The notes under the pieces were generated by a model, which had not been told where the DNA came from, made no database searches, and worked only from the letters and a program-made list of their open reading frames with translations. From positions 62,001-126,000 of the IMG/VR virus record IMGVR_UViG_3300023174_000039: a stretch of 64,000 nucleotides of DNA; one strand, given 5' to 3'. Every line of letters begins with the position of its first letter. Positions within the stretch are counted from its first letter, which is position 1. Both the position numbers and the translations under genes were made by a program. Of this stretch, positions 1 through 64,000 are shown piece by piece.

Positions 1-7
1 TCCTGCC

Positions 8-268
8 TTGGCACAGCACTGGCAACATCACGGTTATAGACCCTACAGACCTTATGGACCTCCTGTATACAGTGGCGGTGGTTGGGTGGCACCACTCATA
101 ATTGGTGGTGTAGTGGGTGCGGCAATTGCCAATCGTCCTGTGCCGGCAGAAACTGTGATTGTGCAGAGACAACCCGTAATTGTGCAACAGCAAGAATCAT
201 GCACAGCTTGGAAAGAAATACAAACATCGGATGGTAACACCTACCGAGAAAGAACCTGTACACAATAA
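8..268 (+). CDS. hypothetical Pro/Tyr-rich membrane or secreted protein (probably 5'-truncated)
   Basis: Hydrophobic segment GWVAPLIIGGVVGAAIA and C-terminal Cys pair; ORF runs from the window edge. Confidence 0.6.
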   Translation: MAQHWQHHGYRPYRPYGPPVYSGGGWVAPLIIGGVVGAAIANRPVPAETVIVQRQPVIVQQQESCTAWKEIQTSDGNTYRERTCTQ

Positions 269-269
269 T

Positions 270-662
270 ATGGCATACTCACAAAAAGTTGTAGACCACT
301 ACGAAAACCCACGCAACGTGGGTTCCTTCTCCAAGGACGACACTGACATTGGCACAGGCATGGTAGGTGCTCCTGCCTGCGGTGATGTAATGAAATTGCA
401 GATCAAAGTTGTAGATGGAATAATTACAGATGCACGATTTAAAACATATGGCTGCGGGTCAGCCATTGCATCAAGTTCATTGATCACTGAAATGGTCAAA
501 GGCATGACACTAGATAATGCTTCACAAATTAAAAACTCAGAAATTGCTGAAGAACTAGCACTACCTCCTGTAAAAATACACTGTAGTATTCTTGCAGAAG
601 ATGCTATCAAAGCCGCAGTTGAAGACTACAGAAAGAAACATGACACAACGCATCTTAATTGA
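270..662 (+). CDS. iscU: Fe-S cluster scaffold protein IscU
   Basis: MAYSQKVVDHYENPRNVG, GAPACGDVM, TYGCGSAIAS, LPPVKIHC; true ATG at 270. Confidence 0.97.
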   Translation: MAYSQKVVDHYENPRNVGSFSKDDTDIGTGMVGAPACGDVMKLQIKVVDGIITDARFKTYGCGSAIASSSLITEMVKGMTLDNASQIKNSEIAEELALPPVKIHCSILAEDAIKAAVEDYRKKHDTTHLN

Positions 663-1539
663 CAAACTGGAATTTTATGTTACAAACGTTTGTAACTTGA
701 CCTGCAACGGGTGTAACCGCTACAATAATTATAAATTTGCCGGATGGCAAAGTTGGGACGAATATGGCCCCATACTAGAACGCTGGGCAGAAAAAATTGA
801 TATCCGCCATCCTGTTATTCTTGGCGGCGAGCCATTGCTCAATCCAGAAATCAACAAGTGGGTGGAAGGACTAAAACGCTTGTGGCCCGACCATTCCGGC
901 GTACAAATTCAGAGCAACGGCACACGAATTGACAAGGTCAAGGGTTTGTATGAAGCTCTGGGCAACGGGCAAGGACACTGGATTGGTATCAGCATACACA
1001 ATCCCGACGACAAAGAAGAAATCTTTTCACGCATTAGAAACTTCTTGACAGCACCCATTACAGAAACCAGTGATCCCAATCATCCCATTGGTTCAGACTT
1101 TCAGTTTACTGACGTAAACAAAAACTATGTGCATGCCTGGATGAGCAACAAGTTTGTACAAAGTAATATTTTAGAATTGCCCAATGGAAGATTTGGACTG
1201 TACAACAGCGATCCTGTCAAGGCACATGACAATTGTGCCTTTGCTAGATTTAAAAACTATCACATGATCCGTGGCAAGATCTACAAGTGCGGCCCTGCTG
1301 CCTTGATGCCAGAATTTGATGAGCAGTATCAATTTGATATCTCGGACGAAGATCGATTGTTGATGAAAGGTTACAAGCCCTTGGCCATTGACGAGTTTGA
1401 CACACGTGGTGCTGAGTTCTTGGGCAATATTGACAATGTGATTGATCAATGCAAATTTTGCCCAGAATCATATGACTACAAACCTATTACTTTCACCAAC
1501 TTGAAAAAGAACTGGAAGAAAGATGATGTTGTAGCATGA
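640..1539 (+). CDS. radical SAM protein
   Basis: CNLTCNGC (CX3CX2C), LGGEPLL, SNG; C-terminal YKC...CKFC. Confidence 0.9.
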   Translation: MTQRILIDKLEFYVTNVCNLTCNGCNRYNNYKFAGWQSWDEYGPILERWAEKIDIRHPVILGGEPLLNPEINKWVEGLKRLWPDHSGVQIQSNGTRIDKVKGLYEALGNGQGHWIGISIHNPDDKEEIFSRIRNFLTAPITETSDPNHPIGSDFQFTDVNKNYVHAWMSNKFVQSNILELPNGRFGLYNSDPVKAHDNCAFARFKNYHMIRGKIYKCGPAALMPEFDEQYQFDISDEDRLLMKGYKPLAIDEFDTRGAEFLGNIDNVIDQCKFCPESYDYKPITFTNLKKNWKKDDVVA

Positions 1540-1859
1540 TCTCTGTAACAGATATTGCAGCCAATAAAATCTTAAAGAGCATTGCCAAACGCGGCCGAGG
1601 GCAAGGCATTCAAGTAGGTGTTAGAACTACAGGTTGCTCAGGCCTGGCCTACGTGCTAGAATATGTAGACAACCCCAACTTACATTGTGTTAGACACTAC
1701 GATAGCAATGGGGTTAGGATATTTGTAGATCCCAAGAACATACCTTATCTTGACGGCATGATTATCGATTTCAAAAGAAATGGCCTCAATGAAGGCTTTG
1801 AATTTATCAACAAAAATGAACGTGACCGCTGTGGTTGCGGAGAATCTTTTCGAGTGTAA
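1536..1859 (+). CDS. iscA: Fe-S assembly protein IscA (HesB family)
   Basis: TTGCSGLAY and C-terminal CGCGESF. Confidence 0.95.
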   Translation: MISVTDIAANKILKSIAKRGRGQGIQVGVRTTGCSGLAYVLEYVDNPNLHCVRHYDSNGVRIFVDPKNIPYLDGMIIDFKRNGLNEGFEFINKNERDRCGCGESFRV

Positions 1860-1861
1860 CT

Positions 1862-2578
1862 TTGTACAATCCAAAATTTGACTATAAGCCTATCCCACGA
1901 GTTGTGTTAGAAGGCAAACGTTTCTATGCCACCCCAGATGGACGAAACCTTCCTAGTGTAACTACTATACTTGACAAAACCAAAAGTCCAGACAAAATTG
2001 AAGCTCTTAATCGTTGGCGTCGAAGTGTAGGTGTAGAAAAAGCACAGCAGATTACCACTGAAGCGGCCAATCGTGGCACACGTATGCACACCTATCTTGA
2101 ACAGTATGTGCGTGACGGTGCTATCAAAGAACCAGGATCGAACCCTTATTCATGGCCCAGCCATGCCATGGCTCAGGTTGTTGTGGACAAAGGCCTAAAG
2201 AATGTCAGTGAGTTCTGGGGCATTGAAGTGCCCTTGTACTTTCCCGGCATCTATGCAGGCACAACAGATGGTGCAGGGATACACCTAGATGAACAAGCCA
2301 TTCTGGACTACAAGCAAACCAACAAGCCCAAAAAACGTGAATGGATCGAAGACTACTTTGTGCAGTTGTGTGCCTACGCAGAAGCACATAATGAATTGCA
2401 CGGCACAAACATACGCAAGGGCGTTATTCTCATGTGTGTAAAACCTGATCTTGACGAACAATTCAATATCATTAAACCCCCAGAATATCAGGAGTTTGTG
2501 CTAGAGGGTGCAGAGTTTGACCGATACAGAGATTTATGGTGGCGCAAGGTTGAACAGTATTATCTGCTAAATACGTGA
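1862..2578 (+). CDS. PD-(D/E)XK exonuclease (T4-like phage, Cas4-like)
   Basis: LPSVTTIL, RGTRMH, AGTTD...ILDYKQ, QLCAYAEAH; start uncertain (TTG 1862, ORF from 1835). Confidence 0.85.
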   Translation: MYNPKFDYKPIPRVVLEGKRFYATPDGRNLPSVTTILDKTKSPDKIEALNRWRRSVGVEKAQQITTEAANRGTRMHTYLEQYVRDGAIKEPGSNPYSWPSHAMAQVVVDKGLKNVSEFWGIEVPLYFPGIYAGTTDGAGIHLDEQAILDYKQTNKPKKREWIEDYFVQLCAYAEAHNELHGTNIRKGVILMCVKPDLDEQFNIIKPPEYQEFVLEGAEFDRYRDLWWRKVEQYYLLNT

Positions 2579-2595
2579 TCAATTGAGGAATCATC

Positions 2596-4398
2596 GTGGC
2601 CATTTTACAAATATCTAGAATTACACAACGAAAAGGTCTTAAAACAGACTTACCTGAGCCATTGGCCTCAGCAGAACTAGGTTGGGCAGTTGATACCAGA
2701 CAACTTTACATCGGCAATGGAGAACTGGCCGAAGGTGCTCCTGCTGTGGGAAACACTGAGGTTTTAACAGAATTTTCTGATTTATTAAGCTACGTTACAG
2801 CCTATACCTATCAAGGCAATGCAGGTGGGTATACTGTGCAAACAGGTGCCACATCAGGTAGTCCGGTAACACAAAGTATTCAAAGTAGACTGGACAGTTA
2901 TGCTATTGTCACAGACTTTGGGGCCACCGGTGACGGTGTTACTGATGACACAGCGGCCATCAATCGAGCACTTTATCAATTGTACTGCCGACAGTCAAAT
3001 CCACAAGTACGCAGAAGTTTGTTTTTTCCTGCAGGAACTTATTTGGTAACCGACACAATATTGGTGCCGCCTTATGCAAAACTATATGGCGAAGGCGCTG
3101 ATTCCAGTATCATATACTTTGAAGTAAATGACTGGGTACCACTCACTGCGTATGCACAAGGAGTATTGGTTCGTTATAATGTGACCGGTAGTTATTATCG
3201 AGCATTGTCTAATGTGCCAGCAGAAGATCCGGCCAGTGCAGGAAGTTCTATTGCGCCAACCAACACTACATATTGGCAACTGAATCAGAGTTCAGTTATA
3301 CCGGGCAATTTGCCTGAGTATGTGGTTAGAACCGCAGATAGTCTACAACAAACAGGGGTAGACATTGGTACAAATGGTGCCACACCCCCGCAGAACGTTG
3401 AAATATCCAGCATGGGATTTGCCACAGCTAATTCTGCCAACGATAGCAGTAGCAGTCACAATATCTGTCTGATTGAAGATATTGATACCATGGCCATAAC
3501 TGATGTTAACTTTACTGGGCCTTTTACACTGGCAAACTCAAGCACTGCCAGTGATAACTTGTCTTGTGTGACATTTGCCAGTACAGGAAGTTTACCATGT
3601 ACACAAATCAACATGGATAGATGTAAATTTAACGGCGCAACATACGGTATACTTGCTGAGCAGGTCATCAATGGTTGCACAGTTAGTAATGGGTATTTTA
3701 ATGTATTGTATCAGGGAGTGGTACTAGATACCAACCCCACTGGTGTGAGAATTGTTGAAAATATTTTTGATAATATCTATCATGAAGGCATAGTGATCTC
3801 AGGTGCCACATTGAATGCATCTGCTTATAATATTTTCTATGATGTTGGCAACATATTCTTGGGTGTGGTTACTACACCAGTGATTGACATTGACACTGAC
3901 AACAATATCAGTATTGGTGACTTGTTTGAACGTAATACTGTTGAATCAACCAGTCATCCCCGAGTGGCGCTGAACAACACAGGATCTATTGTGTTGGGTA
4001 TGAACATTCGTGGAGTGAGTTATCAGACCAATGGTGTTGCTAATACCACTATTGCCAATCAAATGCAATTGGGTGAGTATACTCGCACCACAGGTGTAGC
4101 AGACGTACTGGCAGACAACTCATCTAAAAATTTGTTTGTGGTCAATACTGGATTGAGTGATCCTATTACTGCATTTAAAGTTGACTATACTATCACAAGG
4201 AATTCCGCATTTAGAAGTGGCACCATGAATATTGTGTCTGGCACTGCGTTTACCTATTCAGATGACTATGCAGAAAATTCATCAACCGGAATCACCATGA
4301 TAGCATCGCAGGCAGGTGGCAACGTGACAGTGTCTTACACTTCGACCAGCACTGGTACCGCCGGCGCAATTAAATATTCAATCACTCACTTATCTTGA
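2596..4398 (+). CDS. virion structural / tail fibre protein with beta-helix (pectate lyase 3-like) domain
   Basis: N-terminal QRKG..DLP.L..AELGWAVD..LYIGNG; DFGATGDGVTDDTAAINRA..FFPAGTY; preceded by TAAATA at 2568. Confidence 0.8.
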   Translation: MAILQISRITQRKGLKTDLPEPLASAELGWAVDTRQLYIGNGELAEGAPAVGNTEVLTEFSDLLSYVTAYTYQGNAGGYTVQTGATSGSPVTQSIQSRLDSYAIVTDFGATGDGVTDDTAAINRALYQLYCRQSNPQVRRSLFFPAGTYLVTDTILVPPYAKLYGEGADSSIIYFEVNDWVPLTAYAQGVLVRYNVTGSYYRALSNVPAEDPASAGSSIAPTNTTYWQLNQSSVIPGNLPEYVVRTADSLQQTGVDIGTNGATPPQNVEISSMGFATANSANDSSSSHNICLIEDIDTMAITDVNFTGPFTLANSSTASDNLSCVTFASTGSLPCTQINMDRCKFNGATYGILAEQVINGCTVSNGYFNVLYQGVVLDTNPTGVRIVENIFDNIYHEGIVISGATLNASAYNIFYDVGNIFLGVVTTPVIDIDTDNNISIGDLFERNTVESTSHPRVALNNTGSIVLGMNIRGVSYQTNGVANTTIANQMQLGEYTRTTGVADVLADNSSKNLFVVNTGLSDPITAFKVDYTITRNSAFRSGTMNIVSGTAFTYSDDYAENSSTGITMIASQAGGNVTVSYTSTSTGTAGAIKYSITHLS

Positions 4399-4823
4399 TG
4401 TGGCCCAAGACTTTTGGCGAGAGACTCGCTGCCTGGACTGAACTTCGTCGCCGCTGTGAAACCGGAGATGTTGAGTCTGTGGTAAAAAACATCAACTTCT
4501 GGTGGTTTAGCACTCCATGGCAACCATATCATTTACATTGGGATGATCGAACAAATTGGCCCGATCCCTGGCAACTACTTGAAGATAACTTGTACTGCGG
4601 CCTTGCTCGCGGACTAGGAATCATGTATACTATAGCTATAGTTGACAGACCAGACCTGCAAGACGCAGTGCTTGTAGAGGTGGATAGCGACAATTTAGTC
4701 CTCGTGAGCCAAGGAAAATATATATTGAATTGGGACCGAGACACTGTCGTAAATATCAACCAGAGTCCCAAAAAGACTAGACATCAGATAACACAAAACC
4801 AAATAAAACTACAGATAAAGTAG
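4395..4823 (+). CDS. conserved phage hypothetical protein (transglutaminase-like Cys protease fold possible)
   Basis: W.PDPWQLL...YC motif; overlaps the upstream stop codon. Confidence 0.6.
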   Translation: MMWPKTFGERLAAWTELRRRCETGDVESVVKNINFWWFSTPWQPYHLHWDDRTNWPDPWQLLEDNLYCGLARGLGIMYTIAIVDRPDLQDAVLVEVDSDNLVLVSQGKYILNWDRDTVVNINQSPKKTRHQITQNQIKLQIK

Positions 4824-4830
4824 GAGTAGA

Positions 4831-7149
4831 ATGAAAATAATAACAGTTGTAAAACGCTCAGGGCGTAGAGAGCCATTGGCATTGGAAAAATGGCAGACAC
4901 AGATTGCTAAAATTTGTGCAGGCACAGCAGACGTAAGTCAAAGCATGGTAGAGATCAAAGCACAATTGCATTTTTATGATGGAATTACCACCAAAGAGAT
5001 TGATGAAATCACGTTGCGGGCCATAGTTGACCTAATTGACGTGGAGTCAAATCCTGATGTGGGGCATACCAATTATCAGTTTGTTGCGGGCAAGCAACGG
5101 CTCAGCATGTTGCGTAAAGATGTGTACGGAAGCTACACACCACCACACTTGTATGAAATAGTAAAAACCAATGTGGCCACTGGACTATACACTCCTGAGT
5201 TGTTGGAGTGGTATTCAGAGGATGATTGGAACCGCATGAACGATATGCTGGATCACTCCAAGGACGAAACATATTCATATGCGGCAATTGAACAACTAAT
5301 AGAAAAGTACTTGGTTAAGAACCGTAGTACCAAACAAATATATGAAACTCCACAAATTAGATACATGGTCGCGGCCGCCACTGTATTTCACTCAGAAGAA
5401 CCGAATTCAGCGAGAATGCGATACATCAAAGAGTACTACACAGCCGCAAGTGACGGGCTATTTACATTGGCCACACCGGTGTTGGCAGGGCTTGGTACAC
5501 CTACTAAACAGTTTAGTAGTTGCGTTCTTATTCGCTCGGATGATGATTTGGACAGTATTTTCGCGTCCGGGGAAATGATGGCCAAGTATGCCAGCAAACG
5601 TGCTGGCATTGGCTTGGAGATTGGACGACTACGTCCATTAGGCTCGCCCATTCGTGGTGGCGAGATCATGCACACAGGCATGATACCCTTCTTGAAGAAG
5701 TGGTTTGGCGACTTAAGAAGTTGCTCACAAGGAGGCATTCGTAATGCAAGTGCTACTGTATTTTATCCCATTTGGCATCATCAGTTTGATGATCTTATCG
5801 TACTTAAAAACAATCAAGGAACAGACGAAACCCGTGTCAGGTTCATGGACTATGGGGTTGTTCTTAGTGCATTCTTCTGGAGAAGATTCAAAAACAAAGA
5901 AAACATAACATTCTTTGATCCCAACCAAGTACCAGACTTGTATGAAGCATTCTATCAAAATACAGAACTCTTTGAAAAACTCTATTGTGAATACGAAAAG
6001 CGCAAAGACTTGCGCACAAAAACAATGAGCGCCGAAGAAGTATTCAAAGGAGGCATCTTGAAAGAACGCACAGACACAGGCCGTATCTATCTTGTGTTTG
6101 TTGACAACGTGATGAAACAAGGACCATTTGATCCTGAGTATCACCCCATTTACCAGAGTAACCTTTGCTGTGAAATTCTTTTACCTACTAAATCCTTTAA
6201 ACGTTTGGATGACAGCGATGGTCGTATCGCTTTGTGTACCTTGGGCTCAATCAATTGGGGTGCGTTCCGCAATCCAGAAGACATGCGCCGTGCTTGCCGC
6301 ATACTGCATCGTAGCCTCAATAACATTCTTGACTATCAAGACTTCTTGTCAATTCAGTCTAAGTTGTCAAACGACGAAATTCGACCTCTCGGAATCGGAG
6401 TCACCAATCTTGCCTACTGGCACGCCAAGCGAAGCTTCCGCTACGGAGAACGAGATTCCTTGGCTGAAGTCAAGACGTGGATGGAACATCAAGCCTACTA
6501 CCTAACTGAAGCATCAGTTGAACTGGCCAAGGAACGTGGTCGTTGCAAAGACTCGGATAAAACACGCTACGGCAAAGGCATCTTCCCTTGGGAATTGCGA
6601 GCCAAGGGTGTCAACGACTTGACAGACTTCACACCTGAACTGAACTGGGAAGGCCTACGTGCAGAAATGCGCAGTTACGGTGTTCGCAATGCCACACAAA
6701 TGGCCATCGCTCCTGTAGAGTCCAGCTCGGTAGTGATCAACTCAACCAATGGTATTGAAATGCCCATGAGCTTGATCTCTGTAAAAGAATCCAAAGCAGG
6801 AAGCCTAACACAAGTGGTGCCCGAATATCACAAGTTGAAAAACAAATATCAACAGATGTGGGCACAGAAAGACTGTGACGGTTACTTGAAGACCGCGGCT
6901 GTGTTAGCGGCCTATATTGATCAAAGCATTAGTACCAACACATTCTACAATCCCGCACACTTTGCTGACCGTAAGGTGCCCACAACCTTGATTGCCAAGA
7001 ACTTGATGCAGGCACATTACTGGGGATTGAAAACATTCTACTACAGCTTGATCAACAAAGCAGGATCAAAACAAAAGGCCGACGAGGCAGCTCCTTTGGA
7101 GGAAATTGATTTTGATCTTGAAGAAGACTGCGAAGCATGTAAGCTATGA
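4831..7149 (+). CDS. nrdA: ribonucleotide reductase class Ia alpha subunit
   Basis: ATP cone (VVKRSG), QFSSC, SNLCCEI, APVESSS, C-terminal CEAC. Confidence 0.98.
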   Translation: MKIITVVKRSGRREPLALEKWQTQIAKICAGTADVSQSMVEIKAQLHFYDGITTKEIDEITLRAIVDLIDVESNPDVGHTNYQFVAGKQRLSMLRKDVYGSYTPPHLYEIVKTNVATGLYTPELLEWYSEDDWNRMNDMLDHSKDETYSYAAIEQLIEKYLVKNRSTKQIYETPQIRYMVAAATVFHSEEPNSARMRYIKEYYTAASDGLFTLATPVLAGLGTPTKQFSSCVLIRSDDDLDSIFASGEMMAKYASKRAGIGLEIGRLRPLGSPIRGGEIMHTGMIPFLKKWFGDLRSCSQGGIRNASATVFYPIWHHQFDDLIVLKNNQGTDETRVRFMDYGVVLSAFFWRRFKNKENITFFDPNQVPDLYEAFYQNTELFEKLYCEYEKRKDLRTKTMSAEEVFKGGILKERTDTGRIYLVFVDNVMKQGPFDPEYHPIYQSNLCCEILLPTKSFKRLDDSDGRIALCTLGSINWGAFRNPEDMRRACRILHRSLNNILDYQDFLSIQSKLSNDEIRPLGIGVTNLAYWHAKRSFRYGERDSLAEVKTWMEHQAYYLTEASVELAKERGRCKDSDKTRYGKGIFPWELRAKGVNDLTDFTPELNWEGLRAEMRSYGVRNATQMAIAPVESSSVVINSTNGIEMPMSLISVKESKAGSLTQVVPEYHKLKNKYQQMWAQKDCDGYLKTAAVLAAYIDQSISTNTFYNPAHFADRKVPTTLIAKNLMQAHYWGLKTFYYSLINKAGSKQKADEAAPLEEIDFDLEEDCEACKL

Positions 7150-7397
7150 AAATGTATTGGAGAGGAATTGTTACTGGCATATTAATATATTACATAGCTG
7201 GTATATTAATGTCATGTGTAACTGACCTTTACTATTACTATTTGCAGTGGGGTGCTAGTACTAAGGATTCAATTGAGGCCGGGCCTATTAAATTAACATT
7301 AAGTAATGCCACAGATTGGATCACAATATTTAAAATGATGTTCACATTGTTAGGAACATACGCAGGTATTAAAATAATTAACAAAGTAATAAAATGA
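7146..7397 (+). CDS. small AT-rich membrane protein between nrdA and nrdB
   Basis: Two hydrophobic segments; 4-nt overlap with nrdA (ATGA) and with nrdB. Confidence 0.6.
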   Translation: MKMYWRGIVTGILIYYIAGILMSCVTDLYYYYLQWGASTKDSIEAGPIKLTLSNATDWITIFKMMFTLLGTYAGIKIINKVIK

Positions 7398-8503
7398 GTA
7401 AAGCACAATACAATTTAAAAACAAAAACAGATTACTTGAACCGCAAGATGTTTCTGGACCCTGCAGGTCCTGTGACTATTCAACGCTTTGAAGAAGTCAA
7501 ATATCAGAAACTAGCCAAATATGAGCAAGAGGCACGTGGATTCTTTTGGGTACCAGAAGAAATCTCTCTAACCAAAGACTCGCAAGACTTTAAAGATGCA
7601 TCAGATACTGTCAAGCATATCTTTACATCAAATCTGCTTCGACAAACAGCTTTGGACAGTTTGCAAGGACGTGGACCCACCCAGGTGTTCACTCCTGTAT
7701 GCTCAATTCCTGAACTAGAAAGTTTGATGTACAACTGGGGATTCTTTGAAACTAACATTCACAGCCGCAGTTATAGTCACATCATTCGCAATATCTACAA
7801 TGTGCCCAAGGATGTGTTTAACACTATCCATGACACACAAGAAATTGTTAGCATGGCGTCAAGCGTGGGCAAGTACTACGACGACCTACATCAATTTAAT
7901 TGTATCAAAGAAGTCGACAGCGATCCAAATAACAGCCCGGAAGAAGGCCACATCAAAGCAATTTATATGGCACTACATGCCTCCTACGCACTGGAAGCAT
8001 TCCGCTTTATGGTTAGTTTTGCCACTTCATTGGCCATGGTAGAAAACAAGATCTTCATTGGCAACGGCAATATCATTCAACTAATCTTGCAAGACGAACT
8101 GCTACACAAAGAGTGGACTGCATTTTTGATCAATCAAGTTGTGAAAGAAGATCCACGCTTTGCTGCCGCCAAAGCAGAATGCGAAGCAGAAGTATATCAA
8201 CTGTACTTGGATGTGATCCGTGAAGAAAAAGAGTGGGCCGACTACTTGTTTAAACATGGCCCTGTGATTGGACTCAACGCCAACATCTTGAGAGACTTTG
8301 TGGACTACACTGCCAAGAACGCACTCAACGAAATTGGTATCAAGTACCAGGAACCTGCACCCAAGAGCACGCCTATCCCTTGGTTTAACAAACACGTTGA
8401 CACCAGCAAGAAACAAACTGCACTGCAGGAGAACGAATCGACTAATTATGTTATCGGCATAATGAGCGACAGCATTGACTATGAGGAGTTACCAGACCTA
8501 TGA
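7394..8503 (+). CDS. nrdB: ribonucleotide reductase class Ia beta subunit
   Basis: FFWVPEEI, ETNIHSRSY, LEAFRF, DELLH, QENESTNY. Confidence 0.98.
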   Translation: MSKAQYNLKTKTDYLNRKMFLDPAGPVTIQRFEEVKYQKLAKYEQEARGFFWVPEEISLTKDSQDFKDASDTVKHIFTSNLLRQTALDSLQGRGPTQVFTPVCSIPELESLMYNWGFFETNIHSRSYSHIIRNIYNVPKDVFNTIHDTQEIVSMASSVGKYYDDLHQFNCIKEVDSDPNNSPEEGHIKAIYMALHASYALEAFRFMVSFATSLAMVENKIFIGNGNIIQLILQDELLHKEWTAFLINQVVKEDPRFAAAKAECEAEVYQLYLDVIREEKEWADYLFKHGPVIGLNANILRDFVDYTAKNALNEIGIKYQEPAPKSTPIPWFNKHVDTSKKQTALQENESTNYVIGIMSDSIDYEELPDL

Positions 8504-8934
8504 TGCAACAAGATATTAGAAAACATTTAGACAAAATTAACGAGATGATGCAAATCAACGAAGATCCTATCACACAATTTGCCAGTTCAGCACACGAAGA
8601 ATGGCGTCGTAACTTTGATCCTACAGGAACAAAGCCCAGAATCAAAAAGAACAGCGACGGATCTGAAGGCGATATCAATCAGCCATTTGATAAGATTCAC
8701 CCAGACTGGCAAAGAGAAAATCTGGCTGCAGGTAAAGCTGCCGCCGACGCTGTGGCCAAATTCCCTACTGACATGGAAAAAGCCGCAGAGTACATTCACA
8801 TTGAATGGATGAAACGCAATCCCAAGGCTGACTATAATGCGGCACAACATGTGCCATACGATCAACTGCCAGAAGATGAAAAAGAAAAAGATCGTGTGCA
8901 TGTACGCACCATGATGAAACTATTAGGAAAATAA
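8500..8934 (+). CDS. RyR-repeat-like domain protein
   Basis: AHEEWRR...PFDKI and IHIEWMKRN...HVPYDQLPEDEKEKDR resemble RyR repeats. Confidence 0.6.
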   Translation: MMQQDIRKHLDKINEMMQINEDPITQFASSAHEEWRRNFDPTGTKPRIKKNSDGSEGDINQPFDKIHPDWQRENLAAGKAAADAVAKFPTDMEKAAEYIHIEWMKRNPKADYNAAQHVPYDQLPEDEKEKDRVHVRTMMKLLGK

Positions 8935-8935
8935 A

Positions 8936-9166
8936 ATGCAAGCTATTATATGGAGCAAATATCACTGTCCCTATTGCGATCAAGCAAAGGCACTGTTAAA
9001 ACAAAAGGGTATCCCATTTGAAGAGAAGAAAATTGGAGATGGATATACCCGAGAAGAATTGCTAGAAGCAATCCCTTCAGCACGAACGGTACCACAAATT
9101 ATCCTAGACGGAGAATTGATTGGTGGGTTTACAGAACTCAAAGAAAAATTAACAGAAAGCACATGA
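8936..9166 (+). CDS. grx: glutaredoxin
   Basis: CPYC, TVPQI, IGGF. Confidence 0.95.
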   Translation: MQAIIWSKYHCPYCDQAKALLKQKGIPFEEKKIGDGYTREELLEAIPSARTVPQIILDGELIGGFTELKEKLTEST

Positions 9167-9477
9167 TGTCATCACAACTAGCACTAGAACCCAACCAGGT
9201 ATACACGTTCAAAATGAACTCGGGCGAAGAAATGGTTGCCAAAGTCAAGCAATCTGGCGGGGACTGGATTGTTTTAGAAGAACCAGTAAGCATTGCCCCT
9301 GGCCCGCAAGGTATGGGTCTAGTGCCTAGCTTGTTTACCGCAGATCCCAAGGAAGAAATTAAGTTAAATAGTAATAGTATTTCATTGGTATCAAAGACTG
9401 ATGATTCGGTTAGAATGAAATATCTAGAAGCAACAACTGGTATTAAGGTACCAGAGAAGAAACTTATACTAGGATAA
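9163..9477 (+). CDS. Sm-like fold phage protein
   Basis: FKMNSGEEMVAKV...Y...TTGI pattern typical of T4-like phage Sm-like proteins. Confidence 0.6.
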   Translation: MMSSQLALEPNQVYTFKMNSGEEMVAKVKQSGGDWIVLEEPVSIAPGPQGMGLVPSLFTADPKEEIKLNSNSISLVSKTDDSVRMKYLEATTGIKVPEKKLILG

Positions 9478-9478
9478 T

Positions 9479-9745
9479 ATGCCAGCAGTACAGCGACAAG
9501 GTGATTCAGACACAGGCGGCGGGAAAATACTTTCAGGAGTAGGTTCAGTACGAACCAATGGAATCCCTACTGCCACAATCAACTTGGCTGTTAGTTGGCA
9601 TGGTAAACGAGCGCATTCAGCGGCAAAAACCACCACAGGTGTAAGCAGTGTACGAGTTGAAGGACAACCCATCAGTGTTGCCGGTAATCCCGACACCTGC
9701 GGACACTCTCGTACTGGTGGCAGTGGCGATGTGAGGGCAGGATAA
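9479..9745 (+). CDS. PAAR-repeat baseplate spike tip protein
   Basis: MPAVQRQGD, VRTNGIP, VRVEGQP, DTCGH. Confidence 0.9.
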   Translation: MPAVQRQGDSDTGGGKILSGVGSVRTNGIPTATINLAVSWHGKRAHSAAKTTTGVSSVRVEGQPISVAGNPDTCGHSRTGGSGDVRAG

Positions 9746-11049
9746 TGGCAGGCGCAGGGTTTGGACAACCGGGCACATACACGCCATTGCAATTGATTGC
9801 CTGTGCCGGACTACTACAAAATCAAGGTATCAGTGTTCCTACCACATTGACTAATGCAGTGAGTTCTTACAACTCCTTGACCTTTGTTCAAGATCTAATG
9901 AGCACAATTTCTCTTGGACCTGGGTTTGGGTTGAATGCCGGAGTTATTGCAAGTTTAAAAACACTGGGCAATACTGCATGTCCTGCACTTGGTGCCAGTA
10001 TCCCTTCGGCTTATGCCGGAGTCAATCCTTTGATCCCTACAACACAGACTGGTGGGTTTGGTAACCTGGTTGCAGATAATGCCGCACTGTATCTTGGTAA
10101 TGGTGAAGTTGATCGTTTTTGTCAAGCATACCAAATTGTTGCAGGTTACCGTGGCACAGCGAACGAGCTGATACAAAGTGCTGTGAATGCTACCACATAT
10201 CTTGGACCCACATTTACCACAATGAATGATTTGATCACCGGTCAATTTACCAGTGTGAATTTGGCGTTAAAATGTCTAGGCAGGGACCTTGCACAATTAG
10301 GCAATGCAATCAATCTAGCCAGGCTAGATGATTTTGGTACACCAGCCGCTATGTTACAGCAATTGAGTGATGAGGCAAAAATCACAGCAGGTACATTGAG
10401 TTGTGTGGCATTAAAATTAGCAGAGTATGGATTGACTGAAAGCGATATTGTGTTGTTGTGTACACCTGGTGCAAGTACCAGAACCCCTTCAATGAATGAA
10501 TTCAACACTCTCCAGAAGAAAGCATATCAAGCAATGACCGCAATTGACTCGGACTGTTTGAGTTATGTGCTAGATGTTCTAGGGGTAGTAACTCCCAACA
10601 TTGGCACCATGGCTGACCTGTTGGATTTGAAAAAAATCTTGCCTGAAAGTTGGATTTCTCTCACTGTACAGTCAACAGCACCGCCAGCACCGCCTCCTAG
10701 TCCAGGATCACCACCAGCATCGGAGTTGACAACTAATCCATTAGCAAGCTCAATATTGATATTCAACACCGACGGTTCAGTAAACCCAGCTTTACAAACT
10801 TCACTGGAATTGACAGCATCGTCTTCGGCATCGGTATCACCATCGTCGTCAGCATCGTCGTCGGGACAACTCCCCCCAACATTTACCAACAGTCTAGCAA
10901 TTACCTTGCCAGGCGGCTGTGACGAATTGGCCAAAATAATACCTCCAGACCAAGCAATAGCAAACAAGGCATTTCAGGCAGGATTACAAAGTGTGGGCGG
11001 AATTTCCACTACCACTTTGCCTAGAGTGGCAACAGCACTGTTAGGATAA
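9745..11049 (+). CDS. putative baseplate/tail structural protein
   Basis: Directly follows PAAR; long Ala/Gly/Thr-rich ORF. Confidence 0.55.
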   Translation: MAGAGFGQPGTYTPLQLIACAGLLQNQGISVPTTLTNAVSSYNSLTFVQDLMSTISLGPGFGLNAGVIASLKTLGNTACPALGASIPSAYAGVNPLIPTTQTGGFGNLVADNAALYLGNGEVDRFCQAYQIVAGYRGTANELIQSAVNATTYLGPTFTTMNDLITGQFTSVNLALKCLGRDLAQLGNAINLARLDDFGTPAAMLQQLSDEAKITAGTLSCVALKLAEYGLTESDIVLLCTPGASTRTPSMNEFNTLQKKAYQAMTAIDSDCLSYVLDVLGVVTPNIGTMADLLDLKKILPESWISLTVQSTAPPAPPPSPGSPPASELTTNPLASSILIFNTDGSVNPALQTSLELTASSSASVSPSSSASSSGQLPPTFTNSLAITLPGGCDELAKIIPPDQAIANKAFQAGLQSVGGISTTTLPRVATALLG

Positions 11050-11052
11050 CAC

Positions 11053-11742
11053 ATGGAAACACTCAAAGGTCTACCTCTAGTTGAAAATGTTACAAAACCT
11101 GTGCCAGACACAGTGACAACTTATTACAAAGATACATTTGCCAAAGGCACAGGAGAGTTTGGTACATTTACCATGCAAGACTTTTTAGGCTCGGCTATAG
11201 GTACAGTAACAACACCAACAATGCAAAATATAGTGGCCACACTGCGCAACATGAATATCACTGCTTTGACAAGTCTATATCACCAGATGTTGCTGACCGT
11301 GCAAGGTGCGTACAATGATCCGTTGTATCCTCCGCAGATAATTATACCTTCAGGACCAGCAGCAGGAACATATGCCAATGGCAATGCCGCATTTACTTCT
11401 GGACTTATACCAGCGGCAAACACATTGATATCAAGTTTGATCTCTACATATCCTTCTGCTACCAGTTCGTTGAACAATAGCACATCTGCCATTTGTGAAC
11501 AATATGTATATGAATATACCAATCAGACCAAAGCAGGGCTAGCATTTGCTGATCTTGTGTCTGGAAGTCAGCAGGCTACCATCAGTTTTGCAAGCGGACT
11601 AGCATCAGCAGGATTAGACACACAGATTGGCGGACAAAGCAGTTACCTTTCAACTGTGGCAAATACAGCGACTCAGACTGGACAAGCAATTCTTGGAGCA
11701 TTGCGAGAAGGTCGGAACAACACATTAATGGACAAAACATGA
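11053..11742 (+). CDS. putative structural protein (in frame with upstream ORF)
   Basis: Separated from 9745..11049 only by TAA-CAC. Confidence 0.55.
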   Translation: METLKGLPLVENVTKPVPDTVTTYYKDTFAKGTGEFGTFTMQDFLGSAIGTVTTPTMQNIVATLRNMNITALTSLYHQMLLTVQGAYNDPLYPPQIIIPSGPAAGTYANGNAAFTSGLIPAANTLISSLISTYPSATSSLNNSTSAICEQYVYEYTNQTKAGLAFADLVSGSQQATISFASGLASAGLDTQIGGQSSYLSTVANTATQTGQAILGALREGRNNTLMDKT

Positions 11743-12902
11743 GCATCAAACATGATAATGTTGTTCCCAGCAATTGGCCCGGAGTACAAGAGTCTACTGG
11801 AATTCCGTCGGCTATTGTATCGTCAGTTGATCCTGCCACACGAGGCACTGTTAGGTATCTTAATTCACGTGGCCAAGGGCAACAAGCACTGCTAGTAAAT
11901 AATACATTGCCACCTCAAGCATTGCCTCCGGTGGCCAAGTATCAAGTGCCTGGTAATGCAAACTCTACAGACTATTCATGTGGCAACGAAGCAAGAGAAA
12001 AAATATTAAATGAACCGATCCCAGCTCCACCAGTTATTGTTGAAGTACTGGGATTTTATGCAAATGACGACTCTATGCCCCTGGGATATGATCCCACACT
12101 ACCAGCAAGTCAGTTGATAGTCAACACTGACTTCTGGGTAAATCTAAGGATACAGCCCAGTGTCGGATTGGATGGATTTGATCCCACTATTATATTCTTA
12201 AACAACAACATTGACGGCACCGCTTATCCTAGCCCCGCTGGGTATCCAGGTACTTTTGCTGGTAATGGCGCATCAGACTTTGGCGGAGCAGTTTATAAAG
12301 TCCCTAGCTTTTATATAGGTCAAGTGGGCCTGGCCACAATGACATTCACTGCCGGACAGCCAACAGTTAATACAACATTTGGTACTGCAACAGGAGCGAT
12401 TCCAATTGTGTCTGTGCCCACAGTGGTAGTAGCCACCGTTGAACAACAAGGATGGTTTCCTGGGATACCGGCACCCTTACCTGAAGATCCTACACCTCCT
12501 GCGGCGACTGTTCCTGAAACAGCCGATGCAAATGTTGATTCGGTGTATGTTGGCCAGGCATTGCAACTGGCAATAGTTGGTCCTCCATCTGCAACATATT
12601 CTTACACTCTGCCCTGGGCATCAGGAACCAGCACTACTGACTCAAATGGTAGAGGCATCATACCTGGCATTGCCATGCAAGCCGGCACCTGGCCGTTTAC
12701 CGTGATATTCTCAGGAATTGCACCTGTGTCCAAAACATTCTTAGTGATGGATAGTTACACTGCACCTGACGGATTCAATGGCAGTGATGCCGACGGCAAT
12801 GCAGCCTCTGCCGATGGTGACGGTGACGGAGGTGATGGGGATGGTGGAGATGGCGGTGGCGGCGACGGTGGTGGTGGTGGCGGGGGCGGGGGCGCCATGT
12901 AA
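11739..12902 (+). CDS. putative structural protein with Ig-like beta domains and Gly/Asp tail
   Basis: Pro/Thr/Val-rich beta-type sequence; GGDG repeats at the C-terminus. Confidence 0.55.
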   Translation: MSIKHDNVVPSNWPGVQESTGIPSAIVSSVDPATRGTVRYLNSRGQGQQALLVNNTLPPQALPPVAKYQVPGNANSTDYSCGNEAREKILNEPIPAPPVIVEVLGFYANDDSMPLGYDPTLPASQLIVNTDFWVNLRIQPSVGLDGFDPTIIFLNNNIDGTAYPSPAGYPGTFAGNGASDFGGAVYKVPSFYIGQVGLATMTFTAGQPTVNTTFGTATGAIPIVSVPTVVVATVEQQGWFPGIPAPLPEDPTPPAATVPETADANVDSVYVGQALQLAIVGPPSATYSYTLPWASGTSTTDSNGRGIIPGIAMQAGTWPFTVIFSGIAPVSKTFLVMDSYTAPDGFNGSDADGNAASADGDGDGGDGDGGDGGGGDGGGGGGGGGAM

Positions 12903-12922
12903 AATAGCCCAAAAATTCACTC

Positions 12923-12952
12923 AAAAATGTGGCTTTTTAGCCACATTTTTTT
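12923..12952 (+). terminator. hairpin/palindrome AAAAATGTGGCT-TTTT-AGCCACATTTTT (terminator or operator)
   Basis: Perfect 12-bp inverted repeat followed by Ts, immediately before a promoter. Confidence 0.7.
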
Positions 12953-13008
12953 GGTTGACCAATAATTCCCCATTTGCTATAATACTTGTATAGTAATTAA
13001 AAAGGAGT
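12951..13008 (+). promoter_or_regulatory. phage early sigma70 promoter cassette, copy 1
   Basis: TTGACC(12955)-17-TATAAT(12978), then SD AAGGAG. Confidence 0.9.
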
Positions 13009-13013
13009 TAGCA

Positions 13014-13289
13014 ATGCGAGCACTTTCTACATTTATTGACAACAAAAACCGTTATGCCAGTCTGTTCCGAGGCCAGCGTACAGAACCCTTGTACGAAGTT
13101 CAAACAGTCGCTGGTCGCATGCGTGTGGCCAAAATGATTGATTCAGACCTGAGCCCAGAGAATCTTTCTTGCGATGGTGAATTGCCCAGAGCAGAAGTTA
13201 ACAGACGCTACCGCGAACTCACAGCGGCCGCCCGAGATCTTATTAAATTAGACCCTTCAATGGCTCAACACATGTACGAATTTGGTTGA
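13014..13289 (+). CDS. early hypothetical protein
   Basis: LSPENLSCDGE motif; SD AAGGAG; stop lies inside the next -35. Confidence 0.75.
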   Translation: MRALSTFIDNKNRYASLFRGQRTEPLYEVQTVAGRMRVAKMIDSDLSPENLSCDGELPRAEVNRRYRELTAAARDLIKLDPSMAQHMYEFG

Positions 13290-13337
13290 CCAATAAATCC
13301 CAATTTGTTATAATACTTGTATAGTAACTAAAAGGAG
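13282..13337 (+). promoter_or_regulatory. phage early sigma70 promoter cassette, copy 2
   Basis: TTGACC(13286)-17-TATAAT(13309), SD AAGGAG. Confidence 0.9.
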
Positions 13338-13343
13338 TCCTGA

Positions 13344-13616
13344 ATGAACGTCAAAGAAATTAATTCTGCTATTATGTTTGGTAATCTCACCAATGACGAA
13401 CTGTCTACAGTAATTGATGCTGTGAAGTTTGCTCGTTCTCAACTTACTCAACAAAAGAAACGTATTTTTTCAATTGGTGATTCCGTAAAGTTCACCAGCA
13501 ATCGCAACGGCCTAACCTACGTGGGCACCGTGCGCAAGGTCAAAATCAAATTTGTTCTGGTTAACACACCTGGCGGCCTGTTCAATGTACCGGCCAACAT
13601 GTTGGAGGCAGCATGA
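13344..13616 (+). CDS. early hypothetical protein (SH3/KOW-like C-terminus)
   Basis: IGDSVKF...GTVRKVKIK...NVPANML. Confidence 0.7.
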   Translation: MNVKEINSAIMFGNLTNDELSTVIDAVKFARSQLTQQKKRIFSIGDSVKFTSNRNGLTYVGTVRKVKIKFVLVNTPGGLFNVPANMLEAA

Positions 13617-13783
13617 CCATCAAGCCCTTTCGCATCTGGCTTACCGATGTATGGCGAGACAATTGTGAAGAGAACGATGGCTGGGGTCAGCCTAGAATGA
13701 CCATGCCAGAATATTTTGCAAAATACAAGTGGTGGCTCAAACGTGAGTACCAGTATCAAAAAGGAGTTAGACGTGGGTCTTGA
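13613..13783 (+). CDS. small hypothetical protein (56 aa, not in ORF track)
   Basis: MTIKPFRIWL...YFAKYKWWLKREY; ATGA overlap with upstream gene. Confidence 0.65.
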   Translation: MTIKPFRIWLTDVWRDNCEENDGWGQPRMTMPEYFAKYKWWLKREYQYQKGVRRGS

Positions 13784-14177
13784 TATGTATGCATATGTGG
13801 CCGCTAGAGCAGACCAGCAACGTGAATTCTACGATGGGTGTGAGCTCAAGGACGGTGAATACACCAATCCCAATGTAACACAACCACGTGAGATCGCTTA
13901 CTGGCGTAAACATCCTAACCTGCATGGCTGGATGCAAAAACTTTGGGAATCACGTGGTAACTCTGGCGACTTTAATGGTGATGAACTTGAGCTAACATAC
14001 GACGATCTTGAAATATTAGAACTTGATGTTATTGCTGGCACACTGCCTGGCACCACAGGATTCTTTTTTGGTAATGACGCCGATGACCACTACAGGGAAC
14101 AGGATCTTGAGTTCATTAAGAATGCTCGAGCAGAGTTGTTTATGGGTTTAAAAGTGTTTTATAATAGTTCCTGGTAA
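13773..14177 (+). CDS. conserved phage hypothetical protein
   Basis: GTG start after AGGAG; MGLDMY...YWRKHPNLHGWM...GFFFG...YNSSW. Confidence 0.75.
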   Translation: MGLDMYAYVAARADQQREFYDGCELKDGEYTNPNVTQPREIAYWRKHPNLHGWMQKLWESRGNSGDFNGDELELTYDDLEILELDVIAGTLPGTTGFFFGNDADDHYREQDLEFIKNARAELFMGLKVFYNSSW

Positions 14178-14189
14178 TCAAGTAAATAT

Positions 14190-15563
14190 ATGAATGAAAC
14201 AAACTTCTCAGACCCAAGGTTCAGCGGGATAATGGCGGCAGGTTGGATCCGCGATCTCGAAAGCTCGGACAGCCGTATACACAAAGAAAAAACAATTGAA
14301 AAGGCCTTGATGGCAGCCAAACTAGGCAGTGCCGATGCACAGGCCTTCTTGTTCAACTGTTACCAAGCCTACAATCCTTTCTATGTGTTTGGCGTTCGAC
14401 AAGTGCCAGAAACTCAAGGGTTGACTGGCCAACCAAACCATTGGCCTGGATTTTGGGCCTTGCTAGAAAGTCTGCGTACTCGTAGTATCACTGGCAATCG
14501 CGCAAGAGAAGCAATCGAAACTTGCAGTCAGATGTTTGACTCAGAAGAGTGGAATGGACTGGCTCGACGTGTGTTAATCAAAGACTTGCGATGCGGTATC
14601 ACAGACAAAACGCTCAACAAAGTACTGAGCAAAACAGAATACAAAATTCCCGTGTTCAGTTGCCAACTAGCACAAGACTCTACGGACCATCCCAAAAAGC
14701 TCAAAGGCATCAAGCGCCTTGAGTGCAAGCTAGATGGTGTACGTGTGTTGGCAGTGGTGTCAGGTGATGCGTGTACCTTGTACAGTCGCAATGGCAAAGA
14801 GTTTGAGAACTTCCCACAGATTGCTGACTTCATTGAAGAGCATCGTAAATCTTTTCAACACAGCTCGGGGTTCGGTGGACAGTTTGTGTTAGATGGTGAG
14901 ATTGTGGGCAAGAATTTTCAAGACTTGATGAAACAGGCTCAACGCAAGAGCAATGCCAAAACAACCAACATGGTTTATCATGTGTTTGACATCTTGCCTC
15001 TGACCGAGTTCCGTGAAGGCTTTTGTAATTTGCAACAGCACAAACGTATTGATTTGCTGAAACGTGCTCAAGCAACGTTGCCGGAAAAAGGTTGTGTGCA
15101 GATCATGCCTGGAATGGATGTGGACCTGGACACCGCAGAAGGACATGATGTCATGCGCAGATTTGCCGAAGCTTCAGTAGAAGAAGGTTACGAAGGCATC
15201 ATGATCAAGAGCATGGATGCACCTTATGAATGCAAACGCAGTGACTTTTGGATGAAATGGAAACCCACTATCACAGTTGATCTCGATATTGTGGGTTTTG
15301 AAGAAGGTACTGGTCGCAATGCAGGCCGGTTGGGTGCTATAATATGTGAAGGGGAAGACAGTGGGCGAAAAATTCGTGTTAATGTTGGCAGCGGCTTCAG
15401 CGATAGCGATCGTGATGAGTATTGGCTCAACCGGGATACACTTCTTGGTAACGTGGTTGAAGTCGAAGCTGACGTTGTTACCCAAAATCAAGACGGATCA
15501 TATAGCCTGAGATTCCCTCGCTTTATGAGATTTCGTGGATTTGAACCAGGAGAAAAACTTTGA
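14190..15563 (+). CDS. ATP-dependent DNA ligase
   Basis: ECKLDGVR (KxDG), LDGEI, EGIMIK, WMKWK, SLRFPRF. Confidence 0.96.
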   Translation: MNETNFSDPRFSGIMAAGWIRDLESSDSRIHKEKTIEKALMAAKLGSADAQAFLFNCYQAYNPFYVFGVRQVPETQGLTGQPNHWPGFWALLESLRTRSITGNRAREAIETCSQMFDSEEWNGLARRVLIKDLRCGITDKTLNKVLSKTEYKIPVFSCQLAQDSTDHPKKLKGIKRLECKLDGVRVLAVVSGDACTLYSRNGKEFENFPQIADFIEEHRKSFQHSSGFGGQFVLDGEIVGKNFQDLMKQAQRKSNAKTTNMVYHVFDILPLTEFREGFCNLQQHKRIDLLKRAQATLPEKGCVQIMPGMDVDLDTAEGHDVMRRFAEASVEEGYEGIMIKSMDAPYECKRSDFWMKWKPTITVDLDIVGFEEGTGRNAGRLGAIICEGEDSGRKIRVNVGSGFSDSDRDEYWLNRDTLLGNVVEVEADVVTQNQDGSYSLRFPRFMRFRGFEPGEKL

Positions 15564-15991
15564 AAATTGGACTCAGTTATAGTCGGTGTGTGCGAGACAT
15601 TGTTGATGGTCGAGTAGACATTGATGATGTGCTGGTTATCATTGCTCGCACTGATTTTGATCCCAACAATGACGAGCAATGGCAGGGTATCTGGGAAGGA
15701 TACGGAGGAGGTCAAACCTTTGGCAATCCATTTGGAGGCCACGAGTGGATGGACTACTCAGCTGAACACGAACACAAGTTTCGACAGGTCACAATTGACT
15801 TGTGGAATCAAGGCAAGTTTCACCAGCCACGTAAGTTTGGTGCACAACCTGCTCGCCGACCTGAATTTTGGTTGGAAGCGGTGTTACCCAGCGAAGAGCT
15901 GGAACACAATGCCGCGGCAAAAGATGCATGGAACAAGTTTCAAATGGTGGCCAGCCTAACCAATGTTAAATTAAACAAGGACTATCAATGA
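15560..15991 (+). CDS. hypothetical protein
   Basis: Overlaps ligase stop; IGLSYSRCVRDI...GKFHQPR. Confidence 0.7.
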   Translation: MKIGLSYSRCVRDIVDGRVDIDDVLVIIARTDFDPNNDEQWQGIWEGYGGGQTFGNPFGGHEWMDYSAEHEHKFRQVTIDLWNQGKFHQPRKFGAQPARRPEFWLEAVLPSEELEHNAAAKDAWNKFQMVASLTNVKLNKDYQ

Positions 15992-16215
15992 GTAGACGTA
16001 TTGGACCTATCACACTAGACGGCGACACCGCCGATCGTATTACCTTACTTACTTTAAAAGAGTACCGGGCGTATCTCAAGAAAGAACTTACAGAGTGGAA
16101 AAAGAATCCCAAGACTGATACCAACCCAGGAGGTGTTTGGTTGCACTCTGAAGATGTTGTGACCAACACTCAGGTAATTGAAGCACTGACCACAGTTATA
16201 AAGCAATACGAATGA
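15988..16215 (+). CDS. hypothetical protein
   Basis: ATGA-coupled ORF. Confidence 0.65.
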   Translation: MSRRIGPITLDGDTADRITLLTLKEYRAYLKKELTEWKKNPKTDTNPGGVWLHSEDVVTNTQVIEALTTVIKQYE

Positions 16216-16442
16216 AAGCACAATCAGCAAACGGTGTAACCGGACACCTAATACAGATATTCACAGGACAAACTGTGTTTCGAGTGTACGATGACAATCA
16301 AAACTTTGTTGACTACGACTTGCGACACAGCGATTTAACTGTTACAATTACAGATGAAGATGCATATTTTTATCGTGACGAATACAACGATGTGCTAGAT
16401 CACGCACCAGAAACATTAGGAAAATACGATGGCAAAAACTAA
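16212..16442 (+). CDS. hypothetical protein
   Basis: ATGA-coupled ORF. Confidence 0.65.
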   Translation: MKAQSANGVTGHLIQIFTGQTVFRVYDDNQNFVDYDLRHSDLTVTITDEDAYFYRDEYNDVLDHAPETLGKYDGKN

Positions 16443-16641
16443 AGCAGTAAATAAAATCAGTGACAAGTTGGCCAAGGTCAACGAGTCATTCACAGTATAC
16501 ATGTATGACAATGCATACATGATTGAAGTATCAGGGCGCGACAGCGAGAATGAATATAAAACGGTCAAGCTCATGGTTCCTACCTTGGACCAGCTACAGG
16601 CCTTGATCAAAGAAACTACAGAAATGGAAAAGGACGATTAA
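16429..16641 (+). CDS. hypothetical protein
   Basis: SD AGGA; operon context. Confidence 0.65.
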   Translation: MAKTKAVNKISDKLAKVNESFTVYMYDNAYMIEVSGRDSENEYKTVKLMVPTLDQLQALIKETTEMEKDD

Positions 16642-16643
16642 TT

Positions 16644-17168
16644 ATGACACAGAACAAAATACCCAGTGTAACATTTGCGTTTCGTGAGGGCGACGAAGAA
16701 CCCAAAGGCGGTGGCTGCCCAATTGGCGGAGCATTTGTTTTTAAAACAACCGATGAGTTGTTTGCCAAAAAGAAAGTGATACTGTTTAGCTTGCCCGGTG
16801 CATTCACACCCACTTGCTCAACATATCAGTTGCCCGGGTTTGAAAAACAATACAAGAACTTCCAGGCTCGCGGCATTGATGAGATCTACTGCATCAGCGT
16901 CAACGACGGGTTTGTTATGAATGAATGGGCACGTTCGCTAAAAATCAAGAATGTCAAGGTCATTCCTGATGGTGCTGGCTTGTTTACAGACGCCATGGGC
17001 ATGTTGGTTGACATGAGTGCCATTGGATTTGCCTGGCGCAGTCGCCGATATGCAGCCGTGATCAACGACGGTGTAATTGAGCACATGTTTTTAGAACCTG
17101 ATTCAAGCGAAACAGATCCTGATCCATATGGTGTTTCCAGTCCTGAAAATTTGATGAAGCACCTTTAA
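16644..17168 (+). CDS. peroxiredoxin (Prx5/redoxin family)
   Basis: LPGAFTPTCS, SVND.FVM..W, RSRRYA. Confidence 0.93.
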   Translation: MTQNKIPSVTFAFREGDEEPKGGGCPIGGAFVFKTTDELFAKKKVILFSLPGAFTPTCSTYQLPGFEKQYKNFQARGIDEIYCISVNDGFVMNEWARSLKIKNVKVIPDGAGLFTDAMGMLVDMSAIGFAWRSRRYAAVINDGVIEHMFLEPDSSETDPDPYGVSSPENLMKHL

Positions 17169-17177
17169 GGAAACGTC

Positions 17178-17543
17178 ATGTTCAGTGTTTTGAAGTTTAT
17201 TTACATTGTGTTCAAGGCCTTTAGAGACGGATTAAACCCCAATCTTAACAGCCTGCGGTATGCACCAACATATGTAAAATATCTAACCAGCATTTTGCTA
17301 GCCTGTTTTTGGTGTCTAGCATTTGGTATCTATATTGGCGAACTATTGATCATTGGTTATAACATGATTGGACACATTGCTCTCATCAGCATGGCCTTTG
17401 CCACAGGCATTGTCATGCAGGTGTTTAAACGCACATACGGCCCTAGGCTAGGAACTGAAGATTATCTCCGCCAGCCTGACAGAAGCAGTCGGTGTGATGA
17501 ACTCACAGATGAACAACGTAGAGAACTGGCCACACGAATATGA
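17178..17543 (+). CDS. membrane hypothetical protein
   Basis: Two TM-like segments. Confidence 0.65.
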   Translation: MFSVLKFIYIVFKAFRDGLNPNLNSLRYAPTYVKYLTSILLACFWCLAFGIYIGELLIIGYNMIGHIALISMAFATGIVMQVFKRTYGPRLGTEDYLRQPDRSSRCDELTDEQRRELATRI

Positions 17544-17704
17544 ACGATTTGAAATTTACCACTGCTGGTGAGTACATGAAGGACGACAGGTGCGATGGTA
17601 CCTGTATCATTGACACAGAAGATGAATGTTGGTGCGGACGCAAATGGGATGGACAAAAGATGTGTTTACCAACAGCAAATGACAATGTGTACTATGGAGC
17701 ATAA
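17540..17704 (+). CDS. small Cys-rich protein (54 aa, not in ORF track)
   Basis: MNDLKFTTAGEYM..C.GTC......CWCG......C; fills the gap with an ATGA overlap. Confidence 0.55.
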   Translation: MNDLKFTTAGEYMKDDRCDGTCIIDTEDECWCGRKWDGQKMCLPTANDNVYYGA

Positions 17705-17706
17705 CT

Positions 17707-18327
17707 GTGTTAGAAACCATTTGTGATACTCTAGTCGAAGCATACAAACGCAACTGGATTACCAGTCGTGACGGTAATGTTTCAATTCGTCATCATGACC
17801 GTGACCACTTTTATATCACGCCCAGCGGTGTGCGTAAACAGACCATGCAACCAGATCAATTTAAAAAGATCAGTATTCATGGTCTATTATGGCAAGAAGA
17901 ATTCTACACAGACATCAGTGCCAATCTAAGGCCTAGTGGAGAGATTCCCTTGCACTTTGGTCTACAACGAGCAATGGGCCAGCACAGTGCTGATGTTAGA
18001 GTTGTAGTACATCTACATCCTACATATTGTGTAGCGGCTATGCATCGTGGCATTGAATTAAGCAGTCTTGCCAATGACTTTCCAGAGTTAAGCAGGTACA
18101 CTAAGGTGGCACCAAATGTAGGAGATGTAGCACCAATCAGTCAAGAGCTGGCCGATCATTGCCATGAGAATTTGCAGTTAGATGACTCAGGTAACATTGC
18201 TTACGATATTGTAGGTATTAAAGGTCATGGAGTAGTTGCTATAGATACAAGTCCATGGAGGGCTTTTGAACACATTGAACGATTGGAACATATTTGTCAA
18301 ATTGTATTAGCATCAGGAAAATTTTAA
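17707..18327 (+). CDS. class II aldolase/adducin family protein
   Basis: DGNVS, ITPSG, PSGE..LH, HLHP, GHG. Confidence 0.9.
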   Translation: MLETICDTLVEAYKRNWITSRDGNVSIRHHDRDHFYITPSGVRKQTMQPDQFKKISIHGLLWQEEFYTDISANLRPSGEIPLHFGLQRAMGQHSADVRVVVHLHPTYCVAAMHRGIELSSLANDFPELSRYTKVAPNVGDVAPISQELADHCHENLQLDDSGNIAYDIVGIKGHGVVAIDTSPWRAFEHIERLEHICQIVLASGKF

Positions 18328-18337
18328 GGAGAAAATT

Positions 18338-19027
18338 ATGTTTGAAACAACTTATGAAAATGGAATGTCATATCGTTCCGCAAGTGAGATTAATTCAGCA
18401 ATGGGCCGTGTATATGGACACATGAGCCTTGCTGTCGTTGTATCAATGATTGTCAGTTACTTTGTGGGCACTAGTCCAGAGTTGTTGGCATTCTTTTTTA
18501 CAGGATGGATGAAGTGGATTGTAATTTTTGCACCACTAGTGGCTATTTTTGGTGTTAGCATGGTACTAAGTAATAATCCTAGTAAAGGCGTAGCACAGTT
18601 ATGTTTACACGGCTTTGCGGCTTTGATGGGATTGAGCTTTGCCACAATTTTTGCTGTGTTTAACATGGGCAGTATTGTGTCGGCCTTTATGGGCGCGGCC
18701 ATCTTGTTTGGTGTCATGAGTGGCTATGGCTACTTTACCAAACAGAGTCTAGACAGTATGGGTAAGTTTATGATTGTGGGTTTGATTGCCATCTGCATTG
18801 CCAGTATCGTTAATATCTTTATTGGCAGCACCGTGATGCAGATGGTGATCTCCGCATTGGCCATCATCATCTTCTTAGGCTTAACAGCCTATGACACACA
18901 AAAGATTCGTGAAGAACTTTCGGTAGAGACTGGAGATGCCGTCGAAGTAACTGGGGCATTGACTCTGTACATGGACTTTATCAACTTGTTCCTAAATCTG
19001 TTACAGTTATTTGGTGATAGGAAGTAA
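18338..19027 (+). CDS. Bax inhibitor-1/YccA family membrane protein
   Basis: 7 TM segments; AYDTQKI, LYMDFINLFLNLL. Confidence 0.93.
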   Translation: MFETTYENGMSYRSASEINSAMGRVYGHMSLAVVVSMIVSYFVGTSPELLAFFFTGWMKWIVIFAPLVAIFGVSMVLSNNPSKGVAQLCLHGFAALMGLSFATIFAVFNMGSIVSAFMGAAILFGVMSGYGYFTKQSLDSMGKFMIVGLIAICIASIVNIFIGSTVMQMVISALAIIIFLGLTAYDTQKIREELSVETGDAVEVTGALTLYMDFINLFLNLLQLFGDRK

Positions 19028-19028
19028 C

Positions 19029-19442
19029 ATGGCAAACTGGACACTAAAAACACTGCACAAAAAGTCTGCTATTGAAAAACAGTTCTGGTGCAAAGACGGC
19101 AAAGTCATCATTCGTGAAGAAGGATATCGCTGGGGAGAATTCTATTGCGAAAGCGATGAACAACCTGTTATCGAATCCATTGATGGAGAATACAATCTAA
19201 GCGAAAGCGAATACGATTGGGAACTTTCAAGTCTTGATGACGGGTGTTGGTCTGAATGGATATTTCCTGAAGACATGACGGAAGAAGAGCAATCAGAAAT
19301 TGAAACAGCCTGGGATGAAGATTACTTTGATGGCATGGAAGAATTGGGCTGGACCAATGATGACACAGACTACATCTTGCAAGGTCCGTTGGAATTAACC
19401 GACGAAGAAGGTAATGTAGTATACGAGGGCAAAGATGAGTAA
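19029..19442 (+). CDS. acidic hypothetical protein
   Basis: KKS..E...EGYRWG motif shared with the next ORF. Confidence 0.7.
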   Translation: MANWTLKTLHKKSAIEKQFWCKDGKVIIREEGYRWGEFYCESDEQPVIESIDGEYNLSESEYDWELSSLDDGCWSEWIFPEDMTEEEQSEIETAWDEDYFDGMEELGWTNDDTDYILQGPLELTDEEGNVVYEGKDE

Positions 19443-19917
19443 AGTATACGTAATCAAACCTCTGGAAAAGAAAAGCATTGTTTATCATGTAGAGATGTTT
19501 CGTGATAATCCGGATGGTAGTACCAGTTGGTTCAACATTGACGAAACCTATCGCTGGGGACAAGGATTTATTGAAGCTGACATGGATGTAAATCTTCCGT
19601 ACAAAGATGACAAGATTGCCTATGCCAAAACTGATGCGGGGTGGGGCTCAGAGTTTGATGACAGCATCAGCATTGATTGGGAATTCAGTGACGATATTAC
19701 AGAACTTGAACAACAAGAACTTAAAGAACTCTACTACGAAGGTGGAGCAGCCTGGCTCTATGACGGAGAGCATGAATGGCAGGAAGAAGACAGTGCTGTG
19801 CATATATACGGACCTTTCCAAGTTAGCCTATGCGAAGATGACGGTACTGTCATTGAAGAAAATGTTAAATTAAAACCTCGACCCGCTGCCAGCAATAACT
19901 GGCCTTTTCCAACGTAA
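19435..19917 (+). CDS. acidic hypothetical protein (paralog-like of previous)
   Basis: KKSI...ETYRWG...W.F.DD.TE.EQ.E. Confidence 0.7.
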   Translation: MSKVYVIKPLEKKSIVYHVEMFRDNPDGSTSWFNIDETYRWGQGFIEADMDVNLPYKDDKIAYAKTDAGWGSEFDDSISIDWEFSDDITELEQQELKELYYEGGAAWLYDGEHEWQEEDSAVHIYGPFQVSLCEDDGTVIEENVKLKPRPAASNNWPFPT

Positions 19918-19930
19918 TTAGCCAGACTCA

Positions 19931-19959
19931 TTGACAATCCTGGATCATGTTGTTATAAT
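19931..19959 (+). promoter_or_regulatory. consensus sigma70 promoter
   Basis: TTGACA-17-TATAAT. Confidence 0.9.
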
Positions 19960-19963
19960 TGTA

Positions 19964-20109
19964 GAGCATGATCAGGGAGATGGTGCTGTTCAATGGTATG
20001 GTGGGGTTCCTAGGCCTGCTGTTACCGTGGCATGTGAACGTTAGTCACATAGGTTGCGACACTGTCCCTGGATTCGTCCAAACCCCGGCTGATACCCGGG
20101 AGTATGCTC
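19964..20109 (+). ncRNA. candidate multi-branch structured RNA (or leader; a 50-codon ORF 19968..20120 also spans it)
   Basis: Nested stems GAGCAT/ATGCTC and CAGGGA..GGTG/CACTGTCCCTG, internal hairpins, GGA-TTCG-TCC. Confidence 0.45.
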
Positions 20110-20141
20110 ATAGGGATTAACACAGTGAAAGGATATTTCTA

Positions 20142-20462
20142 ATGTCTGTTGAAACAGAGACCTCTGCGTCGAGCATGTCTGCGTCACTCAGCTCGCTTGA
20201 ATCAACGCCCTTGGTCATGCACCGTATTTGGTTTGATTTGCGTGATACCCGAACTTGGTACGCAATCATGAAAGAAGCTAATGCACTATATGGTCGGGAC
20301 GGCTGGCGCAGTCAGCCCAGAGTCAAACGTAGACTAGATAAGTTTGTGTGGGAAAGAACTCGGGTGGAAAATCATGTTTGGTTTGAAGTGCCAGATCCGT
20401 CATTTGCAACATGGTGTGCAGTTAAACACGCTGTGATTGTAGTAAAAAATCCCGGTAAATAA
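20142..20462 (+). CDS. hypothetical protein (paralog family with C-terminal F-x-D...A/T-x-F-x-L-K/W motif)
   Basis: VWFEVPDPSFATWCAVK. Confidence 0.65.
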   Translation: MSVETETSASSMSASLSSLESTPLVMHRIWFDLRDTRTWYAIMKEANALYGRDGWRSQPRVKRRLDKFVWERTRVENHVWFEVPDPSFATWCAVKHAVIVVKNPGK

Positions 20463-20467
20463 ACACT

Positions 20468-22003
20468 ATGATATTTGGTTTCGGCATATTAGCCACAGCT
20501 CTGCTACTGAGCCTGGTGGCCGCTTATTACTCAGTAGCAGGCCTTACCGCCATATTTTCTGCGGCAGTTGTTCCTGTTGTTATCATGGGTGGCAGCTTGG
20601 AACTTGGCAAGATTGTGGCCACAGTATGGTTGCATAACAATTGGAAACGAGCCGGCTGGGCATTCAAAGCATATTTGATTCCGGCAGTGGCATTCCTTAT
20701 GATATTGACATCAATGGGCATCTTTGGATACTTGTCAAAAGCTCATAGTGATCAAAGTCTAGTGTCCGGTGACTCTATGAGCAAGGTCGCTATCTATGAT
20801 GAAAAAATTAAGATTGCAAAGGAAAATATCGATGCGAACCGTAAGGCGCTTAAACAGATGGATGAAGCTGTTGACCAAGTCATGGGCCGAAGTACATCAG
20901 AAACGGGGGCAGATAAAGCCGTGGCTGTCCGTAGGGCTCAACAAAAGGAACGTGGGCGTCTCATTGCTGAAATCTCGGCCGAACAGAAAACAATTACTAG
21001 CCTTAGTGAAGAAAGAGCGCCGTTGGCGGCAGAATTCCGCAAGGTCGAAGCCGAGGTTGGTCCTATAAAATATATTGCGGCATTGGTATACGGAGATAAT
21101 CCCGATGCCAATGTGTTAGAAAAAGCAGTGCGTCTTGTGATCATCCTGATTGTGCTGGTGTTTGATCCCTTGGCTCTCACACTTATTCTGGCTGCCAACA
21201 AACAGTTTGAATGGGCGCGACAGGGCCGGGGCGGATTTGTGCATGATGAACCGGCATATCCTCCAGATGACGGCCCACTAACTGATGAACAGATTGAACA
21301 GATAAAACAAACAGCAGACAAACCCAGTTGGGCGACACATGCAGATCCGTCACCACCGGGTTGGATGTACAACACTACCACAACAACATACCCTTCTACT
21401 GAACAAGAAGTTGAAGAATTAACGTCCGAGTTTGATCGTAGCCGCCATGCATATCTGGACAAACCATTTGTGCATTTTGAAAATCTCAAACCAATGGTTG
21501 CCAAAACTGAATCAATCTTGTCACCGGTTGCCACAGAACCTATTAACCCAGCACCTGTGCCACAGCAGGTGATTGATTTTGATCCGTTTGATCCCGAAGA
21601 CACTCCAGAAATGAAAGCAGCCAAAGGACAATGGAAAGAATTAAATCCCAACGATACTTTAAAGAATCAACGTATCATGATGGCCAAGGGTATGATTGCT
21701 GAGTTGCCTTGGATAAAGTACTTGAAACCTGTGCCCAACTCCAGCTTTGGTCCTACGTTCCCAGCCACTCCCGAGCGTGGCGATAGCTTTGTCAAAACAG
21801 ATGTCATACCCAATCAACTGTATAAATTCAACGGCAATACCTGGATTTTAGTTGACAAATCCACAATAGATAACTATACTTACGACACAGCATACATTGA
21901 TCATTTGATTGATAAAATTGCCACTGGTGAATATGATCCTGATTTACTAAATCCAGGTGAACAAGAACAAGTAGCACAACGTTTACAAACCAAAACAAAA
22001 TAA
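20468..22003 (+). CDS. membrane protein with coiled coil and Pro/acidic C-terminus
   Basis: 3 N-terminal TMs, SMGIFGYLSKAH, EAEVGPIKYIA, VFDPLA; TAAATA upstream. Confidence 0.75.
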   Translation: MIFGFGILATALLLSLVAAYYSVAGLTAIFSAAVVPVVIMGGSLELGKIVATVWLHNNWKRAGWAFKAYLIPAVAFLMILTSMGIFGYLSKAHSDQSLVSGDSMSKVAIYDEKIKIAKENIDANRKALKQMDEAVDQVMGRSTSETGADKAVAVRRAQQKERGRLIAEISAEQKTITSLSEERAPLAAEFRKVEAEVGPIKYIAALVYGDNPDANVLEKAVRLVIILIVLVFDPLALTLILAANKQFEWARQGRGGFVHDEPAYPPDDGPLTDEQIEQIKQTADKPSWATHADPSPPGWMYNTTTTTYPSTEQEVEELTSEFDRSRHAYLDKPFVHFENLKPMVAKTESILSPVATEPINPAPVPQQVIDFDPFDPEDTPEMKAAKGQWKELNPNDTLKNQRIMMAKGMIAELPWIKYLKPVPNSSFGPTFPATPERGDSFVKTDVIPNQLYKFNGNTWILVDKSTIDNYTYDTAYIDHLIDKIATGEYDPDLLNPGEQEQVAQRLQTKTK

Positions 22004-22006
22004 CAC

Positions 22007-23197
22007 ATGAAATCAACTGAAAATATCAGCACCTGCAGTTTTTGCAACAAACACAAAGATGCAGTAACCAAACTTATTGTAGGTGAAGAAGTTGCAATTT
22101 GCAACGAATGCGTGGACTTGTGCCAAACATTATTGGTAGATCAACCTGAGGCAAAATCCGAAGAAGCTAGTCTTGACCCTAGAGAGATTAAAAATCATCT
22201 TGACCAATATGTAATTGGGCAGGACAATGCCAAGGTCATGCTGAGTGTGGCCATTGCCAACCACTACAAACGCATTAGAAACAAAGATGTCAACACTGAA
22301 ATTGAAAAAGCCAACATTCTCATGCTTGGCCCCACAGGTTCGGGCAAAACATTGTTGGCTCGCACAGTGGCACGTTACCTAGATGTACCATTTGTGATTG
22401 CCGATGCTACTAGTCTAACCGAAGCAGGTTATGTGGGCGATGATGTGGAAAGTTTGATCAGTCGCTTGTATGCTGCCGCTGGGGGAGATGTTGAAAAAAC
22501 ACAACGCGGTATTGTGTTTGTAGACGAAATTGATAAAATCAGCCGCAAAAGCGAAAGCACCAGTATCACACGAGATGTATCCGGTGAAGGCGTACAGCAA
22601 GCCTTGTTAAAACTAGTAGAAGGCACCAAGTGTCGCATCGTGCCACAAGGTGGCCGCAAACATCCAGGCGGCGACAACATAGAAATTGACACACGCAACA
22701 TTTTGTTCATTGCCGGTGGCGCATTTGTTGGGCTAGACAACATTGTTAAAAGTCGTGTTCAAGGCACAGGCATTGGGTTTGGTGCAGAAGTAAACAGCAA
22801 AACAGCCGGAGATCTACACATTGACAAAACCACTCCTGACGATCTTGTGAGATTTGGACTTATTCCTGAGTTTGTGGGAAGGTTTCCTGCTTGGGTCGCA
22901 CTACGAGAACTAGACAAAAAAGATCTTGTGAGAATCCTTAAAGATGTCAAACATAACTATGTGAGTCAATATCAATGGTTGTTCAAACAGGACAATGTTG
23001 AACTTGAATTTACATCTGACAGCTTGGAGTTGATTGCAGAACGCACACTCAAAAACAAAACAGGCGCACGTGGATTACACAGTGAACTAGAGCGTGTGCT
23101 AATGCCACACATGTACAACCTAACACGCTATCGTACCAGCGGCATTAGCCATGTGGACATTGATCAGAATTTGGTAAATATTCCCAAGGAGCTTTAA
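22007..23197 (+). CDS. clpX: ATP-dependent Clp protease ATP-binding subunit ClpX
   Basis: C4 zinc finger, [23 protein letters not shown] loop, TGARGL. Confidence 0.97.
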
Positions 23198-23204
23198 TGC
23201 ATTT

Positions 23205-23429
23205 ATGGAAAAATTACACGGCAGATCAGTACTAGTCACGGACGGAAATGTTGATAGGGCATTGCGTAAATTCAAAAAGAAAATACAAGAAACAGGTTTG
23301 TTAAACGAACTTAGAGATCGAGAATTCTACACCAAGCCCACAACTCAACGCAAACTCAACGCCAGTGCTGCCAAAAATCGCTGGAAGAAAAAACTTCGAG
23401 ACCAACAGTTACCTAAAAAACAGTTCTAA
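23205..23429 (+). CDS. rpsU: 30S ribosomal protein bS21
   Basis: VDRALRKFKKK...ELRDREFYTKPT..RK. Confidence 0.92.
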   Translation: MEKLHGRSVLVTDGNVDRALRKFKKKIQETGLLNELRDREFYTKPTTQRKLNASAAKNRWKKKLRDQQLPKKQF

Positions 23430-23698
23430 TGTACATAGAGTTTTGTATCCCCAGTGGCGGAGGCGGCATGCCAGCACAATATGTCAACTACTGGTTGAAA
23501 CAAAATTTAGAATCTTGGGCCAAACGCTACAACGTTGAATACCAAACCAAGCATATCAAATACACTGTACGAGTAACGTTTGATGATGACAAATTGTATG
23601 ATTTTTTTGCCATGACCTGGCACCCAAAAAGCCAACACATGCAATCTGCTCTTGAACAATATCGCCTAATTGAACCAATGAAACTTGACAGAAGTTGA
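23429..23698 (+). CDS. hypothetical protein (same paralog family)
   Basis: VTFDDDKLYDFFAMTW. Confidence 0.65.
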   Translation: MYIEFCIPSGGGGMPAQYVNYWLKQNLESWAKRYNVEYQTKHIKYTVRVTFDDDKLYDFFAMTWHPKSQHMQSALEQYRLIEPMKLDRS

Positions 23699-23715
23699 GA
23701 TTTCCTGTATAAATA
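23685..23715 (+). promoter_or_regulatory. dual promoter: sigma70 TTGACA-17-TATAAA overlapping T4-type late TATAAATA
   Basis: TTGACA 23685, TATAAATA 23708. Confidence 0.75.
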
Positions 23716-23719
23716 TGTT

Positions 23720-23776
23720 TGTAGATGCCGATGGTCGGGTCTACATTTAACTAGTCATCTTGCTTAATAAAGGAGA
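23720..23776 (+). promoter_or_regulatory. ROSE-like RNA thermometer leader of hsp20
   Basis: 5' hairpin, then UCUUGCUU pairing with SD AAGGAGA with a bulged G. Confidence 0.65.
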
Positions 23777-23782
23777 AAACAA

Positions 23783-24241
23783 ATGACAAAAACTCTCACC
23801 CTTCGTTCTTTCGATATTCCCGCAATTCACAAATTTGGTATCGGGTTCGATAACATGTTTGATGAACTCATGCGTGTGAGTGCCCAACAAGGCAGCACCA
23901 ACTACCCACCTTATGATATTGTACAAGTCAACGATGACGAATACATGATCAGTGTGGCTGTGGCTGGATTTGGGTACGATGATCTCTCAGTGACCAAGGA
24001 TAAAAAGATTTTAGTTATCGAAGGCACACACAGTCGTGAAACTGTGGAAAATGAAGATTCAACTGCAAAATACCTGCACAAAGGAATCAGTGAGCGTAGT
24101 TTCCGTAGAGAATTTCAATTGGCGGATCATGTGGAAATTACCGGAGCACACCTTGAACTTGGTATCCTAAGTGTTCACTTAAAACGTGAAATACCTGAAG
24201 AAGCCAAGCCAAAGACCATTGCTATCACATACACTTCCTAA
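23783..24241 (+). CDS. small heat shock protein Hsp20 (IbpA-like)
   Basis: IGFD..FD, NYPPYDI, AVAGF, YLHKGISERSF.R.F.LAD. Confidence 0.96.
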   Translation: MTKTLTLRSFDIPAIHKFGIGFDNMFDELMRVSAQQGSTNYPPYDIVQVNDDEYMISVAVAGFGYDDLSVTKDKKILVIEGTHSRETVENEDSTAKYLHKGISERSFRREFQLADHVEITGAHLELGILSVHLKREIPEEAKPKTIAITYTS

Positions 24242-24296
24242 TATAATAGTGTAAATACAGTGACGGCACTGTGTCGTCACTGCAACAGGGAAAATC

Positions 24297-24605
24297 ATGT
24301 CACAATCAGAAACACGTACAAAAATTAAACCAAGTGAACAACTCAAAGAGCCACCAATGTACAAGGTCATCTATCTAAATGATAACCAAACCACAATGGA
24401 ATTTGTGATCGAAACCTTGATTGAATTTTTTAATTACAACACAGACACAGCGTTTACCATCACAGAAGACATTCACAATGCTGGATCAGCATGTGTTGCG
24501 GTGTTGCCATACGAGATTGCCGAACAAAAAGGTATTGAAGTAACCCTGGCAGCCAGAAATAATCAGTATCCTTTGCAGATCAAACTTGAGCCTGATCAGG
24601 CCTAA
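24297..24605 (+). CDS. clpS: ClpS N-degron adaptor
   Basis: PPMYKVIYLNDNQTTMEFV...IHNAG...YEIAEQK...YPL. Confidence 0.93.
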   Translation: MSQSETRTKIKPSEQLKEPPMYKVIYLNDNQTTMEFVIETLIEFFNYNTDTAFTITEDIHNAGSACVAVLPYEIAEQKGIEVTLAARNNQYPLQIKLEPDQA

Positions 24606-25393
24606 AACTCCACAGTGATTCGGCGAGGGTAGTACACATGCTGTCCGTACTCGGTATTGCCGCGGCCACGACAATGATTGAGATATCGGATGTTGTCGCG
24701 AATCTGATCAATAGGACTATGATAGTGCCCAAAACACCAGGTGTGTATTTTTCTTTCGGTATCTACCATGTGCGCCTGGCGCATGAGTTGGTTGCCCATG
24801 GTGTTGCATCTCCAGGTGCCTGCTAGATTGATGTCGTGACTGATCAGCACAGGATCAGGCACAGTGTGTGTTATCATTACAATTTTTTTAACATCCTGGT
24901 GTGTTTGTAATCGTTTCACAGAGTTGATCATGTACATGGCATCAGTTGTGGCCATCCTACCAATGGTTTTTACAGTGTCGCCGGTTAATTTGAATTTGTC
25001 TTGATACCACTGAGCACTTTGTGTGGGATCAATGGTTGGGTCAAAATCAAAACCAAACCAGCCATTGGTTCCCAGTATAGCAACACCGTCAATCACAACC
25101 ACATTGTCCTGTAGGTAAACCAAATTGGGGATCTTTTCAAGTCGTGTTACCAAATCAGCATAACTGTAGGTCAGGTTGTTGAGATAATTGGTATGTTCAT
25201 CATTGCCATCAATGTAGAAAACAGCCTGGTAATTTTTGCCCAGATGTGTAAGAACCTCCACTAGATCATTACGATCCATGGCTATGTCCCCTGCAACCAC
25301 AGCAACAGGGCTAGTGGCAATACCCGTCCAGTCAAATCGTGGCCAGGTATCAACGTGTAAATCAGAAATTAAATCAAAGCTAAATGTCATCAT
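24602..25393 (-). CDS. metallophosphoesterase
   Basis: SDLH, AGD, GNDEH, THTVP, FGHYH. Confidence 0.85.
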   Translation of the reverse strand: MMTFSFDLISDLHVDTWPRFDWTGIATSPVAVVAGDIAMDRNDLVEVLTHLGKNYQAVFYIDGNDEHTNYLNNLTYSYADLVTRLEKIPNLVYLQDNVVVIDGVAILGTNGWFGFDFDPTIDPTQSAQWYQDKFKLTGDTVKTIGRMATTDAMYMINSVKRLQTHQDVKKIVMITHTVPDPVLISHDINLAGTWRCNTMGNQLMRQAHMVDTERKIHTWCFGHYHSPIDQIRDNIRYLNHCRGRGNTEYGQHVYYPRRITVEF

Positions 25394-25414
25394 ACATATT
25401 TAAAAGGATTTAAC

Positions 25415-25765
25415 ATGCACATTATTTTTGGAGACGCTGTCAAAGAAATACCTGACAGCTATACTGTGTTAGAGCTCGACACAATAAACACCAACGGAAC
25501 TGTGGTCACAGCCTATTGTGTGGTAGAAAAAATACCATTGCAAGAGTTTCCCTTGATTGATGCTCATATCAAACTACATGAAGATGTGATCAAAAACTAC
25601 CGCCTGCAACACTGGGATTACTGTGAAAAAGCCATTGATGCGCTACAAGGCAAGTGGAACGGAGAAGTTGACAGCTTTTATCAAACGCTACTAGAGCGTA
25701 TAAAAACTCTTAAAGAATCTGTGTTGCCTGATAACTGGGATGGCGTTGTAATCAAAAACACCTAG
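25415..25765 (+). CDS. hypothetical protein
   Basis: YTVLELD...W.G; SD AGGA. Confidence 0.7.
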   Translation: MHIIFGDAVKEIPDSYTVLELDTINTNGTVVTAYCVVEKIPLQEFPLIDAHIKLHEDVIKNYRLQHWDYCEKAIDALQGKWNGEVDSFYQTLLERIKTLKESVLPDNWDGVVIKNT

Positions 25766-25810
25766 TAAATAAAACTTCCGGGCAAATGTAAATACCCAGG
25801 AGGAAAATAT

Positions 25811-25951
25811 ATGAGTTGGTTCAAAAGAAAACCGCATTTAAAAGCGCCGCCACAACAGCACCCGCATCACATCAGTCCAGCCACTGCAAAAGCACTGGAA
25901 AAAGCCAAAGAATCTGCGCCAAAAAAACAACCCGCCCCACCCGCTAAATAA
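25811..25951 (+). CDS. small basic Pro/Lys-rich protein (46 aa, not in ORF track)
   Basis: Strong SD GGAGG, TAAATA upstream; MSWFKRKPH... Confidence 0.55.
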   Translation: MSWFKRKPHLKAPPQQHPHHISPATAKALEKAKESAPKKQPAPPAK

Positions 25952-25971
25952 TTGATTAACAGGGGTCCAGA

Positions 25972-26832
25972 GTGAAAATAGCACGAGTTTTAATGGTCGG
26001 GGCACACCGCATTGGTGCCGCATGTTTGAGTCTGCAGTTTGATCATAATCTTAATAAATTTGACAAGACTTATGTGGTATGTCCACTTCCTGGCGATCGA
26101 CTACAAAAAGTATTTGAAAAATACAACATTGACACCCAAGGATTTGAATATATCAATGACTATGACCTAGTGAAAGAATTTCCTTTGATTTCCAATTGGT
26201 ATCTCACAGGAGAGTATCGTGGCACTTGGTTGATACAGCAGGCCATGAAGTTTTACATGCTTGATAAAATTGATGCAGATGTGGTATTCATCCACGATGC
26301 TGATAGTTTTTGTGTTGAGCCCTATGAGTGCGTGGTAGATGATAAATTAAATTTGTTTTATCTGCCAGAAACCACACATGCCTGGGAATACTACCGAGCA
26401 TTTGAGAATGTAACAGGATTGTCGAGACAGAGTACGGACTGTTATATTACAGAAATGATGCCAGTTTTTAAACATGACTGGAACAATTTAAAAACACTGA
26501 TTGCCAGCAAGTTTGACCAACCTTGGTCCAATGTGTTGATTGAGCAAACCCCTTGGGATCATGTGGGCAACATCAAATGGTTCAGCGAGTATGAATTCTT
26601 GGGCAACTGGACCACTAGTCAACACAGCGATTATATTCGAACTCAACAACACAGATACGATTATAAAAAGCTAGAAGATCTTACCTATCAAGATTTCCCT
26701 ACCGGCATCAACTGTGTGAGTGATAAAAACCCATTTGGTAATATATTACCTTTTGATTATGGCACCGATTCAGTGATGAACTTGGATACCGTGCTGGATC
26801 GTTTACAGCGCCTGGGCATATTACCTGATTAA
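25972..26832 (+). CDS. DUF6492-like (GT-A-like) protein
   Basis: WLIQQAMK, DAD, TEMMP, FSEYE.LG. Confidence 0.65.
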   Translation: MKIARVLMVGAHRIGAACLSLQFDHNLNKFDKTYVVCPLPGDRLQKVFEKYNIDTQGFEYINDYDLVKEFPLISNWYLTGEYRGTWLIQQAMKFYMLDKIDADVVFIHDADSFCVEPYECVVDDKLNLFYLPETTHAWEYYRAFENVTGLSRQSTDCYITEMMPVFKHDWNNLKTLIASKFDQPWSNVLIEQTPWDHVGNIKWFSEYEFLGNWTTSQHSDYIRTQQHRYDYKKLEDLTYQDFPTGINCVSDKNPFGNILPFDYGTDSVMNLDTVLDRLQRLGILPD

Positions 26833-28122
26833 CTGCTCAACCTCGTCCTGGTGTTGCATGCTTTCAAGTAATATTGCATCAGCCAATTTGAATTTTTCTG
26901 GACTATGAGTCCATGCCTGCCGAAACTCCAGCCAGTAACGCCCAGTTTTGTATTGTTCAATGATACTCAGTCCACGATTCAGGTTGTTGATAAATTCATC
27001 AAATATACTCTGTTGCCATCGATCACTGAAAAATAATTTTTTATTGTAATCAGCAATCTCATACAGGCGGTGCCACAGCTGATGTTTTTGCTCTAGCGGC
27101 AACTGACTAATTCTTTTCATTTCGGCACATATGCTGGCTAACCGTTTTGCAGGATCTTGAATGGCATCGTAGCTTTCGTCAATCATGCCAGCAAATGTTT
27201 TAAATCCATAGTTTCTAAGATATTGCAAACTACCTGCTGTGGCAGCCAATATAAATGGTCGTCCACATGCAATTGGCCGCAAGGACTTTTCGGTCAGGTG
27301 CCATCGTGCATCGTCAAACAATGTTTCTAGTACTACTTCTATAGCAGTAGTGCTATAGTCCAGAGTGGTGTAATCTGCGCTGGCAGTGGCGTCAACTTTG
27401 CATGGTTCAAAATAATTTTCCAAGTCTCTAGATTGTACAGTGAAGTCTGAGTTTTTGGGCTGAAAGGTAGTATAGTGCCCACTCTCACAATGTGAATTAA
27501 ATGTCATTTGACATTGATGTTGTAAATTGTGTTCTACCAACAGTTCGGTAAATTTCAGTCTATATTCCCGGGTACCGGACCAGGCACGATTGTACACTAA
27601 AAAATCTTTTTTGATTTGATTAAAGTTTGGCACCAGTCCGTAATCATTGGGTGCGTATCGATACCAGTCTGCGGCAATGGCAGCATGTGCCCACCAATAT
27701 ACTCCGACAAAATCTGCATTTTCGTACTGTGTTAGATTACTACTGTTCTGTTCACTGTGTACCAGCAACGTTTTATCATACACACTGTGTCTGGTGCCAA
27801 TGATTGAACGGAGATTTTGGTCAGTGACTAGTTTTTTTATTCTAGTCATGTTGTCCGGGTTATTGGCTATAGAGGGTGCATGCTTGACAAAATAATCCAT
27901 CATGATGTCATGTGTGTATTGATCAAAAAACAGCGGCTCTTGATCATGACACAATGCACCAGGCTTTTCAATCTGATGCCGCCATCCGTGCTGTTTAAAA
28001 TTGTACAAGGGCAACAGATCTACCAGATTTTTTGAGCCATGGGGATAGAAGCGATAAATTAATATGTCATGGTTGCATAAACCGTCTAAGTGATTGTATA
28101 ATCTATCTAAAGGAACACTCAT
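26821..28122 (-). CDS. phage glycosyltransferase-like hypothetical protein
   Basis: HDQEP, VVLET...LTEK..RPIA...PFI..A..GSL.YLR.YGF.TF...IDESYD; ATG at 28122. Confidence 0.6.
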   Translation of the reverse strand: MSVPLDRLYNHLDGLCNHDILIYRFYPHGSKNLVDLLPLYNFKQHGWRHQIEKPGALCHDQEPLFFDQYTHDIMMDYFVKHAPSIANNPDNMTRIKKLVTDQNLRSIIGTRHSVYDKTLLVHSEQNSSNLTQYENADFVGVYWWAHAAIAADWYRYAPNDYGLVPNFNQIKKDFLVYNRAWSGTREYRLKFTELLVEHNLQHQCQMTFNSHCESGHYTTFQPKNSDFTVQSRDLENYFEPCKVDATASADYTTLDYSTTAIEVVLETLFDDARWHLTEKSLRPIACGRPFILAATAGSLQYLRNYGFKTFAGMIDESYDAIQDPAKRLASICAEMKRISQLPLEQKHQLWHRLYEIADYNKKLFFSDRWQQSIFDEFINNLNRGLSIIEQYKTGRYWLEFRQAWTHSPEKFKLADAILLESMQHQDEVEQLIR

Positions 28123-28125
28123 AGT

Positions 28126-29364
28126 ATGAAAAAAATTGGATTTATTGGTATTGGTAAACTTGGCCTTGATTGCGCTGAAGTTATGGCAGAGAAGCACATG
28201 GTGCGGGGTTATGATATTTACCCACGTACCAGTGACACTGTAAAAGTTTGTGGCATTGACGAGCTGGTAAAAATGAGCGAATGGATCTTTATTGCTGTGC
28301 CAACCCCGCATGCAGAAGGATACGATGGATCCGTGCCATCAAGCCACATGACTCCCCGAGACTTTGGACATGATGCTGTGATTGATGCCATCAATAAAAT
28401 CAATCAACATGCTCAGACCAGCAAGAAGGTTGTGCTTATCTCTACTGTGCTACCAGGCACCACACGTGCCAAGTTTGTTACATTGCTGGACAAGAAACAT
28501 CAGTTCCTGTATAACCCTTATCTAATTGCCATGGGCAGTGTGAAGTGGGATATGGCCAATCCAGAGATGGTCATCATTGGCACCGAAGATGGTGAACTCA
28601 CAGGCATTGCTGGCGAACTGATTGAATTGTACAAGACCATCATGAACAACGATCCTCGTTATGAGATTGGCACATGGGACGAATGTGAAGCCATCAAGAT
28701 CTTCTATAACACATACATTTCTGCCAAGGTTGGCATTGTGAACATGATCCAGGACTTTGCCATGAAGATTGGCAACATCAATGTTGATGTTGTTACCAAT
28801 GCCCTGGCACGAAGCACCATGCGATTGCAAGGTCCCAAATACATGACAGCAGGCATGGGAGATGCAGGTGCATGCCATCCACGAGATAATATTGCCCTGC
28901 GTTGGTTGGCAGAACACTACGAAGTGGGCTATGACCTGTTTGACACAATCATGCATGCTCGTGAAATACAGGCCAAGAATCTGGGCTTGTTCTTGGTTGA
29001 ACAAGCCCGAGCCACAGGATTACCAATTGTGATTCATGGCAAAGCCTACAAGCCCGACGTTGAATACTGTATTGGTTCATACTCTACCTTGGTTGGACAC
29101 TATGTAAAAGAAGCAGGCATGCCTGTGGTATATGTTGATCCGCTGGCAGACAACCAGGATGAAGTGGTTGCGGAAGTCACAGGACCTGCTGTGTTTTTAT
29201 GGGCACACAACCGCAAGATCACCTACGAGTACACAGGCGAACAACAAGACACACAGGCCTATTGTGATATCAAACCAGGTTCGGTTATTGTTGATCCTTG
29301 GCGTAAACTGGCATCTACCGCAGATTACCGAGTAGTACACTATGGCAACACACGTGGTCAGTAA
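28126..29364 (+). CDS. UDP-glucose/GDP-mannose dehydrogenase family protein
   Basis: GIGKLG, AVPTP, STVLPG, IKIFYN, GACHPRD, AYKP, DP. Confidence 0.92.
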   Translation: MKKIGFIGIGKLGLDCAEVMAEKHMVRGYDIYPRTSDTVKVCGIDELVKMSEWIFIAVPTPHAEGYDGSVPSSHMTPRDFGHDAVIDAINKINQHAQTSKKVVLISTVLPGTTRAKFVTLLDKKHQFLYNPYLIAMGSVKWDMANPEMVIIGTEDGELTGIAGELIELYKTIMNNDPRYEIGTWDECEAIKIFYNTYISAKVGIVNMIQDFAMKIGNINVDVVTNALARSTMRLQGPKYMTAGMGDAGACHPRDNIALRWLAEHYEVGYDLFDTIMHAREIQAKNLGLFLVEQARATGLPIVIHGKAYKPDVEYCIGSYSTLVGHYVKEAGMPVVYVDPLADNQDEVVAEVTGPAVFLWAHNRKITYEYTGEQQDTQAYCDIKPGSVIVDPWRKLASTADYRVVHYGNTRGQ

Positions 29365-29860
29365 ATACAATCTTCCAGTATTCTGGAACGATGAGTACAA
29401 GACTCTTGACTATGTTCAAGAGCCTTTTAATGACCCTGTTAGTGTAGAACGTTGGCTTGAACAGGGCTACACCAACAAAATCACAGGCGATCTGTGCGAC
29501 ATGCGTCACCGTTTGCCCGTATGGACAGAAAGATTTATCAAAATTTATACTGAACTGGGATGGAAGGACATTGGACTTGCATTCTATCGCATGCCCACAG
29601 GAACAGTGATGCCGGTTCACAGTGACTTGTACAAACGCTATGTTGAACTGTTTGACTTGAAAGGCAAGGAACAGTCAATTCGCCGTGCGTTGGTTCTGAT
29701 GGAAGACTGGAAGTCGGGGCACTATCTTGAAGTCAATGGGCATCCTTATGTGAATTGGCAAGCAGGAACCACAGTGGAGTGGCAATATGATACTCCGCAC
29801 TCTGCAGCCAATATTGGTCTAGAAGATCGTTATACATTGCAAATTACTGGACACATATGA
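29342..29860 (+). CDS. 2OG-Fe(II) oxygenase-like protein
   Basis: PVHSD...PHSAANIG..DR..LQITG. Confidence 0.75.
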   Translation: MATHVVSKYNLPVFWNDEYKTLDYVQEPFNDPVSVERWLEQGYTNKITGDLCDMRHRLPVWTERFIKIYTELGWKDIGLAFYRMPTGTVMPVHSDLYKRYVELFDLKGKEQSIRRALVLMEDWKSGHYLEVNGHPYVNWQAGTTVEWQYDTPHSAANIGLEDRYTLQITGHI

Positions 29861-30780
29861 TAAGTTCACACAATGAATGGGACCCATTAAAAAAGATTGT
29901 GGTAGGCACAGCTGATTATGCCAACTGGCCATTACACGATCCTGTTTTTTCAAAGGAAAGTGAAAAGACCAGCTGGAAAGAAACTCCAGTACCCAGTGGC
30001 CCTGTGCCACAATGGATCATTGATGAAGCCAACGAAGACCTTGACGGCCTGGCCAAGATTTTAACAGATCAGGGTGTGGAAGTTGTGCGCCCAGAACCCT
30101 TGAACTTTCAAACACACGATGGCATGTACAATTACTGTCCCAGAGATAGATTGTTGATTGTTGGGGACAAGGTCATTGATACTGCCATGATGTATCCCTG
30201 CAGAGACATGGAACTACAATGCTATCACGAAATACTTGGAGATGCAGAAGTAATCACCATGCCTAGAGATCAAGGTCTTGTGCTAGATGCAGCCAACATA
30301 CTACGTCTTGGACCCAATAAGATGTTGTACTTGGAAAGCGCAAGCGGCAACAAAGCTGCCTACTATTGGTTGTTGGCCAACTTACCTCCCACCACCAGCA
30401 TTGAGCTGTGTAATTTTTACGCTGGAGTACACATTGATTCGACCATTGTGCCCTTGCGTGAAGGTGTTGTCATGTTGAATGCCAGCCGTGTGAGTTTTGA
30501 CAACGTTCCTCGAGCATTTGACGGCTGGCAAAAGATCTGGGTTCGTGACGTGGTAGCACAAGGATTTCATGAATACCCTTATGCATCAAAATGGATTGCA
30601 ATGAACCTGTTGGTAGTGGACCCAGAAACTGTTATAGTGGACCGGCACCAAACCGAATTGATCAAAACCTTGGAAAGTTACCGATTCCGAGTAATTCCGC
30701 ACGAATTACGTCATAGTAGGACCTTGGGCGGTGGATTTCATTGTGTTACATTAGACCTAATTCGGCAAGCAAGAAGTTGA
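29857..30780 (+). CDS. amidinotransferase (glycine/inosamine-phosphate amidinotransferase family)
   Basis: HNEWDPL, CPRD, DAAN, HIDST, GGGFHCVT. Confidence 0.92.
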   Translation: MISSHNEWDPLKKIVVGTADYANWPLHDPVFSKESEKTSWKETPVPSGPVPQWIIDEANEDLDGLAKILTDQGVEVVRPEPLNFQTHDGMYNYCPRDRLLIVGDKVIDTAMMYPCRDMELQCYHEILGDAEVITMPRDQGLVLDAANILRLGPNKMLYLESASGNKAAYYWLLANLPPTTSIELCNFYAGVHIDSTIVPLREGVVMLNASRVSFDNVPRAFDGWQKIWVRDVVAQGFHEYPYASKWIAMNLLVVDPETVIVDRHQTELIKTLESYRFRVIPHELRHSRTLGGGFHCVTLDLIRQARS

Positions 30781-30805
30781 CTTTTTGCACAATTGAGTAT
30801 ATAAT
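30777..30805 (+). promoter_or_regulatory. sigma70 promoter for uvsE (probably leaderless mRNA)
   Basis: TTGACT-17-TATAAT with ATG 6 nt later; -35 contains the upstream TGA. Confidence 0.8.
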
Positions 30806-30811
30806 ACTCAT

Positions 30812-31840
30812 ATGAACACACGAATTGGCTTTTGTTGCAAGTGGCTTAATGATCCGTACGAATGTGGCGGCATGAAAGTTAACGCAGTGGACCGTGACCT
30901 AAACGGCAGATCAACTACCATGAGATGGCTTCGCGAACATGCGTCCGAAGCCGACCAGCGTCAATGGGACATCATGAATCACAATGCGTCAGCGGCTGTG
31001 AGAATGATTGAACGTGTGGCCACACTACCGCCTGAACGTAGAATGGTACGACTTGGCTCAGAAATGCTACAAGGCTACACCGAACCCAACTGGATTGCTT
31101 GGTGGCAACGTCAGGAAATACAAGATCACTGTGCAAAGATCTTTGCTCCAATTGGTGAAGCCGCACGTAAATATGGTGTGCGTTTGAGCTTTCATCCTGG
31201 CCAGTTTTGTGTGCTAGCAAGCGAAGCAGATGAAATTGTAGAACGTAGCATACTGGAATTTGAATATCACGTGGATATGGCACGTTGGATGGGTTATGGT
31301 AGCACATGGCATGACAACGGGTTCAAGATCAACGTACACTTGAGCGGTAAAGGTGGACCCGCTAAATTCTTGCGTACCTTGGGTAGACTCAGTCCCGAAG
31401 CAAGAAACTTAATTACCATCGAGAATGATGAGATGACAAATGGACTTGACACTACTTTGGCTGTGGCTCAGCATGTGGCTCTTGTATTGGACCTACACCA
31501 CCACTGGATTAACTCGGGGGAATACATCTCCGCGCAGGACAGTCGTGTCCAGCGGGTTATTGACTCTTGGCGCGGCGCTCGTCCTGCACTTCATTACAGT
31601 GTTAGTCGCGAGGACCTTTTGGTTGACCATGACCGAGGAACTAGACCCGATCTTGCTGAACTTCTTGCTAGAGGTTATAAGAAACAGAAACTTCGAGCAC
31701 ACAGCGACTTCTATTGGAATGACGCTGTGACCGACTGGGCATTGACTTTTGCTGATGCATTTGATATTCAATGCGAAGCCAAAGGCAAAAACCTTGCCAG
31801 TGAACAAGTTTATGAACAATATATTTCTCAGCACTCTTGA
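30812..31840 (+). CDS. uvsE: UV damage endonuclease UvsE/UvdE
   Basis: IGFCCK, RLSFHPGQF, INVH, IENDE, DLHHH, HYS, AHSD, EAK.KN. Confidence 0.93.
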   Translation: MNTRIGFCCKWLNDPYECGGMKVNAVDRDLNGRSTTMRWLREHASEADQRQWDIMNHNASAAVRMIERVATLPPERRMVRLGSEMLQGYTEPNWIAWWQRQEIQDHCAKIFAPIGEAARKYGVRLSFHPGQFCVLASEADEIVERSILEFEYHVDMARWMGYGSTWHDNGFKINVHLSGKGGPAKFLRTLGRLSPEARNLITIENDEMTNGLDTTLAVAQHVALVLDLHHHWINSGEYISAQDSRVQRVIDSWRGARPALHYSVSREDLLVDHDRGTRPDLAELLARGYKKQKLRAHSDFYWNDAVTDWALTFADAFDIQCEAKGKNLASEQVYEQYISQHS

Positions 31841-32099
31841 ATGGATACGTGATGATTTTAAGTCTCACCCAGTTCGCTTTGTTGTTGAGCTTGTTGCTTG
31901 GGCTACTAGTGTTGGTTGCAGTATTACTATGGCACTCACAGTCCCCAATCCACCGCTTCTTGCTATGTATCCTGTTTGGATCTCTGGCTGTGCCATGTAT
32001 GCTTGGGCTAGTTGGTCTAGGAAATCTTTTGGCATGCTGGCTAACTATCTACTGTTGACCACCATTGACAGTGTGGGCTTGGCACGAATGTTAACCTAG
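31812..32099 (+). CDS. small membrane protein
   Basis: Three TM-like segments; ATG at 31812. Confidence 0.7.
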   Translation: MNNIFLSTLEWIRDDFKSHPVRFVVELVAWATSVGCSITMALTVPNPPLLAMYPVWISGCAMYAWASWSRKSFGMLANYLLLTTIDSVGLARMLT

Positions 32100-32118
32100 C
32101 ATGCAATAAATAGGTGTA

Positions 32119-32760
32119 ATGAAAACCATTGCCCTATTTGTACACCAACCCAAATGCTCTGTACAAAGTGCTAACGGAATTATCGAAGCATTGAGCCCGC
32201 ACTATCGATTCAAAATCTTTACCCGCCACGAAGTTGAGCGGGATTTTTTTGACGATGTGGATGCTGTTTGTTTCCCCGGTGGCATAGGCGATGCCAGCAG
32301 TTTTGATTACTTGACGCGAGAGAATATCACCAAGATTCAAGCCTTTGTGAGCACAGGCGGAGCATATATTGGCATCTGCATGGGTGCGTATTGGGCCAGC
32401 AGCAACTACTTTGACATACTCAAGCATGTTGATGCCAAACAGTACATGCGCAGACCCGGTACAGACACACGCCGACCACATGCTAAAAACATTGACATAA
32501 CCTGGAACAATGATCCAATGAAGATGTTTTGGTATGATGGGTGTGCTCTGGTTGGCGATGAGTCAAAGTTTACAACTGTGGCCCGCTATACAGGAAACAA
32601 CGACCCAATGGCCATCATACAAAACCGCATAGGACTAATAGGGTGTCATCCTGAAAGCACACCGCATTGGTATGAATCTTACAGTTGGATGCGTAGTCGA
32701 TATCATGATGGTTACCATCACGCATTATTATTAAATTTTGTCAACAGTTTATTAGTGTAA
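32119..32760 (+). CDS. BPL_N / class I glutamine amidotransferase-like protein
   Basis: FPGG, YIGICMGAY, GCHPE catalytic triad. Confidence 0.85.
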   Translation: MKTIALFVHQPKCSVQSANGIIEALSPHYRFKIFTRHEVERDFFDDVDAVCFPGGIGDASSFDYLTRENITKIQAFVSTGGAYIGICMGAYWASSNYFDILKHVDAKQYMRRPGTDTRRPHAKNIDITWNNDPMKMFWYDGCALVGDESKFTTVARYTGNNDPMAIIQNRIGLIGCHPESTPHWYESYSWMRSRYHDGYHHALLLNFVNSLLV

Positions 32761-32789
32761 CAAAATTGTAATAGTCTTCGTCTTAAATA
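32755..32789 (+). promoter_or_regulatory. Pho-box-like direct repeat plus late TAAATA promoter
   Basis: TGTAAC(32756)/TGTAAT(32767) with 11-bp period; TAAATA at 32784. Confidence 0.7.
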
Positions 32790-32793
32790 CTTG

Positions 32794-33606
32794 ATGAAGA
32801 CATATCGCTCAATCTTTGTTAGTGATGTCCACCTTGGAACCAAAGATTGTCAAGCCGATCGTCTCAACAACTTTCTCAAACACAACTCCTGTGATACCTT
32901 ATACCTAGTAGGTGATATCATTGACGCCTGGCGCATACAACAAAACCGCTGGCGTTGGAAGCAGAGCCACACCAACGTTGTTCGTCGGGTGTTAGGTCAT
33001 GCCAAGCGTGGTACTAGAGTTGTTTATGTAGCAGGCAACCATGACGAGTTCCTGAGACCAATGATACCATATGGTTTCAGTTTTGGACTTGTAGAAATAC
33101 ACAATCAAATTGAACATATAGGTGCCGACGGCAAGCACTATCTAGTCACTCACGGCGACTTGTTTGATGGTATAACAAGACTGGCACCATGGATAGCATT
33201 CTTAGGAGACAAAGCGTATGACATCGTTCTTACTATCAACTCTAAGTACAATTGGTTACGTCATCGCATGGGTTTTGGGTACTTTAGCATTAGCCAGTTT
33301 CTTAAGCACCGAGTTAAAAAAGCTGTAGACTTTATGTTCAAGTTTGAAGAAAATCTAGCAAACTATTGCAAGAAGCGTGGGTACGATGGAGTAATCTGTG
33401 GACACATACATCATGCAGAAATAAAAGAAATCAACGGTGTTATGTATATGAACGACGGAGACTGGGTTGAATCGTGTACTGCCTTAGTAGAACACTGGGA
33501 CGGACATTGGGAAATAATTACCTGGACCAAGGAGACAGACAATGTGGGTATTGATACTACTGGCAGTTCACTTAAACGACTCAAAAGACGTGCCGGGCCG
33601 AATTGA
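32794..33606 (+). CDS. PlcP-like phospholipase C (LpxH-like metallophosphoesterase)
   Basis: SDVHLGT..CQA, VGDIID.W, GNHDEFLR, HGDLFD, GDKAY, CGHIH, NDGDWVESCTAL. Confidence 0.85.
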   Translation: MKTYRSIFVSDVHLGTKDCQADRLNNFLKHNSCDTLYLVGDIIDAWRIQQNRWRWKQSHTNVVRRVLGHAKRGTRVVYVAGNHDEFLRPMIPYGFSFGLVEIHNQIEHIGADGKHYLVTHGDLFDGITRLAPWIAFLGDKAYDIVLTINSKYNWLRHRMGFGYFSISQFLKHRVKKAVDFMFKFEENLANYCKKRGYDGVICGHIHHAEIKEINGVMYMNDGDWVESCTALVEHWDGHWEIITWTKETDNVGIDTTGSSLKRLKRRAGPN

Positions 33607-33708
33607 ATTGCTATTTCAGGATCGCGCCACATGTGAACAAAGTCTGCAGAGCATGACATATTGGTTGAAGTTTAACCAATTCAAAATTGAAGGAAGGTGT
33701 GTGAAAAA

Positions 33709-34419
33709 ATGAAACTCAGCGATAAAATTACTATTGTAGTACCTTGCAAGAATGAAGAAAACTATATTCATCATTTGTTGGATGCCTTGCGTGGCCAAGA
33801 CATTGGCAACACCAGAATCATCATAGCTGACTGTTCCACTGACGCAACTAGACAAGTGATACAAGATAATAGTGCAGGACTGAATGTTGAAATCATTGAT
33901 GGTGGTCCCGTGAGTATAGCCAAGAACCGCGGAGCAAGATTAGCAACCACTCCATACATCTTGTTTATTGATGCCGATGTACGCTTCTTTAAACCCACAG
34001 TTATTCAAGATGCTGTCAACGCCATTGAACAAAAGAACTTGGATTTAATAGGATTGAAAATTAAATGTTATGACCAAGATCCAAGAGCAAAGATAGGGTT
34101 TATTATTTTTAATACTATAAATCAAGCATTGAAATATTTCTCACCTTTTGCAGTTGGTGCATTCATGCTCACACGCAAAGATCGGTTTGAAGAATTTGGC
34201 GGTTTCCCTGAACAGCTTAGTACCTCTGAGGACTACTTCCTATCAAAGAAATACAATCCCAGAAAGTTTAAAATCATCCGACACCACCTTGGGCAAGACT
34301 CGCGCAGATTCAAGAAGATGGGATATTTAGGTATGGCCAAGTATTTGGTGAAAAATTTTGTCAATCGTAATAATCAAGCATATTGGCACAAATCAGATCA
34401 TAATCGTTACTGGATGTAA
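33709..34419 (+). CDS. glycosyltransferase family 2
   Basis: VVPCKNEE, D.STD, AKNRGA, FIDAD, GGF, ED, SRR. Confidence 0.9.
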   Translation: MKLSDKITIVVPCKNEENYIHHLLDALRGQDIGNTRIIIADCSTDATRQVIQDNSAGLNVEIIDGGPVSIAKNRGARLATTPYILFIDADVRFFKPTVIQDAVNAIEQKNLDLIGLKIKCYDQDPRAKIGFIIFNTINQALKYFSPFAVGAFMLTRKDRFEEFGGFPEQLSTSEDYFLSKKYNPRKFKIIRHHLGQDSRRFKKMGYLGMAKYLVKNFVNRNNQAYWHKSDHNRYWM

Positions 34420-34448
34420 CATTACTGTAACTATCAATCACGTAAATA
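34414..34448 (+). promoter_or_regulatory. Pho-box-like direct repeat plus late TAAATA promoter
   Basis: TGTAAC(34415)/TGTAAC(34426); TAAATA at 34443. Confidence 0.7.
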
Positions 34449-34495
34449 ACACTGTACCATGTCGGTACGCACTCATAACACCTTAAGGAGAACCC

Positions 34496-35443
34496 ATGAG
34501 ATTAGAAGACCTAGCCACAAGATTATCGGCTGTTGAAGCCAAGTTAGCTACCCTAACTGGAACCACAGTTAACACAGACAGTGCCACAAGCATTGAAGAA
34601 CTAGACACAAGACTATCCATTGTTGAAATTCAAATTGAGCAGTTAATTGCTGTAAAAACACAACAACACGTTGACGCTATTGTTGCCGCAGCCGCACAAG
34701 CAGTTGAAAGCATCCAGGACGCTGTTGCAGAAGTAGTTGCACTTTCTCCAAGTGCAGAAGTACCAGCAGCCGCTGACATTGTGGCTGACGTTGTTCAAAC
34801 TCAAGCAGAAGCACCGGCTGTAGAGCACTCAGAAGTTGCTGACATTGTTTCAGCCGCTGTTCAAGCAGTTGTTGCTGCCGAGCCAGAAGTTGTCATTGAT
34901 ACAGTGGCAATTACAGAAGCTATTATAGCCGCTGTTGCTGATGCACCTTTGCCAACCAAAGCAGGAAATTCCATAGCAAATCAAAATATCTGCGCACCTG
35001 GCAATGAGCGAGTATGGTTATACCAAGGCAACATGAGCTCTACTCAGTGGGAAGATACACTGTTGATCAAGAGTGGTTACACTTGGTTTGCTCCAGAAGC
35101 AGACGTGACTTCTGGTGTTGTTATTGATGGTGATAGCCATGATGGAATCTATCACATTACTGTGGCCGATGCTGGTGGTAATGTTGTCATTCCAACTTCT
35201 GGCAAAGTATATACTTTTGTTCCACCAGCATCTGCAACAGAACCAGCACCAGAAGTGGTGCAACAGGTTGTTGACGCAGTTGTTGAAATCATTGCTGCCG
35301 CAACAGGTGTTGACACAGTTGCTCCTGAAATTGTACAACAAGTTGCTGATGCAATTGCAACTCCAGCAGATCCAGCACTAGACGCTATTGAAGCACGTTT
35401 AAATGTTGCTGAAGCCAAAGTTGATACCTTATTGGGCAAGTGA
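34496..35443 (+). CDS. acidic Ala/Val-rich protein with terminal coiled-coil repeats
   Basis: RLSAVEAK / RLSIVE / RLNVAEAK; SD AAGGAG. Confidence 0.75.
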   Translation: MRLEDLATRLSAVEAKLATLTGTTVNTDSATSIEELDTRLSIVEIQIEQLIAVKTQQHVDAIVAAAAQAVESIQDAVAEVVALSPSAEVPAAADIVADVVQTQAEAPAVEHSEVADIVSAAVQAVVAAEPEVVIDTVAITEAIIAAVADAPLPTKAGNSIANQNICAPGNERVWLYQGNMSSTQWEDTLLIKSGYTWFAPEADVTSGVVIDGDSHDGIYHITVADAGGNVVIPTSGKVYTFVPPASATEPAPEVVQQVVDAVVEIIAAATGVDTVAPEIVQQVADAIATPADPALDAIEARLNVAEAKVDTLLGK

Positions 35444-35504
35444 TCAACAGTATTTTTAAACCGGGCACAAAATAGCGTGCCGCTGGATTTGCGTAACCAG
35501 CACT

Positions 35505-35525
35505 AGCACCTTCGGGTGCTTTTTT
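35505..35525 (+). terminator. intrinsic terminator
   Basis: AGCACC-TTCG-GGTGCT-TTTTT. Confidence 0.9.
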
Positions 35526-35582
35526 ATACTCACTAAATCTTTGTTCTAGTGCAATAAATATTAACATAATAATAACTATAAG

Positions 35583-36890
35583 GTGAGTAAGATGATAAAA
35601 AGAATTGCCCTAGGTCTGGCCAGCCTTGTGCTGGTAGCAGTTGCCACTGCACAAACTACCACTACGTCGGGTACAACTGGTGGAACAACCACAGGTACTA
35701 GTACGCTGATCAATCAAAATTCATCATTGACCGGCGGATACTCTTCAACCAGTCTAGTAGACACCAACAGCACCAGCAACAGCACCAGCTTGGTTAACTC
35801 AAACAGCAATACCACCAGCAACAGCAACAGTACCAGCAACAGCACAATCAACAGTACCAGCACAAACAACAACAATAACAACAGCACCAGTACCAGTGTA
35901 AACACCAACAACAATATTCAAAGCGGTACGGTGACCAACAACAACAACAATGTCAACAGCGGCACAATGACCTACAACAACAACAATGTGAACTCTGGTA
36001 CAATGACCTACAACAACAACAATGTCAATACTAGCACCAGTGTAAACACCAACAACAACAACAATGTCAACACTGGCACGATGACCTACAACAACAACAA
36101 TGTGAGCACAAGTAACAGCACCAGTGTAAACACCAACAACAATATCAACACTGGTGACATGACCTATAGAAACATCAACACAAGTACCAGCACAAGTACT
36201 GCCACCAACAACAACAACAATGTGAACACAGGCACGATGACCTACAACAACAACAATGTGAGTACCAGTGCTGCCACAGTTAACAATAACAATGTCAGCT
36301 CCAGCACTGCCACCAACAACAATGTCAACACTGGTGACATGACCAATAGAAACATCAGCACTTCATCTAGTACTGCCACAAACACCAATATCAATCAAAA
36401 TGCAAACGTAAACACCAACATTCAAGCAGGTGAGTTGACCAACAAGAACATCAACACCACTGAGATTACACAGCGAGTTATTCAACCACCTCCAACAGCA
36501 GTAGCACCAGCTATGTTGAGTGGCGGCAACGCTGACCTATGCTCAACTGGTAGTAGTGGCAGTATACAAACACAGGTATTTGGCATAAGTTCAGGTGGTA
36601 CCATGCGTGATATGAATTGCGAACGTCTAAAGCTATCCAAGACTCTGTACGACATGGGCATGAAGGTTGCCGCAGTTGCCACAATGTGTCAAGACCGTCG
36701 CGTGTTTGATGCCATGTTGGCTGCTGGAACACCTTGTCCATACGAAGGCAAAATTGGTGAGCAGGCCCGAGCACAATGGGATGCAAATCCAGACAAGATC
36801 CCAAAGATGCCAGAGGAAAAAATAGATGACACTTATAAGAAAATTGGTATTGGCGCTTTGCTTGGCGTTATTGTCAACAAGTTATTCTAA
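35583..36890 (+). CDS. secreted/membrane protein with long Asn/Thr/Ser repeat and conserved Cys-rich C-terminal domain
   Basis: Signal peptide; repeats; DMNCERLKLSK.LYDMGMKVAAV..MCQD..AGTPCP; C-terminal TM. Confidence 0.8.
   Translation: MSKMIKRIALGLASLVLVAVATAQTTTTSGTTGGTTTGTSTLINQNSSLTGGYSSTSLVDTNSTSNSTSLVNSNSNTTSNSNSTSNSTINSTSTNNNNNNSTSTSVNTNNNIQSGTVTNNNNNVNSGTMTYNNNNVNSGTMTYNNNNVNTSTSVNTNNNNNVNTGTMTYNNNNVSTSNSTSVNTNNNINTGDMTYRNINTSTSTSTATNNNNNVNTGTMTYNNNNVSTSAATVNNNNVSSSTATNNNVNTGDMTNRNISTSSSTATNTNINQNANVNTNIQAGELTNKNINTTEITQRVIQPPPTAVAPAMLSGGNADLCSTGSSGSIQTQVFGISSGGTMRDMNCERLKLSKTLYDMGMKVAAVATMCQDRRVFDAMLAAGTPCPYEGKIGEQARAQWDANPDKIPKMPEEKIDDTYKKIGIGALLGVIVNKLF
35760..36460 (+). repeat. 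coding AAC/ACC-rich repeat (GTMTYNNNNV units)
   Basis: ATGACCTACAACAACAACAATGT occurs four times, plus GDMT variants. Confidence 0.9.
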
Positions 36891-38694
36891 CAGCCAACAA
36901 GTTGATACAACAGGTAACCTGACTAACTTTACTAATCAGGCCAACAGTACAACCTCTACTTGGCAAAATGCCGGCACAATTGGTCAGCAGTTGACCTGCT
37001 GGGAAGCTGGCGGCCCGGGCTATTGTGGACCATTGCCCAGAGTTGCGGCCTGGGGTGCAGGGTCAAATGTCATCAACTTCTCCTATGGGTTAACTGACTT
37101 GAATCAAGTGGTCAATATTAAAAACGCATTGCCCAATTCAGGCACAGGACTACAAGTAAACGGATTTAATTTTACGTTCCAGGCCAAAAACGGCAACGGC
37201 TGGGACAATGGAATGACCGACACCTTGAGTGCTTATGTAAACATCTACAACAACACAAACTCAAAAGTATTGGAGAACTACAACTGGAATTTATCCTACA
37301 ACACACAGGGGTGGAGAAACTTTGATCTCAGCAAGACTTTCACAAGCCCATATGGTGCTCCTGATTTAGGCAACGCCCAGTATGGATTTGTGGGCAAGGA
37401 CAATAACTTTTGGGTTGGCCCTTATGGCCCTGAAATTATAAATGTTAATTTTGGTTTGAAGTATAGTGTTGATCCATGTGCCACCAATCCCTTGTACTCG
37501 CCTAGCTGTAAAGGATATGCAGACGCTCTTGCTAAATTGGCCCCAACACCGGTGGCTATAGCTACTGATGCACTACCACCCCCGCCCCCAGAATCTGGCC
37601 CACCACCACCAGGATCTCCACCACCTCCTGGCAGTCCTCCACCGTCAGATGCACCCATGGCAGGTCCGCCTCCACCCCCAGGAGCACCTGGCGCAGGCAA
37701 TAATCCCAATGCACCACCTCCAGCAAATCAACCACCACCCGGTGGAGGACAACCGGCTCGTCCTGGTGAAACAAAAACAGCCAATGACAGCAAAGCGGGT
37801 CCCAGTCTTGGCAATGTACTAAGCATGATCAGCAGTAATCAAGCCAGAATTGGCAACGAAACAAAAGCAGTAGTTCAAGCCGCAGAGTCGGCTGCTGCCA
37901 AAGATGCACAACAGGCACAGTCGCAAGCCGAATCTGTGGCTGCCACAGCAGTGATGCAAAGTCAGTCAGATACTGCAACCACTAATAACAATAGCACCAC
38001 AGCTAAATCTACCAGCAGTCAGACTCAGAATTCATCAATTGCATTGGCGTCGGCCACACAAACCACAGTGGGCAAAGTTGAAACATTGAAATCTGGCACC
38101 ACTGCTCAAGAAGCAACCGCTGCATCTCAAGCGCCTGCAGGACAAATTGAAACACTAAAAGGTGCAACTCCTCCGGTGGTCACAACTGATGTGGCCACTG
38201 TGGCTTCTGCGCCAGCAACTAACACAGGCCCTGCACCACAGTCTGCGGTCAACACAGCAACTGTCCAACCCACTACTGGTGCAGTTGAATCTTCACGTTA
38301 TGAGTTGTTTACATTGCGTGGCCCAACCAACACTGTTGAATTTGAAATACCGCAACTGGAAGGCATCAAGATAGGCACACGATCAGCACTGATGGATGCA
38401 ATAGAACAGCAGCCGATGGTTCAACAAACCGCAACACAAACACAGTCAACTTCTGCGGTGAATCGCAATGTGCAGGCCAATGAACTAGCCGGAGGTGTTG
38501 ACATTGCCAACATAGCACGTCAGCCTGCAGGCTATCAAGCATACTCAACTGCCATGCCTGATGTGGCATTTTATGCACCACGTGAAATATATCGTAATCA
38601 AGTCAACGTGGACAACGCAAGATTATTGCGTGGCTTGGGTAGTGATAGACTGCACCAAGAAATGGTTAACCAGCAGTATAAACTGGGAGAATAA
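36826..38694 (+). CDS. secreted protein with N-terminal beta domain and Pro/Ala/Thr-rich linker
   Basis: Signal peptide; DPC..NPLYSPSC.GY; poly-Pro; HQEMVNQQY. Confidence 0.75.
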   Translation: MTLIRKLVLALCLALLSTSYSNSQQVDTTGNLTNFTNQANSTTSTWQNAGTIGQQLTCWEAGGPGYCGPLPRVAAWGAGSNVINFSYGLTDLNQVVNIKNALPNSGTGLQVNGFNFTFQAKNGNGWDNGMTDTLSAYVNIYNNTNSKVLENYNWNLSYNTQGWRNFDLSKTFTSPYGAPDLGNAQYGFVGKDNNFWVGPYGPEIINVNFGLKYSVDPCATNPLYSPSCKGYADALAKLAPTPVAIATDALPPPPPESGPPPPGSPPPPGSPPPSDAPMAGPPPPPGAPGAGNNPNAPPPANQPPPGGGQPARPGETKTANDSKAGPSLGNVLSMISSNQARIGNETKAVVQAAESAAAKDAQQAQSQAESVAATAVMQSQSDTATTNNNSTTAKSTSSQTQNSSIALASATQTTVGKVETLKSGTTAQEATAASQAPAGQIETLKGATPPVVTTDVATVASAPATNTGPAPQSAVNTATVQPTTGAVESSRYELFTLRGPTNTVEFEIPQLEGIKIGTRSALMDAIEQQPMVQQTATQTQSTSAVNRNVQANELAGGVDIANIARQPAGYQAYSTAMPDVAFYAPREIYRNQVNVDNARLLRGLGSDRLHQEMVNQQYKLGE

Positions 38695-38695
38695 T

Positions 38696-38788
38696 ATGAA
38701 CGGCGAACGCATCTACAATTTAGTGTGTGAAGCGATAATAGTCGTGGGATTTGCTGTAGTAGGGTGGTATCTAATTTTAGGAGAATGA
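38696..38788 (+). CDS. 30-aa single-TM peptide
   Basis: SD GGAG; MNGERIYNLVCEAIIVVGFAVVGWYLILGE. Confidence 0.5.
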   Translation: MNGERIYNLVCEAIIVVGFAVVGWYLILGE

Positions 38789-38789
38789 A

Positions 38790-39377
38790 ATGACGGAAGA
38801 AATAAAAGACGTAAATGCCAAGGTTGATGAACTAGAAGCAGCCGCAAAGAAGTATGCCAGCAAAGACACAGTGATCTCAATTGGCGGGTACGAGTTTACA
38901 CCAGCCAAGCTGATGGTGGCATTTACCATTGTGAGCTCCACACTGGGCGGGCTGTATGGCACATTTGAAGTGTACAAAGATTACATGGGTATGAAGAAAA
39001 AGATTGCCGAATACACTGCTCCGGACTTGAGTGGTTTTGACAAGCGACTGGCAGTGATTGAAGAAAACAGCCAAAAGACCAGCGACTATACTCGTGACAT
39101 CAAGACGGATTTGAAGAACGATTTGCGTCGTAATGAATCAGTAACTGAGCAAGTAGAACGCAGTGTCAAGACAGCACAACGTGAAACTGAAAGTGAAATG
39201 CGTGACATGCGTCGAGCTGTGCGTGAAGATCTAGAAAAAGCTCGTAACGAAGCCAGTGTTATCCGCAAGGAAATGGCTGATGCTCGCAGAGAAATTGAGC
39301 GTGAAGTTGTTCAGCTAAAGAAAGAAGTTGATGGCAAGATACAACGAGCCATCGATAATCCATTGGCCAACAAGTGA
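38790..39377 (+). CDS. membrane-anchored coiled-coil protein
   Basis: TM segment, then heptads; ends DNPLAN. Confidence 0.75.
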   Translation: MTEEIKDVNAKVDELEAAAKKYASKDTVISIGGYEFTPAKLMVAFTIVSSTLGGLYGTFEVYKDYMGMKKKIAEYTAPDLSGFDKRLAVIEENSQKTSDYTRDIKTDLKNDLRRNESVTEQVERSVKTAQRETESEMRDMRRAVREDLEKARNEASVIRKEMADARREIEREVVQLKKEVDGKIQRAIDNPLANK

Positions 39378-39686
39378 TCACACGCCTGTAAATGAATACG
39401 CAGAGCCACTGACAAACACGCCGCCTGTGATAGTGACTGTTTGACTTGGTGCATTTGTGCTGACCACTGTGGCACCTGGCAACCCAACCACAGTCCACCC
39501 GGCCTGGATATCATAATAACTTGGTGATGGAGTAGTTGCCCAACTGCCACCTTGAAAGAAGAATCCAACAGTGCCGTTGCTGCCTGCCACGTTCTGAAAA
39601 CTTTGTGTTGTTTGTCCGGCATAGTTGCCTGGACCGATAGTCCATCCGCCTTGAATTGACCATCCGGGTCCAATTGATACTGGCAT
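39378..39686 (-). CDS. small putative virion decoration protein
   Basis: N-terminal IGPGW.I.GGW.IG motif. Confidence 0.6.
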   Translation of the reverse strand: MPVSIGPGWSIQGGWTIGPGNYAGQTTQSFQNVAGSNGTVGFFFQGGSWATTPSPSYYDIQAGWTVVGLPGATVVSTNAPSQTVTITGGVFVSGSAYSFTGV

Positions 39687-39756
39687 AATTTTTCCTTTGT
39701 GTAAAAGACTTACAGGGGAAAAATGCTACCACTTCCAGTGTTAATGTTTGTTTTAT

Positions 39757-40443
39757 TTATGCTGATTTTTTAATTACCGCTTGAACAAGGCTGTCTATGC
39801 TGTTCACAATGGGCACACCTTGTTCACTAGCAATACCGATGCTTAGGGGCAATTCAGTACAGCCCAGCACAATAGCTTGAGCTCCATGTGTGATCAGGCT
39901 GTGAATCACCTGCATCAGCAATACCTGAGATTCCCCAATCTTGCCAGCCTTGATAAAGTCAATTGCAGGTTGTACAAAAAAGTCCATTTCAGCACGGTCA
40001 GGAACAATACATTTCCATCCCTGTTGCTCTAGTTTGTGTTGATAGATACCGTTGTCTATTGTGCCTTGTGTGCCCATGATGCCAATGGTGGTGTTGGCAA
40101 GTCCTAGTTCACGCAGTTGATCTGCTATGCTGTCCACTATGTGAGTGATGGGCACACCCATTTTTGCCATGTCATCATACCAATAGTGTGCAGAGTTGCA
40201 AGGGATCACAACATGATCACAGCCCACAGTTTTCAGTGCCTGTATGCCCTGCAACAACCACAGCATGGGTTGATTGTCACCGGCTTGCATGGCTCGGCTA
40301 CGGTCAGGTATTCTTGGCTCGTTCCACAACACAAAAGGTATGTGTTCTTGATCGGTTGTGGCAGGCGTTTGTTTTATGAGTCTAGTCACAAACTCTGCTG
40401 ATGCCGCAGGACCCATGCCACCTAGTATGCCCAATCGTTTCAT
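39757..40443 (-). CDS. aspartate/glutamate racemase
   Basis: MKRLGILGGMGP, PDR, IPCNSAH, LGCTELP (two catalytic Cys). Confidence 0.93.
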   Translation of the reverse strand: MKRLGILGGMGPAASAEFVTRLIKQTPATTDQEHIPFVLWNEPRIPDRSRAMQAGDNQPMLWLLQGIQALKTVGCDHVVIPCNSAHYWYDDMAKMGVPITHIVDSIADQLRELGLANTTIGIMGTQGTIDNGIYQHKLEQQGWKCIVPDRAEMDFFVQPAIDFIKAGKIGESQVLLMQVIHSLITHGAQAIVLGCTELPLSIGIASEQGVPIVNSIDSLVQAVIKKSA

Positions 40444-41219
40444 ACTTTGCTGTGTTGCAACAACAACACAGTGTTGTTGTGTTGATTGGGATGAAAATCT
40501 CTGCGCATGAAGCTCAACCAAGGTCCGACCAACCCAGTCACAAATCCATTTTTCCAGTTGAACAACACAATCACAGCATCTTTTGCTGTGCGCCATTTCC
40601 ACAGTTGACGATCTGCACGTAGCAACACCAGGGTATTTCTGGCAATATCCCACACAAAGTTTGCAGTGGTCAACAGCATGCTGAGTCGCAGTTTACCGCC
40701 GCCAATGGCGTTGATAGTGTCCATGGCAACTGCTTTGTGTTCTATTTCTTCCACAGCATGCCAAGTCCACAACTGACGAAAGTGAGGATGCATGCTGTCC
40801 AACAGTTCAGGATGTGTCAACAAGTGTTCGGCAAAGATGGCAGTGATGTGCTCTAGACTCACTGTGCTGGCCAGTTGACCTTTTTTGCTGATTTTGGTTT
40901 TGATGTATTCTAGTTTGGCCAGTGCCAGTGCTTCCAAACGTTCAGCAGGCAAGCCTTGCTTGGTCAGCCAAAGATTGTATTGTTGGTGAGCATAACGATG
41001 CCAGTTTTCTTGTTTGACAAATGTGGCAATTGCTTGTTGTTGGTCAGCATCGGTGATTCTGTGTTGATAGTTTTTCACGCTGTCAATAAAGAAACGTTCA
41101 CCATGTGGGAATGTGATGCTCAAGGCATTTAAAAAATGTGTTTTGAACGCACTGTTATCAAAATAGTATTTTGGTAATTCCTGTGTCCAGTCTTGCTTTA
41201 GTGGTTGTTCTTTGAACAT
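40440..41219 (-). CDS. predicted metal-dependent hydrolase (PF10118-like, di-metal)
   Basis: NALS.TFP.GE.FFI, QE..H...H, LEH.TA, WHA.EE.EHK.VA, FHP. Confidence 0.85.
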   Translation of the reverse strand: MFKEQPLKQDWTQELPKYYFDNSAFKTHFLNALSITFPHGERFFIDSVKNYQHRITDADQQQAIATFVKQENWHRYAHQQYNLWLTKQGLPAERLEALALAKLEYIKTKISKKGQLASTVSLEHITAIFAEHLLTHPELLDSMHPHFRQLWTWHAVEEIEHKAVAMDTINAIGGGKLRLSMLLTTANFVWDIARNTLVLLRADRQLWKWRTAKDAVIVLFNWKNGFVTGLVGPWLSFMRRDFHPNQHNNTVLLLQHSKV

Positions 41220-41224
41220 ATTAG

Positions 41225-42133
41225 TTAGAAGGTAATTGATCCTGACCCCACAGTGGTCCACTTGTACACTCTATAGCCACCGGCAACTGTGACAGTTGGG
41301 CTACCAGTAGTGGCAGTTGCGGCTGCATATGAGTCTGGGTAACGAATGATCACGATACCTGATCCGCCACCTGCGCCAGACCCGTCGTTTCCCGGAGTCC
41401 CGCCGCCTGAGCCACCGCCGCCTCCACCAGTGTTTGGAGTTCCGGCAGTTGCAGTGGTTGCTCCTGTTGCTCCTGCACCACCGCCACCTGCACCACCAGA
41501 TCCAGCTGTACCACTGCCACCGCCACCAGCGTATCCACCGCCACCACCGCCACCTGCATAGGTTACAGATGTTCCAGATATTGAACTTGCTGTGCCTCCT
41601 CCACCATTTCCACCATTAGCTCCAGCATTGCCACCAACCGCACTGGCGCCGCCACCGCCACCAGCATGATAAGGAGGAGAAGTTGAACCTGATCCCCCGG
41701 AATTTCCTTGGCTTCCTGTCCCAGAACCACCCGATCCCGGCGCCGACACGCCGTACCCACCACCGCCACCAGATCCACCTGTTCCGCCGCCACTGGTACT
41801 ACTGGTATATGAATACGCACCGGCGCCACCACCAATAGATGTTATAGTGCTAAAAATAGAATCACCACCAGATGCACCTGCTTGTGTGCTTGAGTTTGGT
41901 GCGCCACCTGCGCCAACAGTGACCGTGATGGGTGTACCACTGGCTACTGCAAATCCTGTTGCGGTTCTAAATCCACCTGCACCCCCGCCCCCGCCATGTC
42001 GTGTACCACCTGCCCCGCCACCGCCAACCACAAGATATTCAACTGTGGGCGTAACTGACGGGCCACCACCTGTGGTATCGCCAATGGCCCATGCACCTGT
42101 AATTGCCCATCCGGGCCCGATTGTGAATCCCAT
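41225..42133 (-). CDS. glycine-rich domain virion/fibre protein
   Basis: VEYLVVGGGG, NTGGGGGG, GGSGIVIIRY; shares the N-terminal IGPGW motif. Confidence 0.75.
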   Translation of the reverse strand: MGFTIGPGWAITGAWAIGDTTGGGPSVTPTVEYLVVGGGGAGGTRHGGGGGAGGFRTATGFAVASGTPITVTVGAGGAPNSSTQAGASGGDSIFSTITSIGGGAGAYSYTSSTSGGGTGGSGGGGGYGVSAPGSGGSGTGSQGNSGGSGSTSPPYHAGGGGGASAVGGNAGANGGNGGGGTASSISGTSVTYAGGGGGGGYAGGGGSGTAGSGGAGGGGAGATGATTATAGTPNTGGGGGGSGGGTPGNDGSGAGGGSGIVIIRYPDSYAAATATTGSPTVTVAGGYRVYKWTTVGSGSITF

Positions 42134-42158
42134 GCTTGTGTCCTTATTAGACTCTTAT

Positions 42159-42761
42159 TTATTTTTTAAACAACAATGATGAAGCGATGACCAAGGCAGT
42201 CTGTGCAGCCTCTACGTCATCAGGCTGTTGTTTCCAACCCACGCTGATTTGTCCTATAAACACCCCGGGCTCGGCAGGCACACTGATACGGCACATGTAA
42301 TTCACACCGTTTTCTCTGTAGGCAAATCCAATTAGACTTTGTGGTTTGAGATAGGGACTGCACGGTATTTTACCAGACATGAGTCCAATCACATCATTGT
42401 TGTTGTCGTAGTTTTTGCTGAACAAGCCCACATCCAGGCCGTCGTACTGCTTGATTCTGCCACCATTGCGTGTGGACACAAACACAATTTTTCTTGTGTT
42501 TACCAGGGTATTGACCTCCATGATAGACACCAGTTCTACATCGGTGTTTTTCAACAAGAAATTGTAGGCTTCTTCATATCGGCCATTCATCTTGGGCAGG
42601 GCCTGTTGGGCACGATATGTGGCCATCATGGCATCTTTTTCGCTGTAAACAAACCAGCCCACAAAGCCCAGCACACACAGTAATATTACTGTGAATAATC
42701 TAAAAGGACTTTGCCCGATCCAGTTTAGTATTTCAAGCAGGGCTTCTTTGATCTTGTCCAT
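42159..42761 (-). CDS. single-TM protein with GAF-like periplasmic domain (T4 holin T-like?)
   Basis: N-terminal TM; C-terminal YMCRISVP....FIGQISVGW. Confidence 0.45.
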   Translation of the reverse strand: MDKIKEALLEILNWIGQSPFRLFTVILLCVLGFVGWFVYSEKDAMMATYRAQQALPKMNGRYEEAYNFLLKNTDVELVSIMEVNTLVNTRKIVFVSTRNGGRIKQYDGLDVGLFSKNYDNNNDVIGLMSGKIPCSPYLKPQSLIGFAYRENGVNYMCRISVPAEPGVFIGQISVGWKQQPDDVEAAQTALVIASSLLFKK

Positions 42762-44022
42762 GTGCCTGTTCTTTGTCACAAACAAATGCTGTCACTGCTA
42801 CGTTACCATGCACATGACTTGCTGTGCGAATCATGTCCATCAGAGGATCAACTGCAATCAACAGTACCAACACAGCTTCGCTGGGCAGTTTCAACAAGTC
42901 ACAAACAACTGCTACAGTGGCCACTGTGAGAATACCTGTTGTACCTGCTGATGCAAGCCCTGCCAAGATACTACCAAATAGCACAACTAGTAATCCTGTT
43001 AAGCCTAGTGGTGCATCATAAATGTTGGCAATGAATACTGTGGCAATGGCATAGTAAACGATACTACCAATGCGATTAACAGTGAAGCTGAGTGGCACAG
43101 TTAGTTCAACGCCGCCCTTGTCAAAGTGTAGTTTGTGCAGGGCTTCTTGTGCGTATGGGATACAGGCCAAACTTGAGCGTGAACTCACAGCAACAATCAG
43201 TGTTTCTTTGGTTTCTCGGATCACGGTAGCAAGGCTTAGACCTGAACGTGCCCAGATCACAGCAGTACCTGCCGCAACAACCAACACCCCCCCAACAAAC
43301 TGCTGGAACACAAAGTCAAACATGGTCATGAAGATGCCCACACCAACCTTGCCAACCTGCGATGAAATCATGGCCAACAGCGCAATTGGCAAGAAATAGT
43401 TTAGGAACTTGAAGATGCTGATACTGGCCTGTTGAATACTCTTTAGCACTTCCACCAACATCTTTTGACCTTCTGTTTTCAGGTGCCCCAGTGCCACACC
43501 AAAGATCAAACAAAAGATCACAATCTTTAAGCTCTCACCATTGTTTAGTGTGTTGAAGATGTTTTCAGGAATGAACTTTTCTGCCATCTTGCCTGCATTG
43601 ACAGGTGGTGCAACAGGCATGGGCTCGTGTAAAGTGATATTCAAATCAGTACCACTGTCTTTGTTGTTGACCAGCACACCCAGTTGTGTTTTCTTCTCTG
43701 GTGTCATTTCTGTACCTGTGACCAGCACAGTGCCCACACCAATCACAGCGGCCAGGAACATACTGCCCACAAAGCCAATGATGATTTTGCGTATCAATTC
43801 TTGACTGCCTTCTTTCTGCAGTAGGCCAATGATACCCACCAGGATAGTGGCCAACAAGAATGGTAACACAACAACTTTGAGCAGGCTGATGTAGATGCTG
43901 CCAATGCTGTCAAGACCTGTGCTGAACTCTGGAGCATACACACCAGCTAGAATGCCCACAATGATTGAACCAAGTATGGTCCAGGGGCTGATCAAAAATG
44001 TTTTTAAATGTGCAGTTGTCAT
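42733..44022 (-). CDS. dicarboxylate/amino acid:cation symporter (DAACS, GltP family)
   Basis: Multi-TM; IPENIF, SSRSS hairpin, D...DM.RT in TM8. Confidence 0.92.
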   Translation of the reverse strand: MTTAHLKTFLISPWTILGSIIVGILAGVYAPEFSTGLDSIGSIYISLLKVVVLPFLLATILVGIIGLLQKEGSQELIRKIIIGFVGSMFLAAVIGVGTVLVTGTEMTPEKKTQLGVLVNNKDSGTDLNITLHEPMPVAPPVNAGKMAEKFIPENIFNTLNNGESLKIVIFCLIFGVALGHLKTEGQKMLVEVLKSIQQASISIFKFLNYFLPIALLAMISSQVGKVGVGIFMTMFDFVFQQFVGGVLVVAAGTAVIWARSGLSLATVIRETKETLIVAVSSRSSLACIPYAQEALHKLHFDKGGVELTVPLSFTVNRIGSIVYYAIATVFIANIYDAPLGLTGLLVVLFGSILAGLASAGTTGILTVATVAVVCDLLKLPSEAVLVLLIAVDPLMDMIRTASHVHGNVAVTAFVCDKEQAHGQDQRSPA

Positions 44023-44031
44023 GGGGTGTCC

Positions 44032-44850
44032 TTATTTCTTTTCAGCTTTGTAGCGATCCATCAACTTCTTGGTGTCGATGTTGTTGTATTCATTTTTAAT
44101 CACGTAGTTGACCACGCTCAACAGTTGAATAGCCCGGGGATTCACTGCCACAGCAATGTTGTCTACACTGTCAGAGATGGTGATTGACTTGGTAGTAATT
44201 GCCGCATCTGGCTTTTCAAATGCAATTTTCTTGATTTCAAATTCATCACGGTAAGCGGCAGCGATGTCGCCACGTGTGACTTTGTCAATGATCACATCCC
44301 ACTTGTCTTCAGGCAGGAATTGTGCATTGGGAAAGTTAATTCTAGCAAATGTGTCATAACTGGAGTTGCGGATAAAACTTATCTTGCCGTTGAATTCTCT
44401 AATCACTTGATACACTTCTCTGCCCTGAGTATTCTGGCTCAACCATAGTCGATTCACAACTAAACTTTGGCGCAGTTTGATATAGGGATCACTGAATCTA
44501 ACTACTTGTAACCGTGGACCAGTTACGGATAGTTTACTAACAGCAATATCTGCTCTGCCATCTCTGACCTGTTCTACAACTTCTGCGAAGCTTTCTGCGT
44601 CTCGTCTAAACTGTACAGGAACTCCAAGTAACACCCCAATGCGTCGAGCGATCTCAACGTCAAGGCCGTGTATGGTATCCTCGTCTCCGGAAAAGAATGG
44701 AGGATTGTCTTTTTTGGTCATTGCCACCACAAGCACATTGGCTTTTTTGATTGCGGCAATATCTGCGGGTAGTGGTACAGTTGATGTTGGTAACTGTGCA
44801 GAAGCAACAGTGGCCAACACAAGTAATACGGTGGCGAATAGTTTTTTCAT
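44032..44850 (-). CDS. periplasmic amino-acid substrate-binding protein (SBP family 3)
   Basis: Signal peptide; NPPF, GLDVEIA, ADIAVS.LS.T..R...V.FSDPY. Confidence 0.92.
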   Translation of the reverse strand: MKKLFATVLLVLATVASAQLPTSTVPLPADIAAIKKANVLVVAMTKKDNPPFFSGDEDTIHGLDVEIARRIGVLLGVPVQFRRDAESFAEVVEQVRDGRADIAVSKLSVTGPRLQVVRFSDPYIKLRQSLVVNRLWLSQNTQGREVYQVIREFNGKISFIRNSSYDTFARINFPNAQFLPEDKWDVIIDKVTRGDIAAAYRDEFEIKKIAFEKPDAAITTKSITISDSVDNIAVAVNPRAIQLLSVVNYVIKNEYNNIDTKKLMDRYKAEKK

Positions 44851-44911
44851 TTGTATGTGTCCATAATGTAGGTATTTAATACCCAACGTTATTTATGTTT
44901 TTAGATGTTAC

Positions 44912-44940
44912 AAAAAAAAGTCCCTTGCGGGACTCTTTTT
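44912..44940. terminator. bidirectional-type terminator hairpin
   Basis: A-tract, AGTCCC-TTGC-GGGACT, T-tract. Confidence 0.8.
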
Positions 44941-45208
44941 ATTTTGCCGCTGGCTTGGGTGCTTTTGGCTTGGGTTCTGCTTTGGGTTTTGCAGGTGCCC
45001 GGGGTTTTGGTGTTGCCTTGGGTTTTGCAGGTGCTTTGGGGACAGGAGCGGCAATTGTTGCCTCAGTCCCTGCTGGCACAACTTCAACCTTGGTTTCAAC
45101 CACGGGTGCTGATTCAACCTTGGTTTCAGGTGCTGGTGCTTCGACTTTGTATGGTGCTTCGGGAATTGAAGGCTTGCCAAACAAGAATTCTTTGATTTTT
45201 GCTAACAT
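44939..45208 (-). CDS. Pro/Ala/Lys-rich small protein
   Basis: SD AGGAG and TAAATA upstream; KAPAKPK repeats. Confidence 0.7.
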   Translation of the reverse strand: MLAKIKEFLFGKPSIPEAPYKVEAPAPETKVESAPVVETKVEVVPAGTEATIAAPVPKAPAKPKATPKPRAPAKPKAEPKPKAPKPAAK

Positions 45209-45266
45209 AATGTTCTCCTATACAATTATTTATTAGTGATTGTTCACTAGAAAAAATTAAGATAAT

Positions 45267-45297
45267 TGTTGCAGTGCAAGGTAAATAATGTTACAAT
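45267..45297 (+). promoter_or_regulatory. PhaR-like box overlapping sigma70 and late promoters
   Basis: TGTTGCAGTGCAA; TTGCAG-17-TACAAT; TAAATA at 45282. Confidence 0.6.
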
Positions 45298-45302
45298 AGA
45301 AC

Positions 45303-45353
45303 ATAGGGTGCTGAATAGGTCGGGCCTTATAGTAAACTCGCTTAAATTAGGAG
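45303..45353 (+). promoter_or_regulatory. ROSE-like leader similar to the hsp20 leader
   Basis: Hairpin with TGC.GA...GGTCGGG; CTCGCTT opposite AGGAG. Confidence 0.55.
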
Positions 45354-45359
45354 AAAATT

Positions 45360-45635
45360 ATGTTTACATTAGACGCAACAATCGACGCCGTTCAAACCGG
45401 TAAAAAACAATTTGTCAAGACATTTGTGCAAAACGAAAAAATTGCCGACGCAATGAACACTTTCATTGATGAGCAAGCCGCTTACACAAAGAAAGCTGCC
45501 AAAGTTGGCACAGACACATTTGCCACTTTGACCAGCGAAATGGTCAAAGCTTCACAAGAAGCCATGAAGTTTGACTACACCAAGTTTGGTGAAGGTATCA
45601 TGAAGGCCTACTCTGCTACTACTTCTAAAAAGTAA
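45360..45635 (+). CDS. phasin-like protein
   Basis: Small amphipathic helical Ala/Lys/Thr-rich protein preceded by a PhaR-like box. Confidence 0.55.
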   Translation: MFTLDATIDAVQTGKKQFVKTFVQNEKIADAMNTFIDEQAAYTKKAAKVGTDTFATLTSEMVKASQEAMKFDYTKFGEGIMKAYSATTSKK

Positions 45636-45659
45636 TTGCCCTGTACTTTTAACAAGTAC

Positions 45660-45710
45660 TTGACATCTAATCCGGTTCGTGCTATAATAACGCATGTACC
45701 GGATTTTTTT
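45660..45710 (+). promoter_or_regulatory. consensus sigma70 promoter overlapping an intrinsic terminator
   Basis: TTGACA-17-TATAAT with the -10 in the loop of AATCCGGT..GC / GC..ACCGGATT-TTTT. Confidence 0.8.
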
Positions 45711-45721
45711 ATGGAGCAATT

Positions 45722-45874
45722 GTGAAACCTATAACTTTTGTATTACAAATACCCAGACTGCGTAGACGTGCTGTGGAGTTGTATAGCCGCGACACCCCGT
45801 TCAAATCACGTGCAGAAAAATCTAAAATAGTGTACAATCGCAAGATCAAACATCGCAACAAGGACAAAACATAA
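45722..45874 (+). CDS. ArfA-like (alternative ribosome rescue factor-like) small basic protein, not in ORF track
   Basis: GTG start, SD GGAG; DTPFKSRAEKSKIVYNRKIKHRN. Confidence 0.55.
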   Translation: MKPITFVLQIPRLRRRAVELYSRDTPFKSRAEKSKIVYNRKIKHRNKDKT

Positions 45875-46047
45875 TGGGCGGTAAAGCAAAATCAATCTAT
45901 CTCACTGTACTCCCGAAAGGATCACACATGAGCGTGTTTAAAAAAATGTTCTTTGAGGCCAAGAGCTACAACGAATATGTCAAGTCGGAAGAGTTCAAGA
46001 CCAAATATCCCCGAGAACAGTTTGATATTGTAAAAGAAACCTACTGA
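45874..46047 (+). CDS. small hypothetical protein (57 aa, not in ORF track)
   Basis: TAATG overlap; MGGKAKSIYLTV...VKETY. Confidence 0.65.
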   Translation: MGGKAKSIYLTVLPKGSHMSVFKKMFFEAKSYNEYVKSEEFKTKYPREQFDIVKETY

Positions 46048-46048
46048 C

Positions 46049-46285
46049 ATGCACAAACGAATTCAAGAGCTTGCTCAAGAGGCAGGCATGTATGTTGACC
46101 TTGATGGCAAGCCTTGGCCCAAATGGATGGGTGCCGAAGAATGTGAACTAGCATACCAAAAGTTTGCCGAGTTGATTGTGGAAGAATGCACCACAGTGAT
46201 TGACCGAAACCTGTTCCAAAACATTGGATGGAACACCAGCCGGGCTGTTAGACGTCATTTTGGTATTGATCAAGTTGACGAATAA
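46049..46285 (+). CDS. hypothetical protein (RI.ELA..A...KFAELIV.EC phage family)
   Basis: Characteristic motif; ends HFG. Confidence 0.75.
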   Translation: MHKRIQELAQEAGMYVDLDGKPWPKWMGAEECELAYQKFAELIVEECTTVIDRNLFQNIGWNTSRAVRRHFGIDQVDE

Positions 46286-46303
46286 ATCGTTTTGCGTTAC
46301 AAT
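46275..46303 (+). promoter_or_regulatory. sigma70 promoter
   Basis: TTGACG-17-TACAAT. Confidence 0.75.
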
Positions 46304-46332
46304 ACACTATCTTAACCTTTTTGGAGATTGAA

Positions 46333-46968
46333 ATGAAGTTCACAGCACTAGCCCTGGTATCCGCATTGACCATTGCAGGATGTTCTACCACAGCAGTTAC
46401 CAACAGTAACGAGCAGATTCGAAATCAGAAGTTGTCCACAAGTTTTGTTGGTGAAGGTATCCGAATTGAAACTGACTGCAAGTGGTACAAGCCCTGGAAA
46501 GAAGACTGCGAGATTGTGAGCATTGAAGCAGTGGCAACTGCACCCACTTTTGGTAATACAGTGCCCAATCGTAAAAATGCACTCACAGTGGCCGAGATGA
46601 ACGCCGGTGCCAATGTGTCGCACTTTATCAAACAAAACATCACCAGTTCAAGAGTCACATCTACCATTGCCAAAAACGTAGAGAAAGCCCGAGACAAGCT
46701 GAACACCAATCATGGCGACCATGATGTGGTTGAAATGTCAGACAAAGAAGCCCGGGCCACCAATGTGAGTGTGCGTGAAAACAGCAACGACACAGCCGTG
46801 CAATTGACTACTACTGTGCAGGCCAACAGTGCCGCAATCCTGCGTGGCTTCAAAGTGATCAAACAAGAAGTCATTGGCGCTCAAGAAGTGGCAGTGACTA
46901 TTCGTTGGGACAAGAACAGCGAACGCACCGCCAAGCTGTTAGAAAGCAAATTTGGTGCTGGTCGTTGA
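46333..46968 (+). CDS. lipoprotein (LPP20-like)
   Basis: Lipobox IAGC; LRG...V.VTIRW. Confidence 0.75.
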   Translation: MKFTALALVSALTIAGCSTTAVTNSNEQIRNQKLSTSFVGEGIRIETDCKWYKPWKEDCEIVSIEAVATAPTFGNTVPNRKNALTVAEMNAGANVSHFIKQNITSSRVTSTIAKNVEKARDKLNTNHGDHDVVEMSDKEARATNVSVRENSNDTAVQLTTTVQANSAAILRGFKVIKQEVIGAQEVAVTIRWDKNSERTAKLLESKFGAGR

Positions 46969-46974
46969 TTGGCC

Positions 46975-48036
46975 ATGAAAAAGTTAATTATGGCAGCCGC
47001 CATGTTGTTGTCAACTGCGGCACAGGCACTGAATCCCAGCATTGTGCTCACAGTAGGCCAATGGGTACTCAAGAATTCAGATCGTGTGTACTACGTGCAA
47101 GTGGAAGGCCGCGGCTACACTGAAGCTGAAGCCAGACGCAATGGATTTGCACTGGCAGTGGAGCAGGCCGTGGGTACTCTGGTGCTAAGTGAACGAGAAG
47201 CGGTACAACAACGGCTGGCCAGAAATGAAATCACCAACTATAGCAGTGGCTACGTTGATAACTTTCAAATTCTAGACAAAACCATGCGTCACAACGAAGT
47301 CACAGTGACCATGGATGTGTGGGTGGCTCACAGTGCTATTGCTAACAGACTGTTTGGTCGATCAGAAGTAGCAGGCCAAGTTGATGGCGCAAGAATCGGG
47401 GCACAGGTGCAAACCATGCAACAGAGCTTGTCAGATGGTGATCAAATTGTGTCCCGGGTGTTGAAAGACTTTCCTCGACGTGCATTTGACATCTCCCTGA
47501 GCAATGCTCGGTTTAGAATGGATGCGGACCGGCGCACCCTACTTGAAATACCATTCGTGCTGAAATGGAACTACAACTACATTGTGAGCCTGCACGAAGC
47601 ACTACAAGCTACATCGCAAAATCCGCGAGCAAAAAACTGTTGGAACTACAATCAGGACTGCGCCAATCAGACCTACATTAGAGTAGTGGCCAAAGACCCT
47701 GCAAGATTTGCCAAATGGGACAATACTCTGGGATTCAATGACTACCAAAAACACCACTTGGTTAATGACGCATTCATTAACTCAGTGCCAGTTATGCACT
47801 TGGTGATCCGGGATCCGCACAATCGCATTGTATTTCGGGACTGTTACAGATGGTCAAACATGACTTGGTCCAGCACCGAATCCTTTGTGGAAACACGCAA
47901 CAACCAAATTGGGGTGTACGGCGATCTGGTGCGTAGCAGTAGAATTGTGGTGGATTTAGGGTGGGATTCCCGTGGAATAGACGCATTAAGCAACATTGAA
48001 TTGTCAGTTGTCAAAGCTGACTCGTGCAAGGCATAA
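46975..48036 (+). CDS. secreted protein (FlgT-N/LPP20-like N-terminus)
   Basis: Signal peptide; V.G.G....EA..N....AVEQAVG.LV.SE. Confidence 0.7.
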   Translation: MKKLIMAAAMLLSTAAQALNPSIVLTVGQWVLKNSDRVYYVQVEGRGYTEAEARRNGFALAVEQAVGTLVLSEREAVQQRLARNEITNYSSGYVDNFQILDKTMRHNEVTVTMDVWVAHSAIANRLFGRSEVAGQVDGARIGAQVQTMQQSLSDGDQIVSRVLKDFPRRAFDISLSNARFRMDADRRTLLEIPFVLKWNYNYIVSLHEALQATSQNPRAKNCWNYNQDCANQTYIRVVAKDPARFAKWDNTLGFNDYQKHHLVNDAFINSVPVMHLVIRDPHNRIVFRDCYRWSNMTWSSTESFVETRNNQIGVYGDLVRSSRIVVDLGWDSRGIDALSNIELSVVKADSCKA

Positions 48037-48081
48037 GTAATTATCTAAGCAGTTTATTGTTTAGATAATCATTTGTACATT

Positions 48082-48654
48082 ATGGCACTAGATACTACCA
48101 CAACCGAAAACTCTCACAGTCAAGACCTAGCCGATAACGGCATGTATGTTTTCATGGGCGAAGTAGACAATGAAAGCATCCGACCCATTATTGAATGGAT
48201 CTTGCACGAAAACTTTGTTGTAAAGAAAAAGCGCAAAGAACTCCTGCTGATGATCTGTAGTGAGGGTGGCGATATGAGTGCCGCCTTTGCCTTAATAGAT
48301 GTGATGAAGAGTTCCAACATCTTTATTAAAACCGTGGGCCTGGGGCAAATTGCATCAGCAGGCCTGTTGATCTTTCTAGCAGGATCACCGGGACGCAGAA
48401 CACTCACACCTAATACTTCAATCATGAGTCATCAATATGCCTGGGGCAGTGACGGAAAACATCATGAGTTGTTGGCTACCATTAGAGAATTTGAACTCAC
48501 GCAACGTCGCATGGTTCAGCATTACATAACCTGTACAGGATTGAGTGAAGAAGATATCAAGCAACACCTGTTGCCACCACATGATGTTTACTTGAGTGCC
48601 GAAGATGCCCTGAGACTAGGCATCTGTGATCATATCAGCCAGCTGGCTCGTTAA
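48082..48654 (+). CDS. ClpP-like protease (divergent)
   Basis: ICSEGG, GQIASAG (Ser), MSHQ (His), HDVYLSAE.A..LGICD. Confidence 0.88.
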   Translation: MALDTTTTENSHSQDLADNGMYVFMGEVDNESIRPIIEWILHENFVVKKKRKELLLMICSEGGDMSAAFALIDVMKSSNIFIKTVGLGQIASAGLLIFLAGSPGRRTLTPNTSIMSHQYAWGSDGKHHELLATIREFELTQRRMVQHYITCTGLSEEDIKQHLLPPHDVYLSAEDALRLGICDHISQLAR

Positions 48655-50258
48655 CGTTTTCTACGCCCTGTAGTTTTTTCGTCAAAGTCAGGTTCTTTAC
48701 CACGTGCGGCTCGGGCACCAGGGCCGCTGAGTCTAGGTGCTCGGCCAACCTGATCCAGTTGCTCAGTATCATCACCTGGGCCCATAAAATCACCCAGTTC
48801 GCCGGCCTCGCTGTCACCGGGTGCATCAGTAGTGGAACTGTTTTCTACGTTGGGAATGGCTCGGGGTTCTTTGTTGATGTTGAACACCAACTTGCCGCCT
48901 GAACTAGCAGTTGAGCTATAACTCTTTTGTGCTTCAAGTGTTACTTGAGTAAACAACTTACTGGGCCAAACTGTGTTGAATTCTAATACAAATTCGCCAT
49001 CTTTGGTCTTGGTAGCATTGGTATACATTTGCACAAATGCCGAGTTGTTGAGAATGTCTGCTGCCGCTTCTGAGAAGTTGGTTTTTAAATTGATCTCGTT
49101 ACACACCTTGTAGGCAATTGAACTAACCAGGTGGTTTAGTGGCACCACTTTGCTGGGGTCGTCTGCTGTGCGATCTTTGTAGAGTTTTTTGAGGTTGGGC
49201 GATATTTTGGTTTTGTCAATGTCAAAATTCTTGTCTCCGGCATACTGTTTAAGACTCATCACCTGTGGAATTTCGTCAGGGGTGATGATGCCAAATTGCA
49301 CGCCAAGATCCAGCGGGCCAGAGTCGTGATTGCCTTTGTCAATGGTTTTGAGAATGTCAATAACATCACTATAGTTGGCAGCAAACTCCGTCATACCGGC
49401 TGCTTCTAGTTCACGTACTGCCACCAACAAATTGATCGAGCTGGCCATGGCGCCCTTGGCGCCCTTGCTTGACAACTTGATTTGTTTGCCTTCAGGACTG
49501 ACCAACAACGAGTCATACAGTCCACCGGACACGTTTTGATTAAAACTTACAACACAATCAGAGAATCCATTTCTACCCATGAACAACTCAGCTGCCTTGG
49601 CAGCATTGCCCTTGACCTGACCACCGTTGATCAACACACATGGTTGTAGCATTTCACAGAAGTAATCTCGAAATCCTTTGAAGTCCATGTTGCCACCATC
49701 TACTGCGGTAGGGAAACGAGCAGAATTCATCACAGTGGCAGCCGCTTGATATTCAGTGCTTTGGTTGCCAAATTTAGCACCAATCTGTGCCAGGATGCTT
49801 TCGGGCGTTTGACTTTTGAAATTGGTCAATACATCACTGGGTTTGTACCCTGCCTTCTCTTTTGATCCACGAGCATCAGTCTGGCTGAAGTTGCCGGGAA
49901 TGTCCTTGGTCTGGAAAAAGGTATTTTGTGTTTTTACTGGCTTGATCTCTTTGGTAAATTTTGCTAGATATCTAGTGCCCACAGCAGTATCAAATGCCGC
50001 AATACCAAATGCTCGCATGCCAGCATTGGGTTGATTGACCTTTTCAATTGGGTGTCCGGCAGCTTGCTCCACTTCAGACCAGGCTGCCATAAATTCATCG
50101 GGTGTGGCATAACTGCCAACTTCCGGGTAGAATGTTAAAGATTTAAACACAATCTTGTCGTCGGCAGTGTCACCTCTGGAATAGGTCTCGCCAGGTGCTC
50201 GGCCACTAAGCCCACGGGCTTCGGTTAATGAATCGAGTAAATCAAGTAGGTCTCTCAT
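48651..50258 (-). CDS. large hypothetical protein, possibly head-packaged, with PD-(D/E)XK-like motif
   Basis: N-terminal ...LTE; FCE, GLYDS....IKLSSKG. Confidence 0.6.
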   Translation of the reverse strand: MRDLLDLLDSLTEARGLSGRAPGETYSRGDTADDKIVFKSLTFYPEVGSYATPDEFMAAWSEVEQAAGHPIEKVNQPNAGMRAFGIAAFDTAVGTRYLAKFTKEIKPVKTQNTFFQTKDIPGNFSQTDARGSKEKAGYKPSDVLTNFKSQTPESILAQIGAKFGNQSTEYQAAATVMNSARFPTAVDGGNMDFKGFRDYFCEMLQPCVLINGGQVKGNAAKAAELFMGRNGFSDCVVSFNQNVSGGLYDSLLVSPEGKQIKLSSKGAKGAMASSINLLVAVRELEAAGMTEFAANYSDVIDILKTIDKGNHDSGPLDLGVQFGIITPDEIPQVMSLKQYAGDKNFDIDKTKISPNLKKLYKDRTADDPSKVVPLNHLVSSIAYKVCNEINLKTNFSEAAADILNNSAFVQMYTNATKTKDGEFVLEFNTVWPSKLFTQVTLEAQKSYSSTASSGGKLVFNINKEPRAIPNVENSSTTDAPGDSEAGELGDFMGPGDDTEQLDQVGRAPRLSGPGARAARGKEPDFDEKTTGRRKR

Positions 50259-50319
50259 TGTATTTCCGTAAGAATTATGTTATACTTATGCAAGAGCATT
50301 ACATAACACAGGAGAATTT

Positions 50320-50943
50320 ATGCCCAGTTTGATCCCAATGGTTGTAGAACAAACCTCAAAAGGCGAGCGCAGTTACGACATTTACAGTCGGCTGCTTCGA
50401 GACCGTGTCATCATGTTGGACACCGAAGTAAGCGAACACATAGCCAGTTTGATTGTGAGTCAATTGTTGTACCTTGAAAGTGAAGACCCTGACAAGGATA
50501 TTTCGCTATATATAAACAGTCCCGGCGGTAGTGTCACTGCTGGACTTGCAATCTACGATACCATGCAGTTTATCAAACCAGACGTTCATACCATTGTTAT
50601 AGGACAAGCTGCCAGCATGGGCAGTTTCTTGGCACAAGCAGGTGCACCGGGCAAGCGTTTTGTGCTGCCTGAAAGTCGCACCATGATTCACCGTGTGAGT
50701 TCAGGTACTCCCAGCACACGTGGCTCAATCCATGTGCAGGAACTGGAGTTTGAAGATGCTCGCAGAATGTTTGAAGAATCAAAACGCATCAACCAACGTC
50801 TTACTGAATTGTATGTCAAACACAACACAGCAGGCAAAACCTATGAAGAACTGTACGAGGCCATGAAGTTTGACACCTTCTTGAGCGCCGAGCAAGCAGT
50901 GGCATATGGACTTGCTGACAAAATTGTAACCAAACGAGTCTAA
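50320..50943 (+). CDS. clpP: ATP-dependent Clp protease proteolytic subunit
   Basis: [42 protein letters not shown]. Confidence 0.97.
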
Positions 50944-52106
50944 TGTTTTTTTCAATCACACACCACCCTGACACAAATTTTTCACATCAATGGCACAGCC
51001 CATCTCTAGTTGTCAACACTGACGCAGGATGGAATCATGTTGTGATTGATGATCAAATGGTGGTGTACAAAGGTTATGCTGAATCGGGTGTGTTGATTGA
51101 TCTGTTGCCACAAATACTGCAACAGTCTGAGCCAATGATGTTGGGCAATTTTTGTGCAATTGTGATTGGTAAAGATACATTAAAAATCAAAACAGACAGG
51201 TATCGTAGTTTTCCAATCTGGGTCAATGCCGGCAAAGAAATTACCAATTTGCAGGCATTGTCTCACACTGTGTGGACTGACATATACATTGAGTCAGATT
51301 TGGATCTAAACATTGTTCAGCACAAGTTCAATGTGATTGGCAAAATTGACACCACCCCAATTTCTGAATCAGATGCCTTGGAGCAGATAGATCAAATATT
51401 GCTGACTCGCACTGCTGACTTTGTCAAGTACAACACTCTGCCCATACGTTCTTTTCTAACAGGCGGGGTTGATTCGTTGCTGGTGTACAGTTATCTTGTG
51501 AGAGTCGGTGCACCAGTTGAAGTAATAGATTACTTGCATATTGACTATGATCACTTTTGGAAATCAAACTCTCATTATCTAAAAAAGTTCTGGGGGTACA
51601 GTCAGATACATCACTGGAACGACCCCACAGTTCTTGCCAGCGGCGCACCTGGTGATGAGTTTATGTTGCGCAGTCCCACAACTGCGTCAATGTATTTGCA
51701 GTTTCACCAATTGAACATGACGGATCTGTTGGAGGCCAATCCCACCTGTTTGCATTACTCGTATTTTAATCAAGCCAAAAATCTTGATGCCATACGACGA
51801 CCTTATGCTGTGACACGTCCGCAACAAATGGCCTGGGATATATGCAACATCCTGGTGAATGATTGGCAGCACTGGCACATTGGCAATACTTTGACCTGGA
51901 CCTTGTTGCGTGACATTGAAGTACTAAAACTATTGCTTAGAGTACCGGTAGAATCTGCTGTTGGTCAGATTCTCAACAGTGATCTTTCAAACCAGCTGAC
52001 TGAACGTAATCTTCCAGGGTCAACTGTTTGGATCAGTGACCAAAAGAACACAGGTGCTATGCGGAAAAATCTAACACGCCCGCTAAAAATTCGCAATGAT
52101 CTTTGA
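50943..52106 (+). CDS. asparagine synthetase-like (Ntn + PP-loop) protein
   Basis: GNFCAI, D.YRSFP, FLTGGVDS, GAPGDE. Confidence 0.7.
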   Translation: MFFSITHHPDTNFSHQWHSPSLVVNTDAGWNHVVIDDQMVVYKGYAESGVLIDLLPQILQQSEPMMLGNFCAIVIGKDTLKIKTDRYRSFPIWVNAGKEITNLQALSHTVWTDIYIESDLDLNIVQHKFNVIGKIDTTPISESDALEQIDQILLTRTADFVKYNTLPIRSFLTGGVDSLLVYSYLVRVGAPVEVIDYLHIDYDHFWKSNSHYLKKFWGYSQIHHWNDPTVLASGAPGDEFMLRSPTTASMYLQFHQLNMTDLLEANPTCLHYSYFNQAKNLDAIRRPYAVTRPQQMAWDICNILVNDWQHWHIGNTLTWTLLRDIEVLKLLLRVPVESAVGQILNSDLSNQLTERNLPGSTVWISDQKNTGAMRKNLTRPLKIRNDL

Positions 52107-53184
52107 CAGACACATGTTTTACTTGATCCATCCGGCTCACAAATTCCGTTAGCGTCTGATGACTTGGCTGGTCCCACGGGTATGTTTTTAAATTTGCAAT
52201 GATGGACCGTAATGCATTGATAGCATTGCTTTTTTGATCTGGCAGTATATCAGCCTTTAAAAGTTGTACACATGCTTGATACAGTTTTTGAATCACTACA
52301 TCTCTTTGAGCAACAGGCACAACACCTTCCAACAGGTGCGGCGCCCCTGGACTGCCAAACGTTACCACACTGGGCCAATTCTGCGCCAACAGCTCTATCA
52401 CTTGATCCAGATGATAATAGTTGTAGATTGAAGTTGTGATGTTTACCCGCAAACTTATCTTGGGATTGGCTCTTGCTTGTTCAAAGTTTTTCAACACCAC
52501 AGGCCAGTTGGTGCCAAATCTCACATACTCTGCTGCCTTGCCCACAGCGTCAATGCTGAACACCATGGTGATCTTGCCGGCATAACTTTCTACCCATGCC
52601 CAATCCACTGTGCTGCCATTGGTAAACATTGTGATATTGCTGTGTAGGTTTGCATGTGCCCAGGCCAGAAACTGTTTGCAATTGGGATCATAAAACGGTT
52701 CTCCACCCAACAACACCACGTCCCGTATGCGGTCAGCAATGGGCAACAAAAAATCAAAGTTGTCTATTCGAGTGCTGTTGATAGATTTTATATCGATCAA
52801 TCCGGCCTGTGCATGATGCTGGCTCACACGGCTACTGGCTTCGGGCCAACAAGTTTGACAGCTGAAGTTGCACACATTGCCTGGGCGTATCTCCAGGGTA
52901 ATATCGTCATTGGCATAGTGAGCATAGGCATGTTCGCCACCCAGCCGAGTGCTGTCGTTGCGTTGCTGAAGTTCTCTACGCTCACAACGAGTGCAGGCCG
53001 CGGGCCACACACCATTGGCCAACTGCTGTTCAAATGGGATATTTTGTTGATGCCAAGTTGTCAGATTTACTTGACTGATGTGATTTTGGGTTGAGTAATT
53101 GGAATCCTGCTGCCATTCGCAACAGGGTTTGACCACATGGTCATAACTGATAGCCAGGCCATGCTTTAGAAATTTACATTGCAT
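52057..53184 (-). CDS. radical SAM protein with twitch/SPASM-like N-terminus
   Basis: PCC, C..C, CNFSCQTC, LGGEPF, TNG, SID....YVR.G..W. Confidence 0.9.
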   Translation of the reverse strand: MQCKFLKHGLAISYDHVVKPCCEWQQDSNYSTQNHISQVNLTTWHQQNIPFEQQLANGVWPAACTRCERRELQQRNDSTRLGGEHAYAHYANDDITLEIRPGNVCNFSCQTCWPEASSRVSQHHAQAGLIDIKSINSTRIDNFDFLLPIADRIRDVVLLGGEPFYDPNCKQFLAWAHANLHSNITMFTNGSTVDWAWVESYAGKITMVFSIDAVGKAAEYVRFGTNWPVVLKNFEQARANPKISLRVNITTSIYNYYHLDQVIELLAQNWPSVVTFGSPGAPHLLEGVVPVAQRDVVIQKLYQACVQLLKADILPDQKSNAINALRSIIANLKTYPWDQPSHQTLTEFVSRMDQVKHVSVKDHCEFLAGVLDFSA

Positions 53185-53216
53185 GGTCTATTTAATGTGT
53201 AGACCTAGAACAAAAT

Positions 53217-53315
53217 TTAAAACCAGCCGTCAAAGTCGCTGTCAATTATGGGATGCACTTCCCATCCTTGTTGTTTCCATCGCAACAACATCACAAGAGT
53301 TTCTATAAATGTCAT
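53217..53315 (-). CDS. 32-aa micro-protein
   Basis: MTFIETLVMLLRWKQQGWEVHP...; ATGA-coupled. Confidence 0.5.
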   Translation of the reverse strand: MTFIETLVMLLRWKQQGWEVHPIIDSDFDGWF

Positions 53316-53395
53316 TCGTTAAACTCCTCAGCCATATACACTAGAATTATTATTCCAAATATTATAATCTGAATTGCCGCTAGTTCTATGGGCAT
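53312..53395 (-). CDS. 27-aa single-TM micro-protein
   Basis: MPIELAAIQIIIFGIIILVYMAEEFNE. Confidence 0.5.
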   Translation of the reverse strand: MPIELAAIQIIIFGIIILVYMAEEFNE

Positions 53396-53397
53396 GA

Positions 53398-53502
53398 TTA
53401 TTTCCAATAATTGTACTTGCTGGCAGGGCTCTGACGATACTGGTGAATCATTTCGGCCCAGTTGATTAGACCTTGGTAAATTGTGTTGATGATGTTTTTC
53501 AT
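53398..53502 (-). CDS. 34-aa micro-protein
   Basis: MKNIINTIYQGLINWAEMIHQYRQ...; SD AAGGA, ATGA overlap. Confidence 0.55.
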   Translation of the reverse strand: MKNIINTIYQGLINWAEMIHQYRQSPASKYNYWK

Positions 53503-53666
53503 AGATAGCTTTCCTTTTGAGAGTTAAATTGCTTAATGTAGTTTTCAAGCTGGGCGGCATCGGTAATGCCTTTAGTGCTTAGATATGCATCCAAGCGGCT
53601 TTGGTAATCAGATCCCGGAAACATTTCACCTAAACGTTCCAGTAATCGTGCTATGGTTTGTGTCAT
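53499..53666 (-). CDS. 55-aa DUF3563-like protein
   Basis: RLDAYLS.K...DAAQLENYIKQF; SD AAGGA; TAAATA upstream. Confidence 0.55.
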   Translation of the reverse strand: MTQTIARLLERLGEMFPGSDYQSRLDAYLSTKGITDAAQLENYIKQFNSQKESYL

Positions 53667-53685
53667 GATTTTATTTCCTTCTCAG

Positions 53686-53715
53686 TATTTACCATTAGAG
53701 TCTGTTGCACTGCAA
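53686..53715 (-). promoter_or_regulatory. PhaR-like box plus late TAAATA promoter
   Basis: TTGCAGTGCAACA on the minus strand, 11 nt upstream of TAAATA. Confidence 0.6.
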
Positions 53716-53745
53716 AAAACTAGTGGTTTTCACTGATTTTTATCA

Positions 53746-53781
53746 GTTGACCATTAAATCACAATTTGCTATAATACTTGT
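53746..53781 (+). promoter_or_regulatory. early promoter cassette, copy 3 (leaderless variant)
   Basis: TTGACC-17-TATAAT-ACTTGT-ATG. Confidence 0.85.
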
Positions 53782-54192
53782 ATGCTATATTTTTCTTATG
53801 GAATGAACACAAATCAGGCCGAAATGGCCGCACGGTGCCCAGGCGCTCAGGCGCTAGGACATGCCCGTTTGATTGATCATGTGTTTCGGTTTGCTACTCA
53901 TGCTGATGTTGTAAAATGTCGCGGGTCTTTTGTGGACGGAGTACTGTGGGAAATCAACAACAGTGATTTGCGAGCTCTTGACAGCCTTGAAGGCTTCCCT
54001 TACTATTACAATCGTCGTGCTCTAAGAGTGGCGTTTGAGGGCAGGACTGTGTTGGCCGAAACTTACTACATGCAACCGGGGCACTTGGACTCAGAACCCA
54101 GCCGTGGTTATTTTGCAACAGTTTTAGAGGGCTATCGTCAGCACAATATACCCCTGGATCAGCTGTACAACAGCATGGAAATCTTTGGTTGA
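53782..54192 (+). CDS. gamma-glutamylcyclotransferase (AIG2/GGCT-like)
   Basis: YFSYGMN, RCP, GVLW, LD.LEG. Confidence 0.88.
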   Translation: MLYFSYGMNTNQAEMAARCPGAQALGHARLIDHVFRFATHADVVKCRGSFVDGVLWEINNSDLRALDSLEGFPYYYNRRALRVAFEGRTVLAETYYMQPGHLDSEPSRGYFATVLEGYRQHNIPLDQLYNSMEIFG

Positions 54193-54242
54193 CCAATAAT
54201 TCTCCTTTTGCTATAATACTTGTATAGTAATTAAAAAGGAGT
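54185..54242 (+). promoter_or_regulatory. early promoter cassette, copy 4
   Basis: TTGACC(54189)-17-TATAAT(54212), SD. Confidence 0.9.
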
Positions 54243-54247
54243 GACAC

Positions 54248-54649
54248 ATGGAATTTCATGTTGACGGCCGAGGCCAACCCAAACGGTTTGTTGAGAGCTT
54301 GCTTCCATCCATGCTAGAGCAGTTGAAACTGACTACCAGCAAAAAGTTCCTGCATATTATACTAGACCGAGACCTTGAGGAACTGGGCACCACCATGCCA
54401 CTCAACGGCCTTGACACTTACCTGGTTGTGATCAAACCTGTAAAAGACCGTGCCGCCTTGGGCGCCACCCTGGCACACGAGCTCACCCATGTGGCACAGT
54501 TTGCCAAAGGTACCCTGCAGTTGACACCACGTGGCAAGCTGTGGAAAGGCAAGTACTACGGCCGCCGAGTGCCGTACCTGGACCAACCCTGGGAGATCCA
54601 GGCTTTTGCCAAGCAAGAAATCATCATGCGCAGGGCCATTGAGCTATAA
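54248..54649 (+). CDS. HEXXH zinc metallopeptidase-like phage protein
   Basis: LAHELTHVAQ...PWEIQA. Confidence 0.8.
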   Translation: MEFHVDGRGQPKRFVESLLPSMLEQLKLTTSKKFLHIILDRDLEELGTTMPLNGLDTYLVVIKPVKDRAALGATLAHELTHVAQFAKGTLQLTPRGKLWKGKYYGRRVPYLDQPWEIQAFAKQEIIMRRAIEL

Positions 54650-54650
54650 G

Positions 54651-54732
54651 TGTTGTTTTTTTGCAACACACAAAAAGGTTGACCAAAATATCCCAATTTG
54701 CTATAATACTTGTATAGTAATTAAAAAGGAGT
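54651..54732 (+). promoter_or_regulatory. early promoter cassette, copy 5, with upstream TGT-N12-ACA palindrome
   Basis: TGTTG-N8-CAACA; TTGACC(54679)-17-TATAAT(54702). Confidence 0.9.
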
Positions 54733-54737
54733 TCGAA

Positions 54738-55016
54738 ATGTCTTATGTAATCGTAGCTAAAGGTACCGGTCTTATCGTTACAGACGGTCCCAACAAAACC
54801 CGTGCATACAAAACTTTTGGTGCCGCCAAAGCAACCCGCACACGTCTTTGTACAAAAGCAGGGTGGAACGAAAGCCAATTGAACATTGTGGCCCGTGACA
54901 CATACACCGCACCCCGGATCACTGTTCGTAATTTGATGACAGGCAAGCCTGTGGAAATTGACGCAGACACACCTTGGGCTTGCCGAGTTGACAGCGAAGC
55001 ATACTGGAGCAACTAA
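54738..55016 (+). CDS. early hypothetical protein
   Basis: AAKATRTR...V.NLMTG...DTPW.C...SE.YWS. Confidence 0.75.
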   Translation: MSYVIVAKGTGLIVTDGPNKTRAYKTFGAAKATRTRLCTKAGWNESQLNIVARDTYTAPRITVRNLMTGKPVEIDADTPWACRVDSEAYWSN

Positions 55017-55099
55017 TGACAGACTTACAAATTCTTGTAACAACAGCAGTGGTCATTGTGATCTTTGCTGTGAAGGTTTGGATTCTTACAAAGATTTAA
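55016..55099 (+). CDS. 27-aa single-TM peptide
   Basis: TAATG overlap; hydrophobic. Confidence 0.5.
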   Translation: MTDLQILVTTAVVIVIFAVKVWILTKI

Positions 55100-55111
55100 G
55101 GAGCATCTGAT

Positions 55112-55345
55112 ATGAGAAATGCTACACCACGTACATTTACATTTAACGTCATGGTCAGAGAAACTGCCGACGGTCGTGTCACTAGATCCTCCACAGGCGG
55201 ACCGTGGTTACGATTGGCTAGAAAAATGGCCAAGAATGGCCATGCCACGTTGACCTGTAACGGAAGCCAGTTTGCCGGATATGGTGGATCTTATGATGTT
55301 GGTTATTACAGTTTGAACTATACAGTAACGGAGATTGTAAAATGA
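55112..55345 (+). CDS. hypothetical protein
   Basis: SD AAGGAG. Confidence 0.65.
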   Translation: MRNATPRTFTFNVMVRETADGRVTRSSTGGPWLRLARKMAKNGHATLTCNGSQFAGYGGSYDVGYYSLNYTVTEIVK

Positions 55346-55575
55346 TGCATCAAAACGTACAAAAACTCATCAACGATTATCAGGCAATTCTAGACCGAGA
55401 TCCCATGGATCAGATGGAAGACACTCAAAGCATTCTCACTCGCTTTGCGCAGTTGGTGGCCGCAGAGATAGGCGAGATTGTGGTAGCAAGCCCTTACATG
55501 GAAGGTACTCGCATGTACTTTGACGAGAAGATTGCTCGCTATGAGATCAAGAAAAGCGTGGGCCTAGCAGAATGA
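55342..55575 (+). CDS. hypothetical protein
   Basis: Coupled ORF. Confidence 0.65.
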   Translation: MMHQNVQKLINDYQAILDRDPMDQMEDTQSILTRFAQLVAAEIGEIVVASPYMEGTRMYFDEKIARYEIKKSVGLAE

Positions 55576-55916
55576 AGTGGTACTCGGAAACAACCGCATA
55601 CACAGACAGCATGCCCAACGGCACCTATCTCTTGAACGACTCCAAGACCAAACTGTATGCCTACGTAAGACCCGGAAGCGGCACTCCCAAACAGTTTAAG
55701 AACCCAATCAAAATTGACACCCGCGGCCGCAAGTTTGTGGAGAGCTCTACTCAGTACAAGATTCTTACTAAAGAGGAGCCCGAAGGTCGTGTATGGGAAG
55801 TGGCTGGTTCAAAAGGCGACGTGTACCGAGTAACTGAGGCCAATGGCTATCTCTCTTGCACCTGTTCAGGATTTCGGTTCCGAGGTGATTGTAAACACGT
55901 CAAAAGCATAGTATGA
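55572..55916 (+). CDS. SWIM zinc finger protein
   Basis: GSKG..Y.V....SCTC.GF.FRG.CKH. Confidence 0.8.
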   Translation: MKWYSETTAYTDSMPNGTYLLNDSKTKLYAYVRPGSGTPKQFKNPIKIDTRGRKFVESSTQYKILTKEEPEGRVWEVAGSKGDVYRVTEANGYLSCTCSGFRFRGDCKHVKSIV

Positions 55917-56146
55917 CCAAAAGAATTAAATTCTTTCACCTCAATGAGTTTCATAGACTTAGTGACACAATTCACCGTCGGTTTGGCCAAAGACTATGTA
56001 CTTTTGATCAAGATGTAATGCTTCAAGCTCGCAGTGAAGCCATTGAGTTTTTACGATCCAACGGATTTGATGTTGATGATGAATTGAATTGGGTCACTTG
56101 GGAAGACCCGAAAGACTACACCCTGGCTTTGTTAAAGTGGACATGA
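55913..56146 (+). CDS. hypothetical protein (same paralog family)
   Basis: VTWEDPKDYTLALLKWT. Confidence 0.65.
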   Translation: MTKRIKFFHLNEFHRLSDTIHRRFGQRLCTFDQDVMLQARSEAIEFLRSNGFDVDDELNWVTWEDPKDYTLALLKWT

Positions 56147-56188
56147 TATTTTAGACCAATAAGTACTTACTTAACAACCAAAACACAC

Positions 56189-56219
56189 AAGAATCAGGCC
56201 TAACCAGCCTGATTCTTTT
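56189..56219 (+). terminator. intrinsic terminator
   Basis: AAGAATCAGGC-CTAACCA-GCCTGATTCTT-TT. Confidence 0.8.
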
Positions 56220-56279
56220 GGAGACCCTTAAATAATTGTTGCAGATCATTGAGTCTGCTTTTTTAAGGAGTCTATTATT

Positions 56280-56510
56280 ATGGACAAAGCGTTTGAAATG
56301 GCCACAGGCCTTCTAAGTCATGTCATTGACCTAGGTATTAAGTTGATTGCTGCCGGAGTAGTATTGCAAATCCTATTTGGATCTGCTGTGCCATTCTTGT
56401 CAATTGATGTTGTTGCAAGTATTACCAAGTTGGTTGCCGCATTGGGCAGTCAAGGATTGGTTGGCTTGGTAGCAATTGCAGTGATATATTGGACTTTTAA
56501 CAAGAAGTAA
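56280..56510 (+). CDS. small membrane protein
   Basis: Two TMs; SD AAGGAG; TAAATA at 56229. Confidence 0.75.
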   Translation: MDKAFEMATGLLSHVIDLGIKLIAAGVVLQILFGSAVPFLSIDVVASITKLVAALGSQGLVGLVAIAVIYWTFNKK

Positions 56511-56528
56511 AATAGACTTTGATATCAC

Positions 56529-56560
56529 AAAAAAGCCACCCTAGGGTGGCTTTTGTTTTT
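56529..56560. terminator. bidirectional terminator
   Basis: AAAAGCCACC-CTAG-GGTGGCTTTT between convergent genes. Confidence 0.9.
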
Positions 56561-56787
56561 TACGCTTGGTCTACAAACTTCTTGAGTGCTTCCGCCTCAC
56601 TCACAATAGCCGTTGTTGACGGAAAGTCAGGCATGGTTGGAAACGGTAAACTGTCACGATTGGCATCAGTTAGTTTAGAGTGATACTCGTCTAAAAGCTG
56701 ACTGCGTTTTTCGTAAATTGGCGCCTGGAGGATTTCCTTGGCCAGGGTGAGAAGTTCGAGACGGATCTCGTAAGGTGTTTTGCTCAT
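56560..56787 (-). CDS. conserved phage hypothetical protein
   Basis: MSKTPYEIRLELL.LAK...P....I...A..L..FV; SD AGGAG. Confidence 0.75.
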   Translation of the reverse strand: MSKTPYEIRLELLTLAKEILQAPIYEKRSQLLDEYHSKLTDANRDSLPFPTMPDFPSTTAIVSEAEALKKFVDQA

Positions 56788-56859
56788 GTTTTTCTCCTGT
56801 GTATGTGTGTGTCGTTCAAGTCCCGCCCTATGCAGGACAAGATTGCTACACGAGCATGT

Positions 56860-57291
56860 TTACTTATAGATGTAGTTGATGGTGGTAGAATTTTCGCGGT
56901 AGATACCAGCACCATTCTTCAAATGGAAACGTCGAGCCATTTCGGTCTTGGGACTCAAGGTCACATAGGTATCAATGCCGGGAAATTCGGCTTCGATTGA
57001 CTTCTGGGCTTCTTGGATTAGGATACGACCTGCACCACTGGCGTAACTCCAAATTGTGTAAAATACCGCAGTTGTGGCACTCTCCACAATACCAGCCATG
57101 TCCTCCACAGCTTCAGGAATTGAGTTTAGGAATTTTACACAGGTTACAGCTTCGGTCTTGTCACCGTCCTTGAGCACATACATTCGACTGTTGATATTGA
57201 CGCGGTCGGTCAATGGAATCTCAGGACGAACAGGGTCGTCTTTGATCAGAGTTTCTAGGTCTTCTGTGATGCTTGTGATTGTGTATAACAT
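56860..57291 (-). CDS. GNAT-like phage protein
   Basis: DDPVRP, FYTIWSY..GAGR, TLSP.TEMA..FHL.NGA. Confidence 0.7.
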   Translation of the reverse strand: MLYTITSITEDLETLIKDDPVRPEIPLTDRVNINSRMYVLKDGDKTEAVTCVKFLNSIPEAVEDMAGIVESATTAVFYTIWSYASGAGRILIQEAQKSIEAEFPGIDTYVTLSPKTEMARRFHLKNGAGIYRENSTTINYIYK

Positions 57292-57348
57292 AATGTACGC
57301 CGTTTCTTTATGTATAGTTATTTATCATCGTAATATTACAAAACCATT

Positions 57349-57377
57349 AAAAAACCTGCCTTACGACAGGTTTTTTT
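57349..57377. terminator. intrinsic terminator
   Basis: AAAAAACCTG...CAGGTTTTTT. Confidence 0.8.
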
Positions 57378-57560
57378 GCCTTTTAGGTCCATGCCTCTTG
57401 ATGTTTTTTCAAGGCCAACATCCTGGCCAAGAACAATCTATCTAGCACATAATCGGAAAGGTCTTCATCTTCGTGTATGACTTTTCCAAACTCCAAACTT
57501 CTCCGATTACGTCCAAACGTGACTTCGTCATCTATGACAATGTCATCGTTGTCTTCAAGA

Positions 57561-57779
57561 TTATTTGGCGGCTGGTGCGGCTGCTTTGGCGTCTGCTTTA
57601 GCTGCGTCTTTCTTGGCAGGCTCACTTTTGGCAGGCGTTGCTGGCGCAGGTGCGGCAGGGGCTGGTGCTGTGACAGCAGGTTTGGCTTCCACTTTCTTTT
57701 CTTCTTTCTTGGCAGGTTCTGCGGCAAAAGCGGAAACTGCAAATGCAGTGGTAGCAATAAGAGCGATAAGTTGTTTCAT
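57561..57779 (-). CDS. small secreted Ala/Lys/Pro-rich protein
   Basis: Signal peptide MKQLIALIATTAFAVSAFA; EPAKK repeats; SD AAGGAG. Confidence 0.8.
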   Translation of the reverse strand: MKQLIALIATTAFAVSAFAAEPAKKEEKKVEAKPAVTAPAPAAPAPATPAKSEPAKKDAAKADAKAAAPAAK

Positions 57780-57998
57780 GGTAATCTCCTTGATTAGAAA
57801 CTGGTAGACCAAGACCTTCCTGGCTACACATATACAACGCCATAGCCCTAGAAAACGTTTACGTGTTTTGGTTATATTGCCAAACTATTTTGTTTTGGCA
57901 AATGCTGTGCCAAATATCATTGCGTTTGTGTTACAATACCCGTATAATAGTGACATACTGTACGCAAACAGTATTTTTACATGAAAGGTAAATTTAAC

Positions 57999-58265
57999 AT
58001 GCGATTCAATCCTGAAACAAAAACTTACAAACTGTTCTCTGCTTTGCACAAAGGCGAGACAGTTACCGCTAGCCAAGCTGAAAAACGTTTTGGTGTCAAA
58101 AACATCAGCGCCGAAGTCAGCCGCATCCGCCAAGCTGGCTTTGCAGTATATGCCAATCAGCGTGTGGCTGGTAATGGTGTAAAAGTTACTGAGTACCAAA
58201 TTGGCAAGCCAAGCCGCAAGTTGATTGCCGCTGGTTACAAAGCCATGGCACTTGGTTTGGTCTAA
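57999..58265 (+). CDS. winged HTH phage protein
   Basis: G..VT..QA..RFG..N.SA.VS.IR..G.AVY.N; promoter TTGCGT-17-TATAAT at 57920. Confidence 0.75.
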   Translation: MRFNPETKTYKLFSALHKGETVTASQAEKRFGVKNISAEVSRIRQAGFAVYANQRVAGNGVKVTEYQIGKPSRKLIAAGYKAMALGLV

Positions 58266-58299
58266 ATTAGACTCGCTGGCTCCCCAAAAGAGCCACACC

Positions 58300-58357
58300 A
58301 AAAAACCCACCGCCCTGGTGGGTTTTTATTGACTTTTTATTCTGTCTGTTGTATAAT
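58300..58357 (+). promoter_or_regulatory. terminator followed by sigma70 promoter
   Basis: AAAAACCCACC-GCCCT-GGTGGGTTTTT, then TTGACT-17-TATAAT. Confidence 0.8.
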
Positions 58358-58378
58358 TGTGTTGTAAAGGAGTAGCCA

Positions 58379-58831
58379 ATGCTATTAAAACTTTTAGACC
58401 GTTTGGGACGCAAACGTATTGTAATGGATCGAGTAGAAAATGAACCATATCTTGAACGCTATTATCTGTTTCTCCGGGATCGTGAACGATTTCCGTTTAA
58501 TATATTTTTGCACAAGTTTCTCAAATCTGATCCCGATGATGTGCATGACCATCCTTGGCCTTATGCCACTGTTATACTAAAAGGTGGGTACTGGGAATGG
58601 ATACCTGTGTTTGATACTATAGGGAGAAAAATTGGTGAAGTCCAACATTGGCGCAAGCCTGGCCATTTTCGCACTTGTAGTGCTAGTAGTTTTCATCGCA
58701 TTGAGCTAGACCCCAACGTTACTTGTTGGACCTTGTTCATGCCTGGACCCAAGCAACGTGATTGGGGATTCATGGTCAAGAACAAGTGGGTACAATGGGA
58801 ACAATATTTAAAACAAAGGAAGTCAGTATGA
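58379..58831 (+). CDS. cupin-like protein
   Basis: LHKF..SD....HDHPW....L.GGY.E...HRIEL...WGF. Confidence 0.8.
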   Translation: MLLKLLDRLGRKRIVMDRVENEPYLERYYLFLRDRERFPFNIFLHKFLKSDPDDVHDHPWPYATVILKGGYWEWIPVFDTIGRKIGEVQHWRKPGHFRTCSASSFHRIELDPNVTCWTLFMPGPKQRDWGFMVKNKWVQWEQYLKQRKSV

Positions 58832-59133
58832 AGTGGTTGAAACGCATGATCTATCGATGGTATCAAGATGGTCGAGACATGTATGACGAAGAACCAGCTA
58901 CTCTTAGTAGCAAACCGTTTCGAAACAGAGTTGCCATACGAGGCAATGACATTGACTCAGATGAAGGCCTCAACATCACAGTTCGCAAAGCTGTGGGCGG
59001 TAAGATTGTGTCATTCCGTTACTATGACAACAAACAAGATCGCACCAACTACAAACTGTATGTGATTCCAGATGACCTGGACTTTGACAAGGAACTGGGC
59101 AAGATGATCACTTTAGAATCAATGCGGATGTAA
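58828..59133 (+). CDS. hypothetical protein
   Basis: ATGA-coupled; AVGG.IV....YD. Confidence 0.7.
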   Translation: MKWLKRMIYRWYQDGRDMYDEEPATLSSKPFRNRVAIRGNDIDSDEGLNITVRKAVGGKIVSFRYYDNKQDRTNYKLYVIPDDLDFDKELGKMITLESMRM

Positions 59134-59141
59134 ATACAATC

Positions 59142-59516
59142 ATGGACTTTGTAGAATTTTTAGTAGACAGTTTGTTGATTTTTGTAACCATCCAGGTTGG
59201 ATTGAATTTAGTGGCCTGGGTGCTCAAACGACGTGTAGAGTCAAACTTGAATACAGTATCTGCTGATATTGAACTCGAACGTCTGATTCCGCTCACCATT
59301 GAGGTTGTAGACAATCAGTATTTCTGCTACAATAGCATAACACAAGATTTTGTGTGTCAAGGGGTTAACTTGGTTGAAATAGTAAAAAGATTCAAACAAC
59401 GCTATCCTGACAAGTCAGCTGCCATCTTCAATGGCGATGAAACAGCAGTGCGTACACTTAAATCACAATTGAAAGAACTTGATGAAAATAGCAGTAGCGT
59501 CAGATATACATCTTGA
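59142..59516 (+). CDS. hypothetical membrane-anchored protein
   Basis: N-terminal TM; FVCQG. Confidence 0.65.
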   Translation: MDFVEFLVDSLLIFVTIQVGLNLVAWVLKRRVESNLNTVSADIELERLIPLTIEVVDNQYFCYNSITQDFVCQGVNLVEIVKRFKQRYPDKSAAIFNGDETAVRTLKSQLKELDENSSSVRYTS

Positions 59517-60330
59517 ATTTGGAGACTTGGACTTTGAAAACACTGACGGTGCTGAAGTCCTAATCCTGTCGGGTGATATCTGCGTGGCCAATGATCTTGG
59601 CCACAACACCATTGAAAGCACAGTGATGTATCGTAGCACTCGGTATCATGGCTTCTTTAAAAGATGTTGTGAGAGATTCCCGCATGTGATCTATGTGCTG
59701 GGCAATCATGAACACTATCATGGTGATGTGGCCACCACACTAGATCAAATGCGATCGGTGTTGGCGTATTTGCCCAATCTCTATATCATGGAAAAAGAGA
59801 GTCGGGTTATTGGTGATACCACATTTGTGGCAGGTACCTTGTGGACTGATATGAATCAAGAAGATCTGCATACCTTGGCTCACATGCGTGGTTACATGAA
59901 TGACTTCCGTATTATCAGCGACAGCCGTGCTCTAGTGCATTTTAAAGATCGGGATGGTAAGTTCCAGACACGAGTCGGTAAATGGACTCCAGAGGCATCA
60001 GTCACTGATCACAAGGCCATGAAGGGCATGATCCGGGAAACTGTGGAAGCCGATCCCACTGCTCGCTATGTGGTAGTGGGACATCATGCACCCAGTAGAT
60101 TAAGCACCAAACCGCGATATCAGAAGGATGTAGTGGTAAATGGTGGATACAGTTCCAGCCTGGATGATTTTATCTTGGATCATCCACAGATTCGGCTGTG
60201 GACACACGGGCACACACATGATACATTTGACTACCAGATTGGGTCAACCCGCATTGTGTGTAATCCACGTGGGTATGCAGGACATGAAGAGCAAGCAAAC
60301 TTATGGCAATTGATTACCGTGGATGTATGA
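59482..60330 (+). CDS. metallophosphoesterase
   Basis: SDIHLE, GD, GNHEHY, TLWTD, HHAP, HGHTH, NPRGY. Confidence 0.9.
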   Translation: MKIAVASDIHLEFGDLDFENTDGAEVLILSGDICVANDLGHNTIESTVMYRSTRYHGFFKRCCERFPHVIYVLGNHEHYHGDVATTLDQMRSVLAYLPNLYIMEKESRVIGDTTFVAGTLWTDMNQEDLHTLAHMRGYMNDFRIISDSRALVHFKDRDGKFQTRVGKWTPEASVTDHKAMKGMIRETVEADPTARYVVVGHHAPSRLSTKPRYQKDVVVNGGYSSSLDDFILDHPQIRLWTHGHTHDTFDYQIGSTRIVCNPRGYAGHEEQANLWQLITVDV

Positions 60331-60509
60331 AATGGATTCGCTATAGCGGTGCCAGTGTTATTGTCACACTGAATCCGCTACACTGGAGTTGGATACCTAG
60401 GGCTCGGCATGAAAAAACTGTGGAGTGGCCTAGTCCCAACGAAAACACCTACATGGTGTCGTGGTTATTTTTAACTGTTCGAGCGTGGACAGACAACGGA
60501 GATTGGTAA
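60327..60509 (+). CDS. hypothetical protein
   Basis: ATGA-coupled, Trp-rich. Confidence 0.6.
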   Translation: MKWIRYSGASVIVTLNPLHWSWIPRARHEKTVEWPSPNENTYMVSWLFLTVRAWTDNGDW

Positions 60510-61234
60510 TGAAAGTTTATATCAGCGGATATCGAGATCACTGGATCTCCCCTTACACCATGTTGGACTATGCATTCTTTTGGACTGACTGGTCAAAGTG
60601 TGCTCGATGGAAACTTCTACAAACCCTGGAAGATGAAAGTCGAGAAAAGTCCACATACGTGGAACGCCCTGAATGGTGTGAAAAGTGGAGTGATCGCCTG
60701 GAACCCATTAGTAAAGCCATCCAGTGGGTATGGGATCGAGTGCATCCACCCATCAACTATGTGAAAATTGATCACTACGATACCTGGAGCATGGATCATA
60801 CCTTGGCTCACATTGTGTTGCCCATGCTGAAACAACTACAGGAAAAAAAGCACGGCTCGGCTCTGGTGGCAGATGAGGATGTGCCCGAACATCTCAGAAG
60901 CACCGCCGCACCGCCCAAAAAAAATGAGTGGGACACTGATGACAACCTGCACCTTCGTTGGGAGTGGGTCATGAACGAAATGATCTTTGCGTTTGAGTGC
61001 AAGATGGACGACTCCTGGGAAGATGCTTATCGCTCAGGAGAACATGATCTACTATGGATTCCTGTGGACAAGGATGGCAACGAAGTGCCTAAAGGTGAGC
61101 ACAAGCATTACCAAATGACGCACGGTCCCAAAGACACATACAAGTGTGATTATGAAGGCATGAAGAAGGTAGAAGACCGTATTCAAAACGGCTTCCGCTT
61201 GTTTGGCAAGTACTATCAAGGCCTGTGGGATTGA
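60509..61234 (+). CDS. conserved phage hypothetical protein
   Basis: DTWSMD.TLA.I.LPML.QL...HG...GF.LFGKYY..LWD. Confidence 0.75.
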   Translation: MKVYISGYRDHWISPYTMLDYAFFWTDWSKCARWKLLQTLEDESREKSTYVERPEWCEKWSDRLEPISKAIQWVWDRVHPPINYVKIDHYDTWSMDHTLAHIVLPMLKQLQEKKHGSALVADEDVPEHLRSTAAPPKKNEWDTDDNLHLRWEWVMNEMIFAFECKMDDSWEDAYRSGEHDLLWIPVDKDGNEVPKGEHKHYQMTHGPKDTYKCDYEGMKKVEDRIQNGFRLFGKYYQGLWD

Positions 61235-61704
61235 TGGCAGACGACGCCAACTCTGCCAAAGGACGAACCAGTTTTGATGTTGCCACAGGCAACACCTTGG
61301 TTCAATTCTTCAATCGAAACGTAACACCCTACGCTACCGAATCCAGCGGACCCAAGTTTGACCTAATCCCTGTTGAAAAACAAAAAGACATCATGGTCAA
61401 TGTTGCCCGTTTGCATGCCCAACAAGAGTATGACCGAATCATGGACTTGGTTGCGGTACTAAGCAAACAGGCCGAACAGATCAAGCATAGATTGGACATC
61501 ACAGACATGGTGCATGCGGCCAAATATGATTTCCAAACCTATCACGGCAACACCTATTGGTTGCTGTATGATCGCAGGAAGGACTGTACTAGGTTAAGTA
61601 TCAATGGCCCCGACGACTGGAATACCGGTATCCCTGACGGCTACGAGTACATTACTCGGATCAAATGGTTGGGAGATTACACCTGGATTGAAGTTGACGA
61701 ATAA
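61234..61704 (+). CDS. DUF2452-like protein
   Basis: PY.T....P.F, AKY.F....G..Y.LY, LS...P..W, D.TW. Confidence 0.65.
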   Translation: MADDANSAKGRTSFDVATGNTLVQFFNRNVTPYATESSGPKFDLIPVEKQKDIMVNVARLHAQQEYDRIMDLVAVLSKQAEQIKHRLDITDMVHAAKYDFQTYHGNTYWLLYDRRKDCTRLSINGPDDWNTGIPDGYEYITRIKWLGDYTWIEVDE

Positions 61705-61738
61705 TACAACTCTGTGCTATAATCAATGACCAATAACT

Positions 61739-61993
61739 ATGACTGATTCAATGTTTGACTCAATGATCCACGACCTATTATCTCGACATGATCCACGCCA
61801 AACTAATCTACCAATTAAACTAGCAGACTATGAATCTTGGCAGAAGTTATATACATTTGACGCCCTGCAAGACATGAGATATGGGCAGAGTTTTTGCAAT
61901 CACTTTGACATTCAAGATCATAGAATTTACTATGAGCGAGATTGGGTGCGATGTGATACACTCATAAGGAGAGAATGGATTGAAAGACCTTGA
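61739..61993 (+). CDS. hypothetical protein
   Basis: RYGQSFCNHF; upstream TTGACG-18-TATAAT. Confidence 0.6.
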   Translation: MTDSMFDSMIHDLLSRHDPRQTNLPIKLADYESWQKLYTFDALQDMRYGQSFCNHFDIQDHRIYYERDWVRCDTLIRREWIERP

Positions 61994-62222
61994 TTTTCCG
62001 CACGGTGCTAGAATCAAATGGGGCAGACCGTTTGATTCAATTACACAATGGGACGAAGTGGCCACCTGGGGCATAGAGTTCTTTGGCCTGCCTGGTGATC
62101 GCTATGTCACCGACATCAACATCAACGAAATGGTTTGGTGGTTCCGAGACCCACGTGATCAAACCCTGTTTACCTTGCGCAATGGATCAGCACAATGCAT
62201 CCAATTACAATTCGAGACGTGA
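61980..62222 (+). CDS. hypothetical protein (same paralog family)
   Basis: FGLPGDRY...WFRDPRDQTLFTLR. Confidence 0.65.
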   Translation: MKDLDFPHGARIKWGRPFDSITQWDEVATWGIEFFGLPGDRYVTDININEMVWWFRDPRDQTLFTLRNGSAQCIQLQFET

Positions 62223-62410
62223 GTCCGTTTGACGCAATTGGATACAAGTTTCAATTGATACAGGCAGGCTTGGTCATGGATGATGATTTTTCTTGGTCGT
62301 ATGTTCCATCCACCTGGGACAACTTCACCGGCGAAACACACGGCAAATATGTGGTGTTTCAATTTCGTGAAGCTAATCTAGCAACTTTTTATCAATTAAA
62401 ATGGACATGA
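62195..62410 (+). CDS. hypothetical protein (same paralog family)
   Basis: FQFREANLATFYQLKWT. Confidence 0.65.
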   Translation: MHPITIRDVSPFDAIGYKFQLIQAGLVMDDDFSWSYVPSTWDNFTGETHGKYVVFQFREANLATFYQLKWT

Positions 62411-63219
62411 AATACTTTTTACTTGCACTTGCTCTTGTGGTGTCTCCAGCCTGGAGCAAGACCAAAACAGCTAACTTGCCCACAGAGTCCGTGTTGATAT
62501 TCAATGTGTCAACCAATAAATCTGAATATGAACGCAACGCCACAGAGCAACGTGCCATTGCGTCGATCACCAAGATCATGACTGCCATGGTTACCCTGGA
62601 TTATGATCGTGACCTGGGCAAACAACTCATGCACCGGCCAAGTGTGAGCACAAGTTTGCCCCGGCAACTGTACACACGACAAGACTTGCTCACTGCCATG
62701 TTGGTCAAAAGTGACAATGGGGCCGCAGAGACCCTGGCCCAAGACTATCCCGGGGGTGTGTCTGCTTTTGTGCAACGCATGAATCTACAGGCACGCGAAT
62801 GGGGCATGAGCCGAACTGAATTTGTAGATCCACATGGCCTTAGTTCTGGCAACATCAGCACAGCACATGATGTAGCTGACATGATTACTACCTCCACCGG
62901 CTACTGGTTCATTCGAGAAACCTCAATCAAGAAACAAGTGGCCATTGAAACTCAACAAAAGAAACGAGTGCGTACCATCAGTCTTGCCCATACCAGCGCA
63001 CCCATGTTGTTTGAGTTTGACAACATCATTGTGAGCAAAACTGGACTGACATCGGCAGCAGGTTGGTGCGTGGGCATGGCAGTGAATCAGCGCCAGCAAC
63101 AGTATGTTATTGTGGTGTTGGGCGCACCCAACAAGGCACATCGTTTTGAAGTGGTCAAAGACATGATGTACAACCATGTGCTGGATCAGAATATTCCCTA
63201 CTCCTTGGATTTGCAATAA
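62407..63219 (+). CDS. D-alanyl-D-alanine carboxy/endopeptidase (peptidase S11, PbpG-like)
   Basis: Signal peptide; SITK (SxxK), SDN, DPHGL, KTG. Confidence 0.92.
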   Translation: MKYFLLALALVVSPAWSKTKTANLPTESVLIFNVSTNKSEYERNATEQRAIASITKIMTAMVTLDYDRDLGKQLMHRPSVSTSLPRQLYTRQDLLTAMLVKSDNGAAETLAQDYPGGVSAFVQRMNLQAREWGMSRTEFVDPHGLSSGNISTAHDVADMITTSTGYWFIRETSIKKQVAIETQQKKRVRTISLAHTSAPMLFEFDNIIVSKTGLTSAAGWCVGMAVNQRQQQYVIVVLGAPNKAHRFEVVKDMMYNHVLDQNIPYSLDLQ

Positions 63220-63226
63220 TTACAAC

Positions 63227-63460
63227 ATGCTAGAAGAAAGAGTTATAGACTCTAGAAAACGAGAAAGTTTCCAGTACTCCCGGGAAATTTCCAAACCTTT
63301 TGGCAAATTAGATCATGTGCTGGATTGGTGCAAAACCGAACTTGTAGGCGACTGGCGTTGGCAATTGGTAGATGTGAGTTCGGATAGTCGTCCGGGACGC
63401 TACATTTTCTACTTTGATTTGGAACGAGACTTTTTTGCCTTTACTCTACAATGGTCCTAG
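63227..63460 (+). CDS. hypothetical protein (same paralog family)
   Basis: WCK...GDWRW...FYFDLERDFFAFTLQWS. Confidence 0.65.
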   Translation: MLEERVIDSRKRESFQYSREISKPFGKLDHVLDWCKTELVGDWRWQLVDVSSDSRPGRYIFYFDLERDFFAFTLQWS

Positions 63461-63462
63461 CC

Positions 63463-63494
63463 TGGTTGACCAATAAATCCCCTTATGCTATACT
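63463..63494 (+). promoter_or_regulatory. early promoter cassette, copy 6 (diverged)
   Basis: GGTTGACCAATAAATCCC...TATACT, 17-bp spacer. Confidence 0.8.
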
Positions 63495-63520
63495 GTTCAT
63501 AACACCTTGGGAGAAACTTT

Positions 63521-63754
63521 ATGATTCAAATTGAAAACCTTACACCCTACCAGTGCGAGATGCTGGACATAATGTGGGAACTAGAAAGCCAAGAACAATA
63601 TGTTGAATGGTATGAACTGTTGGATCCAGAAGATCAACTGTTGGCCGAATCCCTGCAATGCTTGATCATCATGGAAAGTCTTGAGCCCACAATTGCAGGC
63701 ATGGACAATTACTGGTTGGCCACTAACTACCTTAAGAAATTTCAACTGCAATGA
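63521..63754 (+). CDS. hypothetical protein
   Basis: I.NLT..Q.EMLD.MW; SD GGAG. Confidence 0.7.
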   Translation: MIQIENLTPYQCEMLDIMWELESQEQYVEWYELLDPEDQLLAESLQCLIIMESLEPTIAGMDNYWLATNYLKKFQLQ

Positions 63755-64000
63755 ATCACAAATTTTTGGTCATGTGGTGCAACGAAGGTCTTGAGTGTGT
63801 GGTTGACCTAACCGAGGATGAAAAAAATCGTACTTGGTCTGTACTCGCGGGAAAACCTCCGGTGAGTCAATTGCCCAGCCTACACCACTTGATTCTACGT
63901 GCTAGATACAACCAACAACGCCATTATGAAATTTACACCGTGGAAGCCACAGAAGGCATCTCAGCAGATGACATCCGCGATATGTTTGAAGGTTCTCCAC
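63751..64000 (+). CDS. hypothetical protein (3'-truncated)
   Basis: MNHKFLVMWCNEGLE...LRARYN.QRHYEIY; open to the window end. Confidence 0.65.
   Translation, partial: MNHKFLVMWCNEGLECVVDLTEDEKNRTWSVLAGKPPVSQLPSLHHLILRARYNQQRHYEIYTVEATEGISADDIRDMFEGSP

Follow-up and report, generated by a model that had tools for sequence, protein, structure and literature searches.

Pho-box-like repeats at a fixed distance from TAAATA promoter elements in a freshwater jumbo phage

Two short control regions in a giant freshwater phage join a predicted binding site for the host phosphate-starvation regulator PhoB to a minimal TAAATA promoter signal of the phage, and we find the same arrangement in front of phosphate-scavenging genes in many related phages. 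The module is real and conserved, and the reading of its repeats as Pho boxes is strongly supported by comparative sequence analysis, whereas the idea that PhoB here acts together with a phage late sigma factor is plausible but unproven.

Two composite sites in the window

The DNA analysed (the window) is a stretch of 64,000 nucleotides, positions 62,001 to 126,000 of IMG/VR record IMGVR_UViG_3300023174_000039, and is part of a 331,654 bp freshwater jumbo-phage contig (Ga0214921_10000021). A preliminary description of the sequence had pointed to two sites with a TGTAAY direct repeat of 11-bp period, in which the second half-site starts exactly 17 nt before a TAAATA element, and this observation is confirmed, being exact and far above chance. 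Site 1 has TGTAAC at 32756-32761, TGTAAT at 32767-32772 and TAAATA at 32784-32789, while site 2 has TGTAAC at 34415-34420, TGTAAC at 34426-34431 and TAAATA at 34443-34448, all on the plus strand. The linkers within the repeats (32756-32772 and 34415-34431) are AAAAT and ATTAC, respectively, and both sites thus read TGTAAY-N5-TGTAAY-N11-TAAATA. Exact TGTAAY-N5-TGTAAY occurs twice against 0.04 expected, and 0 of 100 shuffled sequences reach two matches. When the full composite was allowed up to 2 mismatches, the same two matches were recovered against 0.11 expected. In both sites the first half-site contains the TAA stop codon of the upstream gene (32758-32760 and 34417-34419), a detail absent from the preliminary description, and one could therefore ask whether the repeats are a by-product of stop codons and AT-rich gene ends. 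This explanation, like pure chance, is refuted by the shuffle expectation, by the retention of the module in relatives where the upstream gene differs or is replaced by a terminator, and by the specific gene set behind it.

The further claim that neither site has a good sigma70 -10 also holds. A sigma70 consensus scan of 32000-35700 gave only 9-of-12 matches, 5 against 8.0 expected in shuffles, and none is placed to serve these genes. One such match overlapping site 1 (TTGTCA-N17-CAAAAT) was rejected, as it scores 9 of 12 and is not kept in relatives with other linker sequences. A third half-site-N11-TAAATA match, a single TGTAAC at 44912-44890 on the minus strand upstream of a solute-binding protein gene, is a plain TAAATA promoter rather than a conserved Pho site, because relatives keep the TAAATA there but not the half-site.

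At site 1, where the repeat overlaps the end of a GATase-like gene, the ATG of the downstream gene (32794) lies only 4 nt after TAAATA, a second detail missing from the preliminary description. This gene (32794-33606, plus strand) encodes a plcP-like metallophosphoesterase that is probably translated from a leaderless mRNA. It is followed on the same strand by a small conserved ORF (33542-33712) and by a family 2 glycosyltransferase (33709-34419), the second large gene of the site 1 transcription unit, whose stop codon overlaps site 2. Behind site 2 we find a stem-loop at the predicted 5' end of the transcript (34454-34468, GUACC/GGUAC), where relatives have a different sequence at the same place. 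The only gene of the site 2 unit (34496-35443) has a strong SD and encodes an Ala/Val/Glu-rich protein, predicted to be helical with an inserted beta domain, and the unit is closed by an intrinsic-terminator-like hairpin with a T run at 35505-35520; all three features are on the plus strand. The site 2 protein had no Pfam, NCBIfam or PHROG hits, and its AlphaFold model (mean pLDDT 70.8) had no significant PDB match (best E = 0.05).

Conservation and the genes behind the sites

Scanning relatives for the composite had been named beforehand as a test of the coupling, and in 870 kb of relatives 63 of 79 exact double half-sites have TAAATA at exactly N11. Without conditioning on TAAATA, positions +28 to +33 are T/A/A/A/T/A in 81-91% of 54 unique contexts, while the spacer varies. 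The half-sites have the form YTGTMAY, and five relatives (loci L007, L009, L015, L061 and L079) carry TGTCAY, the canonical Pho-box form.

The repeats lie almost only in front of phosphate-stress genes. In the first set of loci we found plcP-like genes in 39, pstS in 15, and homologues of the site 2 protein, a family of unknown function, in 13. The pstS assignments score 392 and 403 bits against a curated cut-off of 339. An unbiased scan of the viral collection gave 88 sites, among them 37 plcP-like genes, 25 pstS, 7 site 2 homologues and a Na/Pi cotransporter. The site 1 phosphoesterase is LpxH-like but scores 45 bits against the LpxH cut-off of 134, and is better described as PlcP-type, an assignment inferred from this score and from gene context rather than from direct comparison with a reference PlcP. 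Its bacterial homologues at about 50% identity sit in phosphoesterase-GT4 operons (two checked, loci L093 and L127), and many of the 44 cellular loci carry 11-bp-period GTCAT/TTCAC repeats upstream. This matches the published plcP-agt operon of the Pho regulon (PMC4796936), in which a metallophosphoesterase is followed by a glycosyltransferase behind a Pho box. The phage differs in pairing the phosphoesterase with a GT2 enzyme (with a weaker GT21 hit) instead of the GT4-type Agt, and in having the small extra ORF between them; the role may be the same although the family differs.

The repeats could in principle be bound by another OmpR-family regulator, or by a phage-encoded protein. TGTAAY dominates over TGTCAY (143 AA-type against 26 CC-type sites), and the half-site type is uniform within a genome (98% against 69% expected), as would be expected if sites track one trans-acting factor. 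Other OmpR-family sites, such as those of CpxR and ArcA, are also short direct repeats. We nevertheless consider this very unlikely, since the genes behind the sites are almost all Pho-regulon functions, canonical TGTCAY boxes occur at the same position in sister phages, and no response-regulator or winged-helix gene appeared among the window ORFs scanned with Pfam or PHROGs.

TAAATA elements and the search for a phage sigma factor

TAAATA is a promoter class of its own, separate from the sigma70 promoters of the same genomes. Across about 1.9 Mb of related DNA, the hexamers after TTGACA at N17 are TATAAT (118), TATACT (30) and TACAAT (24), whereas TAAATA is found 0 times at N16-18 in 1,580 contexts. 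About 270 further non-redundant TAAATA sites in promoter positions have no -35 and only a weak R-A extension upstream. TAAATA peaks 4-6 nt before an ATG, or 17-30 nt before it with an SD in between, and the former layout predicts widespread leaderless mRNAs in these phages. In the window, TAAATA precedes a tail-fibre-like gene (2568) and a gene with a weak virion-protein match (20456), but also many metabolic genes.

The lack of a -35 fits a T4-type late promoter core. T4 late promoters (TATAAATA, with gp55, gp33 and the sliding clamp) share the TAAATA core and a start a few bases downstream, but they are not known to have a site-specific DNA-bound activator. The two bases before TAAATA are CT and CG at our two sites, not the TA of T4, and R-A on average at the other sites, which resembles the looser form with a free first base before ATAAATA that is reportedly used by distant T4-like phages. 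Several genes are shared with the cultured T4-like phage Mosig and with XacN1/SCTP-2-type jumbo phages, a group that is reported to encode gp55-type sigma and gp33 (PMC7824862, PMC6102473). Mosig has annotated gp55 and gp33, and its plcP-like gene has AATAAATA-N5-ATG next to a divergent pstS-like gene. A DNA-level search against cultured phages found no relative.

We found no gp55-like or gp33-like gene for this phage. T4 gp55, a five-sequence jumbo-phage sigma profile, Mosig gp55 and Mosig gp33 were searched against six-frame ORFs of the window, of 9 kb beyond its 3' end (L338) and of about 1.9 Mb of related loci, without relevant hits; the DNA examined covers only about 73 kb of the 331 kb contig. 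The single gp33-like hit (locus L254) is in a 28% GC phage whose composite match is probably due to chance. A scan of the viral collection with the sigma profile gave at least 80 loci, and none of these 80 lies on a known family contig or shares close genes with the family. A search of a large protein collection was dominated by thousands of short cyanophage-type gp55 proteins and did not single out this family. As for the ends of the window, one end protein is not on record, and the 9 kb of L338 contained no informative genes. The assignment of TAAATA to a phage sigma thus rests on promoter grammar and on kinship with T4-like phages. Nor could a host be inferred from homologues, as the 75-89% identical hits in metagenome-assembled genomes come from four unrelated phyla and are evidently mis-binned phage contigs.

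A proposed composite promoter and its relation to known Pho control

The preliminary description inferred that the host regulator gates transcription by the phage late sigma, and our data support this only in part, namely for the Pho-box nature of the repeats, their fixed distance from TAAATA and the distinctness of the TAAATA class. The explanation we prefer, although with no better than even confidence, is that each site is a composite promoter, in which two half-sites form a Pho box for phosphorylated host PhoB and TAAATA, exactly 11 bp downstream, is the -10-like core of a -35-independent class that this phage family uses widely and that is most likely read by host core RNA polymerase carrying a gp55-like sigma. 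Transcription should then start 5-7 nt after TAAATA. Site 1 would give a leaderless mRNA for a plcP-like phospholipase and a glycosyltransferase, a pair that would replace phospholipids with phosphorus-free glycolipids, and site 2 a hairpin-capped, SD-bearing mRNA for the protein of unknown function. In this view, phage-borne phosphate-stress genes would be made only, or mainly, when the infected cell is phosphate-starved. What the sequence comparisons establish is the module with its fixed spacing and conservation, the set of genes behind it and the separation of TAAATA from sigma70 promoters; that PhoB binds the repeats, that a phage sigma reads TAAATA and that PhoB activates that form of the polymerase are inferences, as are the start sites, the response to phosphate and the enzymatic activities. 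The lack of a gp55-like or gp33-like gene in the DNA examined, the prevalence of TGTAAY over TGTCAY and the bases preceding TAAATA count against this model. PhoB is known to activate through sigma70 region 4, which gp55 lacks, and a PhoB/gp55 complex has no known precedent.

A simpler possibility is that these are ordinary PhoB-dependent sigma70 promoters, where PhoB replaces the -35 contact and TAAATA is merely a weak -10 hexamer. The geometry is indeed close to that of E. coli Pho promoters (pstS, phoA and phoE type), in which 7-bp direct repeats of 11-bp period with an AT-rich linker occupy the -35 region 10 bp before the -10; here the gap is 11 bp to TAAATA, or 10 bp to NTAAAT. E. coli phoE also carries a TGTAAT half-site, TAAATA keeps the critical A at the second position, and no phage sigma gene was found in the DNA examined. 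However, most copies use TGTAAY and the setting is a lytic jumbo phage, the hexamer downstream of the box is an invariant TAAATA and not a sigma70-type TAnnnT, none of the hexamers paired with TTGACA in these genomes ever follows the box, and the roughly 270 TAAATA sites with neither -35 nor box would be nearly inactive with sigma70, yet sit in promoter positions. We therefore regard this reading as unlikely. Equally unlikely, in our view, is a dual-use promoter, where the same TAAATA is used early by sigma70 with PhoB when phosphate is scarce, and later by a phage sigma regardless of PhoB, without a true complex of the two. This would explain both the fixed box-to-hexamer spacing, by PhoB/sigma70 geometry, and the constancy of TAAATA, by the phage sigma, with the two constraints overlapping on one hexamer, and overlapping promoters do occur in these genomes (TTGACA-N17-TATAAATA at 23680-23715, and TTGACA-N11-TAAATA-TATAAT units in relatives). 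On the other hand, the box would add little if late expression were constitutive, and sigma70 use of a hexamer ending in A is unsupported in these genomes.

The architecture also resembles that of T4 middle promoters, where a MotA box at -30 plus a sigma70 -10, together with AsiA, replaces the -35 with an activator box about 11-13 bp upstream of a -10-like hexamer, but here the box is a tandem Pho-type repeat, the hexamer is not TAnnnT, and no MotA or AsiA homologue was seen. Control of phage phosphate genes by the host PhoBR system through Pho boxes is already known from cyanophages (P-SSM2 pstS/phoA; S-PM2d, PMC10976474). Those boxes are of the cyanobacterial PyTTAAPyPy(T/A) type and loosely placed, their bioinformatic prediction is reported to be unreliable (PMC10976474), and a fixed coupling to a late-promoter core has not been described, in line with the preliminary description. 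Here, the coupling is strict and recurs in more than a hundred loci, and the module, 18 specified bases with a fixed spacing, retrieves phosphate genes from a whole viral collection when used alone as a search pattern.

The module extends the inferred reach of Pho control to abundant freshwater jumbo phages, and brings in a new cargo, a plcP-like phospholipase plus a glycosyltransferase, which suggests phage-driven membrane lipid remodelling. It also pairs an activator site with a promoter core that these genomes keep strictly apart from sigma70 promoters, and if a phage sigma reads that core, this raises the question of how a response regulator that normally contacts sigma70 region 4 works with a sigma that lacks it. 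Tentatively, and less likely than not, PhoB bound at a fixed position would activate polymerase carrying a minimal, region-4-less sigma of the gp55 type. This would be the first site-specific DNA-bound activator of a T4-type late promoter, and would let a large family of freshwater jumbo phages make part of their late or middle programme conditional on the phosphate status of the host.

The two sites and the genes that follow them

The preliminary description placed a TGTAAY direct repeat at a fixed distance from TAAATA in two intergenic sites, and this observation proved exact. At site 1, TGTAAC at 32756 and TGTAAT at 32767 are followed by TAAATA at 32784, while at site 2, TGTAAC at 34415 and TGTAAC at 34426 are followed by TAAATA at 34443. 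In both cases the spacer between the second half-site and TAAATA is 11 nt. The exact repeat pattern occurs twice in the window against 0.04 expected from shuffled sequence, and a search for the full composite with up to two mismatches still finds only these two sites, against 0.11 expected; chance is thus a very unlikely explanation. The first half-site of each site contains the TAA stop codon of the upstream gene, and at site 1 the start codon of the next gene (32794) lies only 4 nt after TAAATA. The claim that neither site has a good sigma70 -10 also held, as a sigma70 consensus scan finds nothing better than 9 of 12 in the region, and fewer such matches than in shuffled sequence.

The window is positions 62001-126000 of a 331,654 bp viral contig from a freshwater metagenome, and it has no DNA-level relative among cultured phages. 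Site 1 precedes three ORFs, namely a metallophosphoesterase that resembles LpxH but scores far below its cut-off (45 bits against 134), a small ORF of about 56 aa (33542-33712) and a family 2 glycosyltransferase. The small ORF is conserved between the phosphoesterase and glycosyltransferase genes, and is also present in L089, one of four contigs (L086-L089) whose sequences are 75–89% identical to this phosphoesterase. These contigs are filed in MAGs named Haliscomenobacter, Polynucleobacter, Fischerella and Gammaproteobacteria, and are evidently phage contigs mis-binned into bacterial genomes. Bacterial homologues of the phosphoesterase, at about 50% identity, are in Acetobacteraceae. In the two loci that we checked (L093 and L127) a GT4 glycosyltransferase follows at once, and many of the bacterial loci carry GTCAT/TTCAC repeats with an 11-bp period upstream. 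This is the layout published for plcP-agt, which serves lipid remodelling during phosphate starvation under a Pho box (PMC4796936).

Site 2 precedes a single gene (34496-35443) for an Ala/Val/Glu-rich helical protein, and a terminator-like hairpin at 35505-35520 closes this unit. The protein gave no family hit, and its predicted structure (mean pLDDT 70.8) matches nothing significantly. In an alignment with its homologues, it has similar 'RL-V-EAKVD-LLGK' segments at both ends, and the copy in this phage has an inserted beta-rich domain of about 100 aa that is absent from most relatives. A stem-loop starts 4–6 nt after TAAATA in the site 2 leaders, at 34454-34468 in the window and at L079:7667-7683 and L019:7658-7676 in two related loci. 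The stem sequences differ between relatives (GUACC/GGUAC against GUGCCA/UGGCAC), which suggests a conserved 5' hairpin, although single-sequence folding energies are not significant.

Conservation of the repeat upstream of phosphate genes

Conservation of the repeat and of its spacing had been named beforehand as a point on which the idea could fail. We fetched 80 related viral loci with the phosphoesterase as probe. Most of these keep the module upstream of that gene, even where the upstream neighbour differs or is replaced by a terminator. In 870 kb of these relatives there are 79 exact TGT[AC]AY-N5-TGT[AC]AY matches, and 63 of them have TAAATA exactly 11 nt downstream. Base counts taken without conditioning on TAAATA show 81–91% T/A/A/A/T/A at the expected columns, while the 11-nt spacer is variable. 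Several relatives have TGTCAC/TGTCAT half-sites, the textbook proteobacterial form of the Pho box. The half-site type (A or C at the fourth base) is uniform within a genome, with 98% agreement between sites against 69% expected.

Next, we asked which genes carry the module. In the first set of loci the downstream genes fall into a few families, namely plcP-like (39 loci), pstS (15), homologues of the site 2 protein (13) and a small ORF (5). The pstS assignments pass the curated cut-off of NCBIfam (392 and 403 bits against 339). A scan of the viral collection for the composite pattern returned at least 119 loci, and the 88 sites that we analysed precede 37 plcP-like genes, 25 pstS genes, 7 homologues of the site 2 protein, a Na/Pi cotransporter, an unknown membrane protein family and a few singletons. 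The motif alone thus retrieves phosphate genes, and this is the strongest argument that the repeats are Pho boxes. We consider a different repeat-binding regulator improbable; no response-regulator or winged-helix gene was seen among the window ORFs that we scanned. The pstS product is of the E. coli type with a Gram-negative signal peptide, and strong Shine-Dalgarno (SD) sequences are common, which points to a proteobacterium as the host.

A third match in the window, at 44912-44890 upstream of a solute-binding protein gene, is different, in that relatives keep the TAAATA there but not the half-site. The gene belongs to a phage-borne uptake pair (42733-44850, minus strand), in which a family 3 solute-binding protein is followed by a GltP/DctA-type symporter, and the pair sits behind a bidirectional terminator (about 44915-44945) and two tandem TAAATA elements. 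Further host-like genes in the window (592-1539, 16644-17168, 30812-31840, 52057-53184 on the minus strand, 58379-58831, 59479-60330 and 62401-63219) encode two radical SAM proteins, a peroxiredoxin, a UvdE UV endonuclease, a cysteine dioxygenase, a second metallophosphoesterase and a D-Ala-D-Ala carboxypeptidase.

TAAATA and sigma70 promoters in these phages

TAAATA is over-represented between genes in the window, where 18 of 38 copies lie in 7% of the sequence. Across about 1.9 Mb of these phages, it peaks sharply 4–6 nt before the ATG of long ORFs without an SD, or 17–30 nt before it with an SD in between, as would fit a -10-like element with a start 5–7 nt downstream and frequent leaderless mRNAs. 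The arrangement without an SD is seen at 20456, 32107, 32784, 53189 (minus strand) and 59131 in the window, and at many genes in the related loci (L002-L085 and L219-L337). TATAAT shows the same peak at 5–6 nt, and leaderless mRNAs therefore seem common in this phage family. About 270 non-redundant TAAATA sites of this kind have no half-site and no -35 consensus, but only a weak R-A preference just upstream. At two separate promoters the palindrome TTGCAGTGCAA lies just upstream of TAAATA (about 45262-45272 and about 53705-53715, the latter on the minus strand), and may be an operator for a dimeric regulator.

The same genomes hold many canonical sigma70 promoters. After TTGACA at N17 the hexamers are TATAAT (118), TATACT (30) and TACAAT (24), whereas TAAATA occurs 0 times at N16-18 among 1,580 contexts. 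Conversely, no TAnnnT hexamer follows the Pho box. Two promoter grammars therefore coexist and do not mix. An ordinary PhoB/sigma70 promoter would be expected to use the sigma70 grammar, and these do not, so that a plain PhoB/sigma70 promoter with an odd -10 is weakened as an explanation and appears unlikely. It is likewise possible, but doubtful, that one hexamer serves two purposes, being read by sigma70 plus PhoB early and by a phage sigma late. The two kinds of element can lie close together. The Hsp20 gene has TTGACA-N17-TATAAATA, a sigma70 promoter overlapping a perfect T4 late consensus; this gene is part of a protein-quality-control set (22007-23197, 23783-24241, 24297-24605, 48073-48654 and 50320-50943) of ClpX, Hsp20, a small protease-adaptor-like protein and two ClpP paralogues. 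In four related loci (L021:4293, L028:5538, L037:4398 and L043:1534) there is a conserved unit, TTGACA-N11-TAAATA-TATAAT, which is a sigma70 promoter with an embedded TAAATA. It is followed by a conserved, non-coding-looking stretch whose product may be a small RNA.

An inferred link to T4-type late transcription

The connection of TAAATA to a T4-type late sigma is inferred. The 20468-22003 protein and the phosphoesterase have their best cultured-phage matches in Pelagibacter phage Mosig and in XacN1/SCTP-2-type jumbo phages, and a further set of Mosig proteins has homologues in the family loci. Published comparative work states that this 'group 2' of jumbo phages lacks its own polymerase but encodes gp55-type sigma and gp33 (PMC7824862; PMC6102473), and Mosig has annotated gp55 and gp33. 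In this cultured T4-like phage the plcP-like gene lies divergent from a pstS-like gene (L339:2351-2500, the Mosig sequence), and each is faced by a TAAATA element. The plcP-like gene carries AATAAATA followed by 5 nt and the ATG, while the pstS-like side has TAAATA, a hairpin and an SD. Repeats with an 11-bp period lie between the two genes, but they are of a different sequence (TTAAC type) and at a different spacing from the TAAATA elements, making this an analogous layout. Mosig also uses TAAATA-N5-ATG before a virion-associated gene. Nevertheless, we found no gp55-like or gp33-like gene in the window, in the 9 kb (L338) beyond its 3' end, or in any related locus, a search that left about three quarters of the contig unread, and collection-wide searches were saturated by other T4-like phages.

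The interpretation offered in the preliminary description, that the host phosphate-starvation regulator gates transcription by a phage late sigma, is thus only partly supported. The conserved module, its spacing, the genes behind it and the separation of the two promoter grammars come directly from sequence comparison, whereas binding by PhoB, recognition of TAAATA by a phage sigma, activation of that form of polymerase and the response to phosphate are inferred. The main mechanistic objection to the hybrid is that PhoB is known to act through sigma70 region 4, which gp55 lacks, and we regard the full hybrid model as about as likely as not. Pho boxes in phages and host PhoBR control of phage pstS have been described (PMC10976474), but our literature searches found no description of a strict coupling to a T4-type promoter core, nor of plcP-like genes as phage cargo. 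The finding is of real interest for phage transcription and for freshwater phosphorus ecology. The best-supported reading is a composite promoter in which host PhoB~P, bound at a fixed position, would switch on initiation from the -35-independent TAAATA core of the phage, and phage-borne phosphate-stress genes would then respond to the phosphate status of the host.

Follow-up and report, generated by a model that had tools for sequence, protein, structure and literature searches.

A candidate Pho-controlled plcP-glycosyltransferase operon for phosphorus-sparing lipid remodelling in a freshwater jumbo phage

Results

A freshwater jumbo phage was found to encode a protein of the PlcP phospholipase C family, and its gene is preceded by a Pho-box-like promoter and followed by a glycosyltransferase gene. 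The arrangement is likely a Pho-controlled operon for phosphorus-sparing lipid remodelling (probability about 0.65), though it remains a candidate module without biochemical demonstration. The window, which is the whole 64-kb stretch of DNA analysed here, comes from the 331.7-kb (331,654-bp) IMG/VR contig IMGVR_UViG_3300023174_000039, recovered from freshwater metagenomes. Near-identical DNA was present in freshwater and lake metagenomes from 13 studies. A DNA-level search of a phage collection returned no match. A bacterial origin of the contig was considered; its IMG/VR UViG status, matches to phage PHROGs and the lack of any tRNA or rRNA in the 64-kb window spoke against it. The PHROG matches include ribonucleotide reductase, an ATP-dependent DNA ligase and two ClpP-like genes matching head-maturation protease families; those to tail-fibre and virion proteins were weak, and no capsid, portal or terminase gene was found inside the window. 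Neither pstS nor any phosphatase was identified within the 64 kb. The PlcP-type gene is widespread: its protein variants are known in thousands, and a relative of the window protein is encoded on 435 IMG/VR contigs.

The plcP-type gene lies at 32794..33606 on the + strand and encodes 270 aa, predicted to be a phospholipase C. Its open reading frame (32791-33606, +) is intact and probably starts at the ATG at 32794. The initial annotation, made from sequence alone, had claimed a PlcP-type motif set, and every motif it quoted is present in the translation (SDVHLGTKDCQA, GNHDEFLR, HGDLFD, WIAFLGDKAY, CGHIHH and NDGDWVES). The product matches Pfam Metallophos (E 4e-12), and in an alignment of 23 family sequences DVHLG, GDIID, GNHDE, HGDLFD, CGHIH and NDGDWVES were invariant; the metal-binding and catalytic set is complete. 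The C-terminal tail is 23 aa shorter than in relatives of 293-294 aa. This tail is variable and wholly absent from 250-aa relatives; the catalytic domain of the window protein is complete despite it.

The window protein shares 54% identity (267 bits) with P. aeruginosa PlcP, the PA3219 orthologue, which adjoins agt1 and cyaB, and 44% identity (239 bits) with S. meliloti PlcP (SMc00171), which adjoins sinR/sinI. The two characterised enzymes are 46.6% identical to each other (249 bits); the phage protein is as similar to them as they are between themselves. In a maximum-likelihood tree, all three fell in one clade of 82 rows (support 99/96), and LpxH was split off with support of 100/99. Branching within the PlcP clade was unresolved, and the tree did not resolve the bacterial lineage that donated the phage gene. 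No copy more than 57% identical to the phage PlcP was found in any bacterial genome of a 185,579-species set. The phylogeny against PlcP and LpxH that the initial annotation had proposed as a check was thus run, and the protein grouped with PlcP, apart from LpxH.

Scores against LpxH pointed in the same direction. Six LpxH proteins were at most 27% identical to the window protein (30-41 bits), and both LpxH equivalog models stayed below their cut-offs (NF003743, 45.6 bits vs 134; TIGR01854, 33.4 vs 190.35). The proteobacterial LpxH motifs GNRDFL, HGDxLC and HGHTHR stand against GNHDE, HGDxFD, CGHIH and NDGDWVES in the window protein. GNRD and HGHTH are present in the five proteobacterial LpxH proteins compared, and the LpxH signature (SDLHLS, GNRDFL, HGHTHR) was not found in the window protein. 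PlcP and LpxH are distinct families, because both paralogues sit on one Ralstonia replicon. By sequence, motifs and phylogeny the window protein belongs to the PlcP phospholipase C family and not to LpxH; its enzyme activity, Mn2+-dependent phospholipase C, is inferred.

The second gene, at 33709..34419 on the + strand, encodes a GT2 glycosyltransferase of GT-A fold, predicted from its Pfam family, AF2 fold, genomic slot and DXD motif to be a glycolipid synthase acting on diacylglycerol (DAG). It comprises 236 aa from the ATG at 33709, with an alternative GTG start at 33697. The claim that a GT2 follows the metallophosphoesterase held, with a Pfam Glycos_transf_2 (PF00535) match of E 1.4e-20 (74.4 bits, gathering cut-off 23.3). 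The protein also passed the cut-off of Glyco_transf_21 (E 4.4e-8), a family that includes the processive DAG glycosyltransferases adjoining plcP in rhizobia. Its DXD motif, D88-A-D90, is invariant. The AF2 model, built with a 40-sequence alignment, gave a soluble GT-A domain with pLDDT 84.8 (only 41.6 from a single sequence) that Foldseek matched to GT2 enzymes at probability 1.00; it has none of the transmembrane helices found at the C-terminus of GtrB-type enzymes. Foldseek matches in PDB and Swiss-Prot were generic GT-A proteins (TarS, WrtF, PgaC, CrtQ, AglE, PcManGT), no DAG glycosyltransferase being among the top ones, and the acceptor could therefore not be assigned. A PDB sequence search was likewise generic (TarS and others), and the best PHROG match was 'GtrB-like O-antigen conversion'. 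The homologue search returned only relatives of 83-100% identity. The nearest bacterial relatives (28-31% identity) have a VTT/DedA-LssY membrane protein, not plcP, as their partner, and one bacterial relative is paired with a PAP2 phosphatase. No GT2 homologue was found beside the 80 closest bacterial plcP genes.

The linkage of plcP to a glycosyltransferase is obligatory in the viral loci, with GT2 and GT4 replacing each other at one position. A glycosyltransferase was directly 3' of plcP in all 78 viral loci with enough downstream sequence, those not extending far enough having been left out of the count. It was a GT2 in 62 of these and an Agt-type GT4 in the other 16, while the remaining flanks varied. 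Both types fill the same slot, about 20-100 nt after plcP, in variable neighbourhoods, and in 17 loci the gap between plcP and GT2 is 1 nt, which implies co-translation. GT4 (Agt) is the enzyme by which bacteria convert PlcP-made DAG into glycolipids, and the GT4 of the phages aligns with P. aeruginosa Agt1 at 37% identity (E 2e-79). Among the 80 closest bacterial plcP loci, an Agt homologue lies no more than 2 kb away in 59, in nearly every case directly 3' of plcP. The window GT2 does not have the features that define Agt (GT-B fold, Glyco_transf_4 plus Glycos_transf_1); only sister phages carry GT4. Linkage of plcP to a DAG-using gene (agt, pgt, btaAB) is met in those 16 sister loci, whereas the partner in the window is a GT2 of unknown acceptor.

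Upstream of plcP, the claim of a Pho-box-like site also held, supported through sister phages. The operator-like element at 32755..32772 (+ strand) is an 18-nt direct repeat of two 7-nt half-sites with a 4-nt spacer (GTGTAAC AAAA TTGTAAT), identified by an exact motif match and by sister loci. A -10-like hexamer, TAAATA, was read from the sequence at 32784..32789 (+); 11 nt separate it from the box upstream and 4 nt from the ATG downstream. The BPL_N / class-I glutamine amidotransferase-like gene at 32119..32760 (+; Pfam BPL_N, 1.6e-12) lies directly upstream of plcP and ends inside the box, whose first bases belong to its last codons; such a gene neighbours plcP in several sister loci, not in most. 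Exact TGTMAY-N5-TGTMAY occurred twice in the 64 kb against 0.49 expected (at least two copies in 4 of 100 shuffles), both times directly upstream of + strand genes. With one mismatch allowed, the relaxed motif was at chance level. When up to 3 mismatches to the strict E. coli consensus, CTGTCATNNNNCTGTCAT, were allowed, matches were fewer than expected by chance and none lay near plcP, so the box in the window is convincing only through comparison with sister phages. A generic promoter/terminator scan was uninformative.

This comparison showed a conserved promoter type. The 708 kb of viral loci contained 73 + strand copies of the box and a single - strand copy; it lay 38-61 nt before the plcP ATG in 44 of 80 loci. 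The spacing from the box to a following TAAAT was exactly 11 nt for 41 of the 49 distinct viral instances, and the box of some loci has three repeats. Against the CTGTCAT/C consensus, both half-sites in the window (GTGTAAC, TTGTAAT) have A for C at position 5. At the same position sister phages have TTGTAAC/TTGTAAT variants or the canonical TTGTCAC-ATAT-TTGTCAT; canonical TGTCAY was seen in 11 of the 49 distinct instances, and most, including both window copies, read TGTAA. The box in the window has the layout of a Pho promoter, 11-nt-period repeats that lie about 10 nt upstream of the -10 and replace the -35 element, and in bacteria plcP is preceded by CTGTCAC-type boxes. As a conserved promoter type that also precedes phage pstS, the Pho-box-like site is real; PhoB binding and induction by phosphate limitation are inferred. 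No RNA run covering the region was on record, and in one metatranscriptome only contigs 85-90% identical over plcP were found, possibly from DNA carry-over.

A second Pho-box-like operator (ATGTAAC ATTA CTGTAAC; 34414..34431, +), the other exact match in the window, overlaps the GT2 stop codon and is followed 11 nt later by TAAATA at 34443-34448. Behind it lies a 315-aa gene of unknown function (34496..35443, +), whose product has no Pfam or PHROG family and matched only viral hypothetical proteins in the Atlas. Homologues of its N-terminus lie behind boxes in other loci (L023, L029, L052, L065 and more). From the position of the box, we infer that this gene likely belongs to the same regulon as plcP-GT2.

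In sister phages the module is associated with pstS. The gene abuts it in 15 sister loci (PstS equivalog 386-405 bits, cut-off 339), and in seven of these 15 an exact box lies downstream of GT2 and before pstS. For seven loci with pstS upstream of plcP, the upstream regions were read directly, and a box precedes pstS. In an independent phage, Pelagibacter phage Mosig, the plcP homologue (47% identity) is divergent from pstS. Further away in the window, the gene at 28126..29364 (+) encodes a nucleotide-sugar dehydrogenase of the UDP-glucose/GDP-mannose family (PHROG 'UDP-glucose dehydrogenase', 1.7e-84) with Pfam UDPG_MGDP_dh domains; its NCBIfam NDP-sugar dehydrogenase subfamily score of 124 bits is below the 189.8 cut-off. 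It is possible that it supplies UDP-glucuronate for a glucuronosyl lipid, its link to the module being inferred.

Discussion

The initial annotation had proposed a viral lipid-remodelling module. This is supported as a candidate, every computational check named with the proposal having come out in its favour, while DAG as the GT2 acceptor, binding of the box by host PhoB and the feeding of phosphorus into phage DNA synthesis remain inference. In the mechanism we propose, a PhoB-type activator, most likely the host's, would bind the repeat at 32755-32772 in a phosphate-starved infected cell. Lying 11 nt upstream of TAAATA, the repeat would stand in for a -35 element, and its occupation by the activator would turn on plcP and GT2. 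PlcP, an Mn-type metallophosphoesterase with an LpxH-like fold, would then cut the phospho-head groups off host glycerophospholipids and leave DAG, which GT2 would cap with a sugar from a UDP-sugar to give a phosphorus-free glycolipid, the bilayer staying intact. The freed phospho-alcohols would join the phosphorus pool of the cell and support replication of the 331-kb genome. It is a caveat to this mechanism that the product of PlcP is phospho-alcohols, not free phosphate. The second box copy would drive the gene behind it, in sister phages pstS, and phosphate uptake and internal scavenging would therefore be co-regulated.

The closest known system is the bacterial PlcP-Agt operon, with examples in S. 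meliloti (SMc00171), Phaeobacter (MED193_17359), SAR11 HTCC7211 (PB7211_983/960), P. aeruginosa (PA3219-PA3218) and B. cenocepacia (BCAL2364-2366) (PMC4796936, PMC8528852, PMC13691135, PMC9239053). The phage module resembles it in its orthologue-level PlcP (44-54%), the glycosyltransferase immediately downstream and the Pho-box-type repeat upstream, and sister phages carry the Agt-type GT4 itself. It differs in being encoded by a jumbo phage, in having a 236-aa GT2 in place of GT4 and in lacking dagK, and the modules of many viral relatives are flanked by phage pstS. Cyanophage pstS and phoA reportedly lie behind Pho boxes and are controlled by the host PhoBR (Zeng and Chisholm 2012). They are likewise phage genes behind a host-type Pho box, and pstS of the sister phages belongs to the same apparent regulon as the module. 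However, the target here would be host membrane phospholipid and not external phosphate, and the hosts are likely freshwater heterotrophs, unlike the cyanobacterial hosts of those phages.

Two cultured phages encode homologues of the same PlcP-type family, Mosig_00120 of Mosig EXVC030M (47% identity) and QPX48289 of Synechococcus phage S-SRM01 (36%). Unlike the window gene, they have no glycosyltransferase next to them; their annotation is LpxH, and they go undiscussed in the publications on those phages. We found no description of a viral or phage PlcP in the literature searched, phage copies being annotated LpxH.

The rival explanation that survives best accepts PlcP as genuine and holds that GT2 uses a membrane or envelope acceptor other than DAG, for which a surface polymer, polyprenyl phosphate or a lipid of carotenoid or hopanoid type would be examples. 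On this view the two genes would not form one pathway: one would release phosphorus and the other modify the envelope, for instance in superinfection exclusion. In its favour are the top fold and sequence matches (TarS/TarP, WrtF, AglE, PcManGT, CrtQ), the GtrB-like best PHROG, the VTT/DedA-LssY and PAP2 partners of the bacterial relatives and the absence of GT2 from all 80 bacterial plcP loci. Against it, GT2 sits exactly where other loci have the Agt-type GT4 while the remaining neighbours vary, is separated from plcP by that 1-nt gap in 17 loci, passes the Glyco_transf_21 cut-off and, as a 236-aa soluble GT-A model, is without the GtrB-type helices. Phage surface-modification GT2s (TarP, GtrB-like O-antigen conversion) are likewise phage-borne and of GT-A fold. 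However, the likeness is at fold level only (~20% identity), and the window GT2 lacks a membrane anchor and has plcP as its constant neighbour, while the TarP/GtrB-like enzymes have flippase or acceptor-specific partners. We consider this rival unlikely.

It is still less probable that the box serves a regulator other than host PhoB, phage-encoded or not, as its operator or promoter element, with timing set by the infection programme and not by phosphate. The preponderance of TGTAA over TGTCA, also in both window copies, the lack of a host sequence for comparison and the unknown-function gene at 34496-35443 behind a box could be taken for it. However, half-site length, 11-nt period, distance to the -10 and the absent -35 are features of Pho-regulon promoters, canonical TGTCAY does occur among the distinct instances (11/49), and pstS, the archetypal Pho gene, has the box in front of it in the sister loci examined. 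With no more than two copies in the 64 kb, the box does not qualify as a general phage promoter. We regard this rival as very unlikely and keep to Pho control as the preferred reading.

The last rival, in which the enzyme is an LpxH-like UDP-2,3-diacylglucosamine hydrolase and lipid A / LPS synthesis is enhanced or modified by the pair, rests on the LpxH names of homologues in JGI and GenBank and on LpxH being the sole PDB sequence match (E 3.6e-4), and it is all but excluded by equivalog scores far under the cut-offs, low identity, missing signature motifs and the split in the tree, the same misleading annotation being found on characterised PlcPs. The window protein does share with LpxH (PDB 5b49, 8qk2) the calcineurin-like metallophosphoesterase superfamily, a similar size and common metal-binding residues; it differs from it in identity (at most 27%), in motifs, GNHDE vs GNRD among them, and in falling in a separate clade. 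Auxiliary-gene calls of "LpxH / LPS biosynthesis" in viromes are probably misassigned.

A bolder reading of the same module, that of a phosphorus-sparing operon under Pho control, would be that freshwater jumbo phages of one large clade have a small Pho regulon of their own (pstS, plcP-GT and the 315-aa gene), hijacking host PhoB to turn membrane phospholipids into phosphorus for phage DNA, with the 236-aa GT2 an unrecognised type of DAG glycosyltransferase that replaces Agt. We would not venture to say whether this is more probable than its opposite. By a rough estimate, about 6.6e5 phosphorus atoms go into a genome of 331,654 bp; with roughly 2e7 phospholipids, a cell the size of E. coli would have enough for some 30 such genomes, and small lake bacteria contain far fewer phospholipids.

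The phosphate genes known from phages (pstS, phoA, phoH) target phosphorus outside the cell, or their roles are unclear. If our reading is true, the virus would instead mine the host membrane, which is among the largest internal phosphorus stores. The module also offers a putative new family of DAG glycosyltransferases and an uncharacterised gene apparently under Pho control. Since plcP is widespread in viruses, the lake glycolipid signal and the counts of plcP as a phosphorus-stress marker could be partly viral.

Identity of the plcP-type gene

The plcP-type gene (32794-33606, +) and the GT2 gene (33709-34419, +) are likely, with a probability of roughly 0.65, to form a Pho-controlled lipid-remodelling operon of the phage. 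The initial annotation had set this module at 32794-34419, and the span held, running exactly from the plcP start codon to the GT2 stop codon. The first product is a calcineurin-like metallophosphoesterase of 270 aa from the ATG (Pfam E 4e-12). In the databases it and its relatives are named "UDP-2,3-diacylglucosamine hydrolase LpxH". This name does not hold, and the protein belongs to the PlcP family, its enzyme activity being inferred. Both LpxH equivalog models of NCBIfam gave it scores far below threshold (45.6 bits, cut-off 134; 33.4 bits, cut-off 190), and its top PDB match, an LpxH, merely reached E 3.6e-4. For comparison, two experimentally characterised PlcP sequences were taken from chromosomal records mislabelled within a plasmid collection. 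One is the orthologue of P. aeruginosa PA3219, with agt1 downstream and cyaB convergent, PA3219 PlcP having been characterised experimentally (PMC8528852). The second, S. meliloti SMc00171, adjoins sinR/sinI; PMC9239053 and PMC8528852 cite its characterisation. Identity of the window protein was 54% to the former (267 bits) and 44% to the latter (239 bits), and the two share 46.6% (249 bits). Against six LpxH proteins (E. coli, Neisseria, Acinetobacter, Ralstonia, Legionella and Bacteroides), identity was at most 27% over long alignments, with 30-41 bits.

A phylogeny against characterised PlcP and LpxH, named as a check by the initial annotation, upheld the PlcP grouping. In the maximum-likelihood tree (89 sequences, bootstrap not fully converged), the six LpxH proteins separated with support 100/99, while one clade (99/96) united the two characterised PlcPs with the window protein and its relatives from phages. 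This clade was star-like internally, thus no donor lineage can be named. The peptide motifs quoted earlier as PlcP-type were all present. GNHDE, HGDLFD, CGHIH and NDGDWVES occur in the window protein and are of the same type in all PlcP-type sequences, whereas proteobacterial LpxH has GNRDFL, HGDxLC and HGHTHR instead. The catalytic residues were invariant in a 23-sequence alignment; the C-terminal tail is short, and among relatives it is variable and dispensable. Furthermore, on a single Ralstonia replicon a true lpxH occurs alongside a PlcP-type gene whose product is 51% identical to that of the window, indicating that the two are distinct paralogous families. LpxH identity was thus rejected on equivalog scores, identity, tree and motifs alike.

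Linkage of plcP to a glycosyltransferase

Relatives of the plcP product were encoded on 435 IMG/VR contigs, the larger of which (230-525 kb) are jumbo-phage sized; a 240-kb record from NCBI and a 384-kb contig from JGI, both additional assemblies, share the gene arrangement. The 80 closest viral loci included 78 that reached past plcP, and every one of these had a glycosyltransferase directly 3' of it; these loci are related and do not represent independent events. The partner was a GT2 of the window type in 62 of the 78, abutting plcP with a 1-nt gap in 17 of these, and an unrelated GT4 (Glyco_transf_4 plus Glycos_transf_1 domains) in 16. The phage GT4 shares 37% identity (E 2e-79) with P. 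aeruginosa Agt1, which was shown to produce monoglucosyl-DAG from PlcP-derived diacylglycerol (DAG) (PMC8528852). An Agt homologue lay no more than 2 kb from plcP in 59 of the 80 closest bacterial loci (46-57% identity; Alpha-, Beta- and Gammaproteobacteria), almost always immediately downstream. Since the phage GT4 is Agt1-like and bacterial plcP mostly adjoins an Agt gene, the GT4 module is the canonical plcP-agt operon. In contrast to that operon, the window has a non-homologous GT2 in the GT4 slot. The chief reason to assign GT2 the function of GT4 is this substitution at one constant position; their equivalence is inferred from the shared slot, and the acceptor is its weakest link.

The GT2 gene encodes 236 aa (Pfam E 1.4e-20), exceeds the Pfam cut-offs of both Glycos_transf_2 and Glyco_transf_21, and has an invariant DXD motif. 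Its AlphaFold model (40-sequence alignment, pLDDT 84.8) was a compact GT-A domain that lacks a transmembrane segment and whose C-terminal helices are basic and aromatic. Foldseek returned only generic relatives (TarS/TarP, WrtF, PgaC, AglE), together with the carotenoid glycosyltransferase CrtQ, the phenolic-glycolipid enzyme Rv2957 and the polyprenyl-phosphate mannosyltransferase PcManGT; ESM-Atlas look-alikes were similar. No GT2 homologue lay beside plcP in the 80 closest bacterial loci. The closest bacterial relatives (28-31% identity; Rhodobacterales and Vibrionaceae) always had a VTT/DedA-LssY membrane protein next downstream, and one had a PAP2 lipid phosphatase upstream. Such evidence fits a membrane-lipid acceptor in general and does not identify DAG, which is inferred. 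The bacterial GT2-VTT/DedA-LssY pair, conserved in loci L180:3209-5988, L182:4001-6006 and L183:4001-6169, itself appears to be a lipid-glycosylation cassette not yet characterised.

Genes flanking the module varied among viral loci (BPL_N/amidotransferase-like, UvdE, fatty-acid desaturase, peroxiredoxin, pstS and others). In the window, a BPL_N/class-I glutamine-amidotransferase-like gene (32119-32760) lies directly 5' of plcP and recurs beside the module in several sister phages. A fatty-acid desaturase, another lipid-modifying auxiliary gene, was a few kb from the pair in about ten sister loci (including L001:12246-12953), and its link to lipid remodelling is possible though speculative.

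The Pho-box-like element

A search with the E. coli Pho-box consensus failed at plcP. The Pho-box-like site proposed there by the initial annotation held as a conserved element once sister-phage upstream regions were aligned, PhoB binding being inferred without binding data. It is built from a pair of 7-nt direct repeats, [C/T/G]TGT[A/C]A[C/T], with a 4-nt spacer. The exact degenerate motif occurred twice in the 64-kb window (0.49 expected). The first copy (32755-32772, +; GTGTAAC-AAAA-TTGTAAT) is followed by 11 nt, TAAATA, 4 nt and the plcP ATG. The second (34414-34431, +) overlaps the GT2 stop codon, and 11 nt later comes TAAATA (34443-34448), preceding an ORF at 34496-35443 (+; 315 aa, Ala/Val/Glu-rich, no family assignment) that it is inferred to drive as a promoter, transcript-start data being absent. 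Homologues of the N-terminus of this ORF also lay behind boxes elsewhere, and its slot was occupied by pstS in seven sister phages.

Across 708 kb of viral loci, 73 boxes lay in the coding orientation and only one in the reverse. A box lay 38-61 nt 5' of the plcP ATG in 44 of 80 viral loci. TAAAT followed exactly 11 nt past the box in 41 of 49 distinct instances, and canonical Pho-box half-sites were present in 11 (e.g. TTGTCAC-ATAT-TTGTCAT and GTGTCAC-ATAT-CTGTCAC). At position 5, both half-sites carried the same base (A or C) in 48 of the 49, and different boxes of one phage were likewise consistent. In the E. coli Pho regulon, a tandem 11-nt-period repeat replaces the -35 about 10 nt before the -10 of PhoB-activated promoters. 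The viral box has this architecture, with an 11-nt-period tandem repeat in place of a -35 and a similar distance to the -10, whereas its activation by PhoB is inferred. Bacterial plcP has CTGTCAC-type boxes upstream, that of P. aeruginosa being published (PMC8528852). The other gene type behind the box in viral loci was pstS (PstS equivalog 386-405 bits, cut-off 339), immediately preceding plcP in eight loci and immediately following GT2 in seven. Bona fide phage pstS adjoined the module, each behind a box, in viral loci L014 (3897-4937), L034 (3840-4886), L047 (2507-3514) and 12 further ones; none was found within the 64-kb window. The cultured Pelagibacter phage Mosig, an unrelated myophage, has a 47% identical plcP homologue annotated as LpxH and divergent from pstS (Mosig locus, L004:4903-6738). 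Its plcP-pstS intergenic region carries 11-nt-period repeats of a different form (TTTAACA-N4-CTTAACA), possibly another Pho-box dialect.

Genomic context and distribution

The window belongs to the 331,654-bp viral contig IMGVR_UViG_3300023174_000039 (100% match). Its phage-like genes include ribonucleotide reductase, ATP-dependent DNA ligase, ClpX, HSP20 and UvdE; two ClpP-like genes match PHROGs head-maturation protease families, many others are PHROG families with unknown function, and no tRNAs were found in the window. A proteostasis/stress set (22007-24241, 48073-50943 and 16644-17168) comprises ClpX, HSP20, two ClpP-like proteases and peroxiredoxin, and sister contigs additionally carry Cpn10, HSP70, ClpS, SOD, NifU and ribosomal protein S21. 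A host-like block (39757-44886, -) encodes an Asp/Glu racemase, a PF10118 metal hydrolase, a glycine-rich protein, a sodium:dicarboxylate symporter and a family-3 solute-binding protein. A large low-complexity protein (35583-36890), Asn/Ser/Thr-rich with repeated NNNNVNTGTMTY units, lacks a Pfam family and matched only a PHROG of unknown function (phrog_20531, E 4.8e-12). Another (36826-38694), with a long Pro-rich stretch, had no Pfam family or PHROG match. A second metallophosphoesterase (59479-60330; phrog_1649, E 1.9e-48) is unrelated to the plcP product.

Near-identical DNA was present in lake and freshwater metagenomes of 13 studies, and two DNA runs contained contigs identical to the window. 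In a lake metatranscriptome, contigs 85-90% identical were found over plcP only, which is weak evidence that relatives of plcP are transcribed, DNA carry-over not being excluded.

Proposed mechanism

Under phosphate limitation, a PhoB-type activator would switch on plcP and GT2, the downstream unknown gene and, in sister phages, pstS. PlcP would strip phospho-head groups from PE, PG or PC and leave DAG, which the glycosyltransferase is predicted to turn into a phosphorus-free glycolipid. DAG accumulation would thereby be averted and the membrane would work until lysis, and the phospho-alcohols may then be usable for nucleotide synthesis. The gene at 28126-29364, 3.4 kb upstream of the module, encodes a nucleotide-sugar dehydrogenase (UDP-glucose/GDP-mannose dehydrogenase family) that might supply UDP-glucuronate for a glucuronosyl lipid, which is speculation.

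Neither the PlcP-Agt pathway nor the presence of Pho-box genes in phages is new. No description of a phage-encoded PlcP operon was found in the literature searched; papers on two cultured phages with a plcP homologue do not mention the gene, and a Lake Baikal virome study placed a gene of this kind, named lpxH, in LPS biosynthesis. What is new here, relative to that literature, is the viral location, the replacement of GT4 by GT2, and the inferred membership of the module in a small phage Pho regulon.

Follow-up and report, generated by a model that had tools for sequence, protein, structure and literature searches.

A lake-water jumbo phage was found to carry a captured bacterial gene set, comprising a secreted amino-acid-binding protein (SBP), an unusual carrier of the glutamate transporter family (DAACS) and a racemase, which looks like a binding-protein-dependent secondary transporter of a kind that we could not find described in the papers we were able to search. 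The window analysed here, a stretch of 64,000 nt, is 100% identical to part of IMG/VR record UViG_3300023174_000039 (331,654 bp). A previous sequence-only reading had described one minus-strand run of six genes in this window, without any ABC permease or ATPase nearby, and this observation was confirmed. Its interpretation as an operon for binding-protein-assisted uptake of acidic amino acids, carried by a phage and including a racemase, was only partly supported. The features are as follows.

44032–44850, minus strand: secreted SBP_bac_3 binding protein, 272 aa, the first gene of the module.
42733–44022, minus strand: divergent DAACS/SDF carrier of a subfamily termed here R-type, 429 aa.
42159–42761, minus strand: single-pass membrane protein of 200 aa with a predicted C-terminal GAF-fold domain (TM200), T4-holin-T-like and conserved within the phage module.
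41225–42133, minus strand: Gly_rich_2 protein, 302 aa, a strain-specific insertion outside the conserved module.
40440–41261, minus strand: PF10118/COG3687 predicted metal-dependent hydrolase with a likely start at the ATG at 41219, a strain-specific insertion.
39757–40443, minus strand: PLP-independent amino acid racemase of the CuyB/aspartate racemase type, 228 aa.
44919–44934, no strand assigned: GC-rich hairpin followed by a T-run, which ends the upstream 89-aa ORF and marks the 5' boundary of the module.

Pfam profile searches matched five of the six genes to their families. The SBP (PF00497, 64 bits) has a Sec-type signal peptide ending ...ASA/QL and no lipobox Cys. The carrier (PF00375, 221.6 bits) begins 9 nt after the SBP stop, with an AAGGA-type ribosome-binding site, while the ATG of TM200, which gave no Pfam hit, lies 29 nt inside the end of the carrier gene. 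The Gly_rich_2 protein (PF21722, 60 bits) belongs to phrog_2295 of unknown function. The Metal_hydrol protein (PF10118, 249 bits), for which the di-metal character claimed previously is at most inferred, had no solved relative, and its Atlas clusters are all PF10118 and mostly from Pseudomonadota; its stop overlaps the racemase ATG as ATGA. For the racemase (PF01177, 139.6 bits), the true gene starts with MKRLG and is not the 298-aa ORF; both catalytic Cys (C82 and C195), as noted previously, are present and invariant in 29 relatives. No ORF of 100 aa or more in the window has Walker A together with an ABC signature, and the only other polytopic ORF with a family match is a Bax1-I protein. Neighbouring genes encode RNR, DNA ligase, tail-fibre-like, ClpX-like and ClpP-like proteins, whereas no capsid or terminase gene lies inside the window itself.

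Comparison with related jumbo-phage loci revealed that only four of the six genes form a conserved unit, in the order SBP_bac_3, DAACS, TM200 and racemase, which recurs in about 40 loci. The order SBP-DAACS-TM200 is invariant in all complete loci of 43 (39 from IMG/VR plus 4 metagenome loci), and the racemase is the fourth gene in most of them, while in one phage lineage (loci L001–L004) a D-amino-acid dehydrogenase (NF009074, 434 bits) takes its place. In contrast, the Gly_rich_2 and Metal_hydrol genes were absent from all the other phage loci retrieved and represent an insertion seen only in this phage, at a site where other phages carry PA14 or Laminin_G_3 genes. The run is not a six-gene functional operon. 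All four conserved genes are under purifying selection with dN/dS of 0.08–0.14 (0.08 for the SBP and 0.11 for TM200), and the arrangement is more than chance. The evidence for expression is weak, as it consists of short metatranscriptome contigs that could be contaminating DNA.

The pairing is not a phage innovation but a captured bacterial module. In about 50 bacterial genomes from several phyla the same divergent DAACS subfamily has this SBP directly upstream, usually with the same racemase next to it: 48 of 53 bacterial loci with this subfamily have the orthologous SBP adjacent or fused, and about 37 also have the racemase, whereas only 1 of 26 generic DAACS loci has an SBP. The hosts include Nodosilinea and Leptolyngbya cyanobacteria, Alpha-, Beta- and Gammaproteobacteria, Treponema, Chlorobium and Candidatus Wallbacteria. 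More distant metagenome relatives show SBP-DAACS-racemase (loci L044 and L051), while locus L049 has the DAACS-racemase pair and a weaker SBP match. Candidatus Wallbacteria encodes fusions, and the sequences P0347 (identical to locus L099) and P0361 read signal peptide, SBP (161–183 bits to the module SBP profile), an extra TM helix followed by basic residues, and then DAACS, a topology that puts the SBP in the periplasm. However, some relatives carry a C-terminal SBP-like domain with no intervening TM helix, which is presumably cytoplasmic, and not every SBP-DAACS fusion therefore implies periplasmic delivery. No ABC permease or ATPase family was among the 25 Pfam families most often matched by 78 neighbouring ORFs. 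The linkage and fusion of the two genes in other genomes, which had been set beforehand as a test, support the central idea that the ABC-type SBP works with the DAACS carrier rather than with an ABC permease. In addition, the DAACS, SBP and racemase trees each place the phages as one clade beside L044, L049, L051 and Pseudomonadota, and the phylum groupings agree across the three trees.

The carrier aligns over its full length to GltPh, GltTk and an aspartate transporter at about 100 bits. Its subfamily keeps the residues for binding acidic amino acids, with invariant equivalents of R276, D394, R397 and T398, but has lost the NMDGT motif and the acidic ligands of the Na1 and Na3 sites, and carries an invariant Arg where GltPh has Met311. 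In the phage protein NMDGT is replaced by NRIGS, N401 by H and D405 by N. A TM7 xRxGx motif occurs in 50 DAACS genes with an adjacent or fused SBP and in 12 without, while none of 19 NMDGT-type genes has an SBP. With the NMDGT motif and the Na1 and Na3 acidic ligands gone, the earlier designation as a symporter is doubtful. In the SBP, the amino-acid-binding positions T110, R113 and D202 as well as the extra basic residues K106, R118 and R201 are near-invariant in 62 phage and bacterial orthologues. The phage racemase scores as cysteate racemase CuyB (NCBIfam NF052483, 222.7 bits against a cut-off of 190; TIGR00035, 173 bits), and all linked racemases best match CuyB at 176–268 bits, so that cysteate is as likely a substrate as Asp. 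An acidic amino acid substrate with D/L interconversion, as proposed in the sequence-only reading, fits the retained binding residues, the racemase and the dehydrogenase that replaces it in L001–L004.

The 200-aa protein, previously described as TM/GAF-like, looks like a T4-type holin and is probably not a transporter subunit. Its AF2 model (pLDDT 81) shows one N-terminal TM helix and a C-terminal GAF fold, for which GAF domains gave Z 12.7 and the periplasmic domain of T4 holin T (6psk_T) gave Z 12.5 with an rmsd of 3.1 over 133 aa. Alignment with hhalign to Edwardsiella phage GF-2 gp77, a remote homologue in a holin slot, gave a probability of 87%, and alignment to a ctah5458 protein gave 99%. 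An Atlas cluster holds PF11031.

Based on these results, we consider with moderate confidence that the conserved core is a bacterial three-gene module captured, most likely from Pseudomonadota, by an ancestor of this clade of about 330–350 kb freshwater jumbo phages. In this view, the infected cell would secrete the SBP into the periplasm, where it would bind an aspartate-like acidic alpha-amino acid (aspartate or cysteate, D-forms included) and hand it to the DAACS-family elevator carrier instead of an ABC permease. In the cytoplasm, a CuyB/RacD-type racemase, or a DadA-type D-amino-acid dehydrogenase in one phage lineage, would act on the imported compound, the racemase interconverting the D and L forms so that host metabolism can use it as a nitrogen, carbon or sulfur source. 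Given the loss of the canonical sodium-site residues, energy coupling is probably not the classical 3 Na+ symport, and the protein might not be a concentrative importer at all. The T-holin-like gene wedged between carrier and racemase and the Gly-rich and hydrolase genes would be later insertions that are not needed for transport, although a holin-like gene translationally overlapped with the carrier gene in every phage is not explained by a pure nutrient-uptake model. While gene identities, linkage, fusions, residue patterns and purifying selection were established directly from the sequences, the ligand and its binding, transport and its direction, dependence on the SBP, racemase activity and the benefit to the phage are inferred.

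As an alternative, which we regard as unlikely, the SBP and the R-type DAACS protein could form a ligand-sensing pair (a co-sensor or transceptor), as DctB and DctA do with the kinase DctS in Bacillus subtilis, with the signal going to a neighbouring dCache-HAMP cyclase or kinase in bacteria, or to TM200 to set lysis timing in the phage. Indeed, dCache_1 is the commonest family among the 78 bacterial neighbours (17), followed by HAMP (9), HisKA (4) and Guanylate_cyc (3), and fusions of DAACS-TM-dCache-TM-cyclase exist (P0281, P0334 and P0343), some relatives being fused to dCache-guanylate cyclase, which fits a sensing role as well as an uptake role. The loss of the Na+ sites is compatible with a non-concentrating protein, and TM200 has a GAF-fold domain, probably periplasmic, and overlaps the carrier gene. 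However, a cytoplasmic racemase or dehydrogenase makes sense only if the ligand enters the cell, the substrate-site residues are invariant, the phages carry no kinase or cyclase next to the module, and no TM200 homologue occurs in the bacterial modules. Sensing and transport are not mutually exclusive.

It is also doubtful that TM200 is a true third subunit of a tripartite phage transporter, comparable to the small membrane subunits of TRAP and TTT systems. Its invariable adjacency to the DAACS gene with an overlapping start in about 40 loci, its purifying selection and the one extra TM helix in the natural SBP-DAACS fusions would fit such a role, but the phages compared are close relatives, so that conserved synteny among them is weak evidence. 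Moreover, bacterial modules work without it, its fold and architecture match T4 holin T, and homologues occur in phages that lack the transporter, one located between the Q antiterminator and the endolysin and spanin genes in GF-2 and another two genes from a lysozyme gene.

Export or wall editing, in which the racemase makes a D-amino acid that the carrier releases to the periplasm to alter the peptidoglycan, appears very unlikely. The loss of the Na+-coupling residues would suit a facilitator or exporter, the window also encodes a D-Ala-D-Ala carboxypeptidase (62401–63219), and a holin-like gene lies inside the module. In contrast, a dedicated periplasmic binding protein, tethered to the carrier in the fusions, has no obvious role in export, and both the catabolic dehydrogenase in L001–L004 and the D-specific dehydratase-like genes beside the alphaproteobacterial modules indicate consumption of D-amino acids, not their production. 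Least likely is that the phage SBP plugs into a host ABC importer, as the cyanophage PstS is thought to do, and lies next to the DAACS gene incidentally. In its favour, SBP_bac_3 proteins normally serve polar-amino-acid ABC systems, the best PDB matches are ABC binding proteins, and our search for ABC components left out the other 267 kb of the phage genome and the host genome. Against it, the same SBP family is adjacent to the R-type DAACS across phyla and fused to it in Candidatus Wallbacteria, no ABC family is among the 25 most frequent neighbour families, and the SBP and DAACS trees agree.

Among known systems, TAXI-GltS of Bordetella pertussis (BP0403 with GltS), alongside TRAP and TTT transporters, likewise couples the gene of a periplasmic binding protein tightly to that of a secondary elevator-type carrier of an acidic amino acid, with natural SBP-carrier fusions in other bacteria and no ATPase (PMC12344293). 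It was inferred from the same kind of evidence, and the authors predict more SBP-dependent elevator carriers. Here, however, the SBP is an ABC-type family 3 protein (PF00497) and not DctP, TAXI or TctC, the carrier is DAACS (PF00375) and not DctQM, TctAB or GltS and lacks the usual Na+ ligands, a racemase is part of the module, and the module is carried by a phage. In the D-aspartate utilisation genes racD-aspT/aspY of Acinetobacter baylyi ADP1, and in racD with VF_1546 of Aliivibrio fischeri, a DAACS-family carrier gene lies next to a PLP-independent aspartate-type racemase gene, and the imported D-amino acid is racemised for catabolism (PMC13631041), but no binding protein is reported and the LysR regulator DarR is absent here. 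In the cysteate cluster of Bilophila wadsworthia, an SDF transporter lies next to the racemase CuyB and the D-cysteate sulfo-lyase CuyA (PMC11193023), without a reported SBP; no CuyA turned up among the roughly 50 window ORFs covered by our non-exhaustive scan, and as CuyB was not tested on aspartate, the family assignment does not settle the substrate.

The DctB-DctA-DctS C4-dicarboxylate sensor of Bacillus subtilis also associates an extracytoplasmic binding protein with a DAACS carrier and a membrane sensor, with DctB described as an accessory co-receptor (PMC6978683, citing Graf et al. 2014), and bacterial relatives of the present module sit beside dCache-HAMP sensors. DctB is not known to be needed for transport, the substrates are dicarboxylates, no racemase is involved, and the phage has no kinase. 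Cyanophage PstS is a phage-encoded periplasmic binding protein used to boost nutrient uptake during infection, but relies on the host ABC permease, whereas here the phage brings its own non-ABC carrier and a downstream enzyme. For TM200 only, the closest match is T4 holin T (class III holin, PF11031), with which it shares a length of about 200 aa, a short N-terminus, one TM helix and a predicted C-terminal GAF-like domain that superposes on T residues 78–217. There is no detectable sequence similarity (hhalign probability 1.3%), the gene is not next to an endolysin gene here, and a lysis function is inferred only; TM200 has two invariant Cys.

Inspection of the minus-strand run revealed six ORFs between 39757 and 44886, for which a Pfam search matched five to known families, while the 200-aa protein (hereafter TM200) returned no family. 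Gene boundaries required small corrections, and the resulting features are as follows.

44939–45208 (minus): 89-aa Pro/Ala/Lys-rich low-complexity ORF, which ends in the following hairpin immediately upstream of the SBP gene
44919–44934: strong hairpin with a T-run that closes this upstream gene
starting at the ATG at 44850 (minus): SBP_bac_3 binding protein (PF00497, 64 bits) with a Sec signal peptide seen in the translation
starting 9 nt after the SBP stop (minus): SDF/DAACS carrier (PF00375, TCDB 2.A.23; 221.6 bits, covering residues 14–414)
ATG 29 nt inside the 3' end of the DAACS gene (minus): TM200
40440–42133 (minus): Gly_rich_2 (60 bits) and Metal_hydrol PF10118 (249 bits)
39757–40443 (minus): Asp_Glu_race racemase (PF01177, 139.6 bits), 228 aa, with its ATG overlapping the hydrolase stop as ATGA

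The observation made in the sequence-only reading, namely this gene run in a window without an ABC permease or ATPase, was confirmed. No ORF in the window combines a Walker A motif with an ABC signature, and the only other multi-TM ORF with a family match, at 18338–19027 (plus), encodes a Bax1-I/YccA-family membrane protein with six TM helices (PF01027, 182.8 bits). The window is 100% identical to a 331,654-bp IMG/VR contig from lake water, and the module is accompanied by RNR, ATP-dependent ligase, tail-fibre-like, ClpX-like, ClpP-like, UvdE and radical SAM genes. A jumbo phage is the sensible reading, although no capsid or terminase gene lies in the window. DNA searches of GenBank phages found no close relative, and the protein hits to the DAACS obtained there are bacterial contigs filed as phage.

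The DAACS protein has more than 120 metagenomic relatives at 77–93% identity, of which we examined 39 IMG/VR loci, several on contigs of 260–350 kb, and four metagenome contigs. Every complete locus shows the order SBP, DAACS, TM200, followed in most loci by the racemase, whereas in L001–L004, four of the phage loci, this slot is taken by a 391-aa DadA-type D-amino-acid dehydrogenase (NF009074, 434 bits, below the cut-off of 494). In contrast, Gly_rich_2 and Metal_hydrol occur only in the window's own contig. The gap between TM200 and the racemase is an insertion hot spot, holding a PA14 protein in phage locus L038 (6721–8856), a Laminin_G_3 protein in L025 (6492–7241), and Gly_rich_2 plus Metal_hydrol in the window. 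The six-gene run is therefore a four-gene conserved unit with a variable insertion. For Metal_hydrol, neither a solved relative nor an informative neighbour was found. Within the phage clade, dN/dS amounts to 0.08 for the SBP, 0.08 for the DAACS, 0.11 for TM200 and 0.14 for the racemase, although these values are approximate as dS is near saturation. In several relatives (L010, L011, L012, L019, L023, L029 and L037; DAACS ORFs starting at 8001), the DAACS reading frame runs on to 460–487 aa and overlaps the holin-like TM200 gene by roughly 120–200 nt.

To assess transcription of the module, we first considered T4 late promoters. TATAAATA-like strings sit upstream of the SBP gene in some relatives, but the motif is not enriched in the window (1 match against 1.7 expected), and GGTATTAAATAC is not a repeated element either, so that the idea was dropped. 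A sigma-70 and terminator scan gave counts in the module no higher than in shuffled sequence, apart from the hairpin at 44919–44934. In metatranscriptomes, only short contigs of 151–291 nt hit the SBP, DAACS and TM200 genes; none of them spans a gene junction and DNA carry-over cannot be excluded, hence they provide no operon evidence.

The pairing is bacterial and old. An exhaustive profile search revealed a large DAACS subfamily at 30–43% identity and 170–340 bits, while canonical carriers score only about 100 bits. Among its nearest members, the metagenomic loci L044 and L051 read SBP-DAACS-racemase and SBP-DAACS-racemase-DAACS, while L049 has the DAACS-racemase pair with a weaker upstream SBP match. 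A scan of one genome per species, based on an alignment of five sequences, returned 80 loci, which were searched with profiles built from the phage genes. Of 53 loci with a subfamily DAACS, 48 have the orthologous SBP directly adjacent or fused, and about 37 also have the racemase, in the order racemase-SBP-DAACS in filamentous cyanobacteria and SBP-DAACS-racemase in Proteobacteria. In contrast, only 1 of 26 loci with a generic DAACS has such an SBP, and none has the racemase. Among 78 flanking ORFs of the bacterial loci, no ABC permease or ATPase family was found in the 25 most frequent families; the commonest were dCache_1 (17), HAMP (9) and HisKA (4). One alphaproteobacterial locus reads SBP, DAACS, racemase, dCache-HAMP-guanylate cyclase, and a D-serine-dehydratase-like PLP enzyme; the dCache-HAMP-cyclase gene beside the alphaproteobacterial module (L062, 7024–9252) is a separate gene, not a fusion.

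The DAACS, SBP and racemase trees each recover the phages as one clade. In the DAACS tree, L044 is its sister, with L049 and a Pseudomonadota genome next, while in the SBP and racemase trees L044, L049, L051 or alphaproteobacterial rows are the nearest by path. The same phylum groupings appear in all three trees, which fits a single capture of the module as a block. A 2,980-bp contig (L052, JAPLOJ010000301.1) that is 90% identical to the phage DAACS and holin-like genes, with the DAACS gene in two pieces, is binned in an Alphaproteobacteria MAG from Lac Pavin, which could be misbinning or a hint about the host.

Natural fusions were also detected. The DAACS relatives P0347, identical to an ORF of Candidatus Wallbacteria (locus L099, which has two tandem copies), and P0361 read signal peptide, SBP, one extra hydrophobic helix followed by Arg-rich residues, then DAACS, with SBP domains scoring 161–183 bits against the module SBP profile. 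This topology places the SBP in the periplasm, tethered to the carrier. Other relatives (P0305, P0311, P0328 and P0284) carry a C-terminal, more divergent SBP_bac_3-like domain without a linking TM helix; as this domain is presumably cytoplasmic, we do not count these fusions as support for periplasmic delivery. Further relatives (P0281, P0334 and P0343) are DAACS fusions to TM-dCache-TM-guanylate/adenylate cyclase.

The carrier itself is unusual. It matches an aspartate transporter, GltTk and GltPh in phmmer searches at E values of 1e-22 to 3e-28 over residues 14–419, and R282, D396, R399 and T400 of the phage protein align to the HP1 Arg (R276) and the TM8 residues D394, R397 and T398 of GltPh that hold an acidic amino acid, all four being invariant in a 16-sequence subfamily alignment. 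However, the NMDGT motif reads NRIGS, and the sodium-site positions depart from the canonical pattern, as Met311 (at Na2) is Arg, Asp312 is Ile, Asn401 is His and Asp405 is Asn. The Arg is invariant in the subfamily alignment, while two SBP-linked members have Lys in its place. By fold and substrate site the protein is a member of the DAACS family, but not a canonical Na+-coupled one. Among all DAACS genes in the fetched bacterial loci, the xRxGx type has an adjacent or fused SBP in 50 cases and none in 12, several of the 12 being second copies or lying at contig ends, whereas the NMDGT type has an SBP in 0 of 19. Association with an SBP and loss of the sodium ligands therefore go together.

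With regard to the substrate, alignment of the SBP to 4i62 and 4h5f places R113 and D202 at the ligand positions, and T110, R113 and D202, the positions that hold the alpha-carboxylate and alpha-amino groups in solved family 3 proteins, are present in 60 of 62 orthologues. The SBP also has several extra near-invariant basic residues. The phage racemase carries the two catalytic cysteines C82 and C195, which are invariant, and passes the curated cut-offs of the NCBIfam cysteate racemase CuyB model NF052483 (222.7 bits against 190) and of TIGR00035 (173 bits against 93). Most of its bacterial counterparts also pass the CuyB cut-off; all nine relatives tested best match that model, at 176–268 bits, with the two cyanobacterial ones and one gammaproteobacterial one at or just below it. 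CuyB was found next to an SDF transporter in Bilophila wadsworthia, for which import of L-cysteate was proposed, although BwCuyB was assayed on cysteate, Cys and Ser only (PMC11193023). In Acinetobacter baylyi, DAACS carriers with the racemase RacD are proven D-aspartate utilisation genes (PMC13631041). The D-amino-acid dehydrogenase variant and the neighbouring D-specific dehydratase-like genes point to a D-amino acid being handled, and we consider cysteate and aspartate about equally likely. A second gene related to the cell wall or to D-amino acids, a Peptidase_S11 D-alanyl-D-alanine carboxypeptidase (62401–63219, plus; 135.6 bits), lies about 18 kb from the module.

The AF2 model of TM200 (pLDDT 81) predicts a long N-terminal TM helix plus a GAF fold. 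The periplasmic domain of T4 holin T (6psk_T) superposes with Z 12.5 and an rmsd of 3.1 over 133 aa, covering T residues 78–217, over the same part of a protein of the same size and architecture; ordinary GAF domains score equally well (Z 12.7), so the fold alone does not discriminate. Sequence homology to T4 holin T was rejected, as there is no Pfam hit and hhalign to T gives a probability of only 1.3%. The nearest ESM Atlas clusters are all viral, and the only indirect link to the family is a look-alike cluster in which 12% of members carry PF11031 (Phage_holin_T). TM200 is not next to an endolysin gene in the window. Its family profile matches gp77 of Edwardsiella phage GF-2 (probability 87%, both Cys aligned), a remote homologue whose gene lies between the Q antiterminator and the endolysin and Rz spanin genes, and a closer homologue two genes from a lysozyme gene in a 34-kb phage (probability 99%). 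An origin as a Cache-type sensor remnant of the bacterial module was likewise rejected, since no TM200 homologue was found in the bacterial loci and the fold search gives GAF, not PDC/Cache. Supported only by fold, architecture and the synteny of remote homologues, we concluded that TM200 is a T-type-holin-like protein inserted into the module, its persistent overlap with the carrier gene being as yet unexplained.

Literature searches for an SBP-dependent DAACS system found nothing. According to the 2025 TAXI-GltS study (PMC12344293), only TRAP and TTT carriers were previously known to use a soluble binding protein, and that study predicts further elevator-type cases and asks whether SBP dependence is a general property of elevator-type carriers. 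DAACS is the textbook elevator family. The closest functional precedent for an SBP working with a DAACS carrier is the DctB-DctA-DctS sensor of Bacillus subtilis. The linkage across taxa and the fusions described here are of the kind seen for TRAP, TTT and TAXI-GltS, but the components are PF00497 and PF00375 instead of a DctP, TAXI or TctC binding protein with a DctQM, TctAB or GltS membrane part, so that the phage-borne system would work like these transporters while belonging to none of them. A widespread DAACS subfamily genetically tied to, and sometimes fused with, an ABC-type family 3 binding protein would represent a further class of SBP-dependent secondary transporter and would let the above idea be tested directly, in a subfamily that has also swapped its sodium-site residues for an Arg. 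For phage biology, this would be a jumbo phage that brings a complete high-affinity uptake system plus a D/L-converting enzyme for aspartate-like acids or sulfonates in nutrient-poor lake water, which goes beyond the single-component nutrient genes known from cyanophages.

The interpretation offered in the sequence-only reading was partly supported. It is probably right at its core, in that the SBP would partner the DAACS carrier, the substrate would be an acidic amino acid and chirality would be handled, but wrong on the extent of the operon and on counting the TM/GAF-like protein with the uptake genes, while the pairing originated in bacteria, not in phages, and sodium symport is doubtful. 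Gene identities, arrangement, fusions and residue patterns were read directly from sequence, whereas all functional steps, including ligand binding, transport and its dependence on the SBP, racemisation of cysteate and any lysis activity of TM200, are inferred. A more far-reaching possibility, which we regard as very unlikely although it is not excluded, is that the R-type DAACS (the subfamily carrying this Arg) and its SBP form a carrier that is not sodium-coupled, is gated by the binding protein and doubles as a sensor. In these jumbo phages it would be wired to the overlapping T-holin-like protein, whose GAF-fold domain is presumably periplasmic, so that an extracellular D-amino acid or cysteate, for example released from neighbouring lysed cells or from phytoplankton, would tune lysis timing as a small-molecule analogue of T4 lysis inhibition.

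Beyond the module, the window holds a set of chaperone, protease and stress genes (22007–23197, 23783–24241, 48073–48654, 16644–17168 and 30812–31840), comprising ClpX-like, a probable HSP20 assigned only by synteny with a related contig, ClpP-like, peroxiredoxin and UvdE, and related contigs also carry ClpB, DnaJ, Cpn10 and ClpS. In a 91%-identical relative, the contig of P0016, the module and the four genes beside it lie in the opposite orientation and at a different position relative to the ClpX and UDP-glucose dehydrogenase genes, which indicates a large rearrangement.
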